DNA from: Dipteris shenzhenensis
Taxonomy: Eukaryota
DNA length: 64,000 nucleotides
Direction: 5' to 3' (one strand)
Assembly (NCBI GenBank): GCA_047967505.1
Contig: CM106538.1
This document shows, one piece after another, positions 1-64,000 of this stretch. Numbering within the stretch: the first letter of the stretch is position 1; each line of letters opens with the position of its first letter. The notes under the pieces were generated by a model, which saw only the letters and a list, made by a program, of their open reading frames with translations, did not search any database and was not told the DNA's origin. Position numbers and translations under genes: made by a program.

Positions 1-455
1 CCAATCATTGTCACAGAACCCGCCTAGTTCGATGCCTTTGGTGTAGGTGATCCCGTAGGTGCAAGTACCCTTTAGATACCTCAACACCCATAAACCTACA
101 TCCCAATGACTCTTCCTAGGAGAAGCAGAGAACTGGCATAATAGCCCAACTGCATAACAAATATCAGGTCGAGTATTGGTAAGGTAAAGCAAGCTTCCTA
201 CCAATCGTCAGTACAAAGGAGTATCGACTGGCTGAGAAGTGTCGTGAGCACTCGACCTCCATGGGAGTTACTGTTGTCCTGCAATCCTCCATCTGAAATC
301 TCTTCAGAAGTTCTCTGCAATATTTGTCCTGTGAAATGAAGATCCCATCTTTGGCCTGCTTTACTTCTATCCCAAGGAAGTAGTGTAATAACCCAAGGTC
401 AGTCATCTCAAAGTCTGATGCCAATCGGATTGCGTTCTCCAAGGAGTCAGACGCT
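1..455 (-). pseudogene. Ty1/Copia reverse transcriptase C-terminal fragment (degenerate)
   Basis: ORF 164-442 reads MTDLGLLHYFLGIEVKQ...ISQDKY. After a frameshift it continues as LLYLTNTRPDICYAVG...VLRYLKGT. These are classic Copia RT motifs. Truncated at ~455. Confidence 0.9.
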
Positions 456-582
456 TGTCAGACTGCTACTTTAATCAAATATGGCTTTTTTGTATGCTCT
501 AGCTCTCCTATGCTACTCCAGTCAGACTGCTACTTTAATCAAATATGGCTTTTTTGTATGCTCTAGCTCTCCTATGATGACA
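456..582 (-). repeat. Putative very short LTR (TGTCA...TGACA) with internal 56-bp direct duplication
   Basis: TGTCA at 456-460 and TGACA at 578-582. 457-512 is repeated at 521-576. It abuts the broken Copia RT and is preceded on the minus strand by purine-rich AAACAAGGGG. Confidence 0.45.
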
Positions 583-955
583 TTATAATTAACCCCTTGT
601 TTGCCAAGATAAAATAAAATTACCTAATTAGATAGTTTGCTACTTTGTAGTTGGTTTGAGTGTCCTATCGGGCGGGCTGTCGCTTGATGTCGGAGCTGTT
701 TTGTCAGGGTAGAGGAGAGATGTCTGCTTTTGTAGTAATCTTTGTTGCTGCTGCTTTGCATAGTGCTCTTTAGTTACGACTCTTGATTTCTTCCATCAGT
801 CGATGTGAAAATATTTCTGATATTGCATTATTTTCTTCATTCGCCACTACAAATAGTTTTTCTTTGATTTTCTATAGATTGAACAATTGTAATTGCTTGA
901 ATCCTTGTAAGTGACTTTCTTCTACCTGTCCTTGTATATGTGATATACATATAGT

Positions 956-3900
956 TTATACTTTTGAGATGCTTGGTATTGTGGTAACCTGAAATATTGA
1001 AACAGAGTGAAAATATTCTATTGTATATGCAGAATCATGCAGAGAAATTGTATTTATTTTTGTCTCTGTTGTATGATATGCAATGTATGGTTTCAATCTG
1101 AAGCCATTTACTGGTTTGTCAAATGCATTACCATGGAGATTTGAGAGAAGAAATGTCCCTTGTTCATATGCCTCAATTACACTTAATGGACCATCATATT
1201 TGAGTTTGAATTTTCCTGGCATTTTTCTTAGTTTGGTGTTGAACATCAACACTAAATCTCCCTTTTTGAAAAGCTTAAGCTTTATGTTTCTATTTATCCA
1301 TGCTGCTCTTCTTCTTTGAATAATGTTAACTATGTGAGAGCTTGTCAATCTATCCTCATCCAATTGTAAAAGCTACTCCAATCTTGCATTAATGGAGTAT
1401 TCTGGGGAAAGTTTGTTGTCAATTGCTACTCTGAGACTTCCTGCAATAAATTCCATGGGTACTACTGCCTCACATCCATACACTAGTCTGAAAGGTGTCA
1501 ATCCTATGGCTACCTTGTGAGCTCTTGTTAATGCCCAAAGTACTGAGTCTAAATGCTGATCCCAATCCTCTGGATGATCAGCAATTGTTCTTTCATAAAC
1601 CCTTTTCATTAACTTGTTTGTACTCTCAGCCAAACCATTGGCTTGTGGGTAATATGCTGTAGAATTTTTGTGCAACATCATGTGCATTTTTGTCATCGTT
1701 CTGATTGTTTTGTTTATGAAATGGGTCCCTCTATCAGACACAATCTCAATTAAAACACCAAAACTAGTAACAATATTATGGTAGAGAAAATGTGCAACTA
1801 TTCTTGCTTTACATGTTTTGAGTGCAATAGCCTCTACCCATTTTGTGCAATAATCAATACCACCAAGTATATATTGATTACCTGAATATTTTGTTGGAGG
1901 CTTGATTGGTCCAATAAAGTCCAATCCCCACTTTTGAAATGGACCCAATGGAAGGATGGGTTGGTGTGGCATCCTATCACTATCCATTTGTCTATCATCT
2001 CTTTGGCAAGGTAGCCATGATTTTGCATAATTGTGGGCTTCATGTGCTTCTGTTAATACAGCTTTTTGCTCATGGTCCTAGACACATCTCTTGATGACGT
2101 GATCAATGCCCCTTCTATACAACACTCCAGCAATGATAAGAAAAAGTCTGCTTTGCAACACTAACTTCTTTCTTTGATCTTGATTCATTGTTTCTGGGAT
2201 TAGTCCATCAGTGAGGAAAAATAACATTTTGTCATACTAGTTTGGCTGCTCATCAATTCTTACCATGAACAAATTTGCATCGGGAAGCTCATCTAGTATA
2301 CCTGTTGGAGGCTCTCCTGACTACAACCGGGGGAAATCTTTTGGCGAGCTTTTTAATGTGAGCTTTTTTACCATTTCCTTTGTTTTTGCGAGCTTTTTTT
2401 AGAAATCCATACATATTTTTGTTATAAGAAAGATGGGGAGGTTAGAAAGAGGGAAAGAGAATATAGGATATGTTCATTTTCATAGCATGTGGGAGGGGTG
2501 GAAGAGTGTATACTATGCACAAGGGGGGGGAGGATATGAGTGGCAGTAGGAGGCAAAAAATTATGGAAGATATGTCCATATTCAAAGTAGAAGGGAGGAA
2601 CTATGGGAGATATGTACATTTTAAAAGTGTACAATTTGAAACTTTTGACCTCATATTTGGATTCCTCGTCGAATTCCGGTCATTTTGAGTACCAACATGA
2701 CCATATTCTGATAAAAATGGAAAAATTCCATTTTTATCAGAATATGGTCATGTTGGTACTCAAAATGACCGGAATTCGACATTTTTCCATTTTTATCACA
2801 ATATGGTCATGTTGGTACTCAAAATGACCGAAATTCGACGAGGAATCCAAATATGAGGTCAAATCTGTCAAATTATACACTTTGAAAATAAACAAATTTC
2901 CCACATGCTCTCCCTTCCCCTTTACATTTAGTAGATGAACATAACTTTCACATTCCTCATTCTCTCTCTCCTCCTTGCACTCCTCTTTGCATACCTTATA
3001 AGTTCCCCCTCTACGTTCTCCACTATGATAATGAATATATGTTCCAACTCCCCTCCCCTCCCTTCTCCATGCCACCTTACCCATGCGCCCGTCCCTCCCC
3101 CTTTCCTTTATCTCCCCTCCCCCCCTCTCTCCTCTTAACTGCAACCACAACCCAAACTTTCAACCCACCCCACTCCATGACCCCCCCCCTCTCTCTCTCT
3201 CACGTGAATGAAAAGCTCGCAATATTCATGAAAATTGAAAAAAAGCTCATGACAAAAAGCTCACCAAAAAATCACACCCACTACAACCTACTCAAATAAT
3301 CTATGATTGCATGCTGTTTCCTTGGTCTACGGACAATTGTGTAGTCAAACTCTTGCAACAATAGCATCCATGTTGCTAATCTTCCTGTTAGATGCTGTTT
3401 GACCAAGTAAATTAAAGCCTGGTGGTCAACATGAAAATGTACTTTGTTAGCCAAAGATAATGTCTCAATTTATTCAAGCATACACCATACCAAGCGCTTC
3501 TCTTTCTATTGTTACATAGTTCTTTTCATGCTTTGTCAGGATTCTACTTGCATAATATATAGGTCTGAACCATTTAGGTGATTGTTTTTGCATGAGGACT
3601 ACTCCCACTGCTGAATCTGATGCATCCACAAAGACTTCAAAAGGAAGAGACCAATCAGGAGGCTGTAATATAGGTGCAACCATTAGTATCTTCTTTAGAA
3701 TGTTGAAAGCTTATTCTTGAGGAGTGTCCAAGATGAATGGTTCAGTATCCCTTGTGAGTTTAGTGAGAGGATAATAGATATCATCAAGATATCTCAAAAA
3801 TCTGTAGTTCCCTTTTATTTAGCCAATGAATCTCTATAGTTGCTTGACAGTTTTTGGAGCTTTAGCATTCTGGATTACTGAGACCTTGTTAGGGTCAATC

Positions 3901-4800
3901 TCCATGCCTTCTTGTGACATAATATGTCCCAGTAGAATCCCTCTATTAATAGCAAAAGCACATTTTGCTGGGTTTAAGCTCAGACCAGCAAATCTACATT
4001 TAGCAAAGCATAATGACAAGTGATGCAAATGATCCATCCTTTTTCCAATTACTAAGAAGTCATCCAGAAATACCTTCATGAATGAGGTTAGGTACTTTGC
4101 AAATACCTCTTGTATATATTTTTGGAAAGTGGGTGGTGCATTTTTCAATCCAAAGGTCACATTGGATGCAAATACACCCCATTTTGTTACAAATGCAGTT
4201 TAAATATCTCTGTCTTCTGGAGCCATTCTGATCTGGTTATACCCACTAGAACCATCTAAAAAACTATAAATCTCATGTCCAGCCATAGCATCAGGCAATG
4301 AATCACAAAATGGAAGAGGGAATGGATCAGTGATGGTTGTTGCATTCAACTTTTTGTAATCAACACATATTCTCAGTTTTCCATTTTTCTTTGGAACAAT
4401 AACAATTGGAGATAGCCATGTCACATGTGTTAGGGGATATATGAAACCAACCCTCAGCAACTTGTCAATTTCCTCCTTTACCAACTTGGCATAATTTGGA
4501 TTCATTCTATATCTCCCTTGAATGATTGGTACTACATCAATTTTTAGATTTATTCTATGTTGACAGAATGATGAATCTACCCCCTTCATATTAGTGTAAT
4601 GCCATGCTAAAATGTCCTTGTACTGGCCTAATAACTCTCTAAGAGCCACTTTGAATGGTGGGGGGAGATTTGTACTTACCATGATTGTTTGTGGGTTGTC
4701 ATTGTCTCCCAAATTCATTTCTTCCAAGTCATTTTGTCTTACCCTGGCACTCCTTTGCATTTTCTCTTCAAACTAAATTTCTGCTTCTTGAATTGCTTGT
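956..4800 (-). mobile_element. Gypsy element A: degenerate pol (RT - RNase H - integrase)
   Basis: RT: WLSPIVIVPKKNGKLRICVDYKKLN, FGLKNAPPTFQ, VFLDDF. RNase H: VFVDASDSAVG, EREALGMVYA. Integrase: KWGLDFIGP, IVSDRGTHF, YYPQANGLAE and a GP-type C-terminal module. Many stops and frameshifts; interrupted at 2329-3279. Confidence 0.95.
2329..3279. mobile_element. Non-autonomous MULE-like/foldback TIR element with 9-bp TSD
   Basis: TSD ACTACAACC at 2320-2328 and 3280-3288. Imperfect TIRs GGGGGAAATCTTTTGGCGAGCTTTTT / AAAAAGCTCACCAAAAAATCACACCC. Removing the element and one TSD restores pol (DYLSRL*SGEPPTGILDELPDA). Confidence 0.85.
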
Positions 4801-4861
4801 TTTGGTGATGTAGAAGCAAGAGATCTTTTTGCATCATTGTTGTCTACATTTATATCCTTTT

Positions 4862-5032
4862 TTGTCATCTATTGTTGGTCTTCTTTCCGCCAGTAATCCA
4901 ATTGTTGTTGTCTTGATTTGTTGCCATCTGTTGTTGGTCTTCTTTTTGCCAGTAATCCCGCTATTGTTGTCTTGATTTGTTGTCGTCTATTGTTGGTCTT
5001 CTTTCTGCCAGTAATCCGACTATTGTTGTCTG
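4862..5032. repeat. Tandem repeat, ~59 bp x 3
   Basis: TTGYCRTCTRTTGTTGGTCTTCTTT..GCCAGTAATCC..TGTTGTCT recurs at ~4862, 4921 and 4980. Confidence 0.9.
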
Positions 5033-5364
5033 AGGAATTTTGTATTGATGCAGTCTAGCTTGATTGGTTATAGCTTGCCTTTCTGGTCATTTGCACCTGG
5101 CTATTCGATGTGAGTAAATTGTACGCAACTTTTGTAGTAGTGCAAACTATGTAGATTTGATATGTGAACTATGAATGATCATTCACTGCTCTAGCCTTGC
5201 TATCGTATTGGGTTGGGCTATGGTTTTGTATGAGTGGCATACTCACATACAAAGATTATCTAGTACAATTGTTTCTACTTTGACTTGCTTTTATTTTTGT
5301 GGAGTTGTTGCTTTGTTATCTCTGCTATTTGTTATCAGCGCGAACCAAAGATTTGGGGAATGAA

Positions 5365-5381
5365 CGATGTGAGGATCGCCA
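5365..5381 (-). other. Putative primer-binding site TGGCGATCCTCACATCG
   Basis: TGG-initiated motif 4 nt inside the LTR end on the minus strand. The cognate tRNA was not identified. Confidence 0.55.
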
Positions 5382-5385
5382 AATG

Positions 5386-5848
5386 TGTTCAGAGTGCATT
5401 CAATAAATGAAAACACAGATCACACGTCAACTCAAATGCAACAAGTGCAAGGAGTCGGACAAGAGACTGACAGGAGTCGGCGGATTGCATGTAAACTGAA
5501 CTAAACAATGAAAGAACATCAGAGAACTCATGAATTTGCAAAACGGATATATATTGTATTATGCTTCAGCAAAGATTAACAACAACTCAACCTCAAAAGG
5601 GGTTGCTATAGGACTTTTATAGCTGTCCAGATTCATTTTTATTGTTATAAGTTTGCAATTAGTTATATCTTTTAGTAACAGCCCTTGTTACAAAACATCA
5701 TACTATTGCATTAGCCCACTACTTATCAGTTATAGAAAGTGGTATCCACTACATACTTAGTAACTACCTTGTGCCATGGGACTGACTTATCCTAACCTAT
5801 GCTGACCTTGGGTTATTGGCCACGTAGGTGGAGACTGAGTCTTCAACA
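5386..5848 (-). repeat. 5' LTR (TGTTGA...TGAACA) upstream of element A
   Basis: Terminal TG..CA with a short inverted repeat, an internal CTATAAAAG TATA-like motif (~5613-5621) and an adjacent PBS-like motif. Confidence 0.65.
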
Positions 5849-5849
5849 A

Positions 5850-6438
5850 ACAATTAGTGAGGAGAACTCAAAACATTACCACGACAGTGACAAATGGCTT
5901 CTTCATCACAGCTTGGGCGTGGCTCAGCCATACTCATCATGTCTGAAAAGAAATCGCGACTAGTTGTCCAAGAATGTGTCAAATCAAGTGTAGTTGTTTT
6001 TTCTACAAGGCTCAATGCTAACACTCTTTGGTACGCTTGCATGTGTTTCTTGTTGTTGTTTTGGCCTTGCAGAGGAAGTAGATCACACATTCGCTTGATA
6101 GGGGGTCGTGGGAATCGGAAGCGGCAGTCTTTTTGTCTCATTTTTGTAGGTCTTTTGGTGTTTATGTGTTTGAAAGTCTCGCATGTGAAGTGGGAGTTCT
6201 TTGTTGTCTGTTATGATGTGCTGGTCCATGAAATGTTATATCGCCTCATTGCCGCTAACGCCGTAGATGGTTGCTTCTTCTAACCATAGCAAAAGCCTTG
6301 GTCATGCTGACTTCCCCTATTTTGAAATTTAGTGATGAAGAAGTAGTCCTTTAACATGCCTAGAATGGAATTGTCCTGGCAAAGCAAAGTCTCCAATGCC
6401 CAAAATTTGTGTGCGTAGTATTGCACAATCATCGTTGC
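5850..6438 (-). pseudogene. Helitron-like Rep (HUH) domain, C-terminal part
   Basis: Across frameshifts the minus strand reads MIVQYYAHKF...KDYFFITKFQNRGSQHDQG(LLW)...QTHKHQKT...CRFRFPRPP. This matches Rep motif 2 (EFQxRGxxHxHxLxW) and the downstream H-x-H/CRFxFP motifs. Confidence 0.8.
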
Positions 6439-7870
6439 CAACGTTAAACATGTTGGTGAATGTACCTCTTAGCTTGGATGCTACAGAAGGAGTAGGAGAG
6501 TTGGGAGAGGCCACACTACTGAAGGGGACTTCGAAGCCCTTGGACCCACGGGGTCTCCTCATCCAAGCTCTCCATCTCATCGAAGAACTAACTTCAGGCA
6601 CGGGCTCTTTGGTCGAAATTCTTCCAGATCACCAGTGTATGTATAAGACCTCTAACAGGGCACACTCAAACTTTAATTCTATATTTTTTTTCTAGACTAC
6701 CCCACACGACAGGTGTAGGGATAGGGTGATGGACACAGTCATAGAAGGGATAGCTTAATGCACCGGTTGGTAGGATACAAGTATGGTGATGGGTGTGGGA
6801 ATAGCTTAAGGCACCAATCGGCAGGATGGGTAGTGCCATGTGTTAGTGGGATGGGACGTAGGTGGTATCCCCATGGTCGTAGGGATGAGCTAAGACTATG
6901 CATAGAGGGATAACAAGGTCAGTGGGATAATGGTATGGCCATGGGTGCACGGATAAGATGATGGTGACGGTCGTGGGGATGAGCTTAACACGCCAATCGG
7001 CGGGATATCTTGATCGATGGGATACGAATATGGCAACGAGCTTGGGGATAACTAAAGGTGACGGTCGGTGGGATACGAGTATGGCAATGGTCATGGGAGT
7101 AGGACGATGGCGATGATCGTGCGAGTAGTGCTAAGGCCACGAGTCAATGACTGTTAGTCCGACAGGATCGCTAATTATGACACGCATTAATTAGGGCAGC
7201 GGGTTGGACTGTGGTCAGAAGTTAGGTCATGGGGATAGGCGCTATGGCCATGGGTCAACAGAGTTTGACCGATGGGATAGGGCTATCGCAACGGTCGACG
7301 GGATAACGCTAAGCCATCGACCCATGGGGATAGGAATGCGCTATGTTGACTGATTTTTGATGATTTTTGATAGATTTGGAGTTTCTCTTCATGGTTTTTT
7401 GTGCTAGGGGGATGCTATACTACCTAGTCTACCTACTCAATGCAGAAAACATGAAAGAAAAACAACATTTGAGTGCAAAAATGAGAGATTTCTTGAGGGG
7501 TGACTGCCAACACATAAAACAACTTTGATTTTCAGCTTGATTCTTCATTCTTGGTTGTTTTTTGTGAGATTTGACAACATACACATAGCAATATGAGAAA
7601 CTATGTTACTATCATTTCAAAACACTAACAAACCTCAAAAAGAAGCTTCCTAAACTCAAAAATGCTCTTCAACATAAAATAATAGTTTTCTGTCTCTTTT
7701 CCATTGAACTCACACTTCCTTCCTCATACCTCCCCTACAACTCCACTAACAAAGCTCCAAGTTAAGCTTGAAGCCATGTGCAATGGGTAGATTATGAAAG
7801 AAAGCAAATGCAATGCAAAAGCATATCTTGAACTCCCCAACAATGGTGCCAAAAGTGTGTAGTCTTGACA
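6439..7870 (-). mobile_element. Inverted 5' part of Gypsy element B (LTR end, PBS, leader, gag N-terminus)
   Basis: PBS at 7834-7851, leader repeats at ~6700-7330, and gag N-terminus SPNSPTPSVASKLRGTFTNMF, homologous to 36669-36983. Confidence 0.8.
7834..7851 (-). other. Athila-type (tRNA-Asp-like) primer-binding site TGGCACCATTGTTGGGGA
   Basis: Matches the Athila PBS TGGCGCCGTTGCCGGGGA except for four C>T/G>A transitions. Lies just inside an ...ACACA LTR end. Confidence 0.75.
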
Positions 7871-7899
7871 ATGACTCATGTGTCATGGGGATCTTGAAG

Positions 7900-8995
7900 G
7901 AATGCTGATGAAGCCTCCACTCCAAGCTACTCCTTGTGAGAGCAATGCAAGCATGAGCCATCCACTTGTGTCACGCAAGCGGCTTCCTGTGCAGATCTGT
8001 GAGTTGACGTACGAAGGCCATTTCGAGTTGCACGGTAGTGTTGTCAACGTATTTGCGGATGTGGACTATGCTCAGACGATCTTGCCGTGCTTTATCAAGA
8101 CAATGCAATGGTGGTTGTTGCAATCAAGAGGCACCTACATTACAGTCTTAACTATCTCAGTGGGTTGGTTCGTCCCAACCCTCACAATGCGCGTGCTCCT
8201 GGAATTGTTAAGAAGCACACTTTACAAGGAGAACAACATCGCTATTAACACTATGTGGAAATAACACATCGACAATTTGCAAGCGCCTGATGAAATAAGC
8301 CAAGGCCAGCCAATGTGGCAACAAATAAAGACTCAGCAGATGATTGCGAAGCAACAGACATGTTTGTGCACAGCATATACAGAGCCCAGTAAGTGATAGA
8401 CTACAAAGACGAGTTGCCCCATTTGAAGGATTCTCCCCACTCAGCCTTTTTTACGATAGGGATTGTGAGGAACTTGGGTTCCCCACACTATTTTATGGTG
8501 ATTGCAGAATGTACAGTACATTTGTTGATCGAACATACCAAGACATTGTCAAGTGGGAGCTACGAAGCGAAGATCGCCAATTTGCTCTCTCTTTTGAGAA
8601 CTTGTTTTTTAAGATGATGAAGGTCCTTGTCCAGCAAGTTCTTTCAGCTTGTTGGGTACATATGTGGAAAGAGCAACTACAACAAGGGTTTGATTTGTGA
8701 GCAGAATTGGTCTTTCATGATACCAACATTGAGCAGGTCCTAAAATTTCAAATAGGTTACAAAGACTTTGTCTAGTTGCGCACATCTATAGACTACAAAC
8801 ACAAGCTAAAATGCAACATTTTTGCAATGCTATGGCAACTTGGGTCCCCCACCTTCTTTGTTATATTTTTTGTTGTGGTAGAATGGAGGTGGGCATCGTT
8901 GGTTTCATGTTCGAGACAGCTCTAGCAAATAAGCCACAAAATACAACCACCAACAACACGATGCAAGAGCTCCAAGAGATCATTAGGTCTGATCC
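7900..8995 (+). pseudogene. Helitron-like Rep/helicase protein, N-terminal part
   Basis: LHGSVVNVFADV; EELGFPTLFYG...VKWELRSEDRQFA...NLFFK; AMLWQLGSPTFFVIF; IIRSDP. These are Helitron_like_N/DUF6570-type motifs, broken by stops and frameshifts. Confidence 0.8.
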
Positions 8996-11939
8996 GCAGA
9001 CATGGAGAACCCCTTCGCCAACATGTCTGGGGGAAGGGAAGGTCAGCAACAACCAGCTCTTGAAATGCACACAGGGACTGAAACCAACTTTGTGGACCCG
9101 GGGATCACATCTTTTGCAAGGAACTAGGGAACGCCTAGATGATGAAGATCCATGGATGAGGGACTTTCGGGGACAAGACCCTAACCGGGAGGATGCAAGA
9201 GGCTCCCAAGGAGGGGCATATTATGAACTCCCAACATTCTTGGTGCCACCAACCTTCGCCAACTATGACCACAAGCTCCACCCTATCAGCCAATGCAAGG
9301 AACCTCCATGCCAATGCCCCATGACCCACCCCCTCTAGGAGTCCAACCATTTCCACTCACATCTGTTGCTCCAATGAATGTAGGCCTTGGTGCATCCACC
9401 ACAATGCCGGTACTAGCAACTTAATGGATTCCACCACCATCCAGGCTTAAGGCCAGCCCTATGTCCCGTTATGCCCACAGTGGCGCCGCCTCCAAATGGT
9501 GAGGATCATGAATTCCTCAAGGAGCCAACCCATAGCCATCTCCAAGTTGATGACCAAATTCCTTGGGGAAGGAGACCCGATCTCCCACGTGGGGCGATTT
9601 GAGAAAAAATGTGAAGCCTTTGGAGCTCTCAGAGATCTAGAAATGGCTAATGCGTTTGGTCTCAGTCTAGATGGCAAAGTAAGCCAATGGTATAGGGCTC
9701 TCACCTCGAAAGAAAAAGTCAATTGGGAGACAGAGAAATTGTAGTGTTCACCCCTAGTGGACATAAATGGAGCCCGATTAATCAGTTATATGAGGTGAAG
9801 CAGAATGACAAGGGATCCCTTCAGGATGACATATCTAGAATCAAGCACATCAATTCCCATTGCAAACCATACGAGCGGATGAGCGACAAATGATTGTTGC
9901 CCCACTTCCTCATCAGGTAAGCAAACCCAAAGCTGCATGACCACCTGATGGTTATGAATCCTACCTCCTTCAAACTATGTAGCAGGTGGCTATCTGTATA
10001 AGTGATAATATGATGGACAAGGCTAGCTCGGATAAAACCTTGACCCCATCAGAAGTATCACCATCGGTCAGGTCTTCCAGTGTGGAGACGACCAAGAAGG
10101 AGATCAACGAGCCCAAGGACTTAGATATGAGTGAGCTAGCCTCAAATTTTTTAAATCAACTTGGCCAATAGTGGAGGTCCAGTACCTCCAAGGAGGCGCC
10201 AAGCAACCCCCACTTGTTTCCACGGAGAGATAATGTCTGGTGCGGGATCTGTAATGGTGGCAACCATCCCTCCAATGAGTGTCCCCGCTACCTTAGGGCA
10301 AGGCCAACCCTGTACTGTGCACACTATCATAGATGGAGGAACCACGATACCTCCCAATGCCGATTTGCAAGGTCCCTTCCCCAACCTATGAATCAAGCGA
10401 GACCCCCATTAGCCCTAATGGCTCCGCCTAATCCTATAAATGCATAAGGTGCCCCTTTGGCTAGTTCAGGCCAGTACAGAGCACAACAAGCTCCGTTACC
10501 ATCGCCCATACTGGGTCCTCAACCTCCCCTACCCCGTATAGCTCATGTCAATCAAGTATTGGTAGAGGAAGTGCCCAATGATAGGGAGAAGATGGATCCA
10601 GACCATGGACCCCTCGACTACTACCCCTACAAGGAAGGAAGTGGCACCCTAAGTCACTACCTCCTGCAAGAGGATCAGCAAGTCCCCATGTTCTAGACTA
10701 CTCCCTTAAATGCAAGGGCCAGAGACATAAATTCTATTGCTTGAAGGCCCCTAATCCAATGCTATACTTGCTAGGGCCCACACAGGGCAAGTGAGTGTCC
10801 CTACAAAGGTACTTTGAACCCTCCGATGTCATGCTTCAAGTGTTAGGGACCACATTTCTTAAAGGAATGCCCCTATAGGGATCTTACCCTAGCTGCTTCT
10901 CCCACGACAGGCCCTACACCCTTGCATGTGGGATACGAAATTGAGCATTTGTTCAAAGACTATCCCTTGAGAAGACCAGCAACCCCAGTCACCTCACCTA
11001 AGAGCACCAGCCTTAACTTTCTAAGTATCAAACAAGGCCAGGTGGCTGCGGTACCCTTAAAGGTCATCACAAGGATGCAAGCCAAAGCCATGGGTAGGGA
11101 AATGAGAAGGAAGGATAGAGGGCCCCTACTACAAGGCTCTGAAGTTTCTCAACATCAGCAAACTTGGTCCAAGAAAGCCATACGAGTAGGTGATGGGCCC
11201 AACAAGCTGCTCATTCAAGATGGTTCTGATGAGGAGACAGCCACCCTCTCCACCTCCTCTACCTCAGGACGTGCTTCCATCTAGGGTACCCAAAAGTACC
11301 TCCAAGCTCGGATGTACACAAGCTAGTGCAGGTGCAAGTCCTTGCACCCCCACCCAAATATAAGGAAACCTATCCGGACCCAGTCCTAGAGAAACAATAT
11401 GTAGTAGAGGCTCAAAACTTGGTACAGCAGTGCTAGGAAAAGTTTGAGCATAGACTCAAGGCAAGCAGAGGGTCAGATACCATCCACCCAGCCCACCTGA
11501 CTAACCATCGAGGAGAAAAGGTGCTCAAGGTGATGGAAAGGGTAGAAGAAGAGGAACGTTTCAGCTTTGATAAGTCAAAGGCTCCAGATTTGATGCAGTG
11601 AATGTTCCAAGAGGACCCAGTATTGCAAAATCTATAGGAAGAAGGAGACCTTTATGGTCTTGAGGACTAGCTATCAGTGGGAAGCAAGTCCTCACAAGAA
11701 CCCCACGATAGTGCTGGGTTTGCTGCCTTCCTCTCAACCAAGGTAAAAATGCCGATCGCCTCTCTGTTGAGAGGGAATCCCATCCTTTGGCGAGACCTAT
11801 CCAACTAGATGAATGGACAATTCCTTCCCCTAGGCCCTACTAGCCCTAAGGCCAACCAACTGCCAGAGGAGGGGCAAAGCTTACCTAAGGTTCCCATGAT
11901 CAATAAGCTAGGCCAATACTTCGAAGGTGATGACACAAA

Positions 11940-12290
11940 CGTGGCTATCCCCATAACCTATCAGCACCAAAAGGTTGATGCCATCTTGGATGGGGGAGTG
12001 GGAGTGAGTGTCTGTACCAAGGAATGCTAGGTAAAGTGGGGAAAACCTGTGCTCGAGCAAACCCATCTAGTGGTGAAGTTGGCTGATGGCGAAACTATAG
12101 AATCCTTGGGATTCCTCACTCATAATAACATCAAAGTATTTGGATTCACGTACCCCATCAGGTTCATAGTCATGGACTTCACCCAACAGCCAGGATATGA
12201 AGCCATCCTAGGCAGACCCTTCTTACAAATGTCTGAGCTCTCACACATGACTGGCGTACTGATAACATCTATCTATGGCACAAGGAACAA
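11940..12290 (+). pseudogene. Canonical aspartic protease (DGG-type) of element B
   Basis: VAIPITYQHQKVDAILDGGVGVSV...VKLADGETIESLG...YEAILGRPFL. Confidence 0.85.
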
Positions 12291-15200
12291 ATCATGTGAG
12301 TGGACTTGCACACATACAAGGCCCTGTCAGGACACCTATTCATCGCGGAATCTGACACAACCATTCGAACAACATCCCTGAAGTTGTTCCATCACTGTGA
12401 GAGGGAAGAGAATGAGAAAGAGTCTAATGGATTTTGGTATGCACCTCTTCCCAAGCTGGAATTTTCTCAGAATTGGATGCACATCCTGGCCAACATTGAT
12501 GTTCCAGAGAGAATAGGGTTCCAAATTACAACCCTCGAGCTCGAGAAAATGACCCTAGAGGCTCCCCTTAGAATGTTTAACATGGTCAAACCCCACGAGG
12601 TGAGCAAAGGGATAGTAAGGGTCAAATTAGACCTCCACTGGCTAGCATACGTTGGTGCCACTACTGCCCACCATGAGTTCTCTTCCAATTGGGGAGCCAA
12701 GGTGAGCAAGGTAACCTCCCTGGTTGGCTCTGTAAGTGCCATGAAAGACTCCCTTCAGAACTCTCGTTATCCAAAAGCTCAACTAAGGCCAAGAGGACCA
12801 CAGTTTCTAAAGAAATAGAAGAGGAAGGTGGATAAAAGGACAATCTATGACAGGTACCAACCCACTACAAGGCCTACATGATCGAGGATCACAAGATCTT
12901 ATACCAAAATGCTAAGAGATCTCGGGAAGATAGGTGCTCCCAAGGATATGATGGCCCACCAGCCGCGGTCAAGGAGACCCCCAATCTATATTCATCGCCG
13001 ATGACCTCTCCCCCAATGAGGAGAATGCTCTCATAGCTCTCCTATGAGAATACAAGGATTGTATGGCTTGGAAATACACCGATATGAAAGGGGTGCCCGT
13101 CACTGAAGTTGCATAGCACATGATACCCATGATGGATGATGCTAGGCCAATACGTCAACATCCCTACCCTATGAATCCCAAATACGCACTCATAGTGAGG
13201 GAGGAAATCCAAAAACTCATAGATGTGGGATTCACCTATGAGATCGAGCATACCGACTGGGTGTCACCCATCTTGATAGTCTTGAAGAAGAACGGAAAGA
13301 TTCGAGTATAGATAGAGTTGAAAAAAGTTAATGCTGCCACTAGGTGCGACCACTACCCCTTGCCATTCACGGAACATGTCCTGGAAAGGGTATCTAGAAA
13401 GGAAGCCTATAGCTTCCTAGATAGATTCTTGGATACAATCAAGTGTCCATCACTCTACAGGATCAACATAAAATAGCCTTTGCAACTGAATGGGGTGTGT
13501 ATGCAGCTAGAGTAATGATATTTGGGTTAACCAATGCACCTGCCACCTTCCAAAACGAATGATGATCACTGTATTAAAGTACTTAAGGGACTTTGTGGAA
13601 GTCTTCTTGGATGACATATGTGTGAGCTTGATGTGGGATGATCACCTGCAATACCTAAGGCTGTCCTGGAAAAGTGTTGGTTGTACCATATATCCCTAAA
13701 CTCCCTTAAGTGCCAATTTTGGGTTAAGCATAGCATAATTCTTGGCCACATAGTGTCCCGGAATGGTATCTCCATGGACCACAACAAAATCAAACTCATC
13801 TTGGAACTACCACCCCCCACAACACCAAGGGAGTACAGCGATTGACTGGCTACATGGGCTCCTATAGGAGGTTCATCTTATTCTACGTGAACATAGCCCA
13901 TCCATTATATAAATTGTTAGAACTTAGTATTATTTGATTGGACCAAGGAATGCCAAAAATCCTTCGAAAACTACACCAGTGTTGAGAGCACTAGACTAGA
14001 ATCTAATATTCCATGTTCATATAGATGCCTCCAATTTCGCTATCGGGTGTGTGTTAGCCCAACCAAGGGAGCATAACCTAAACTACCCGGTGTACTTTGC
14101 GAGTCAACACAACTAAATGAGGCCGAGGTCAACTACACAACAAAAAAGAGGGAGGGTCTGGTCTATGCAGTCAAGAAGTTCAGGCATTATTGGTTGGCCA
14201 ACAAGTTCGTCTTCTTTGTGGACCACCAAGTCATGCTATACTTGGTCAACAAGCCATGCATGATGGGATGCATCACTAGGTGGATGCCAATCCTCTTGGA
14301 GTTTGACTTCATAGTTGCTATATGTAAAGGGAAGACCCATGTCCTAGCTGACCACCTCTTGAGAATACCAAATGGCAAAGCCCCTACGAGAGTCAAAGAT
14401 GACCTCCCCGATGCTTCCCTCTTCCTCATTGACATCATACCTAAATGGGCCACCGAGATCGATCACTACTTGGCCAATGGCTTACTCCTAGGCCAAGCTC
14501 TCAAGAAGGATAGAGCCCGCAAACTCGTTAAGGACTTAGCACCATATCAGCTAGTTGTAGGCCAACTATACTGCATGGGCAAGGACAACATCATGTGTAG
14601 ATGTATGTACGAGCACAAATACATCGAGGTGCTTGAAAAAGCCCACTTTGGAATTGTGGGAGGGCATTTTTTCACTGATGTTACAGCACGTAAGGTGTTC
14701 CAGGCTGGTCTTTGGTGGCCAACTCTCTTTAGAAATGCAGCTGAATTTATCAAGTGGTGCGACCCCTACCAGTGTGTGCAAATCCCACATAAGGTGGACA
14801 TGATGCCCTTAGTCGAAATATTAACTGATCAGCTCTTTGAGAAATGGGGCATAGATTTTATTGGACCTATAAGGCCAGCGGCTAAAGGAATTGGGGCTAG
14901 ATACATTATCTTGGCCACACAGATTACATCACCAAGTGGGTAGAGGGGAGAGCCACCATGAAGGTAGATGCTAGATCCACTCCTAAATTCTTATATGAGC
15001 AAGTTATCATGCGGTTCAGATGTCCTTTAGAGCTAGTCAGGGATCGAGGAACTCATTTCCTCAATGAAGCTATAGCAATCCTGACTAGCGAATTCACGAT
15101 TATACATAGGAAGTCAACGCGATACTATCCTAGGGTGAATGGCCTAGCTGAGAGCTCGAATAAAACTTGTTGTAAGATCATAACTTGCACAGTAGAGGAT

Positions 15201-15879
15201 AGTCGTACTGACTGGGAGCATAAGCTCATCGCAACCCTATGGGCCTACAAAAAATCCTACAAGGTGGCCACGAACTGCACCCCCTTCAACCTAGCCTTTG
15301 GAGTGGATGTGGTGATGCCAATGGAAATTTGTAGTGCCTAGCCTTCGACTTATTGTCAAAGAAAGTCTCACTGAAAATGCCTTCGCAAAATGCTTTATTG
15401 ACCTTGAAAAGCTAGATGAGACAAGGTTGTATGCAACCATGTGGAGAGGGCCTAATGCAAAAAGTGGTTCAACTGCAACCTCAAGAACAAAGGCCTTGTA
15501 GAGGGTGGTCTTGCACTCCTCTACAGCATCTGCAATACCGAGTGCAAGCTCAAGTACCAAGACATGGGTCCCTACCCTGTTGTAGAGATCACTCCACAAG
15601 GAGCGTGCCAAATAGGCACCCTTGATGGAGTAGAAATGGAAGGCTACCTTAACAGGAGCAAATTGAAGAGATATTACAGACCACTCACCCTACCTACCCT
15701 TCAAGCCATCCATAGAGAAAAATAACTCAAGGCTGAGGTAGCCCAGATGAAACGCCAGGTGATCAAAGAAGCCAGGGCACATAACGCCAAGCTTAGATAG
15801 CGTAAGCAAATGGCATTGCTTAAGGCAAGGCTTGAACACCCAGGATTGATGGATGAACTAAAGGTAGAACCAACTAGGT

Positions 15880-16200
15880 TGCATGTTCACTTATAGAGTC
15901 CGAGCTTGCGCATTCGAGCACTCGTGGATGCGGGAGCGAGCTACAACTTCATCTCCCACAAGGTATGGGAAAAGCTACAAGTACCCCTAAACCTCACCGT
16001 CACTTCGATACACTCTATCAATGGCCAACTTTTAAGTACCTTGGGTTTTCTGGACTTGAGTCTAATGGTTGTTCACTAGGAAATAGAAATCCGCTTTTAT
16101 GTTCTCCCCATAGAAACAACTGACGAACATATCATATTGGGAAGGACCTGGTGTTATGCCGTGAACCATCAAATCAACTAGAGGGCCAGAATAGCTTCCC
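15880..16200 (+). pseudogene. Second retropepsin-like protease domain, in frame after integrase (element B)
   Basis: From 15906: LRIRALVDAGASYNFISHKVWEKL...IRFYVL...EHIILGRTWCYAVNHQIN*R. Same frame as the integrase end (LNRSKLKRYY, 15660); only point stop codons intervene. Confidence 0.8.
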
Positions 16201-17274
16201 TCATGAATGGTGGTAGAGCTGTGGTAATTCCTCTTTGTGAACCATGCTCTGCTCCTTCTGTTGCACCCTCACCAACCCAAATCAAGGAAGTTCTATGGGA
16301 GAATGAATCTAAAGCTCCACAACCCGCCAAACACCGACCCTCTAAAGAAAGTCCGACCCCGAAGAGAGCATAGGACCAACTGCGGCGGCAACTAGGTGCA
16401 ATTGCCCATTACTCTGCCACTACTATCCCCCACTCAGGAAAGCCATGAATAGCAAGTACAAGACGCTATTCTCTACACTCAATGCTACTTCAACAGCAAC
16501 CGACAACCAAAAAAGATCCAAGTAGGCCATGGATCCCTAATCACTCTGAGGACGTCTCTGTTGAAGGCAACCCCAGAACATGATGCCATTCTCACCTCGA
16601 CTCCCAAGCCCTAATCCACCCCCTTAACTGCCGCAGCATCCGCCCAAGCGTTGGGTTGTGACCAAGATCTTGGAAGACCAAGATAGTTACAATGGCAAGC
16701 AAGTCATCTGGGTACCAAAGTTCAAGTCCCAAACTACTCCAAGGGTTCCGAAGGTAGAAACACAAGAACCTGTGTCAACCTTGGATGTAGTACCACAAGA
16801 ACCTACCATCAGACCAGCTGCAACAACCAAGCCCTAGAGTCTCAAACTGCCCTTGTACCAAGAATTGTACAACTCAACACGAGAATCACCTAGGACAACA
16901 CAAGAACCGACCCCTATAATGAGGGGAGTTACATAAGAACCTTCCTCCAAATCCGAAGGAGAACCATCAAAGATTGTTTTGATCATACCATCACCGATGG
17001 CGCCGCCGCTCGACTCGCAAGAGCAACTGTCTACGTTGAGGGCAATCACACAAGAACTCACTTATCTTGCGACCAAGGGTCATCTCGCAAGGAATCATCA
17101 CCATGCTAGTGTACCTCTGGCATCCAGGGTGAGACACAAGCTAGACACATGCTCTACATGGCTGTTAAGACATGATGCGGCAACATGACATTCATCAACA
17201 CTGCATTCCACATGATCATCGAGTCCAAGTCTAGGTGAGTTTGTATGGTAGGCATATTACCCCAATGCACCCGC

Positions 17275-17900
17275 AGCCCACAAGTCACTTCCTTGCACAT
17301 ACACCCACATGTATGCATGGTCAGCACTAGGTGAGTAGGGCTAGTACATCCCTTTTGCATTTTTTGTATTCTTGCACACTAACCTCATAGTCCTCCCCAC
17401 GCTTCACTTGTACACCTCACATACACAACCACTAACCCTTTCCCCTCTCTTTCTCTCCTTTCCACCTTTCCCCTTCTTCATCACCTTGCTTTACTTTCCT
17501 CAGATAGCTATCATATCAACCATTGCCATCCCAATATCATGCCGACCGTTGCCATCCCAATATCCCACCGACCGTCGCCATCTCAATTTTCTGTAGCCCA
17601 CAAATCACTTCCTTGCACATACACCCACATGTATGCATAGTCAGCACTAGGTGAGTAGGGCTAGTATGTCCCTTTTGCATTTTTTCTATTCTTGCACACT
17701 AACCTCATAGTCCTCCCCACACCTCACCTATACACCTCACATACACAACCATGAACCCTTTCCCCTCTCTTTCTCTCCTTCCCACCTTTCCCCTTCTTCA
17801 TCACCTTGCTTTACTTCCCTCAGATAGCTATCATGCCGACTGTCACCATCCCAATATCCCATCGACCATCGCCATCCCAGTATCCCACTGACCGTCACCA
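17275..17900. repeat. 320-bp tandem duplication merging into CCATCCC..CCGACCGTC short-repeat array
   Basis: AGCCCACAA.TCACTTCCTTGCAC... at 17275 and 17595. The array of ccatccca.tatcc...gaccgtc units extends to ~18050. Confidence 0.9.
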
Positions 17901-18065
17901 TCCCAATATCTTGTCGGTCATCACCTTTTCACTATCCCTCTAATCATCACCATCCCACTATCCCATTGACTGTCATCATCCTAATATCTTGCCGATCATT
18001 GCCATCCCAGTATCCTACTGACCGTCGCCTTAGGCCATTCCCCCGACCATGGGGATAGCAAATTC

Positions 18066-18073
18066 TATATAAA
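18066..18073 (+). promoter_or_regulatory. TATA box (TATATAAA) upstream of the extra ORF
   Basis: CTATATAAAGG ~120 bp upstream of ATG 18191, directly after the repeat array. Confidence 0.55.
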
Positions 18074-18190
18074 GGAGTCCTATCCCCCTCGGGTCATCGC
18101 CATAGCATTTACCCCTAAACTCTGTCAAAATTCTGTTAGAAATTTCTCAGCCCCCAGCCCTCTTCCACATAGCAATCTAGCACTCAGTAC

Positions 18191-21100
18191 ATGTCCTCAA
18201 GCTCCTCCTCTTTCACCGATTCCCTCATCACTCAATTGCCCTCCTTTTTCCCAATGGATCCAGAGAAGGAATTTTTTTAGTTTGAGCTAGAGCTTGGCCT
18301 CCACCCCCAACCCCCTATCCCGCAAGCCACTAGTCCCTCTGAGTCACAAAGCATGCCCTTGGCCACGATCCCCATATGCCCTTCGACTTCCTTGCTGAAG
18401 ATTTACAAGCAGAGAAAGAGATCTCTATGCAACAGGTCACCCAAGAGGTACTGACAACAATAGGCATGCCCCCCTCAAGGACATCAAGAAAGTGCACCCC
18501 GGCCCCCACACAAGGGGAGTACAAAGTTGTGCACTCACAAACACACTAGCCGCTTGGAGAGGCATGGCTCCAACAACTCGATGCATGTGCTAGCAACTCC
18601 CATTATGCATACAAGGGTCACGACTACACCCTCCACTACCACACCGCAATGGCGTATCAAGAACTAAAGGAGCCGATAGTTTAGCATGCACTCGTAGTGA
18701 CAAGATTGGGATCCGTGGCAAATTGCCTTCCTTGTCACTTGGATATGAGGCTCTTGGGAGAGTTCCTCCAGGCCTATAACTCCAACACAAATGTGGGCAC
18801 TCTTGGAGACACTCCCCACTTCTACCACCTCAACATGGACATGGTGCAAGCTGCCTTAGGCCTGCCGATCATCGGCAACAAGTACTTAGTGATGAAGAAG
18901 AAGATGCCCAAGGCCCTCAGCACAATCTACCAGTACGACCACAAAAAGAGCAAGGGGTGCATCCATTTCTTAGAGATTATCATGCCAAAAATGGAAAAGC
19001 CAGCATGGGCCCTCGAATGGTTGACACAAGTTAATCACAAGAATACCATTAGTCAGTCGTGCCAAACATCTTGTTGAGGCTGGCAAAACCACAAGTCGTG
19101 AACTGGGCTGATTACTTCTATAATTAGATGCGGGAGGACCTCAAAACACATGGAGAAGTCATCAGCAACCCAATGATCTACATGCCAATCCTCTATCATA
19201 TGCAGTAGCAGCATCCACCTATTGGCTATGGGTTGGCCAACAAGTTAGCCACACAAGATCGGTACCAATAGATCAGAAGAAGCCAAGCGAGCAAAAATAG
19301 AGCCCAATGCCACTCTGGCCAGTCGTCCCATGCAACTTGACCCAAGTCAGTTGCTCGCATAGTATGAGGATCACCAGCTCTGCAGGCATTCCTATGTAGT
19401 TAGTTACACCTCGAGCAATCAGATCCTCAAGACAAAGGCAAAAGTGTACACAGAAGGAGCCCATCATGGTGGATGTCCTCCCAGGTGACGAGACAGTCAT
19501 CATTGGCCTCTAACTAGGAGCTCAAGCTATCCCATCAACCCCCGATGCACCCCAGGTCTTGGCCTCAGCCACGTCCCATTCTCAGGAGACCACCTCCTTC
19601 ATCACCGGCTCCTCTTCTTCTCCATGGGCAAGCCTTACAAAGACCATACAGTTTTGCAGCGTGCCTGATTATTGGGCACCAAGTGGTTACAACCACATGA
19701 TAGTAGAGCAGCTCTCCCGTGCTGACCAAATGGAGAAGAATTTATTTGAGGAAATGGCACAACTGCCATAATTGGCACAATCAATTCTGCAAAGGTGGCA
19801 AGAATAGGCCTTGCAACTCTCTGTGACTCTCCTCCAGGCATACCTCACTGCGCGTGATAGCCACACCCTAATGGTCGCCGCTCAAGCCACAAGGCAACTG
19901 ACCCTAGATCAAGCGGAGAAGTGCTGCACAAAAGATGAGGAGCTAGAGATGTCACTCACAAAAGCTGAGGAGCTAGAGTTGTCAATCACGAAGCTCAAGG
20001 AGGCTACGAATGCTAAATCTAGACATTGCAAGATCTCTTGGCATAGGAATGAGCACTGACCGTGTCCATGCAGAAATAGAACAAGTGGCTACGTATCCCT
20101 GACCACCCAAAAGACTCAGGGTTGAAGACCATCAGTAGTAGGAATTTCAAATGTACAAGGAGGTCTCTGCACAATTAGCCACCTACACACTCACCCCACG
20201 CACTATCCTCCAAACACTCCAAATGCACTTCAATGCACTCTGCACACAAAATCTCATTTTCCACCTCGACCTCACTGCCCCACTCCCTCCTAATGCCCTC
20301 CAAACCATCCTCCACCGTAATCTCGACCATTGCCACCCCATTCTCGCCATGTCTTATTTCTCCTTATACCTTCAACCATCTAGCCTCTCTCTCCTTCTCC
20401 CCTCTGACCTCCAAACTCTCACTGCCCATCCAATTTTGCCTAATTTCCAAGCATGGTGCTACATCATCCACAAAGTCCACAAATTATCCTATGGACGATG
20501 ATGTGATGCAATTAGCAAAGCCCAAGGAGCTCAACCCATGGGCCTGCACTCCAGATAGTCTACAAGCTTGCATTAATTGGATGCAAACCTACGATCGAGC
20601 CTCCACAATACAAATGCAAGGGCATCTTGTGGCTTACCAATCCACCGCCTACCATCCCCTCAGCATAATAATCCTCTATAGCCAAGTGCTACAAGCTCTC
20701 CAAGACTCATTGAGTCCTTGGTGAGCAATTTTGAAACAATCCATGTAGCATATCTCGAGGAAGTTGTTGAGGAAAAAGGCCAAGAAGCCATTATAGTATT
20801 TAATTCTTTCGGCCCCCTGCTGAGCTTCCACAACCACCTCCCCTAGATCCTGCCTAGCCCACCCAACAAGCCACCTAACCCCTTCCTCACACAAATATGC
20901 CTAAATACTCTTCCAATGCCTCTAACACCACCACCACACAGCATAGGTCCCCCTTGTCCATCTCATTTACCACTCCGGTTGACCTTCTAGAAGAGGCCCT
21001 CAATACGCTACTTAAGTAAGCCAATTTTGTATCCACCGATACAGTGCCCACAAAGATAGCAAAGAAGGAGCCAATGCCGATTGAAGATGATGAGGTTCCT

Positions 21101-21470
21101 CAAACTCCTCCCTCCTCCTCACCTAGAGATGTACATTGGATACCCGACCTATAGTCATTCTAAGAACTGCCGAATAGTGGCCTCATGCACCATTGGAAGT
21201 AGTAGCTTGAATGCTCCCACCTCCACCTCTACAGAATCCTAGAGATGCACCCCCTCATGCAATTCATCACCCAGTTCTTCAATGACTGGTGGCGCGCACA
21301 TCCAAAGCACACAAGAGCAGGTTACCATCTTGCCCTCGATGCTCCGCTTCCATTGATCGATGTTGAAGCCGGTCATAGGTTCAAGCCACAAATTGCCACA
21401 AATACATCAAGTGGTTATTTGCCTCACGGGGGTCAAGCCACAAGTAGCTCAAGATCAGCCTCGCTACTCT
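18191..21470 (+). pseudogene. Extra 3' ORF of element B (plant-transposon/PMD-like domain + coiled coil), degenerate
   Basis: Stitched frames give LLGEFLQAYN...LNMDMVQAALGLPIIG and VVNWADYFYN*MREDL, then a heptad-like segment (ELEMSLTKAEELELSITKLKE) and a C-terminal region. Resembles accessory ORFs of Athila/Tat-type elements. Confidence 0.6.
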
Positions 21471-21879
21471 AGGTTTTGAGCCTCAAATGGCTCAGGACTC
21501 GAGGCTAACAAAAGCACTATTTAGGCGATGGCAAATGAAAGATACAAGAGCTTGCTATGCACAAAATCTTAAAGCTGTTGCAAGGCCATCAAATCATAAA
21601 TCCCAAAAACCATATAGAAAGAAGTTGGAAACTCGCTTTGAAAATGTGGATACAACCTTCTTTCTTGCATGGCTGACAATAAATAGGTAAGACAAAACCT
21701 ATGCCTGCAAGGTGTGATATAGAATACAGTAAATACATCAAAAACTACTTGACAAAATAGACATAAAAGTGTGTCTCGCTACCTTCAGGAAGCGATTGCA
21801 TACGTCACAATTGATTTGCAAGGTAGTGGCATACTGTATTCTCTATATCATGTTATTGTGCCCATTGGAATGTGGATTT

Positions 21880-22170
21880 GTGTTCTATGCACTCTTATTT
21901 TAACCACGTGTGCCCCTTAGAATGTGGCACTAGGTTCCATGCACTCTTATTTTAACCATGTGTTCAATTAAGCTCACTGACTATGTGTTCAATTAAGCTT
22001 GCTAACTATGAATGGAGAGTCATGTTATTTTAACCACATGGCTTTTGTGTTCCATGCACTCTTATTTTTACCACGTGTTCAATTAAGCTTTTGCTGACTA
22101 TGCATGAAGATCCATGAACAAATTCCACATGTGAACACATGTTCAATTAAGCTTGCTAACTATGCATGGA
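21880..22170. repeat. Degenerate array of TTCCATGCACTCTTATTTTAACCACGTG and TGTTCAATTAAGCT..CTAACTATG units
   Basis: Each motif recurs about four times. Confidence 0.75.
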
Positions 22171-24774
22171 GAGTTGAAATCAAATTTTGCATGCCACTTC
22201 ATCTATCATAGTGTTCTTCTACTACTAAATCTCTTCAAATTGTTCTTTGTTTTCATTTCACAAAGCCTCTATAACAATGGCTCCTCCATTGTCTCTCATG
22301 CTTCCACCAATGCATCAGAGAGCATCCCTTATGTTCTCATGACATCTATGCGTGGCCTTACATGTTTTGCTGTTTGAAGAGAAATCTATGGGGAGCCCTT
22401 TCACAAAGTGCCAAAATAACATCTTTGATATAGAGGGACATATGTGTCATGATGTCCTTTCCAATACATATTTATGTAAATATAGTGTGCTTGACACTTG
22501 TGCTTGGATTTCCAAGTGCATGTAGTGATGCGACTAATCTTTCATCGGCCATGTCGCTCAAACAATTGAGCTGGATGCCAAGAGGCTTTTCTTTCTTTGG
22601 CTTCCCTCATATTCAAAATGATTTACCTTTGCCTCTACATCTATTGGTTAGATGGTCAACACGTCCTCCTTGGACATCCATATTTTGATGTCCTTCCATT
22701 GCAAGCCCTTGGATCAGTCCACTGTGAGGTGCATTGGATTATGTCTAGCAAGCATTGAAGGGGTTGTATTGGCAATAATTTGCATCTACTCATAATGTTC
22801 ATGGATTGCACAGGCACACTTCTCTTAGTCATGCTCATCCTTTTATATCAAAGTTCTCTTTCCTACTCTTCTAGCTCTATCATCATGAGGTGGCTTATCT
22901 CTTGACATCTTAAATGGTGCTATATGAAGGTCTAAGGAAGGGACAAGTGCAAACAAGGTAATTTGCACACATCAAGTATAGTTGATAATCATAATAGAGT
23001 TTTTTTAAATGTGCCTATATCTCATGAGCTTTTCTCTTTTTTCATTCATGTGCAATAACAATTCATGCTATCTTAGTTATGAGAATATCAACTGTTCTAA
23101 ATGCCAATACTCAAGAAAACACTCATGGTCACTTGAGGTTAGTAGCCTTCCTTGGTCAAACGTGTCTCTCTTCATCAAATGCTCATCTCAACCTTGCATA
23201 TCTTTCCTCCTCAACCTAGGTGCACCTCTCACTACCAAGTGCTCCCCTAGACTTGGGATATCTTGGCTCCCATCTTACATACCACTCTTGGTTGGAATCT
23301 TTTCATGATTTGGAATGTTACAATACTGGTTCCATCGGATTTGCACTTGTGGCACTAGGCCTTACCCTTTTCTAAATAATTATTCCTATCCTTGTTTACA
23401 AAAAATAGGTATCAATTTGCAAATGAATAATCCAAAAATGTGTAAGAAGCAAGAAGCAATAGTAATAAATGTGTTACATATGAAAAGGCAAGCTGTGGTG
23501 ACTTGCCTCTAATCTCAAATGATAGGTGGTACAATTCCTCTTAAATTCTTGTCATAGGGAAGTTCACAACATGAACTAGATCTGAGTACATTGACACAAT
23601 AACCATACATTAAGGGGTAGCTTTTGGACCATCAATCTAAACAATATGCATTTTCTATGAGTCTCATTATCTAAGTGCTTGAGTTTACAACTATACCTTG
23701 GGTGATACATTTATTTGCTAATTCACCATGAGAGAATGAATGGGAATGCAACACAAGATTTAAACACATGCTAAAGTTGTTTTGGAGGAATTAATTAAAA
23801 CTAATCCAACTCATGTGCACTAAAGAGCTAGACAATTGTAGTTGTCTAGGCAAGCAATGTGTAAAGTATATGATGCACTTGAGCTAGCTCATGCTATATT
23901 TGTTTTGGGGGAATTAAGTACGATGAATCCAATCCATGTGCACTAAAAGAGCCAGGTGTCTAAGAAAGTGCAACGTGCAAAGTATGTGATGCACTTGAGC
24001 TAGCTCATGCAAATGACCACTATGATACCATGGAAACATCAAGAATGAATCAAGTTGCTTCTTGCATGTTAGTGTAGCAATTTATTTTGCATTTATGTGC
24101 TTACTTGGAAAAACCATGTGTTTCAATGTGAATTCCACATGGGATATCATCCACTCTTTGTATGTTTCACTGAACTTGAACCACAGGAAGTTATTTGGCC
24201 TTTAAAATATTAGTTTCAGCACAGCATATGGAAAGTGGAAATAAAAAGAAAATGGAAATATAGGGCTGCACTTATTGGAACAAACAAGGTGATTATGTTG
24301 ATGGGAGTTTGGGAAGGAAACCTCTTCAGATGAAATTGCCTAAGAGTTTCCTTGAATCCTTGTCCTTGGTAGGTGCAATGCTTTTTACACTTTGTTGTCT
24401 CTATTTTACCCAAATGGAGGTTCCGAGTGTGTTGGTCACCTACAATCATGTCGTTGCTCATTGTAGCATAGGTGTTCACAAGTGTAGCATAGGTCCTCGG
24501 GTCGTGTTCCAGTGAGAGGTGTAGGCTAAAGCATGGAAAGTAGATCTCATGCGTGCATGAATGAGAAAGAGGGCTTGATTATAATGATTGATGGAGACTC
24601 TTGCCCGCATAGTAGTTCAAGGGTTTAGAAGGGGATTTCAAGGTTAGAAAGGGGGACAGGGTTGAGAGAGTTAACTAGAAGTTCCACGGTTCAGAGGGGG
24701 TTGCAAGGTTTAGGAGGAAGCCAAGGTTGAGGAGTGGAGAGCTAGTCTCCTTCGCGGATTCGAGGGGTAAGGGT

Positions 24775-25075
24775 TGAGGAGGAAGGAGGGAGGAGGAGGA
24801 GGAGGGAGGAGGAGGGAGGAGGAGGAGAAGGGAGGAGGAGGAGGAGGGAGGAGAAGGGAGCGAGGAAGGAGGAGGAGGAGGAGGGAGGAGGAGGGAAGAG
24901 GAGGAGAACGGAGGAGGAGGAGGAAAAGGGAGGAAGGAAGAGGAAGGAGAAAGAGATGGGAGGAGAAGGAGGAAGGAGGAGGAGGAGGAGGGAGGAGGAG
25001 GAGATGGAGGAGAAGGATGAGGGAGGAGGAGGAGAAGGAGGGAGGAAGAGGGAGGAAGGAGGAGGAGGAGGGAGT
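24775..25075. repeat. (GGA)-rich, nearly pure polypurine tract
   Basis: About 300 bp of GGAGGA/GGGA/GAAG with only a few pyrimidines. Confidence 0.95.
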
Positions 25076-25311
25076 TCAAGGTTAGAGAGTGCAAGGGTAA
25101 GGGCATGCTAGAACACGATAGTGTAAGAGAGCATGGGCACAATTTAGATCAATCACATGAACACAATAGTGAGCTTGAACACTGAATCCCAAAGAGTGGG
25201 AGCTTCATTCCATTGAGAGATATTTATACATGTTGGTCTCTACACAATCTGTAGGTACCTCTGTGGTGGGACCTCTTTTGTAGGAGACCTTTTGGACAGG
25301 AGTCCCTCCAC

Positions 25312-25472
25312 TTTTGGGGACCTTTTGGGTCTCTACACAAAGTGGGGGGACCTTTTGGGTCTCTACACAAAGTGGAGGGACTTTTTGGGTCTCTACACAA
25401 ATTGGGGGGACCTTTTGGGGCTCTACACAAAGTGGAGGGATTTTTTGGGTCTCTACACAAAGTGGAGGGACC
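25312..25472. repeat. 30-bp tandem minisatellite x ~5
   Basis: CCTTTTGGGTCTCTACACAAAGTGG(G/A)GGGA repeated head to tail with no spacers. Confidence 0.95.
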
Positions 25473-26027
25473 TCCGAAAGTGTAAGCTTTTAGTTTTTCT
25501 CTCTCTAGATCTTGACGTTGCAAGTATGATTGGATCTTTTCTAGAGAGGATTTTGGCTATCCTCATCCTTTAAGATTTATTGTACCATCTTTCAAGCTCA
25601 AGATATTACAAGCGGAGCTTTGCCGCTACTCTACACACACAATGCTCTCATAGTTGTTGTCCTCGACTGCACATCTGGCCCTTGTTGCCACAGGGTTAAC
25701 AACTCCCCTGGACCGACTTGATTACTCGTCCTCAAGTTATGGTTGGGTCTGCAGACGATGTTGTGATGTAGTTTTCTTTACCCAATGAGTATGGTAAAGA
25801 TGGTGGCAGTGATAAATGGAGCGAGCTTCTTGTCAATCTTTTCCTTGTAATCCATGAGCACCATAGATTGCTTGCTCAGTTTTTAAGAAGCCAGTGTCAA
25901 CCATTTCTTCAAACAAACACACATAATGCCCTTGAAGAGATATGGCCCTTTGAAAGAGGCGACTTGTTGTTTGAGCATCTATCTATTGATTTGGATTGAA
26001 GTTGAGGTTGGGCAAATGGTCGTCAAT

Positions 26028-28221
26028 GGTGAGGATGTGGGGGTTAAAGGCCACTATACCTTAACCCCAGTTATGTACACACATATATATATGGATGAAA
26101 TAGAATATTAGGGTTTTCTGTGCCCACCAAAACTTGTGTCTCTCAAGCTTCCTCTCACCCTCTCAGCTTCTGTTGTGTCCTCACAACTGGTATCAGAGCT
26201 TGGCAGTAGAGCCTGGCAGTAGCATGAGGAGCCCGATGCAGCCTCTTGCTCGGAGAGAGAGTGGTGCATCCCAAAGGTCTTTGTTCAGCAAGAGGAGCTA
26301 AAAATTTTGGAGCTGCTATAGCAATTGGAGAGAAAGGGGCAAAATCCTATTGGGCATTTGTTTTACTGGGTTGCAAAGTTGAAGGCGCAGCATATAAGCA
26401 AATCTTCTTAGACACACATATGTAGTGGCACAAATATCTGGAACTTGAGATAGAATTTCGACTTGAAGTCTTCAAGGAAGTTGTAGATCAAATTGAGAGC
26501 TACATTTTCAATTCGAACATCTCTGTCATCCGAGTTTTCAGTGAAAAGTTACAGCTCCTGCAAAAAGTGAAGAAATTCATTTCCTACAAGGATTTCGTGT
26601 GTTGGATCTCCATATCCAGGCCACCATTTGCAATTCTAACAATTCCAGTGGGTCCAAAGTGGTCCAAAACTTTTACTTGAGAAGCTGCTTCTGGTTCTGT
26701 GAACTTTTGAAGCTGTGGTGAATCTCTGTCTACTCCGACTTCTTCATTTTGCCATTTCCTGAGTGAGTGGAATCTCAACATCCGGGCCTCCATTTGTAGA
26801 GCTATCTATCCCGTTGGATCCAAGACTGCCTGAAACATATGTCTGCAAATCTGCTTGCCATTCCGTGAAGAATCGAAGGAGTTGTGATTCTCTGTGTTTT
26901 TCCATCGTCTCTTTGAAGGAAATTTCTCAAAGTTTCCAAGACCTTCTCATTGATTGCCATGTGACATTTTGGCTAAGGTTAAGTTTCCTAAGGTTTATTT
27001 TTGCAAGTAAATGCAAGGGTTGACTGGCTCTTACTCCATCCTTGGATGAGATTTTGGAGTTGTGGTAGAAGAATGCAGATTGTCTTGCTGAGTTCGATTA
27101 TGCAGTGATGCCCATGTTTTGAGACATCCAAGGTTCTACTTCACTAGCGGTCATTGCCGTAAGGTCATGATTTCTTCGATATACCTTATGGAGATCACTC
27201 TGGTTGCAATTTAAGCCATGTGCGCACATTGGTGGTTTGCATTGGGTTGGATGCTTTACAAGCCATTTGGATGCATTGTGATCCTTGTTGGATGCACTGA
27301 TAGGCCCAGATTGCCTTGTGGGATGCTTTATTGATGGACGTTTAGCACACAGATGCTATTTTATGCTCAGGGATAGCTTTGACATATTGCAATGGATGCA
27401 CAAGTTGTGCTATGATCTTTTGGATGCGACATTATTGATGCTTATGCCCATGGACGGTGTTTATGCTTGAGAAATTTGGCTCTTATTGGCATTATATCTG
27501 CCATTGTTTTGTCATTGTGGGTTGACATTTTCTTCTGGGCCAGATTTGCTCATATGGATGCATAGTATATGCATGAGTTAGATGCATTTTGATGCTTTGA
27601 GCCTTGAGTTTTGGTGACACTATCCTTCATTAAAGCAAACATATTGGGTGCACCTAGTATTTGGTGTGATTTCTCTTTTACAAGTACTAGCATTTGGGAT
27701 TTTGTTTCATTTGCATCATGGCATCCTCTTCCATGTCTGAAAAGGAGTTTTTTAGCATTAAGCAGTTTGATGGGACAAACTTTTCTTTGTGGAAAGAACA
27801 GATAAGGGATGTGCTTATTCAAAAAAAGCAGATTAAACCCTTGGCAAGGATTGAAGCGAAGCCTGCAGATATGTTTAAGGATGATTGGAATGAGTTGGAT
27901 GCATTAGCAAAGTCTACTCTTAGACTTCATCTTGCAGAGTCAGTTTATTTCACAGTAGTAAATGAGTAGACTATGGAAGATTTGTGGAAGAAATTGTGTG
28001 CCACTTATGAGAAGGAAACTGCCTCTAATAAAGTTTACCTCATGAAGAGGTTGTTTGAGCTGCAGATGATTTTCAGCCAGCTTCAGGCTCAGAAGATGAA
28101 TTTTGATGCAGAGACTAAGGCAATATTTCTCTTATGTTCATTGCCATCCTCATGGGATACCTTCCGTACAGCTATCAGTAACTCTGCACCTGGTGGAGTA
28201 CTGAAGTTTGATGATGTTGGC
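26028..28221 (+). mobile_element. Truncated Ty1/Copia element: short 5' LTR, iMet PBS, long leader, gag fragment
   Basis: LTR ~26028-26185 ends CCTCACA. PBS TGGTATCAGAGC at 26188-26199. Gag from ATG 27718: IKQFDGTNFSLWKEQIRDVL...LWKKLCATYE...FLLCSLPSSWD. Confidence 0.88.
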
Positions 28222-30059
28222 ATTTCCAATTTACCAAAGTATCATCTGCCATTGTTGTTGTTGTTGTAGTTGTGTCATTCTTTAATGTGTTCTGAAGGAC
28301 TTTGATCGTCACTACTTATTGCTTTTTCAATTGTGATTTCCTCCATGCTGCTTGTCGATGGTGAGAGGTTGAATTCTTGAAGAGCGTCGAGGGCTGAAGA
28401 AAGCTCGCAAAGGTATGAAGGGGCTAGTCTTCATCCAAATCTGAGGTGCATAAACAAGTCCTATTTTTTACTTTCAGGTGGGTGCATATGACTACAAAGT
28501 CCGATTATGATTTTGACCTTCGTGGACTCGAAAATGGTCAAAAATAAGCAAGCGGTCGGTCAAAATTAGTGCCTACATGGGGCGATTACCGGAGCCCAAA
28601 GTTTATCATTAAACACTTTGAAAAACTTAATTTACAATAGATCTTTACATGCATGAAATTTGGGTCCAATCCAGGTGCAATTTGGTCTTTAAATAAAAAT
28701 TTGATACGGGCTCCCAAAAAAGGAGTCAAAATTGTTAGGGGGGTTAGATATGCATTAGTGTTGTAGGGACTATCATGTTAAAAACATGCCTAGGATTGTT
28801 CCACATGAGTGGGAAAATGTGCCAGTGCAGACAGATTATCAATCGGAGGTCTTGGCAGAATCTTATGAGCGAATTAGTGCAAAAAAGGTACCCACACGGG
28901 GGTGCAAATTCACGTGTTTTATGGATGCCTAAATGGTGTGGGATTGGCTAGAAAAAGTTCCCATAGCTCAATGGTCCTGTGTGTGAAGTTGTGGTTCTCA
29001 ATCTGGGTCCAATTCGGGTCCCAAACGGGCAAGATATGGACCCTCAAAGTTAGGGGGTTTTAGGGACCCTTTTGTCTTTACGGCCAAGTGTGAATGGTCC
29101 TAGACCTTTGACCTAACTAGGGTTGTGCACTAACTACTAGTTAGTTTGGACTCAGTTACTATAATTGGTCCTTAACCTAATCTAGTTTATGTAACTATAA
29201 CAGTTAGTCTGCCAACTAACTAAAGTTAATTTCTAATTGATTTTCAAGTGTTTTTAGTTGTCAAATCATAGGAAAAGGTACTTGAGGTGATTGCTAAGGA
29301 ATTTACACTGTCAAATGCAAATAAAAACACTAAAAGATGATGTTGGTGAATTTCAAAGTGGTTTGAAGTGACAAGATAATAATAATTTTTAAATGCCTCC
29401 TAATGTGCTCGTAAATGTGTTGTTTTTTGTTGTTTCTTTGCTTCCCAAGGTAGCATAGGTAGTGTGGCATCCCCCCAGCCTAGAAGACCCTACATAGAAA
29501 TCAAAAAATTTAAAAGAATCTTAAAAAACAAATCAAAAAACTATTTCTATTGGACCACGCAAGGTTAGCTCTGAATTCAACACCATGCTGAGTTAGCCCT
29601 AACAGACCTACCACCTGATTGGGTTGACCTAACTAACAATTGGCACATCTGCATAGAAGCTAATAACACATAGGGATGATCAAGAAGGAGAGTGGTAAAT
29701 GTAGTAACCATTAGGTGCAATGGCAACAAAGAAGTTATTGCAAGCAACGGAGATATGAGAGCAATAGGAAGTTGTAAAAGCAATTGGAGATGATGACGGA
29801 AACCCCCAACCCAATGTAGCCAAAAAGAATCTAAAATTGGATATCCCGCCAAATGACTAGCTGCATGATAGTGTAGAGTCTCCCTTTCTTGGACATTGCA
29901 TTAACGTGCCCATAACATTTACATTGCCACATGTCGGCATGCAATGCATCTCTTCCACTATCCACTAAACAACTAATTAGCACTCTTATTGGCATAAAAT
30001 TCACCAAGGCATTGTCAACTGAGTAATCTGTATTTGAGTCTTTCCTGATCGAGGGACTT

Positions 30060-33000
30060 GCTACTCAGTATGGCACTACCTTACTCCCATTATACAATTT
30101 GGGTAATACATTCCCTTGCAAATCTTCAAGTCTAACGATCCCATTGGACAAAACTTCAGTTAACCCCGGTAGGAACCATTCCATCCCAATTTGAAATTTG
30201 TTTTAAGAGGTCCCAACGTATCATTTTATAGTAATACAAGCATACCCTTCTTCAAATTCTTAGGCATAACATGCCTATCATGCCATGACTTTCTTTTGCA
30301 CTATATCACCTACTGTGACCAGGCTACAATGGATCCGTAACTCATCCAAGTGGCTTAGTTGATGCAATTGCCCCTTGATTACTTCTAACTCATCCAAGTG
30401 ATGCTTGGTAGCAATACCAAGATTGGGAATAATAAATTCTAAGGGAACGACTACTTCCACCCATACCAAAAGGAGTAAGATTTGTAGTGACCTTATAAGC
30501 AATTCTATATGCCCATAAAGCATAATTTGAAGTTTGCTATCCCATTCATTCTTGGATTATTGCACTATTTTTGTGAGGATAAGCTTAAGTGTTTTGTTTG
30601 TGGACTCAGCTTCACCATTTCCATGAGGATGATAAGTAGTGGAGACTGTATGCATGATTTTGAATTCGGTCTTGAGCAACTGCACCATGTCATCAAGGAA
30701 ATTTGTACCTTGATCACTAACAAGCTACAAAGGGCATCCATATCTACACATCATATTTTCAAAAATGAACTTAGTAGTGTTCTAAGACGAGCATCTTAGA
30801 GTGCTTTGGCTTCATCCCACTTAGTAGCATAGTCAATAGCTACAATTATGTATTTATTTTATGAGGTTTGAAAGGGCCAACAAAATCCAAACCCCATCTT
30901 CAAAAAGCCTCTCAAGGATGAGTAGGTTGCAATGGCATACATTGATTTGGCAATAATCATCCAATGCATTGATAGGCATCATAGTGCATAAACTTAGTTT
31001 AAGCATCCTTGAACAAGGTTTCCCACCTATAATACTTTTAAGGGAAGTTAACTCCCCTTGGAAATGTCCTCCTGAAGGACCCAAGTGCACTTCCTACAAA
31101 AGAATTGCTCACTCGTGTGGCATAATCCATCTTCAAGAACTCCATCTACACACTAGCAATAGAGGTGTCCACTAATCAAAATGTATTTCCAAGCCTTCAA
31201 GGTCAGTTGTTTACGCCTGTCATGAGTCATTGTATCAAGAAATGTACCATTAGACAAATGATCCATCAACTTGGCATATTCATGCTCACAATAATCAACT
31301 GCAAAGAGTTCAGCATCCAAAAGTTCACTAGTGACTCCTTGATTAACCTTGGGTGTAGGAAGTCTAGATAAATAGTTATCTCCCACATGGATTTTCCCAA
31401 GTTTGTGAGTCAGAATCTTGAAGAAGAAGCATCCAATGCACAAGGCACCCTTTAATAATAACAGTTCTATTGATCATATAAAGTAATGCTAGATGATCCA
31501 CATAAAACAAAAAGGGTTGTCGAGTAAATAATGCCTTAGTTTTTGCACACTGAATATCATTTCCAAAGCTTCTCGCTTAGTGGTGCTATAGTTGGACTCA
31601 ATAGGCATCAACAACTCATTAGCATAATATTTGGGATAATCTAGCCGACCATTTGGCTAAGCCAAAATAATGCCTAAGGCATACTTAGAAGGCATCTACA
31701 TGGACATGGAAAATAACATCCCAGGAGTAGCCATTTCTCGACTCATAAGATCATGGAAAACCATAGTTAGCTTAGTAGTCCATTCAAGCTTGGCATCTTT
31801 CTTTGTAAACTCATTCAATGGAGCTACAATCTTGGCAAAATCTTTGATAAAGCAGCAATAGAAGCTGATAAACCCCACAAAAGAATGCAATTGAGTTAGA
31901 TTTTGAGGCTCAAGCATTTGTTGTATGACTTGAGTCTTACCTGGCTTAGTTTGTATTACCATCTTGAGAAATGACATGATCGAGCAATATCCCCACTTGG
32001 ACATAGAATACACATTTAGCCAGGTTGAGTGAACTACCCACTTATTGTGCATCTCAAAAAGACCTTTTCTAGATAACCAAGATGATCTGTCTAAAGTAAA
32101 CACAAAAATCATCTAAGTGAATGGCAATGAATTTAGTGAGATAATCTCAGAAAGTTTCTACCATAAACTTCTGGAAGGTTGATGGGGCATTTCTTATTCC
32201 AAAGAGCATTACTCGGGTTGCATAAGCACCCCATTCTATGATAAAGGTAGTTTTAGACTAATCTTCTGGAGCCATAGTGATTTGATTATAACCACAGTGT
32301 TAGACTGATCTTCTAGAGCCACAATGATTTGATTATAGCCATTGTAACCATCCATAAATGAGTACATCTCATGTCCTACAACTTGGTCCAAGATTCCATC
32401 AATGAAGGGTATTGGAAACGGATCAGGGACTGTCTCTCCATTCAAATTCTGATAGTCCATGTAGAAGTTTACCATTTTTCTTAGGCACAACTACAATAGG
32501 AAATAACCAATCACTACTAGCATAGATAAAACCAACATGCAAAAGTTGATCCAACTTGGCTTTTACCTATTTAGCATAGTTGGGATTCATCCTATACCTC
32601 TGTTGTCGAATCGGTTTGGCATCTAGCACCAAAGGTATCTTATGTTGACACAACTCAAGAGGAAAGATCAGTGTAATTCCAGAAAAAAGCATCCTTATAC
32701 CCAATAAATAAGCCCTTTGTAACGCTTAGTTTTTTAAAAGAAAGATTGGCACTTACCTCTACCATTGCCAGCTTATCTTCTGTTTTGAGATTTAGTTATT
32801 GTGTTGGCTTTGGTACTAACTGCTCCGTACTAAGTCTTGGAGTAGTCTTTGGCTCTTCAGCTAGCTCTCATTCGCCTTCAATATCTTAATTGAAGCTACT
32901 TGAAAGGAGATCTTTTTGCTTAGCAATCTACTCAACTTTCAGGTTTTGTTTGATATCTGTAGCTACTTCAAAAATATCAATCTCACCCACCACAAGTAGG

Positions 33001-33620
33001 ATTTGTAATTCCATCAGTGTGATTCAGCATCTTAAGGAAACAAATCTGTAACCTCCAAATTCTTTGGTCAACTAAATAGGACCTTTCGAGGATTTGTAGG
33101 AATGCATACATCGTGACTATTTGTTTTAATGATCATCTTTTTTGAGTCCCAATCGTGGAGTAATTTTGCACTTTTAAGCCAAGGTTGTCCCAATAGTATT
33201 GGATAGGCATGCTACTCCAAAGCAATCATAATAAAACTGACTATATAATAGATTCCACATTTAGAGATAACAACATCCTATAACATACCTTTTGGGTCAA
33301 TTGGTCATTGATCTGCCATATGTACTCGAAAAGGTGATGGTTTGTAGGACTTAAACTCCAACCTCTTAGCAATTTCTCTAGATATGATGTTCACTCCAAA
33401 ACCACCATCAAGTATCAATTCTGGTATAGGTTGTTTCTTAACTTTGATGGTGATCACTGGTACTTCCTCATCAACTATTGGAGTCTCAATAATAGGTATA
33501 GTGGCTAAAGAATCTATCTCTTTTGGTTTCTCAGATGCCTCTTTGATCTATTGGGTAAAGAAATCTTGACAATATGGAGCTATCCACATTAACTCAGCAA
33601 ATGTCAAGCTGACTTGCATG
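30060..33620 (-). mobile_element. Gypsy element C: degenerate PR-RT-RH-INT
   Basis: PR: ELILDGGFGVNII, ILLGQPWL. RT: DPFPIPFIDGILDQVVGHEMYSFMDGYNGYNQI. RH region. INT: HLGPSGGHF, VEVVVPLEFIIP. The region 21500-30060 probably contains its 3' non-coding region and extra ORF. Confidence 0.9.
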
Positions 33621-33659
33621 CTCTTGAATTTTTCCCATGCTCGAGCTAGCTCTAAGCTA

Positions 33660-34392
33660 AACCCCCCTCTAGCTCCACCACCTCCTTCTCCACATTCCAT
33701 GATCTACATCCCCTTTTCCACTAGCTCTTTTTTTGTCCCTCTCCACCACCTGCCCCTCCATCTCCACCACCTCCACCACCCACTCTTTGCCCACCATCTT
33801 CCATTCCCTCCATCTACACCACCTCCCTACCATCCCATTCCCCCCTCCACCACCCCCATTCCTCTCTCTACCACCCCCTTCCCCTCTTTACCACCCCTCT
33901 TCCATAACCCCCTCCCCATTGATTCTCTCCCCACCCCCATACTCTCTCTCTAAACTCTGCCACTCTCTCTCTCTTCTCCTCCCTCACCTCCACACTCTCT
34001 CTCTAAACCTCTCCACTCACTCTATCTCCCCACCGCTCATCTCTCTCACTCTCCCACTCCATTTCTCCACACACCCCTTCCTGTCTTCACCAGCACCCAT
34101 CCTTACTTTCCTCTCTCTTCCACCCCCTTTCTCTCTCCATAACCCCCTGCCTCTACCGCCCATACTCACTTGCCTCTCTTTCCCACCCCATTTCTCTCTC
34201 CACACCCCCCTTCCTTTACCACCCATCCTTACTTTCCTCTCTTTCCCACCCCTTTTTGTCTCTCCACCACCAACCATCCTTACTCCACGACCCCTCGTCC
34301 CCCTCCATCCTCTCTCCACCCCACCATGTCTCCTCTCTAATCCTCTCTCTACCATCTCTCTCTAAACCCCCCCTCTCTCTTCCCCCCTCCCC
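33660..34392. repeat. C/T-rich low-complexity tract
   Basis: Almost G-free CT/CCA-rich sequence with degenerate ~57-bp units. Confidence 0.85.
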
Positions 34393-34829
34393 TCACATGA
34401 TCCCACACTTTGGGTGATGACCTACATGTTGGCGCCCGTACGTTGGCGTCATGCCTTGAGCGCGCACGTCCATGCATTGGCACCTAGGCACCACATGCCT
34501 CAATGGTATGCACCTTAGTGCTGCTTGTGGCACAACATGCCTCAATGCTTCTGCCTTGGCACTTGAACCTCTGGGGTAATGTGCCTTGATGCCCTCACCT
34601 TGGCGCCGCACCCATGTTGCAACACACCTTAGGCAAAGCATGCCTCAACGCTTGCACCCACAGTGCGACACTCGAGCCCTCACCATCGCTACCACCAGGT
34701 GGCCCATGCCATCGCCACACTGCCATCGTTAAACTGCCACCACTGCACATGCCCTCGCTACCACGATCGATCCCCTCTACCATGCCCAACCTGTCGCATG
34801 TTATCGACAAAGCATCCATGGGCCGCCAC

Positions 34830-35024
34830 ATAGGAGAAGAGAGAGATATAGGGGAGAGAAGCGAGAGAGAGAGAGACACACACACACACACACACACAAA
34901 CAGATAGACAAACAGACAGATAGAGACAGAGAGAGACAGAGACAGAGACAGAGATAGACATAGAGAGAGAGACACAAAGAGAGAGAGAGAGAGACACACA
35001 CACAGCGGGAGCGAGTGAGAGAGA

Positions 35025-35063
<39 letters not shown>
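34830..35063. repeat. Compound (GA)n/(CA)n/(GACA)n microsatellite
   Basis: Direct inspection. Confidence 0.95.
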
Positions 35064-35067
<4 letters not shown>

Positions 35068-35786
35068 GGTAGGACTAACTAACCCTTAGGTTAGTCAAAC
35101 TAACCAAAATAGATTAGGTTCAATTAGGTCTTCTTCTTCTTTTTTAAAGGAGGCCCTTATTCAAAAATTGACTATTTTTCCCCTTACTTTAGAGCACTAT
35201 TTCTTGGTCATTTGAAGGCCAAATTGGACCCTGTTGAAGCCCAAATTTCACCACTGAAGGCTATGTTTTGTGTCAATTTTCTAATACACTTGACCTGATT
35301 TTGGACAAGGCCAATTATTATACCGATTTAAGGTTTGGTTTGAAGAAAAAATCACCATAACTTCAACAAATCATATCAAAATTGTTTGCGTTCATCACCA
35401 ATAGGTTCAATCATTTAAATGCAACAGTTCTATATCAATTTTGAAGATTATTGGGCAATTTTTCAAGGTAAAACTCAAAGGTCACCACTTCATCAACAAA
35501 CTACCAATGTACAAAAAGGGCATCATCACTAAAAGAATTTCAACATTCCACAATGGAACCAATGTGGGATGAACTTTCAGAGGACAAACCCCAATACATT
35601 GACATCTGTACCGTTAATACAATGGATCAATTGGAGCTAATCCCACAAGAACTTGACATGCAAAATGATCCACTTGCTTACATGCCTATGTTCTCAAGCA
35701 GAGGTACGTAATGATTGTGAGGGAGGAAATACAAAAACTCATCGATGTGGGATCCATCTATGAGATCAAATATATGGTCTAGGTAT

Positions 35787-37058
35787 TCCCCATCCGAAGC
35801 TCCATCATAGATATAATAGGTCCCTGAGAAGAGGGAATATTATCACATTGAATACAAAATTGTGTGTCCTTATCCACAAAAGAGAGTGTATGCTCTTTCC
35901 ATCCAATCTGAATATCGTGGGTTTTAAACCACTCTATTTCGATTAACAAGTCCACATGTTCCAAGTGCATGACATAGCACGTAAGAGCAGCTGAATCCCA
36001 GCTAGAAGCTGCACCTCATAGGTGTGATCACTAGGTATCATGGACAGCCCCATCCTCTGCACAAGTTTGTAATTAACAAAATTGTGAGAGCTGCCCGAGT
36101 CAAAGAGAATGTGAATTCTTTGGTCCCTTACTTCTCCATAAACTTGAAAAAGGTCATGGGGGCCAAATAACGAATTATTAAAAGTGCAATTACAAGAAAG
36201 TGGGCAGGAAATGACATTTACAGAAATACCTGTCATCAAAACTTGATTAGCTTCCTTAGCTTTGGTACCTTGTCCCACATGGAGCTTCGCTCCCGACACT
36301 TGCATCTTGTTCTTGCACTTAGGACAATCATTTTGAGTGTGGCCCCACTCCTCGCATATGAAGCAACGTCCTTCTTTCTTTAACTTCAATGTGCATTGGA
36401 AATGGGCACGACCATTCTTCGTTTGAGTCGAGTTCTTCTTGGAGGCTAGTATCCCCTCGGCTAGGGTCTTGCCTTTGGAATTCCCTCATCCATGGATCTT
36501 CATCATCCATGTGTTTCCACTGGGAAGGTCTTGCATAGACAGAGGGTCCTGGATCAGTGAAGGTGGTTTCTATCTCGGTCTGTGGTTTCGAAGGTGGATG
36601 GTGCTGACCTTCCCTCCCTCTAGACATGCTGACGAAGGGGTTCTCCATGTCTGCCAACTCTATTCGGCCTAAGCGTCCAACATGTTGGAGAATGTTCCTC
36701 TAAGCCTGGATGCAACCGAAGGTGCAGGCGAGTTAGGAGAAGCTATACTTGTGAAGGGGGCCTTAGATGCCCTTGGACCAGAGGGGTCTTGCATCACTTC
36801 GTCCAAGCTCTCTGTTTCATCGGAGCTAGATAGAGTTTTTGGTCGGGGACCTACTGACAACTGGAGGCTAGGGATCGATCTTTCGGATCCCCAGCTAGAG
36901 CAGAAGGTGGGTTGAGCATAGCTCGAAGCACTCTCTTTTGGTATGGGCTCCCTTGGTAGAATTCTTCCAGACCTCAAGTGCATGTGGGATGCCTCTAGTT
37001 GAGCACATTCAGGCTGAATTGAGGTTTTGGAACTTTTTTAATTCTTTGGCTACCCCAA
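35787..37058 (-). mobile_element. LTR-less gag-protease fragment inserted into RT of element D
   Basis: MHLRSGRILPREP...DDEDPWMREF, CCHC knuckle CFICEEWGHTQNDC and protease ILFDSGSSHNFV. Flanked by AGGTAT at 35781-35786 and 37059-37064. Confidence 0.8.
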
Positions 37059-39939
37059 AGGTATCACGACGGTTTCGACAAAATTAGAGTATATGTCCAT
37101 CTAGAAAAGGTCAATGCTGCTATGTGTAAAGATCACTATCCATTGCCATTCATGGAGCATCTGAGGTTCCCAGTGCAAAGAGCATGATCTGGTGAGAAAT
37201 TTTGCTCTTTGGATCACCTCCACAGAGAGTCACAAGAAAGGAAGTTATAGCTTCTTGGATGGTTTCCCTCGGTACAACCAGTTGTCCATAGCAGTGATAG
37301 ATTAGCATCAAATAGCACTCGTGGGAGTCTATGCTTTAAGAGTGATGTTCATAGAGGTATTCTTGGATGATCTATGCATACATTCCACATGGCATGAATA
37401 CCTCAAATACCTTAGACTAGTTTTTGAGAGGTGTCACCTCTATAGGGATTTTCCTCAATCCTCTTAAGTGCCAATTTTGGGTTAAACATGGGGTAATATT
37501 AGGCCATCTTGTACCCAAAAATGAGATTTCCACAGATTAAAGAAGATCCAACTCATCTTAGAGCTACCACCCCCTACAAATGGAAAGGGTATGTATGGCA
37601 AACAGGCTATTATCAAAGATTTGTCTATAGCTATGCCAATATTGCTTGCCCTTTATACAAGCTCTTGATCATATTCAACTAGATGGAGGCCTTCCAAACC
37701 TCCTATAAAACTCTTAAAGTCATCCTAGCTTGCACCCCTATCTTGTGAGCACCAAACTAGAATCTAGTATTCCATGTGCATATCGATGCTTCCAAGATTG
37801 CAATAGGGTGTGTGTTGGCATATCAAGGAGAGTATAACCTGGACTATCCTATATACTTTGTAAGACACCAAATAAATGATGTAGAAATGAATTATACAAC
37901 TATGGAGAGGGAAGGCCTTGCAATGGTCTATGCCATAGAAGTTCTACCACTACTTGCTAGACCAATTGCGTGTTCTTCATGGACCACCAGGGGCTTCTTT
38001 GTCTAGTAAACAAGCCTTACATGATCGGACGCATCAAGCGGTGGATGGTTATCCTACTAGAATTTGATTTCAAATTGGTAGCTTGCAAGGGATGCACACA
38101 TTTTATGGTAGACCATATGTCCCAAATTTCAAATGCCTACAAAACTGGTGTGGACAATGATCTCCCAGATGCCCCAATATTCCTTGTAGACCTAATACCG
38201 GAATGGGCTCAAAAGGTTGATCATTTTTTGACCAATGGGTTTTTATAGGGCAGGGCCCTTAACAAAGATAGGGCCATAAAGCTTATCAAGGATGCAACAC
38301 CTTATCAGTTAATAGCCAGCCAATTATGCCAAATGGGTAAGGATGGCATAATGTGCCGCTATGTTCATGAGGACGAATTGTTTGAAGTGTTGGATGAAGC
38401 CCATTCAGGCATTGTAGGAGGACACTTCACAAGGTATCACAAGTGGACCACATGTATGGGATTCCCAATGGAGAGCTTACAATTAGGGCTAACAAGATCT
38501 TCTAGATGCCTTGCTATTGCTTGTAGACCTAATCCCGAAATGGGCTCAGGAGGTTGGTCATTTTTTGGCCAATGGGTTTCCACAGGATAGGGCCCTTAAC
38601 AAAGATAAGGGCCAAAAATTGATCAAGGACATAGCACCATATCAATTAATAGCCAGCCAATTATACTGGATGGGCTCCGAATGGGTAAGGATGGCATAAT
38701 ACACTGTTGCATCCATGAGGAAAAATTTGTTAAGGTATTAGAAGAAGCACACTCAAGCATTGTAGGAGGACACTTCAGAGGAGAGCTCACAGCCTGTAAG
38801 GTGCTACAAGTCAAATTATGGTGGCTCATTCTCTTTATAGGCACAATCAAATTCACCAAGCAATATGACCCCTACCAAAGAGCTTCATACCTCACAAGAA
38901 AGACTATATGCCTCTTATAGGAGTTCTTACAGACCAACCCTTTGAAAAATGTGGCATCGATTTCATAGGACCTATCAATCCAGCAAAACGAAAGGAACAT
39001 AACCCCAATACATTATCCTAGCATCACAAAGTGGGCATAGCCCAAGACAACTAGGAAGGCTGACGCTCAAGTGATGCCTAGATTCCTTAATGAGAATGTC
39101 ATAACATGCTTTAGCCTCCCATTGGATATTGTGAGAGACCAAGGGACTCAATTCATCAATGAGGCGATTCACATCCTAATAAGTGATTTCCTAATAATCC
39201 ATAGAATATACACTCTGTACTATCCCAAAGCAAACGGCCAAGCCAAAAGCTCTAATAAAACTTTATGCTTCACAATGACCTACATGATAGAGGCTAGCCA
39301 GAGTGGCTAGGGACACAAACTCACCATTGCATTATGGACATACCATACTGCATACAAAGTTGCAACCAATTGCACACCTTTAGCCTCAGGTTTGGGATAG
39401 AAGTAGTGATGCCCCTGGAGTTCATAGTGTTAAGCCTAAGGGTGGAGCTTGAGATAGAATATCTAAAGAGACCATCGTTGAGAGGCTGATTGAGCTCAAG
39501 AAGCTTGATGAAACAAGGCTTAGGGTAGCATACGGCACTAAAGAATAAGGACCTTGGTGAAGGTGACGTTGTGCTATTATACAGTGTAAGGAACACTAAG
39601 TGAAAGCTTATATATCATGGAATGGGTTTGTATCAGGTTCTGGAGATCACACTACAAGGGTCATGCTACTTTGCGACCCTCGATGGGGTCGAAATGGATA
39701 GTTTCATTAATGAGAACAAGCTTAAACACTACTATGTCCCTCTGACCCTCCAAACCTTATAGGCCATCCATCAAGAAAAAGAACTCAAAAAAGAGGTTTC
39801 CCACATGAAGAGGTAGGCAATAGAGGAGGCCTTGGCCCACTAAGTGAAAATGGAGCAACTAGGGCTAATAACGATTTGTAACACGATAGTAGAAGGGCTA
39901 AGACCCTCTGGAAGACCTAACCATTTCCCCTGCTAGGTT

Positions 39940-40260
39940 TCTAGTTGATTTTCAAGTCTACAAGGAAATGATCCACTCCGTCGAAGCTTTTATGGACCCC
40001 AAGGTGAGCCATAACTTGATCTCCCACAAAGTATACAACGACCAATTAATATCAAAGGTAACTAGTGAACCCACTCTTGTACTTGTATGAGTTGTAAATG
40101 GTCAAGGCACACTCATGATTTTATACATGGAGGTGCAAGTCTCAGTGAATAACCATAGTGTGGCAACCCGCTTCTATGTGATGCTTGCAGGCACTATTGA
40201 CAAATAGGTAATACTTGGCAGAACATGGTGATGGGCCTCAATTGTTGGATTGACTAGCGA
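39940..40260 (+). pseudogene. Second retropepsin-like domain after integrase (element D)
   Basis: IHSVEAFMDPKVSHNLISHKVY...TRFYVM...VILGRTW, homologous to 15880-16200. Confidence 0.7.
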
Positions 40261-43053
40261 GGATGAAAAGCAATGTTGACAAGCAACAGTCGCACATATG
40301 TGACTCCACTTTGTTTGGGAGTCATGGATTCAAATATCTCCCCAACATATAAGTCCACACATCATCCACCCAGATCTGCAAGAAAACCAGAAACCCACCA
40401 AGCAAGGTTGAGCCTTCGTCATCCACCACCCATGCCATAGCCATTACTCCAAATGGGAAAGCTAGTACTAAACAATGCTTCCATCCTTTAAGGATGTCAC
40501 CACCACACCCACTAAGTCTCCCAGAGGAAAGACAAAGCCATCACCGGCCATTATGTCCACAACATCAATGGTCAAAGCCTTTGCCTCTTCGAGTCAGTAG
40601 CACAGCCGACACAAGGAAGATCATTGGTGGGCTCCAAAGGGTCTTCACCAATCCAACACTATCAAAAACCGAGACAGAGGGCGTCAACATGCACCTTTGC
40701 TCCTGTCCTTACGTCGACCCAAGGTGGATTCCTAAACGATTACTAAAACGTAAGGGCTACTAAAAGCTAATGCTTATATCTGGGTACCCAAGACCCACCA
40801 TAGGCTACTCTAACTTCCATCAACCATCCTAAGGCACAAGAATCTAGCCCCCCACAACATTATGAATGGAGACTAGAAGACACAATGCAATCTCTAGCTT
40901 CATCAAGTGGTAGGGCAACAATAGACCCACAAGAACCTGCCTCCAAGAAGGAGGTAGCCCCACACGAACCTATTGCTCACCCATTGAAAGAAAAGATCAC
41001 TCTAATAAGGTCACAGATGACATCACTATGGATTCAACCTATTGCTCACCCATTGAAATAAAATATCACTCTAGCAAGGTCACAAATGACATCACTATGC
41101 CCTCAAATCCTTATGTTACAAGGGAGAACGTCGTCAACAACTGTGGTAATCCCATAGGAAACTTCTCCTAAAAAGGGATAGAGACACAAGAACGTGCTAC
41201 ATCACAAGGCAAGTCGGAAGCGAAAGCAATTGGCGAGCTCCAATGGTTTCCCAAAGGAGAATCCTTAAGTCTCGGCTCCATTGTGGATTCCACTATGACA
41301 TCAAGCTTGGTAGTACCATAAGAACCTTCTTTTAAAAAGGGAGTAGTGCCACCCAACCTACATTTTGTTATGTAATGCGCCGCCATTCCCTTCACATGTA
41401 TCCTATTTTGTCTATGGCATTCTTTAGCATTGATATCCAACACCTAACCCTTCATCCTATTCTCCTAAATTTTCATAGTTGATGTAGGTGTATTATCAAA
41501 TTCTCCCTTTTTCTCACGGAATCCAAAATCCTTGAACTCTCTAAGCCCCATTACCTCCCAACATGGGCTTGCACTCCACATTTTGTGGTCGAATGTTTGC
41601 AAGAACACAATAGGGAGGAAGCGCAAAGAATCTATCAATATCTTTTGGCCAACGGGGTTACCCAATACCACCCGACTGGCATTCTTGTCTTATATGATAA
41701 AATTCTGGAAGCCATAGAGCGCATGATTGAGGAAGGTTTTAGCCATTTTGAAACCAAGCATGTTGCCTATCCTAGACTAATAGCGAGGAAGAAGCTGATA
41801 TGGCTATAGCCATTTTCAACTCCATGGCCCATCCCAATACTTCTCACTTGCCAAGCCCCTCCACAAATATTAACCACCCGCCTTCTTCTCGTCTTAGTAC
41901 TTACCTAAATTTCCCCAACCCCACCACCACCTCCTCCCCATTTAAGCAATCATCTGCCTCACAGTCCTCCACAAACACACACATTGGGTCATCAGAGATG
42001 CCTCCAAGACACTCACGACCTACCAAACAAATTTACTCTAGAACAGGTCCACACCACCATTTTACGATGGCTAGCCTTTGTGCCTACGAAGCCTCCTCCA
42101 TATGACTAACCCTCCACAAAGACGGACCACTTTCCAAGTGAAGGGCATGACTAGCTCAAAGAGATTCCTCCTGACGACCCCAAGTGCTACTGCATTTTGC
42201 ATAACTGTAGGCCCTTCAAGGACCTCACCAAGCCTGTGGTAGGGCAAACTACAAAGTTTTGATCTCATGGTGGTCGACCTTATGAAAGTATGAGCCCTAA
42301 CACATTCATCGCAAAGACATTCAAGAAGGGGAAGGCATCTAATAAACCAACGACCTGAGGAGGGTATGCGGATCCAAATCCCCAAGCTGTGCCCCCTCAC
42401 GGATGCAAATGGTGGTCTATAACCCGCTTAGAGGATCCCATGTTTGAAGAAACCTGAGTATTAGAGAACGTCTTGTAATGTGTGCCAAGCCTACCAGATC
42501 CATCCTACTTATATGCCCCTACACCGCAGATGGAAATGGAGTATATTCTGGCAAATATAGGATAGTGACCCTAATGTAATACACAATTTTTTGGCCTTTA
42601 ACTTCCCAAAAATCACCACGATATATGGTCTCACCTTTCAGATGTAGCAGTATGTTGGCATGTATGCTGAAGTCCCAAATCCACAAGTCATGGCCTCCAT
42701 CCACTTTTTTTTCCCCCAAAAAATGTGGGCTTATATTATAAAGTCAAAAAGAGCCAAATTTTTACATCAAAAGTTCTCTACCCTTGACCAAAAGTATTGG
42801 GGAAAAGTAATATAAGGGTCCAAAACAAACCAAACTGAAGTAAAAATGCTAAGTGTTGAACAAAACATATCAAACTCTCTCCATCCACATTTTTCAACTA
42901 TTGATCATTTTATTTAGGGACGTTCTCAAACAATTTTCGACGATGGAAGAGCTGCAACTAAATATCCACCATGAGATAGTTATTGATCTGGATGAGGGCC
43001 CCTCCTACAAGCACGTCATTTGCATGTATCTCCGTGTGCACAATCTCCATGCT

Positions 43054-43277
43054 CACCCATATCTATACCCTTGAGGACATGCACGACACACATTTTGATA
43101 GCCCTAATTTCCATTTTGTTGGATCTATCAGCGGGGCTATTTCATCAAGACTCCCTAGTCCAAACACCCATATCTACACCTTTGAGGACATGCACGACAT
43201 GCATTTTGACAGCCCCAATTTCCATTTTGTCGGATCTATCAGTGGGGCTATTTCATCAACACTCCCTAGTCCAAACA
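43054..43277. repeat. 111-bp tandem duplication
   Basis: CACCCATATCTA.ACC.TTGAGGACATGCACGAC... at 43054 and 43165. Confidence 0.9.
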
Positions 43278-44482
43278 ATGCAAACAACATGCTTTCTGTG
43301 CACCTCTTGATCCATGAATGGATCAACTATAGGAAGGGGGGCATAATAACCACTTGGATTAGCAGAGTCATAGTGGCTACCAAAGGAGCCAGTTGTGGAG
43401 TTCTCTTAAACCAAACGTGTAGTTGTGGGATGGCTATTCAGGGTTCAAAGTTTGGGGATGCATTATATCATGTCTTTTCCAACAAGCACTATACAAAGTG
43501 ATGGGCAGTTTCAAAATAGTTGCACATGTTTTTTAAGCAATTGTTGAGGTCTTCGAAAGAGTTGCCTAGGTCAGGATATCACAAGTTTCATTCTCAACAC
43601 TTGTTCAAGACGAGCATGCTTGGGCACTTGGGCCTACTAAAAGAAGGTGTAACATGGCATATTGCCATGATTGCCTTGACAAATCATAATCGAATAGCAC
43701 AAATGCCATTGACAAAGAGAGGGAAAGCAACAACGGGAGCGGAGCCATAAGAAGCCAACACAAAGATAGGGAGTACCATCATATGTTAGAGCTGGATGTG
43801 CCCAAGCAATTTGTTAAAATACATAATAGAGGGAATGGCAGGAGGAATAGGATTGGCCCACCCTTCAGAAGGTGCTATGTATAAAAGGCTGAAAGTTTGA
43901 CTTTGGTTTGGAGTTGTAAATTTACAAGGTTGAAAAATACAAGCTCTCTCTTTTCCAAGAGTATTGTTCATGTTCCTCTTGCTCTTGCCTTTATGGATGC
44001 CTCTCACCCCCCTTCCCTCTTCTTCTTCTCACACTAGGGCATGTTGTTTGATAATTAAGGCTGTTAACTATGGCCATATATAGTGATTCCTACTAGAGTG
44101 ATATATTTGGATGGACGTCTAGAAACACATTTGGGCATGTTGTTTGCTAATTAAGGCTATTGACTATGGCCATATATAGTGATTCCTACTAGAGGTATGA
44201 TAGTATCTGATGAGCTAGGTCAATGCATCTGTGTGCAAGAAAATCAAACTCAATTACTTCTCAAAAAGTTTCATTGGGAAGGCACACTAGAAGAGCTGGG
44301 TGTTGTATGATTCCCCTCATGGGTGGGACTTTTGTGGTATGGGATTGAGTCATCTACTAACCTATGGTCAGGTCTTGTGGTATGGGATTGAGTCATCTAC
44401 TACTAACCTATGGTTGGGTGATGAGTTCCAGATGATGCGCTTTTTGGTTTGGTTCCTAGAACATGGTTTGGTGATTATGATC

Positions 44483-47400
44483 TTGGTAGCAGACTCAGTG
44501 TAGGAGTTGTTTTAGTGGTATCAATGCCATCCATTTGCTTTCAAGGACGTAAGTTTTTGACACAAGCTATGTAGATCCTTATATGCTTATAAATTTGTAA
44601 AGGATATCTTCATGTAGGGTTGATACCCCACAAGGGAATTCCCAATCATAAAATGTGTAGATCCATTTATGCTTATAGTTTCTAAAATATCGTCATGTAG
44701 GATTTATAGCCCACAAAGGATTTTCCATTTTTGCACTTTCTCATGCTTGGCTAGAAAAATCTTACATAGATTGCAAGGATTAGTCACACAAAATTTGTTT
44801 TGCACGTAAAGCTTGGGTTTCTTAACTCGCCTAACCGTGCATGTTGGTATTGAACAATATGCACCTTTTCATCCTTGGCTGGACGAATGGTAGATGGAAA
44901 TGATTAAAGGGTTTAGTCTCACAAGCTCTATTTTTTTGCACATAAATCTTGGGTTTCTTGGCTCTCCTAACCTTGCATTTTGATATTGTAAAATATGCTT
45001 AACATGAGTATGGTGAATTGATCTTTAGTCTCTTACATAATGAAAACATTGTTGGTGTTTTTGCTCTTTTTCCAAAGAAGGCTAAAAAAAAAAATTCTAA
45101 CACATTACCCCATAAGTTTTGGACTAAGATGAGAAGGGTTTCTCAAAACCTTTTGACAAGTTATCTATCTAGACCTTCTCCTAACATTGAATGAGGTTTG
45201 TCACCACACAATTCTCAAAGGCTTTGGATGTGTTAATAGGGTAGGTCTCTACCATTGAAAAGAGTTCAAAATTTTATTAATTAGGGAGAAGGGGTAAATA
45301 TGAGAGTGATTATTAATGAGGAAATCCCTCTACTTCCTAAGGGAGGGCCCCCTCCCTTGTTATCATACCTATACTCTACAACTTTCACAACATCTTCATT
45401 TAGCTTAATGGTAAGACCTTGAGAGTGCATATTGGATGTATTGAGTTCAAGTTTCCTCTTTGCATGAATGTTTGAAGCTATCCCTTTGAGTTTACCTTGA
45501 TTAGGGTACTCCACCTTCCCCAATTGAGCAGAATTCAAAAATGTATTAATTAGCGAAAAGATGAGGAGGGGAGGGGTGAAAAGGCAAGGGAGGGGTAAAG
45601 ATTAGAGTGATTAATGAAGAATTCCCTCTATTTATGAGGGTGGGGCCCCTCTCCCCAATTATCATGCCTATACTATACTTCTTTCACAACATCTTCATTT
45701 AGCCTAGTGGTAAGATCTAGAGAGTGCATAGCCCCTATTTGCATGAAGTTTTAAAACTACCTCTTTAATCTTAGCTTAATCAAGGGTACTCCACCTAAGA
45801 AATCAAGGGGTATGCCACCTAGGAAATCAAGTGAATTTATCCCTTGAAAAATAAAGGCCTTTTCAATTACCTTTCTGCTTAGGTTAAGTTATTTTATATG
45901 GGATTATTTGTTGAGATTGAGTGACTTTAGAATAGGTAGATGGAGAATAAAGATGAGCAGACTAATTAAGGAATTAGGTTAGTGTAATTAGGGGTTCTAT
46001 GAAGACAAACATCATGGGAGAAAAGTGAAGCTTTGAGAACATAATAATTGAATATACAATGTAGGTGAGATATTGGAAATAGCTAGAGCTAGTGTTCATA
46101 TAACAAGGCTTCAATCAAGAAGCGTGAATATACAAAGTGGGTGAGATAATAGAAATAGGGTTAGAGTTCATATTACAAGACTTCTATAGCTTACCACTAT
46201 ATTAGGATACCACTAGGCAGTGCCGGAGTGCGCTTGTGCACTCTTGTTAGCATTGCCTCCCTAGAGGTAGTGCTATAGTGGAGAATTAGATTCTCATTTG
46301 TGAATTCCCACCTGCAATTCTTTAAAAAATGTAGGTTGTGTTTCTTTTCATCCAAAAGTGCAACTTACCAGTATGACAAGAGGCAATGCCCATGTGCACT
46401 CTTGTTATTGCTTGTAGAGGGTACTCAAATGGCTCACCATTCCCCAATGAATGAGTTTTTAAAAATGAACACTAGAGGTTACGCCTCCCCTCGCTCCCAA
46501 TACCCTTTAAGCCTTCCCTTTCATCCCATTTGGCCATCTTAAAAGGAAAAACCTTCTTCCTTTATTGTTTTCCCCCTCCCTTGCATAGGCTATTTGGTGA
46601 AGATGACCTTGGCAGTAGACTCAATGTAAGAGTTGTTTCAATGGTATAATTGTTATCCATTTGCTTTTAGGGATGTAAGTTTTTGACACAAGCTCATAAT
46701 GTCTAGGTCCTTATGTGCTTACAATTTTTTTAAGTATATTCATGTAGGATTGATAACCCACAAAGGAATTCCCAAGCTAAAATGTGTAGATCCATTTATG
46801 CTTATGATTTTCTAAAGCATATCTTCATGTACGCTTTACATTAAATCCCACGAAGGAATTTCCATCTTTGTACCTTTTCATACTTGGCTAGGCAAAATGT
46901 TGCATTGAAATAATTACAAGGTTTAGCTTCACAAACTTTGCTTTGCACATAAACCTTGGGTCTCTTGACTCTCCTAACCTAGCATTTTGTATTGAACAAT
47001 ATGCACCTTTTTGTCCTTGGCTAGAGGAATGTTAGATAGAAATTATTGCAACATTTTGTTTAGCTCTGTTTCGCACATAGATCTTGGGATTCTTGCCTAA
47101 CCTTGCATTTTGATATTGTAAAATATGGTTAATGTGAGTATGGTGAATTGATCTTTAGTCTCTTACATAACAAAAACAATGTCAATGTTTTGCTCTTTTT
47201 TCAACGAAGGCTAAAAGAATAAATTTAGCACATTACCCCACAAGGTTTGGACTTCTTTGTACAACATTTAGCCTAGTGCCAACACCTTGAGAGTTAATAG
47301 TGGATGTCTTGAGTTCGAGTCCCCTCTTTGCATTAAGTTTTGAAACTCTCTCTTTAACCTTAGCTTAATTGGAATTACTCCACCTAAGAATTTAATTGAA

Positions 47401-48188
47401 TTTATGCATTGAAAAATAAATGTCCTTTCCATTACATTCCTCTTGAGATTAAGCTATATATATGGGATAATTTGTTGATTAAGGGCCTCTAGAATAGCTA
47501 GATGAGTAATGGAAGAATTAGATAGAGCCATTAGAGGGGTACAAAGGCAATTCATGCTAGGAGAAAATTGAAGATTTGGGAACAAAGTAAGTGAATATAC
47601 AATGTGGGTGAGATATTGGAAATAGGCGGAGCTAGAGTCGTATTACAAGGCTTCAAACAATTACAAAGTGACTGAGATAATGGACTAGGGCTCGAGTTCA
47701 TGTTACAAGGCTTCAATCAAGAAGTGTGCTACTTTATGGAGTATCAAATAGTAGAAGACAACACATAAATGTAAAAGGTTATATGCTCCATAAAAAGTAT
47801 ATAAGGTTGAAGTGAAATTAATAAGTTAATTGCAAATAGGAAACTTGAACTCCAAGTTATGGGGCATGTGGGGGCTTTGCTAACTAGAGCAAGTGCTTTA
47901 GTGGAGAGTTTGATTCTCCTTTGGGAATTTCCACATGTAAAATTTAAAAAAAGTTAATTGAGTTGGGTTGATTTGTATCCAAAAACATTATATTGGGAGG
48001 TAGTGTCCAACTGCACTTGTGCACTCTTGTTATTGCTAATTGAGGGTACTCAAATGCCTTACTACTTCCCAATGAATGAGTTTTGAGAATCGAATAGTAG
48101 AGGTTACATCTCCCTCTTGTGCCCACTACCCCTATTCATCCCAAAAGCAAAAACTTTCTTCCTTTAGTGTTTTCCCCCTTCCCTTGCA
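44483..48188. repeat. Diverged ~2.1 kb + ~1.6 kb tandem duplication containing tRNA-like A/B-box motifs
   Basis: Unit starts TTGG.AG.AGACTCA.TGTA.GAGTTGTTT at 44483 and 46609. Unit ends ...TTTTCCCC.TCCCTTGCA at ~46587 and ~48188. The interiors are colinear. Confidence 0.8.
47262..47335 (+). other. tRNA-derived SINE-like head (A box + B box)
   Basis: A-box-like TAGCCTAGTGC at 47269-47279 and B-box GAGTTCGAGTCC at 47311-47322. Paralogues at 45401-45453 and 45700 (B box deleted). Confidence 0.55.
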
Positions 48189-48359
48189 CCATGATTCATA
48201 ACTTTCTTAATACTAATGCTTTCAACATAATTCAAACATCAAGTTTTTTATTTCTTACAAAGAAAATTTAGATGCCCAAAACATACTTCTCTTTAAATCT
48301 TATTATTATTTAAAAACAAAAAAAACAAAAGTTGGCTTTTATTAAAAATAGAAAAAGTG

Positions 48360-49700
48360 AAGCGGGGGGGGGGGGGGCCAATCCCCTACAAGACCCTTAC
48401 AAAACTTGGCCCACCAAGGGGCATAACCCTAGGCCTATGCTCTAAGAGCAAAGCTAAACCTCAACCACAAAATTTCTAGTCACCCCTGCAAGACCGAGCT
48501 GATCTCAACAAGAAATCCACTCACTACAACGTTAGAATCACTTAAAATCACGGAAAGGTCAACCATAAAGGCTTTAACTAAACGATGTGGGATTCCCTCA
48601 GATTGACTGTTGACTTATCTCCAAAGGCTGCACGGTTGCATACTAGCCAAATGGCATAGCATACTGCGCAAAGAATACAAGGCCAAGTAGCTGCAACCGT
48701 AGAGAAGCAGCCAATGGTGTCCCTCAAGAGAGTGAGCTTCCAGTTAGCACCGATGATGAATCTAGCCATTACGCCTGAATCACGAACCACCTTTTCAACT
48801 CTTAGCCACACCCTTTTAGCAACTGGACACTTCCACATTAGATGTTACAATACCTCCGGAGAGCTTCCACATAAAGTGAAGAGTAGGTTGACATTGAAGC
48901 TTTTGGCCAACTTGGCTCTCACCAGCAGCCAATGATGCATAATCTTCCATAAAGTTCATAAATTCTCATTAACGCAAGCTAATGCAAGCGATTCTAACTA
49001 ACATAGGCTTACATAAACAGTTATAATTAACATAACCAAACCTCAAAAACCTAACCTTACCTAACATCACTCAACTAGCCTAACATTGTCTCCTCCCCTC
49101 ACCTCATTGTCTCCCCTCTGCCTCAACCTCTCCTCATCCTACCTGTCCATTTGCTTCGTTACAATACTAGTAGCACCCGCTTCCTGTGAATCTCTTGCTG
49201 CCCTCCTCTTCCCTCATGGCCTCATTTTGGATCTACCCCTCCTTTCTCACACCTGTCCCAAGCATTTTCTCATCTTTCCATCTACCTCCTCTCCTCCTAT
49301 TCCTTGAAGCTAGGGAAGGCTGCCTCACCTAGATGTGTTGCAGGACCATTATCTGCCCAGTTGCCTACCCAAAGCCCCTTGCTTGTAATTGTATGCCAAG
49401 TGCCTACTCAATTCATGGATTTGCTAGTGGTGGCCACTCACAAAGGCTATCAACAGTGAGCAAAGGGAAAACCTTTGTCGGTAAAGCACAATGGAAGCCA
49501 AGGTTTCTAAAACAAAAGCAATGGAAGCGAAAGATTTAGGGATAGAAGGTCATCCAATAGGGAGAAGTCGCAACTAATCTCAAAGATGTATGTCTGAGGA
49601 TACCAAGACTTGGAAATCTCATGCTCTACCTGCATTTGTGGAAAATATGTCCTCATCGAACAGGTTTTAGAATCAATGATTTCATTGGGTGGCAGATATG
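48360..49700 (-). mobile_element. L1-like LINE 3' remnant (zf-RVT region of ORF2)
   Basis: LWKIMHHWLLV...LCGSSPEVL*HLMWKCPVAKRVW...AVCYAIWLVCNRAAF are zf-RVT and downstream W..RN motifs. AATAAA lies downstream on the minus strand. Confidence 0.75.
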
Positions 49701-49739
49701 CTACAGACTTTCGTCAGCGTAGCATAAAGAAAGACCTAC

Positions 49740-50040
49740 GCGCTGTGGGAGAAAGAAAGACAGATGGGCTAGTGGAGGGGCAGTAGATACAGGAGGATGA
49801 AGGGTGAGCAGATAGAGGAGGATGAAGGTAGAAAGAAAGATAGACGCAATGCTGGAGGAAGAAAGATAGACGGGCTAGTAAAGGGGAAGTAGATACAGGA
49901 AGATGAAGAGCTATTAGAGGAAGAAAGATCGATGGGCTGGAGTAGAGATACATGAGGATGAAGGGGGAGCAGATGGAGGAGGATGAAGGTGGAAGCGGAG
50001 GAGAAGAGTTGAGAGAAGAGGGGGACTATAGGAGGGCAAG
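49740..50040. repeat. Purine-rich degenerate tandem repeat (GAAAGA.AGA.GGGCTAG...GAGGATGAAGG)
   Basis: About three diverged units. Confidence 0.7.
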
Positions 50041-51449
50041 GGCATATTAATTGACTAGGTGCCTTACCTTATCTGCATTAATCTCACACCAACAATACGA
50101 AATAGCTTAATTTTTCATGCGGGGTGGACGAACTATTACTACTGGAATTTCCCATTTTTCGATATGAGGGGGAACATAGTCCCCCTTCCCTTGCATAGGC
50201 TAGAATGATTAGGAATCATTTGATGGCGGTCCATGCCCTTAGAATTTTATCGTCGTCGTTTATCAAAAGGCATTATTAATGGATGTACATTCTTTGGTTA
50301 AGGGTAGATGCTTTGGTTGGCAAGGGTATGATCCTTGGCTTTATACTAGTCTCATGGAATGTCTTCATTTTTGCATGAGTAATACTTGGAATTATAGTCA
50401 GGATTTATTGAAAGCCATTCTTTAAGGGTTCCTAATGAAACATTTTTAATATAACTTAAAAAGAAAAGAAGTAAAGTAAACATTACTTTATGTAGGTTAG
50501 ATGCTCTAGTTGATAAACATTAAGGCTATGTGGAAGGTTGAAGGAACAAAGATGGCATTGATGCTTAGTTAAAGAAGGGCGGTTAAGTGAGGGTTAGTGT
50601 AATGAGGATGTGTTTAAGGCAAATTAGATTTTTTAAACAGATGTAAAGTAATGTTTGTTTTAGTGTGTTAGGCAGTTTAGCCTAGTAAAAGAATTCCAAA
50701 ATGATCTGCATAAAAAGTAGGCCAGGCCAACTCAATTACATGTGGAAATTCACAAAGAAGGCCTTTGAGGAGTTAGGTTAAATGAGTGAAACAAGGGAGG
50801 ATTACTGTAATGAGGAGATGGTAAGGCAAACTAGAAAATTACCTAGGGAGTAGAGGCAAAGTAGTGTTGGTTTCAGTGTGTGCGAGTAAAGCTCGAGCGT
50901 TTTTGCCGCTTTGTTGAAAGCCATTATGTAAGGGTTTCGAATGTAACAGGTATTAACAAAGTAAGACTGAAAAAGAACAAGGTGAACACATTCAAGAGGC
51001 TTGCCCAGGAATGTGCCAAGAGAATCTACGATTGAATGCACTCATTTCGGGCTTAGCATGATGGAGCTGAATGCTGGCGAGTTGTTCAGTAGGGTTGAGG
51101 TAAGCCGGCAACAACTGCACGGGCGGCGAAATTCCAAATGTGGCCAATTCACTGAACATGTGGACGAATCAGAGAGATTCCCGATTCAAACAAGTTGAAT
51201 GACTTTTGTCATTCAAATGGCTTGCTCTATGGAGTAAGTTGGGAGTCCACCAATAGTTCAGAGAGGAATAGCAGGGAGCGAAATAGTAAGCTGGGACGTG
51301 GAGAGGAAAAGAGCGACAAAAAGGTGGAGATCACATAGAAATTAGGGGATAAAAAAGGGATTGGAAATGAGATTTGCTTCTCGAAGCTGGGCCGACATCA
51401 ATTAGGCTTTCCCGTGACAAGTGGGAGACCAAAAACATGACCTTACCGG

Positions 51450-52028
51450 AGAAGGGTTAGTGGAATTTGGAAAGGTTAAGTAGGGCGGTTAAGGGAGGGT
51501 TAGAGAGTAAAGGGGAGGGAGGAGATTAGTGACGAAGAAGAAAAGAAGAAGAAGAAGAAGACGAAGAAGAAGAGAAGGAGCCGAAAAAGCAACGACAAGG
51601 AAAACAGGAGACGAGGGCAGCCAAAAACTTCATCTTCTTCTTCTTCTTCTTCATCATCTCACACTTCACCTTCCTCGAGCATCTCAATCTCTTCCTTCCC
51701 TTGCCCTCCCTCCTGCCCTCTCTTCTTCCTCAGATCCGCTTCCCTTCCCTTCCCTCCTCTCCAGCCTTTCTTCCCCTTTCCATTCCCCCCCCCTCAGTCC
51801 GCATCATGTAAAACGGCTCCTTTTCGCTCCCCCCCTTAGCGATTCCTGCTTAGGAGCTGTCTCCCACGCTTTCTAAGCGGGAATTTTTGGTTCTCTTGCC
51901 CTGGCTGCTCTTGCGTGTGGGCCTCAGAGGCCGAAGCAGTGCGTGGATTCGGAAATGGCCGAATTAAGGAAATTTCGAAGCCGTCTACGATGAATTCTCG
52001 GCTCAGAAGTTTGAACACCAAGCCTAAT
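51450..52028 (+). promoter_or_regulatory. Promoter/5' UTR region with (GAA)n and (CTT)n/CT-rich tracts
   Basis: CpG-retaining sequence. (GAA)n at ~51534-51575 and (CTT)n plus a pyrimidine patch at 51627-51800 precede the CDS, as is typical of plant 5' UTRs. Confidence 0.6.
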
Positions 52029-52816
52029 ATGGCTGAGAAAGAGAGGCTGACTATCGATTTGAGCGCGACTGCAGACCCGGTGGACTATGCTAACCATTTG
52101 GAAGCAGGCCAAACAATCAGGATCACGCACGGAATCGTAGCATCAGGTGGCTCTGTAGAGAATTTTGAAAATGCTCGCGTAGCGCAAATGCGTCGCTTGA
52201 TCACAGAGACGTCTGATACTTCCAGTCAAGCATCGGTGCAAGCCGCTGGAAAAGATGCGATGCAGAGTGTGCAGAAAGAGTTCATTGGCAGACAGCCAGA
52301 CACGATGGATGTGGTCTTGGCTTTTCGACTAAGGACAGATAATGCCGGAACGCCTCCACAGTTTCTTGGGGAGGCAGGAGCTGCAAAGGATGGGCAGCCT
52401 TTGTATTGTAAATGTTGCGGTAATCCTGAGCTTTTAAGGAAGACCTTGATTTGTGATGCGTGCGAACAGAGCTTCCATCTCAAGTGTCTGAAGCTTCGAG
52501 AGAATCAGGCCAGTCAACTGGATGAGTGGCTTTGTATGGCATGCGTCGCAGCCCAGCGAAAACAGCAATGGCCTCTAGGAAGAATTGAATCAAAGCGAGA
52601 TGTTGAGGCTAAAGATGGAAATGCAGATGGTAACCTTGGCAATCAGCAATCGGGCGATATTGAGACGGCTGTTTCTTTGAGTGGAAGCCAACGCGAGAGA
52701 ATCAAGAGACTGAAAAGAGACGGGGACGTGGGATCTGACGTGACGCCTGTTAAGAAGCCGTTCGGAACTGGCAACAGTGTCCCAGATGAAGCTGGAGATC
52801 ATCTTTATAGTCCCAG
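52029..52816 (+). CDS. MBD9: First coding exon of a PHD-finger chromatin protein, methyl-CpG-binding domain protein 9-like
   Basis: Intact ORF. C4HC3 PHD CKCCGNPE...ICDACEQSFHLKC...EWLCMAC is followed by WPLG, with an N-terminal LTIDL; this is the same layout I recall for the Arabidopsis MBD9 N-terminus (GIDLN..CGACGRPE..CDACERGFH..C..WPLG). ATG 52029 (AATATGGC), alternative 51990. Donor after 52816 (GC) or 52820 (GT). Partial; no downstream exon was recognised. Confidence 0.8.
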
Positions 52817-55434
52817 GCAAGTATGCAAAACGTGAAACGTCTTTTCATGATTCTGGACTGTGATTGAAAAATTGCAAGTTCCGCCTTTTTATGTTGTGTC
52901 TCCAAAATCCATGCTGTTTTAAAGTAAGGAGATGCTAAGCTTTGTTTTAAACCTTAGCTGTTCCCTCGAAAACGTTAATGGAAGGTGGACTTCACCTGCA
53001 AAGGGCTACTACACCATAGTTCATTTCAGCTTTGGTCGTGCTCTCCTACTGCATTGATTCCCCCCATACGTTCTTCTCATTTTTACGTTTGCACACTCCG
53101 AATAGCAGATGTACTCAGAGTGATCCTTGAATCCCTACTTGGGATATTTCTGCCATTGTGGGTGTTTGAGAGGCTCAATGAAGCGGGTGGCTTGATCCCT
53201 TCCAAGATTGCTGTGAGAGATTGTAGTTACTGCGTCAACTTTATGGAGTTGACAATCCATTAAAGTTGTAGCTGCAAGCAGAGATCAGGAACCATTGAAG
53301 AGCTACCTGCTGTTGCAAATAGGGATCAGGAATCAACTGTACTCAACTTGTATGTCCTGGCCGTGAACCTAAAGCTCCTACCACTGATTGCATTGGTCAC
53401 AGTATGTACTGCCTAAATCGGCTTACGATAAACAAACTATGCCAAGCATCAATTCGGAGCACAAGCATGCCAACCCTACTTTTGGTCTTCACTACAACCA
53501 TCCCTGGTACTTTGTCCTCAGCATCGCAATTGATTGCAGTTGCGACTCAAGATGCCCTATTCCAAAATGGACAGCAATATTTGAATGTATTCTTGGACTT
53601 CTGTTCTGACTCTATGGACTCGTCCTCCTTGTGAGCTGAATATAATATACTACCCACTGGCACCATGTTTCCTCTTGCTTCAATTGGGAAAAGTGATGCC
53701 CAAATATATAGTGCCAGGTGTGGGTTTAAGAAAAGTTCTCATGAGGACAAAATCTATTTCTGCCACCCTTTACAGAAAGCAATGCATGTGGATTTTATTG
53801 TTGTACAAACACCCATTTGACACCTTCAAGAGGACAGGGGGGCTGCATTGTACAGGCCCAAAACAAAGGTTACTATGTATAAATTGACCAATTGCACGTA
53901 CTACATCCGTAGCCAAAAGAATGACTGAAGTTTTCCAGATGTTCATTAACTTAATGGCATATAAGGTACATGAGCTCACCGTGTATACGAAGTGGATCTG
54001 GTTCCACTACAATTGCGTGTCGCTTGGGCTGCTATATATTCGAATCTGAAATAGCCTACAACCAGCGGCAAATACCAACAAAGCCTCACAGCATGCGATG
54101 ACTCCTCCAAATATTGTCCTACTATCATCATCCTCCAATTGGCTCTTTCAAATGTAGCCAGTTTCTTTGTAGATTTGCTCCAAGTTCATCTTCCATACTA
54201 GGCTGTGGAGACACCTTCCTCAAGGTTAGCCAAAGCCACAGCCTCAGACTCCTATTGGAGGTTGGTCTCTTCAGTCAATAAGACTGAGAGGTACGTGTAA
54301 TGCCCTCATTGTTGCCTACTGCTGGTCCCACCCTTTGCCCCTTGTATGCCCTTTTGGAGTGTCTGGACTCAGCCCTTTAGACACACACGTAAACCTGTTC
54401 ACCACCCTGTTTGGACAGCTCGTCAATCAGAGTCAGGGCTCACAAGATACAGGTACTTGACCCCTTTGGACTTCTTCATATGACGGCAGCTCCTTGACCC
54501 TTCACATGCAGCTCTTTGTCTAGCAACACGTTCCCAACACATTCATGGTTCACGCTTTGCTCTTGAAGGTTTGAGGTGTCCCCTTGACCGAGCCGCTACA
54601 TTGGCGGGGCTGTGGGGCACGCAGGGTAGGGTTGTGATGGGGGGCAGTGTTCGGCCGCCGAGGGGGGGGGGTCTGTTGACTTTTGTGTATGTGACATACA
54701 TCCCCTGCAACCGGCCTATGATAAAGTAGGGGTGGTAAAATCACAACTTAGCAAGTATTATCCCACTGGCAAAACACCCACAGGAGAAACAAAACACAAG
54801 GGAGCTAGAATGCTCTTGCTCGAAGACACAGTACACCGATTGGCCCCAAAACAACTGGCACCCCTTGCGGTATTTCTTTATTATTTATTTCACTGAAAAC
54901 AGATTACAACAAGCCCAAATCACAGCATAACCTCTGCTTTCGGCCACACTGTGTGCTGCCCTTGGGAACCCTCAAAGCTTGCCAGATATGCTGCGATTTG
55001 CTGACTATGCATCCGGTTGTCACTGCCACCTGGGCTTTACCTGGTGCATGTGGCATTCTCCTCTTCTGAACTTGTTGCTAGGTGGATACCTCGCAACGCT
55101 TTGCCTTGGTGACCTGAACTGCTCTGCTGTGGCTTGTGACTTTGCGAACTTGGAACAGACCCCCGTAGCTCGTGCCTGACTCTTCCTTGGACTAGGGCTC
55201 ACAATGGGGTCATGGGGTTCGACATATGGGTCAGACTGTGTCACCATGTCCCCTAGCGTAGGGGTGCATGTGACATTCCCTCCTGCTTAAATTTTGGATG
55301 ATGATAGCTACTGAGGGACTGAGTGAATATGCAAAGCGAATGTGATCGTGATGACCACCAATTGCTGCGCAAAACTTGATTGTGCTCCCAAAGAACTAGG
55401 GAATAACAGTCTGGCATTGGGATTGATCTGGTAC

Positions 55435-56019
55435 CGTAGTAGGCTCGAAACGTGTTTCGGGACAGCCCGAAACGTTTCAGTTCTGAAACTCGCGTTTCGG
55501 GAACCCCAAAAAACCCACAATGTTCAAAAAATCCCAATTTGCCCTAATTTTGGGAAATCTGGTGTTGGGTTGCATTTTTGCCACCCGTACGTCTCAAATT
55601 GCCACCCGTATCCTGAAAGCGACCTTCAGCCCATACATTTTTCTTTAGCCCGTCCAGGTGTAGCATGGACGTAAATCATGATTCATGATTCCATGTATCT
55701 TTTTCAATTTTGAAATATGACCATTCATGCTTGAATCTACATGATGTGTTGTTAATTTTCTGATTTGGGATTTAGTAATATGTTTCAAGCATCCAATTTC
55801 AAGTTCTAAGTGACACATCAAACGTTTGTGCACTATGTTTCATGAGTTTTTTCAAGTATTGGACTTCTAGTGATAATAATCTAGAATGTTTTAATGTTTT
55901 TGGGGAAAAACATATATTTAATTGCCCTATTATGCACGAAAGGTTTTTATAGATGTTGGGTTTGCCTCGAAACATTTTCGAAACCTCGAAACCCGTTTCG
56001 AAACTCTTCGCCTACTATG
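55435..56019. mobile_element. hAT-type MITE / non-autonomous element
   Basis: TIR C(G/A)TAGTAGGC at both ends. 8-bp TSD TCTGGTAC (55427-55434) / TCTAGTAC (56020-56027). Subterminal GAAAC/GTTTC repeats at both ends. Confidence 0.85.
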
Positions 56020-56355
56020 TCTAGTACTGCTCCAAAAGGCTGAGGAACGAATGCTGTGTTATGATAACATGGCGGCTCAATAAAAGCTCCGGAGAACCGG
56101 TACTATCATGAAGATTGGAAGCCGAACTGTTGAGGCCACTCATCCCACCATGCTACTATTGCGAACTCCTAATCCTCGGGTGGTATGGCACTCTGATAGG
56201 CTCCTGGACATGAGAACTGCCTGCTATCCTCATGACCTGTTGAGGACTGATTGGGCTGTTATTGTGGAGGCACTGCACTCTCGAAGTCCAATGGCATGAA
56301 TGTAGGCCATTCTATGGGCTATCCATAGGTGCCACTCATTCCTTGGTATGTGCCT

Positions 56356-59300
56356 TGTAGGCCTAGTTACAGTTAGTTAGGTCAGCTGGTACAGTTATTA
56401 CATGTACCACTTAGGACAGTTAGGACACTAAGTCCAGTTAGGGCACTTAGCCCTAGGGTTCTGTTATGTTGGCTCTCTCTTGAGCCTCCACTCATTGTTG
56501 CAGCAATTCATTGCAGCAGCTCGTTTTTGTCTTCTCCCCTTCATTTCTTGAGCTTCCATTGCTTGCCCTAGCCTACAATGGTATTAGAGCAGGTCGGGAA
56601 TCCATTCCCTCAGCCATTGACAGCTTTTCCAAGCTGTTTGGCAGCCCTTGGAGCTCTCATTCTTACTAGTTGGTTCATTCTCAAGGCATTTGCAGCGAGC
56701 TGAAGCGGTTTAGGGATGTTTGCTCAAGAGACTCTACGAGTATAGCTGCTTCTGCTTGGGCACTGAGGAGGACATAAGTGTTGCTTTGCTTGGTAAGTAT
56801 GTCTTCCTTTTGATAAAAGTTTTTGTTTACCTCATTTTTCTTCTCTTTCATATTCTCTTTTATTTTCTGTGTAGATTTCTGATCTTTAGAACAACAAAAA
56901 ATTTAAATTTGTATGATCGGACTTATTCTAGTCTTACAAAGGTATATCTTTCAAGCACTTCCATAGCGAGAACTTCGCATTTGGCGCGGGAAATCAACGT
57001 TTTGGAGCACTTTTTGCAGAAATTGGTGCATTTTATCAGCATTTACTGCTGTACGGGTTCACAAGTGTGGTAGCTGCATGCTGTACAGAATTTCGTACAG
57101 CTGTATGGCCTCTACGAGCATCTATATGGTGCATTTAATGCGTCTGCAGACTTGTATGGCCTGTACGGTGGCTGTATGGAGCATTTAATGCAGTATGGAG
57201 GTGTACGGACTTGCTGACACCAATTTTTGATGCTGTACGGACCTCATTCCAGCTTGTTTGAAGCTCTCTCCAGCAATTCAGGGCTGTTTCTTGCTGTCTC
57301 GTGAAGAGTGCTGCTGTTTGAAGACATTTGGAGCTTGCTGAAGTGATCTGGAGGTCTGTCCTTGAGCCCATTCCTTCGCATTTGGCTTCCCTTTGTCTCG
57401 GGCTGCGAGTTCCCCTCCATTGGAGCACTCTCCTCTCATTTCCAAGTGCTCTCCTCCTCATGGGAGCACTCTCTCTTGTTGTAACTCTCATTTCCAGCCC
57501 TCTCTTGGCATCTTTGATTGCCATTTGTTGTCATTTTCACCTCTCCTTCAAGGGTGAATCCCTCTACTCGTATTTGGAGCCTTTTCCCTGTTGTATTTTC
57601 AGGCTACATCATTGGGTAAGCCTTTGTTGCATTGGTTCTTTCCAATTTCTTCTTCATTTGCATGTTGGAAAGGCCGGAAGGCCTCGTGTTGCCTTTTTGG
57701 GAATTTGGGCAACAGGTACACCTTGAGACAACATAGTCTTTTGCAGTGAAAAGCTTTGAAGCTTGAGCATAATTTTGCTACTTGGTTTTGAGAGGTTGCC
57801 TTCCTCTCATTTGCCTTGCCAGTTGGTGCATTTGCCTTGAATTTCAGCACCATGACTAGCAGCAAGTTTGGAATGCTTGGGACTGAGGACAAGCTTGATG
57901 GCACAAACTACCCCATGTGGGCATACATGATGGGGCATGTTTTGGTTGCCAAGAATTTGTCGAACATTGTTTCAGGCACTGAGGTCAGGCCTACTCGTAA
58001 TGCTGCTTCTGGTGCTACAACCATTGCCTCTGTTACTACACGTACTGATGGGTCTAATGCTACTTCAGGAGCAGTTGCATCTTCTACTACAGGTACTTTG
58101 CCTCCTACACAGGAGCAGATTTAGTGGGATGGTCATGATGCCAAAGCATGTGCCTTGATTGCTCTTTCAGTTAAAAGGGTCATTATCCCTCATATCCAGT
58201 CTTGCAAGACAGCAAAGCAAGCATGGGATCTGTCACCACAATGTAAATATCCTAAGTCAAAGTATAGTTGACCATTTATTTGATCATAATTAAAGAGTTT
58301 TATATGTGTTAATCATGGTCAAAGAGTTATTTTAATGGTCAAAGGATTGACTATGGTCAAAGATATTTGACTCTAGTCAAGTAAACCTGACTTCGGTCAA
58401 GGAGACTTGGTTTATTACCAAGAGGGTTAACTGCGGTTAACCAGAGAACCACAGAGCTTACTACGGTCAGAGAGTGTTGACCGGTCAAAGCTCTTTAATT
58501 ATAATCAAGAGTGTTGACTCCGGTCAACCAGAGAATATATATATTTATTTGTATATATATATTTGTTTAGATGTGCACGTGTTCAGTGGGGACGCCCACC
58601 GTGACTAGAATTAGTCCACAGTGTGTTATTTGCATGCAAAGCGCTAACAATTAATGGGTGCCATGGTGGTGCGCTTTAATTAATTGTTGCAGGTACTAGG
58701 AAGAATTATTTTTTCCTAAGCGTAACGGGAGCCTGACAAGCATCTAGGAGGCGGTTCGTGTGACCGAGAGCTTTGAAGACTCCAGAATGGCCCTTAGTGG
58801 CATGTAATAGGACTTAGTTTAGATTTTAGACAAGTGGCATGTTGCCAATTTGAATTGAGCTTGAAGCTCTTGTAATAAAGTGGATTTTTCACGTTTTGAA
58901 ATGTAGAGGTTTCCAGACAGCACTACGCTGAACTTCTGTAACAGTTTTTCTCTCATGAATAAAAACCTTCGGGGGGGTCCAGCCCGACGTTTTGTCCTGG
59001 GCCCTAGTGCATCTTCAGAGAGAGGGAGTGAGGGAGAGCTTATGAAAGCACAATTACTGTCTTTTTTTGAGTGGTAATGGCTGTCTTTCAGTAGCGAGTC
59101 GGTTTCAGGATCAGCTTACATCCTTATTTCAAGTGCGGAATGAGGCGCGGGTTGCCTATCTCCGCAAGCAGTTACAGGACTTGAAGCTTGAAGAGGGTGG
59201 TAATATGGATGCCTATCTTACCAATGTGTGAGATTTGAAAGAGCAGTTGGCTAATATTGATGGGTTCTCAACTTGTTTCTAATACCTTGATGGGTTCCCG

Positions 59301-60929
59301 ACTTATCAAGGCTTTGCTACTACATTGAGGTTGGTTGCAGGTGGCAATGCCAACCATTATTCCTTTGACCAGGTAGTTGTCCTCTTACTTCAGGAGGAAC
59401 AAAGCCGTGCAAACCGCAATGCTTCTATGGCTAGTGATCAAGCCTTTGCTGCCCAGCATAAAAACAAAGTCAAAGGCAAGGTTTCAGTTGATAAACCCTC
59501 TCATTCACATGCTGGTCACTCCCATGCTGCTTCTGCTTCGGGGGATAAGAAGAAGAAGAAGAGATGCAACTGTTGCAGGAAACCCGGGCATGACGTTTCT
59601 GAATGCAGGAAGAGAATTGCATCTGAAAAGAAGAAGAAAGAGTCTGGTCTTGTAGTATTTGGTTCCTTAGTCCAAATGATCGACATGAGTCAACTAACTT
59701 TGCACAGCACCAACATTGGGCTTTTCTTGTGGCATGTTACTCGAATCCTAATGTTCATGATGCATGCATGACAATTTTTGATGTATTTGATGCCTAATTC
59801 TTTGATAGTGGTGCTAGCAAGCACATTACTTCTTGCAGGAAGTTATTCAGCCCACTTGAGCATGCATCTAAGGGGGGGACAATCACATGTGCCAATAATG
59901 CTTCATGTACAGTGAGAGGTGTTGGACAAGTTGCTCTTACTTCTGTTTCTGGTGGTCTTGTTACTCTAGAGAATGTGCTTTATGTTCCAGGCATTCGCAA
60001 GAACCTCATCTCTATTTCAGCCATAGCTACTTGTGGCTATCAGGTTCTCTTTGATCATTGATGGTGTTCAGTGTGAAGTCTATGATGCTACACATGCCCT
60101 TACCATGGTCTTGACTGGGACATTGACTAGAGGGCTGTATAGACTTGATGCCTATGACAGATGCTTGGATGATGCTGGACTTGAAGATGCAGATGCCTTT
60201 GTTGTTGATTCCTCTACCATGGCAGATATCCATTTGTGGCGGCTTTGGTGAAGCTTCATAAGGATGGTGTGGTTGTTGATCTTCCCAAAATGCATATGCC
60301 TTCAAAGCATGTTTGTGAACCTTGTTTGTTTGGTAAGATGCACCGTTTTGCATTTCCCAAGGATGGGAGAGTTGGTGCCTCATGCAAGCTTTATTTAGTT
60401 CATAGTGATGTTTGTGGACCCGTGCGGGTTGTAGCTCTTGGGGGATTCTATTATTTGTCACATTCATTGATGGCTTCACCAGGTATACTTGGATTTTCGC
60501 ATTGAGATTTAAATATGAAGTTTTTGCATGCTTCAAGCATTTTATTGCCTTGGCTGAGAATGAGAGTGGGCTGAAAATTGGTCTCACGTGGCATTCATCA
60601 TTAGTGCACGGTGCCTTACACTCTTCAACAGAATCTCGTGGCTAAGAGAAAGAATAGATCAGTGATGGAGATGGCCAGGTGTATGTTGAAAGGCAAGCAC
60701 TTGCCTAACAAGTTGTGGCTTGATGCCGTTATGTGTGCTAATTACATTTTGAATAGATCTTCTGCAAAGGCATTGAAGACCATCACACCTTATGAGGCTT
60801 GGACAAGTCATAAGCCCCAGATTTCTCACATGAGGGCTTTTGGATGCTTGGCATATGACCATGTTCCTTCTCAGACACACACCAAGTTGGATGATAAAGT
60901 TATCAAATGCATTTTTTATTAGGCATAGC
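56356..60929 (+). mobile_element. Ty1/Copia element E (5' LTR, PBS, gag, PR, integrase; 3'-truncated)
   Basis: LTR TGTAGG..CCTACA at 56356-56577. PBS TGGTATTAGAGC at 56579-56590. Gag from 57852 (DKLDGTNYPMW), CCHC CNCCRKPGHDVSEC, PR FDSGASKHIT, INT VHSDVCGP, PYTLQQN..RKNR, KLDDK..KCIF. Confidence 0.92.
58231..59107. mobile_element. Solo LTR (877 bp) with 5-bp TSD inserted in gag of element E
   Basis: TG...CA termini. TSD GGATC at 58226-58230 and 59108-59112. Removal restores AWDQLTSLFQVRNEARV. Confidence 0.88.
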
Positions 60930-61048
60930 TGTATCGCCATAATTCATGGTAGTGACCAATGTATGACTAATAATTGGGTTAGGGGCACTTTTTCCTCTTT
61001 AGAGGTTTCCCCCCCTAACCACAGTTAGGACCCCTAACTACAGTTAGT
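60930..61048 (+). repeat. 5' fragment of an LTR related to the element F LTR, in opposite orientation
   Basis: Starts TGTATC right after the Copia E FIGYS-like codons. 60941-61028 is a diverged reverse complement of 63915-64000. Confidence 0.7.
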
Positions 61049-64000
61049 AGAATAGCGTGCTTCCGAAGTGTTAGCAAGCTGCCATAGCTCATGTGCTCAT
61101 ATCTGGCATGCCATAACTCCACATTCTGCATGGTAGCAGTGGGAGTGCTCACTAAAAGTGCAAGATCGGATCTTTTCTCATAAATATCAGGCTGAAAAAG
61201 ACCCTGATACAAATTGCCAGACAACATCAAAGCATAATCATTCTCTTTGTCTCGGACTGCACACTTAGCATCATTAAATATAACCTGAAATCCTCCTTGC
61301 GATTGAGAGAGGACACTAAAAGTAAATTCTTCTTTATACTTGGCACATAAAGAACATCAGTAATTCTGAAATCTGTGCCATCCGTGGAGGTGAGTATGAT
61401 GTCACCCACTCCACACACTGAATAAGAAGAATTGTTTGCACATGTCACCTTTTTAGCGGGTGGTCATGCGGAGATGCAAAAAGACTCTTCCTTGAAGTGA
61501 TGTGCTTGGAAGCACCACTACAAAATACCAAGTGTTTAGTGTCTCATTGACATTGAAAGAGCATGCATCCTTTGAAGGGTCATAGCTGCAAGTCAAGAAA
61601 GTATACGAGTCATCCTCAAGAGTGGCTGTAGTATCTAGACCAGCCACTAGAAAATCTGATATGCAAGACAAAAAGGCATAATCCTCTTCTACAAAGCCTC
61701 CATCATGTGCATTAGGAGCTGATGTATTTGAGACAGCCAAACCGGAATCCTTTTTCTTTTCCTTTGCTATTCGCTTCTTGCATCCACCAATGTAGTGAGC
61801 CAGCTTCTTGCAGTGACAAATGCCCTCTCTCTTTGGCTTCTCTGCATCACCTTTAGCCTTATGAGAGGGCTGTCCAGAATCAGCTTTATGCTGATGTGTG
61901 GGCTGATTTCCATGTTGCTTTTGCTGCCCTTTCCCTTTAGGAACTTGAAAGCATGGCATGCTCACCAGTCCGTGTGGCCATGTTCTTTCTTGTTTGCTCT
62001 TCTTGCAACAAGAGTTCTACCAACTCGTGAAAAGAGAGAGGATTGCTACCCCCCCTCAATGACAAATTCAGTGAGGTATGGAAACCGAGATAGGACTGCG
62101 GAAGAGAATTAAGAGTGGTGGTATTCATCTCTGAATCCGGAATAATCTCATGTATATTCAGCAACTGTTCCCTCAAATCCTGGAGTTTTGTGAGGTGAGC
62201 ATTCATGGAATCTCCCTCATCCATGTGTGTATGAGATAGCGCTCTCTTTAGGAATGAGACTCTGGCATCATTTCTTGCTGCAAACATGCTCTCTAAAATA
62301 TCCCAAGCTGCCCTCGATGTCTTGCGCATGACCGAATGTGAGGAATGATAAACCTCTTGATAGAAAGGGAAATAACTAAAAGAGCCTGTGCATCTCGTGA
62401 ATCCCACCTTTTCTGTTATGCTGTGGGAGCCACCAAAGTAACATCTGTTGCTCCTACCACTTGTCTTGCACTTTGACCTCTAGCCTTGCCTCCATCTGTA
62501 GGAGTGACAGGTGTAGCCATAGTTTCTGGCCTTGTCTCATCTCCATTGACATAATCCTAGAGATGTCTGCCAACTAGAATGTTGCGCGCCATAAAGCTCC
62601 ATAAGGAGTAGTTGGTGCCATCCTACTTATCCTCCTATGTGAGGACTCCAAAGACCTCATTGGGATTGTTCTGAGCCATATTTGCCAGACAACTAAAAAA
62701 TGCAGCAAACTAGACAAGTGCAATCCCTTCCTGGGGTGTAAAATGCACAGTTGGAATCTGTAAAAAATCTGCCCAAAATGCCAATTGCTGTCACAGTCTA
62801 TCAAAGGCTTGAAATGCACCAAAATGCTTTGCAAATGCCCAAAATCTGCAAAATATATCTGCAAAAAGTGGCAAATGTCTACAATGTGACTCAAACTGAG
62901 TCCAAAACTGCTTGCAAAGCTCCCAAATGATTTGTCCACTGCCAAATTGTATCCTTAATGCAAAAGCCCCAAATTCCTGCAAGAAATTGCAACTGAAAGA
63001 GGGCAAATCGACCAAAAGCCCCAAATTTTACAATTATCTACAAAAGCCCCATATTTTGTTTGCAAGATTGCAAGCAGAACCAAAAAGCCCCAAATTTCTG
63101 GAGCAGATTCTGCAACCTGACTGCAATGCCTGCAACAAATAAAATGCCCCAAATTCTCTGCAAAATCTAAGCCAGACAATGGCTATGTGCAAAGTGCACC
63201 TGCCAAAATCACCTACTAAGGAAAACCTGCAAGGAAAAGAAAACTTGGTCAAAGTACAAACTCCTACGAAAGTACTGAACTGACAGTACAGTAAATGTAA
63301 GGACAGTACATGCATATACGGCCTGTACGTCGAAATCCATACGAATGTATGGTGCAGGTGTGTGCGGACGCATGGCGAGTGGTTTTTGTACAGTTGTACG
63401 GACTGTACGGGCGAGCTTCTGTAGGAATGTATGGAGCTGGAGCTGGAGCCGTACGGGCTGTATGGCTGATGCTGTATGACGACTGTACGGACGGTGTACG
63501 GGCGTTCGATCGAACTGCATGAATGTACGGGCGATCTCTCATGTGTGGTACGGCTCTGATTGTGCAGCGTGTACGGAAATGTTGAGGCGTACAGAATGCT
63601 GGTACGGACGGTGCTGCATGGACGGGCTGTACGGGACAGTACGACAATTGAGTATAGGACTGTACGGCCAAAATGGTGATAGATTTCCATACAGTCGTAC
63701 AGGCAACGAGGTATTGGCTGAAGCTTTGAGATGCCGGCGTGGAAGAGTGAGAGCAGATGTAGGAACAACCTATTCTGATACCAAATGTGAGAGTGGAGGA
63801 AGCAAGAAGCAAGAGTGTGAGAGCAAGAGCAAAAATGTAGGATTGCAATAGAAGAGATAAGGTGAGTACAAGTGAGGAGATGGTTTTGTCCAAGTGACAA
63901 AACCATACTAACCCACTAACTGTGGTTAGGGGGAAAAACCTCCTAATGAGGAAAAGTGCCCCTAACTCACTTATGGATTACATTGGCCACTGCCTAGAAT
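61040..64000 (-). mobile_element. Ty1/Copia element F (5' LTR runs off window, PBS, gag, PR, GAG-pre-integrase; truncated)
   Basis: LTR end at 63786 (..CTCTCACA). PBS TGGTATCAGAA at 63773-63783. Gag ATG ~62679 (DGTNYSLW), AWDILE..RVSFLKR, knuckle CHCKKLAHYIGGC, VLYVPSIKKNLL, LWHARYEHMS. Confidence 0.9.

Follow-up and report, generated by a model that had tools for sequence, protein, structure and literature searches.

A second retropepsin-fold domain behind the integrase of decayed Ty3/gypsy elements in Dipteris shenzhenensis

The window analysed here, a stretch of 64,000 nucleotides from Dipteris shenzhenensis (assembly GCA_047967505.1, contig CM106538.1), carries on its plus strand two diverged copies of a Ty3/gypsy element, element A at ~9.4-16.8 kb and element B at ~35.7-40.8 kb. 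The features of element A, each with the evidence by which it was placed, are the following:

9451-11284, plus strand: gag-like region, decayed, with CCHC zinc knuckles (translation)
11944-12228, plus strand: PR1, the ordinary upstream protease, LDGGVG ... AILGRPF (PR2-derived profile, Pfam, BLASTP)
12967-13920, plus strand: remains of the reverse transcriptase (RT) in several frames (protein similarity to elements B and C in collinear order)
14092-14304, plus strand: RNase H (Pfam RT_RNaseH, E 9.6e-11, 42.2 bits)
14626-14781, plus strand: integrase zinc-binding (H2C2) domain (Pfam Integrase_H2C2)
14901-15341, plus strand: C-terminal part of the integrase core (52% identity over 139 amino acids to element B)
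15456-15677, plus strand: integrase C-terminal GPY/F-type tail, ..GPYPVVEI..GTLDGVEMEGYLNRSKLKRYY (translation, model, profile)
15678-15875, plus strand: charged helical linker with in-frame stops (translation, AlphaFold helices)
15876-16238, plus strand: PR2, second retropepsin-fold domain, DAGA ... ILGRTW, with in-frame stops (profile, Pfam, fold)
16646-16723, plus strand: conserved tail motif KRWVVTKILEDQDSYNGKQVIWVPKF, in a frame different from that of PR2 (tblastn)

Element A follows the Ty3/gypsy order gag-PR-RT-RH-IN on one strand, and elements B and C are collinear with it. Its gag region contains CCHC-like strings, among them CYTCxGPHRASECP, which were read by eye, and the sole Pfam match of this region is to the zinc-knuckle end of eIF3g (E 2.9e-7). 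The RT was recognised solely by its similarity to other copies and by motifs read by eye, FLDD being present, and no Pfam RVT family matched the RT region at E<=0.01. The Integrase_H2C2 match (E 2.3e-5, 24.8 bits) lies slightly below the cut-off of 25.5, and the integrase core can be aligned with the rve-bearing relatives P0005 and P0016. As self-blastn and a word-7 search of the flanks revealed no flanking LTR pair for element A or element B, the limits given for both are approximate. Both are old copies, and element B is truncated at its 5' end. None of the five minus-strand ORFs of the element A region has a Pfam match.

The first-pass annotation had described an integrase tail that passes through a helical linker into retropepsin motifs of the IILGRTW type in one frame, and translation of 15456-16373 agrees with this: on the plus strand the integrase tail, which reads ..MGPYPVVEITPQGACQIGTLDGVEMEGYLNRSKLKRYY up to its end at 15677, is followed by a charged helical stretch and then by ALVDAGASYNFIS ... 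IILGRTW ... HQIN*R. The linker begins with the pattern PLTxxxLxxxH and continues as a helix rich in K, E, R and A. No frameshift was found across the 305 codons that precede the terminal stop at codon 306; since five internal stops lie in the frame (TAA at codon 90, TAG at codons 115, 147, 208 and 242), this copy is dead. PR2, which the annotation took for a retropepsin, is matched by Pfam Asp_protease_2 at residues 152-231, marginally (E 4.5e-5, 24.5 bits against a cut-off of 24.3), by gag-asp_proteas under its cut-off of 28.2 (E 2.3e-5, 25.3 bits), and by RVP_2 (E 0.011) and RVP (E 0.018). A profile made from database relatives alone, with the window sequences left out, matches 15876-16238 with an E of 1.5e-37 and 116.6 bits, and a tail-plus-linker profile matches 15588-15827 (E 1.2e-24). 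Among solved structures, ASPRV1 is the closest to PR2 by sequence profile (E 1.9e-9), with DDI2 at 8.7e-4, and an ESM Atlas look-up returned generic retropepsin leads only, with scores of 0.80-0.82, under the 0.9 level.

The structure predicted by AlphaFold for the read-through has a mean pLDDT of 80.3, with PR2 blocks at 88-97, and places beta strands of the tail at residues 19-72 and linker helices at 79-88, 92-113 and 117-127; in the intact relative P0142 the linker is predicted as a single helix of residues 88-130. Searching the PDB by Foldseek with the PR2 model gave 171 matches at E<=0.001, of which the best was the Ddi1 RVP domain (E 6e-7, TM 0.79-0.81), followed by Rickettsia APRc, XMRV PR and HIV-1 PR (TM 0.76 for HIV-1 PR). 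Judged by these models, PR2 takes the six-stranded barrel fold of retropepsins, and fold and profile matches together uphold the earlier assignment of the domain.

Element B repeats the tail-linker-PR2 order at 39538-40237, and a further block downstream of the tail is shared with it:

39538-39858, plus strand: element B integrase tail and linker (59% identity over 106 amino acids to element A; profile E 3.9e-19)
39908-40237, plus strand: element B PR2, DPKV ... ILGRTW, with stops (31% identity over 110 amino acids to element A)
40713-40795, plus strand: element B tail motif, interrupted by a frameshift: RWIPKRLLK..GY / YIWVPK (tail-motif comparison)
20307-20777, plus strand: block common to element B, where it lies at 41372-41794 (tblastn E 1.5e-14)

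The PR2 of element B, which lies one frame off its own integrase tail, is matched by the profile over 39974-40237 (E 8.4e-18). The shared block matches no Pfam family above noise. When used as tblastn queries, the tails of L004 (E 9e-7), P0062 (E 0.002), L001 and P0142 matched the tail motif of element A. Element B is interrupted by an insertion of ~1.3 kb that contains a minus-strand protease fragment (35794-37075). Element C and the Gypsy element at 1085-1300, which lie on the minus strand, carry neither linker nor PR2 behind the integrase. Neither element A nor element B is functional.

A phmmer search with the 306-residue read-through against 1.84 billion representative proteins gave 137 matches at E<=1e-3, 27 of them at E<=1e-10. 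Integrase tail, linker and PR2 follow each other in that order in 28 of the 137, and two more Adiantum proteins, P0008 and P0016, end just within PR2. P0016 consists of Integrase_H2C2, rve, tail, linker and DTGA, P0005 combines rve with Asp_protease_2 in Pfam, and P0038 exceeds the cut-offs of both gag-asp_proteas (37.8 bits) and Asp_protease_2 (37.4 bits). P0066, from Amoeboaphelidium, was scored as junction-bearing by the profile, but most likely represents a gag-PR protein whose helical match arose by chance; the counts leave it out. All named relatives belong to a single fern species, Adiantum nelumboides. Scanning metagenome contigs (alignment A3) yielded five loci, four of them with the junction; the fifth, L005, has an ordinary protease and was rejected as a family member. 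In natural DNA the frame across the junction is uninterrupted for 509 codons in L001, which spans integrase tail, PR2 and tail, for 323 in L002 and for 436 in L004, and the Pol of intact relatives extends some 330-430 residues past the integrase tail as helix, PR2 and basic tail. No relatives were found when viral contigs and contigs of prokaryote genomes were scanned. Word-indexed protein searches with the read-through, against longer proteins and against proteins of similar length, gave no match, and the same type of search with residues 300-520 of P0016 against longer proteins gave P0141 alone, a chimeric gene model. Fragments of these elements already contaminate Adiantum host gene models, as P0141 and P0058 illustrate.

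These relatives bear on the thought that PR2 is a fragment of another element, or a separate downstream ORF, which came into frame by chance. Nested insertions are common, as the one in element B illustrates, and an in-frame position arises by chance in one case of three, and yet the junction with its conserved linker recurs in element B, in the 28 phmmer matches and in the four metagenome loci, in three of which it is open. In addition, no RT follows PR2 in the plus-strand frames up to 19000, nor does one appear in the frames listed for L004, whose sequence continues for 2 kb behind the Pol stop; neither the L004 ORF after Pol nor the L001 tail matches a credible Pfam family. As the open junctions are conserved, we consider accidental juxtaposition refuted and give it next to no probability. 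The same evidence disposes of a nested insertion, the alternative that the first-pass annotation had itself raised, and its claim of a second retropepsin domain fused behind integrase is borne out by element B, by the phmmer matches together with P0008 and P0016, and by the four loci. To judge from sequence conservation, the integrase-PR2 junction is ancestral. Between L001, L002 and L004 the PR2 domains show pN of 0.46-0.51 against pS of 0.64-0.78 (Nei-Gojobori) with saturated synonymous sites, and for this reason selection on PR2 rests on the open frames and on profile conservation rather than on dN/dS.

The DGG-type protease that had been noted upstream is likewise present. PR1, which reads LDGGVG, is matched by the PR2-derived profile (E 2.4e-8, 22.3 bits) and by Pfam Asp_protease_2 (E 0.0048), and shares 30% identity over 88 amino acids with the PR2 of P0038 (BLASTP, E 7e-5). 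As PR1 is retained upstream of the RT beside PR2, the Pol of element A had two protease domains. PR1 and PR2 were seen together in element A only, element B being truncated at its 5' end and the relatives compared covering part of the element. A tree built from 69 protease domains has one branch (SH-aLRT 83) that parts 19 junction-proven PR2 domains from all 8 PR1-context rows, and the PR1 of element A groups with that of element C (SH-aLRT 93), not with the PR2 of element A.

The protease might instead have been relocated and not doubled, PR2 being the working enzyme and PR1 a decaying or non-catalytic remnant, as PR1 scores weakly against both retropepsin profiles and reads DGG. However, weak scores are expected of a dead element, and DGG occurs elsewhere in plant-type proteases: P0104 and P0111 read DGGS, and in P0104, read by eye, a zinc knuckle precedes and RT-type sequence follows the protease. 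PR1 is moreover still recognisable in its canonical place, and we regard relocation as improbable.

The conserved patterns of PR2 are D-x-G-A..N and [ILV]LG..W. The second reads ILGRTW in elements A and B and takes the form [ILVMFC]LG..W in 20 of the 21 sequences that cover it. At the first, element A reads DAGA and element B DPKV, neither of which fits D-[ST]-G-A, and their nearest relatives read DPR, DPR, DLG, DPG, DLG and DPS, so that D[ST]G is found in none of eight members of the window's own subgroup. Across the family, 24 of the 40 junction-bearing sequences covering the site, a partly redundant set from which P0066 is excluded, have D[ST]G, whereas eight have D-x-G with another residue and eight something else; all four junction-bearing metagenome loci keep D[ST]GA.

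The absence of D[ST]G from the subgroup, and from 16 of the 40 family-wide, speaks against catalysis, at least in the subgroup. It is also an argument for regarding PR2 as a pseudo-protease, either in the whole lineage or in the window's subgroup, that has kept fold and dimer interface for integrase dimerisation or tethering without cleaving anything. PR2 also occupies the exact position of a chromodomain, the modelled interface requires the fold only, and PR2 is structurally closest to Ddi1 RVP domains. Against this stand the majority with D[ST]GA, which includes all four loci and thus the long open frames of L001, L002 and L004, and the invariant Asp, which is hard to account for without catalysis. 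Moreover, P0145 reads DLGA whereas P0142 and P0144, with which it shares a 90% cluster, read DSGA, indicating that loss of D[ST]G can be a single decay mutation in a dead copy. Weighing both sides, we think a pseudo-protease unlikely, though less so than relocation.

When residues 140-272 of P0142, which comprise its PR2, were modelled as two copies, the homodimer scored 0.71, whereas the best of three controls scored 0.00. Among proteins solved as one-chain pairs 21 of 30 attain the homodimer mark, against none of 23 solved as single chains; in eukaryotes the corresponding numbers are 17 of 29 and 0 of 30. Contacts agree between runs by at least 91%, the partner has a pLDDT of 79 or higher, and the tightest contacts join D164, S165 and G166 to their own copies. 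As retropepsin dimers have already been solved, the pass of the P0142 homodimer may merely echo those known structures. The modelled homodimer would suit the term 'dimerisation module' and the term 'protease' equally well.

Based on our data we consider it probable that the window holds two dead Ty3/gypsy copies whose Pol inherited an extension of helix, PR2 and tail, and that this extension would work by way of a second protease. The Pol of the lineage continues past the GPY/F tail into a charged alpha-helix of ~45 residues that leads to PR2, behind which lies a disordered basic tail of ~200 residues with the motif RW[IV]PK..LLxAQGxY.G...W[VI]PK. The extension is inherited, and as the lineage diversified its frame stayed open and its sequence conserved. 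In the proposed mechanism, integrase multimers, the helix or both may pair two PR2 monomers into a symmetric retropepsin dimer in which the D-S/T-G loops of the two monomers would face one another. We infer that PR2 functions as a dimerising second protease, catalytic in the DSG and DTG members. In those members the distal end of Pol would bear another active aspartic protease, whose most plausible task would be to trim, at a late stage of particle maturation, the C-terminal extension of Pol or integrase. Where every sampled copy lacks the catalytic Ser/Thr, as in the window's subgroup, PR2 perhaps only dimerises or binds.

A bolder proposal, which we hold only tentatively and rate below even chances, is that a fern Ty3/gypsy lineage encodes two proteases, of which PR2 is an active dimeric retropepsin carried on a single helix in the place of a chromodomain, with a job apart from the processing of Gag-Pol by PR1. 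If PR2 is active, it would mature the C-terminal extension of integrase or cut a host protein where integration takes place, and its lineage would be defined by an uncatalogued Pol architecture.

One protease per Pol is the rule in Ty3/gypsy elements. The domain order of plant Ty3/gypsy elements, as quoted in the sections used here of a reference survey of plant LTR elements (PMC6317226), fits that rule. Element A shares with the canonical Metaviridae the gag CCHC, PR1, RT remains, RNase H, H2C2, integrase core and GPY-type tail, and its intact relatives differ from them by the length of Pol beyond the GPY/F module. An extra folded module fused straight behind the integrase tail is also found in chromoviruses, in which the chromodomain directs integration; the module of the element A lineage differs in being a retropepsin fold after a long helix, and no Chromo family was found at E<=0.01 in the three plus-strand frames of 9400-19000, nor in ten relatives. 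According to the same sections of PMC6317226, the plant Gypsy lineage Tat has an added archaeal-type RNase H (aRH), whose position varies by branch. Tat and element A thus both have a second copy of a type of enzymatic domain in a plant Gypsy Pol, but the doubled domain is RNase H in Tat and protease in element A.

The closest solved relatives of PR2, ASPRV1 (SASPase) by profile and the RVP domain of Ddi1/DDI2 by fold, have the same homodimer geometry as the PR2 model of P0142. They are host proteins, whereas PR2 is part of a retrotransposon Pol. Ddi1 bears UBL and UBA domains; in P0004, P0005, P0006, P0013, P0026, P0038 and P0058 no Pfam UBL or UBA family was found at E<=0.01, and in the relatives the neighbours of PR2 are integrase domains. 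An origin of PR2 from a host Ddi1 gene was rejected, as its profile prefers ASPRV1 and retrotransposon-type Pfam families are matched.

The first-pass annotation did not recognise the architecture among described plant lineages, and we likewise found no description of it in full-text literature searches, nor a catalogued one in the consulted sections of the REXdb paper. Elements with repeated domains were removed from the survey PMC6317226, going by the sections of it used here, and these sections make no mention of ferns. As annotation pipelines and reference sets drop elements with repeated domains as artefacts (PMC6317226, same sections), families of this type in very large fern genomes can be expected to be misclassified or lost. 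The placing of a retropepsin-fold domain behind the integrase is common to many relatives and has apparently not been described before.

LTR retrotransposons and retroviruses are taught to have one protease, obliged to dimerise between two polyproteins. A lineage in which a second retropepsin domain at a separate position has survived deep diversification offers a natural setting in which to study the limits on protease dosage and timing, and it also raises the question of which modules besides chromodomains can join the C-terminus of integrase.

Positions 15456-16373 of the window, in element A, an old copy of a Ty3/gypsy lineage, translate on the plus strand in a single frame from the integrase C-terminal tail through a charged stretch into a protease-like domain, hereafter PR2, just as the first-pass annotation had read them. 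The ordinary DGG-type protease that it had placed upstream, PR1, is also present and is surrounded by Ty3/gypsy element remains on the same strand. The features of element A are as follows (asterisks are stops).

11944-12228, plus strand: PR1, LDGGVG...AILGRPF (Pfam, profile, translation)
plus strand: CCHC knuckles (by eye)
14092-14304, plus strand: RNase H (Pfam)
14626-14781, plus strand: integrase zinc domain (Pfam)
plus strand: integrase core, part only
last position 15677, plus strand: integrase C-terminal tail, ..MGPYPVVEITPQGACQIGTLDGVEMEGYLNRSKLKRYY (translation)
directly after the tail, plus strand: charged linker, RPLTLPTLQAIHREK*LKAEVAQMKRQVIKEARAHNAKLR*RKQMALLKARLEH.. (translation)
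plus strand: PR2, ..IRALVDAGASYNFISHKVW ... DEHIILGRTWCYAVNHQIN*R.. (translation)

The frame holds five internal stops (codons 90, 115, 147, 208 and 242) and no frameshift; because of these stops the copy is a pseudogene, and no part of the window still functions. Retropepsin families of Pfam nevertheless recognize residues 152-231 of the 306-residue read-through: Asp_protease_2 matches at 24.5 bits (cut-off 24.3), gag-asp_proteas at 25.3 bits against a cut-off of 28.2, and RVP_2 and RVP match as well. With two profiles, one for tail and linker and one for PR2, made from relatives with the window left out, the PR2 of element A is found at E 1.5e-37 and that of element B at 8.4e-18. Beyond PR2 the plus-strand frames contain neither an RT nor a match to another Pfam family up to 19000, and none of the five minus-strand ORFs across the region matches any Pfam family.

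Element B, a truncated second copy, repeats this order. Its tail and linker (39538-39855) are 59% identical to residues 9-114 of the read-through and its PR2 (39908-40237), one frame off, is 31% identical to residues 132-235 (tblastn within the window). As A and B are collinear from 13158/35680 to 16160/40237, with the same order and about 67% identity of pol DNA, the junction of integrase tail, linker and PR2 is older than their divergence. Two other Gypsy elements of the window serve as internal negatives, since neither linker nor PR2 follows their integrase.

PR1 33418-33095, integrase end near 30077, minus strand: element C (PR1-RT-RH-IN), directly upstream of element B
1300-1085, minus strand: integrase tail of a further Gypsy element near the window start

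An insertion of ~1.3 kb interrupts element B at 35794-37075. Its contents, a protease fragment on the minus strand (36128-35848) and further minus-strand pieces that resemble 8954-9197, mark it as a nested remnant of a different element. Past the Pol tail the copies have in common, at the protein level (E 1.5e-14), a block at 20307-20777 and 41372-41794 that matches no Pfam family above noise and is perhaps a 3' ORF or the start of an LTR. Its distance from the tail motif is 0.4 kb in B but 3.5 kb in A, indicating that A carries ~3.1 kb of extra DNA before the block, including two tandem copies of ~313-320 bp, 90% identical, at 17275-17907 (to ~18060), which translate to proline-rich repeats (..PSQYPTDRRH..).

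The junction is also found well beyond the window. A phmmer search of 1.84 billion cluster representatives with the read-through gave 137 matches at E<=1e-3, 27 at <=1e-10 and 3 at <=1e-30, many of them covering integrase tail, linker and PR2 in a single stretch. By the profiles, 35 of the 146 proteins in the whole comparison set carry tail/linker and then PR2 in order; upon exclusion of the window's own row, of P0140-P0145 (cluster members and the chimeric P0141) and of P0066, the junction is present in 28 of the 137 phmmer matches. P0066, from Amoeboaphelidium, was rejected as its "linker" is a weak chance helix. Two proteins, P0008 and P0016, run from integrase core through tail and linker and end just inside PR2. 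Among ten relatives submitted to Pfam, P0005 has rve and Asp_protease_2, P0016 has Integrase_H2C2 and rve, and the PR2 of P0038 exceeds the curated cut-offs of both gag-asp_proteas and Asp_protease_2.

A scan of metagenome contigs yielded four loci that belong to the family. In L001 a frame of 509 codons runs without interruption over integrase tail, linker, PR2 (DSGA, ILGRSW), tail and stop; in L002 RNase H and integrase are followed by a frame of 323 codons that extends through PR2; and L004 has 436 codons from linker to Pol stop. Open frames cross the junction in L001, L002 and L004. As the same order occurs in element B, in 28 of 137 matches and in open metagenome frames, we reject the alternative that PR2 is a nested fragment. 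The observation of a second protease domain fused in frame behind integrase is confirmed, and its interpretation as a Pol with two protease domains is supported.

The only named sources among the relatives are the fern Adiantum nelumboides (P0008, P0016, P0058 and P0141, hypothetical proteins) and one contig filed under Enterobacter. The latter, 1653 bp from an Enterobacter cloacae complex isolate, encodes P0005, filed as a DDE-type integrase; as P0005 belongs to this family of plant elements, the contig is probably contaminating DNA. In Adiantum, the gene models P0141 and P0058 join host-like sequence to pieces of integrase tail-linker-PR2, and P0141 carries PF13589 and PF17942. The integrase N-terminus of the family seems prone to duplication: L002 has two tandem Integrase_H2C2 stretches before the integrase core (within 1-1476, Pfam E 1.5e-22), L001 has by eye a similar first copy, and in element B the same part of the integrase shows a tandem duplication of its own, 78% identical (38154-38429 and 38492-38777).

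The AlphaFold2 model of the read-through (72-row alignment, mean pLDDT 80.3) is rich in beta strands over the integrase tail and forms helices at 79-127, and its PR2 reaches pLDDT 88-97. Among the PDB matches listed by Foldseek the top ones are all retropepsin folds, with RVP domains of Ddi1/DDI2 (lowest E 6e-7; TM 0.79-0.81 on target) and further Rickettsia APRc, XMRV protease and HIV-1 protease (TM 0.76); by sequence profile the nearest solved relative is ASPRV1 (E 1.9e-9), followed by DDI2 (8.7e-4). For P0142, an intact relative, the model has a single helix (88-130) as the linker, and PR2 spans 147-266 at pLDDT 89-98. Two copies of its PR2 (residues 140-272) modelled together scored 0.71 as a homodimer, the best of three controls scoring 0.00; the mark used is reached by 21 of 30 proteins whose solved structure is a pair of one chain versus 0 of 23 whose solved structure is a single chain, and among eukaryotes by 17 of 29 versus 0 of 30. 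At least 91% of contacts agree between runs, partner pLDDT is at least 79, and the closest contacts set D164, S165 and G166 against their own counterparts. The predicted geometry is that of a retropepsin dimer, a pass that may echo solved retropepsin dimers and is to be taken as likeness, not binding.

As to the source of PR2, that of P0038 is 30% identical to PR1 of element A over 88 residues. In a tree of 69 protease domains, from which rows of <90 profile positions and two duplicates of window rows were excluded, and in which many forks of this short domain are unresolved, one branch separates all 19 junction-proven PR2 rows from 8 gag/RT-context rows at SH-aLRT 83, a value by which the split is neither shown nor rejected. 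PR1 of element A groups with that of element C (93) and not with PR2 of its own element, so that a recent duplication inside element A does not fit. A single, old derivation of PR2 from a protease of retrotransposon type does fit.

The Ser/Thr of the retropepsin D[ST]G motif forms the "fireman's grip". PR2 conserves D-x-G-A..N, with an almost invariant Asp. Among 40 junction-bearing sequences covering the site (partly redundant, without P0066), 24 have D[ST]G, 8 have D-x-G in which x is L, F, P or A, and the remaining 8 have other residues. Within one 90% cluster P0145 has DLGA where P0142 and P0144 have DSGA, so that single mutations in dead copies account for at least some of the variants. 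In the window's subgroup D[ST]G occurs in 0 of 8 (A DAG, B DPK, P0003 and P0140 DPR, P0004 and P0009 DLG, P0033 DPG, P0010 DPS); either every sampled copy decayed at that codon or the branch lost Ser/Thr. The main rival to a protease role is that PR2 is a non-catalytic dimerising or tethering module, and for this subgroup such a role is the likelier one. For L001, L002 and L004, pN of PR2 is 0.46-0.51 versus pS of 0.64-0.78 (Nei-Gojobori), which is weak evidence as synonymous sites are saturated. At 25-54% identity of the relatives to the window, open frames of 323-509 codons together with conserved fold-defining positions are a stronger argument than pN/pS that PR2 would have been kept under selection.

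About 100-150 residues past PR2 the relatives have the motif (Q/K)RW[IV]PK..LL.AQG.Y.G...[IVF]W[VI]PK, which matches no Pfam family and might serve for cleavage or binding. It is kept in A at 16646-16723, in a frame other than that of PR2 (E 9e-7 with the L004 tail), and in B at 40713-40795. As RW[IV]PK..LLxAQGxY.G...W[VI]PK it was noted in P0006, P0038, P0044, P0053, P0062, P0125, P0142, L001 and L004; KKIWVPKG also occurs in P0029, an unrelated multi-protease protein. The tail is otherwise disordered and basic, with extra WVPK/WRPK repeats. In the P0142 model disorder extends over residues 274-476, broken only by a short helix where the WLQAQ motif lies, and the end is predicted with modest confidence to be helical; a C-terminal ..I[RK][QE]RA....[CI]KLFG..SL is common to P0142, L001 and L004. 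Some 110 bp past its Pol stop L004 has an open, acidic 161-codon ORF (1421-1906) that matches neither a Pfam family nor the window and is perhaps an additional 3' ORF in the L004 subfamily.

The portions of the full-text literature returned by our search hold no description of a second protease behind integrase, and the word "fern" is absent from the REXdb survey, the reference for plant LTR elements (PMC6317226), which left out elements whose domains were repeated. The closest precedents are chromodomains, which like PR2 are fused behind integrase, and the additional RNase H found in the Tat lineage (PMC6317226). Integrase acts as a multimer, and as for the mechanism as a whole, we infer that this multimer, or the helix as a spacer or coiled coil, would bring two PR2 monomers side by side, and that at the distal end of Pol the pair would form a dimeric protease independent of PR1. 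The most economical role of PR2 in this family would then be cleavage inside the long C-terminal extension.
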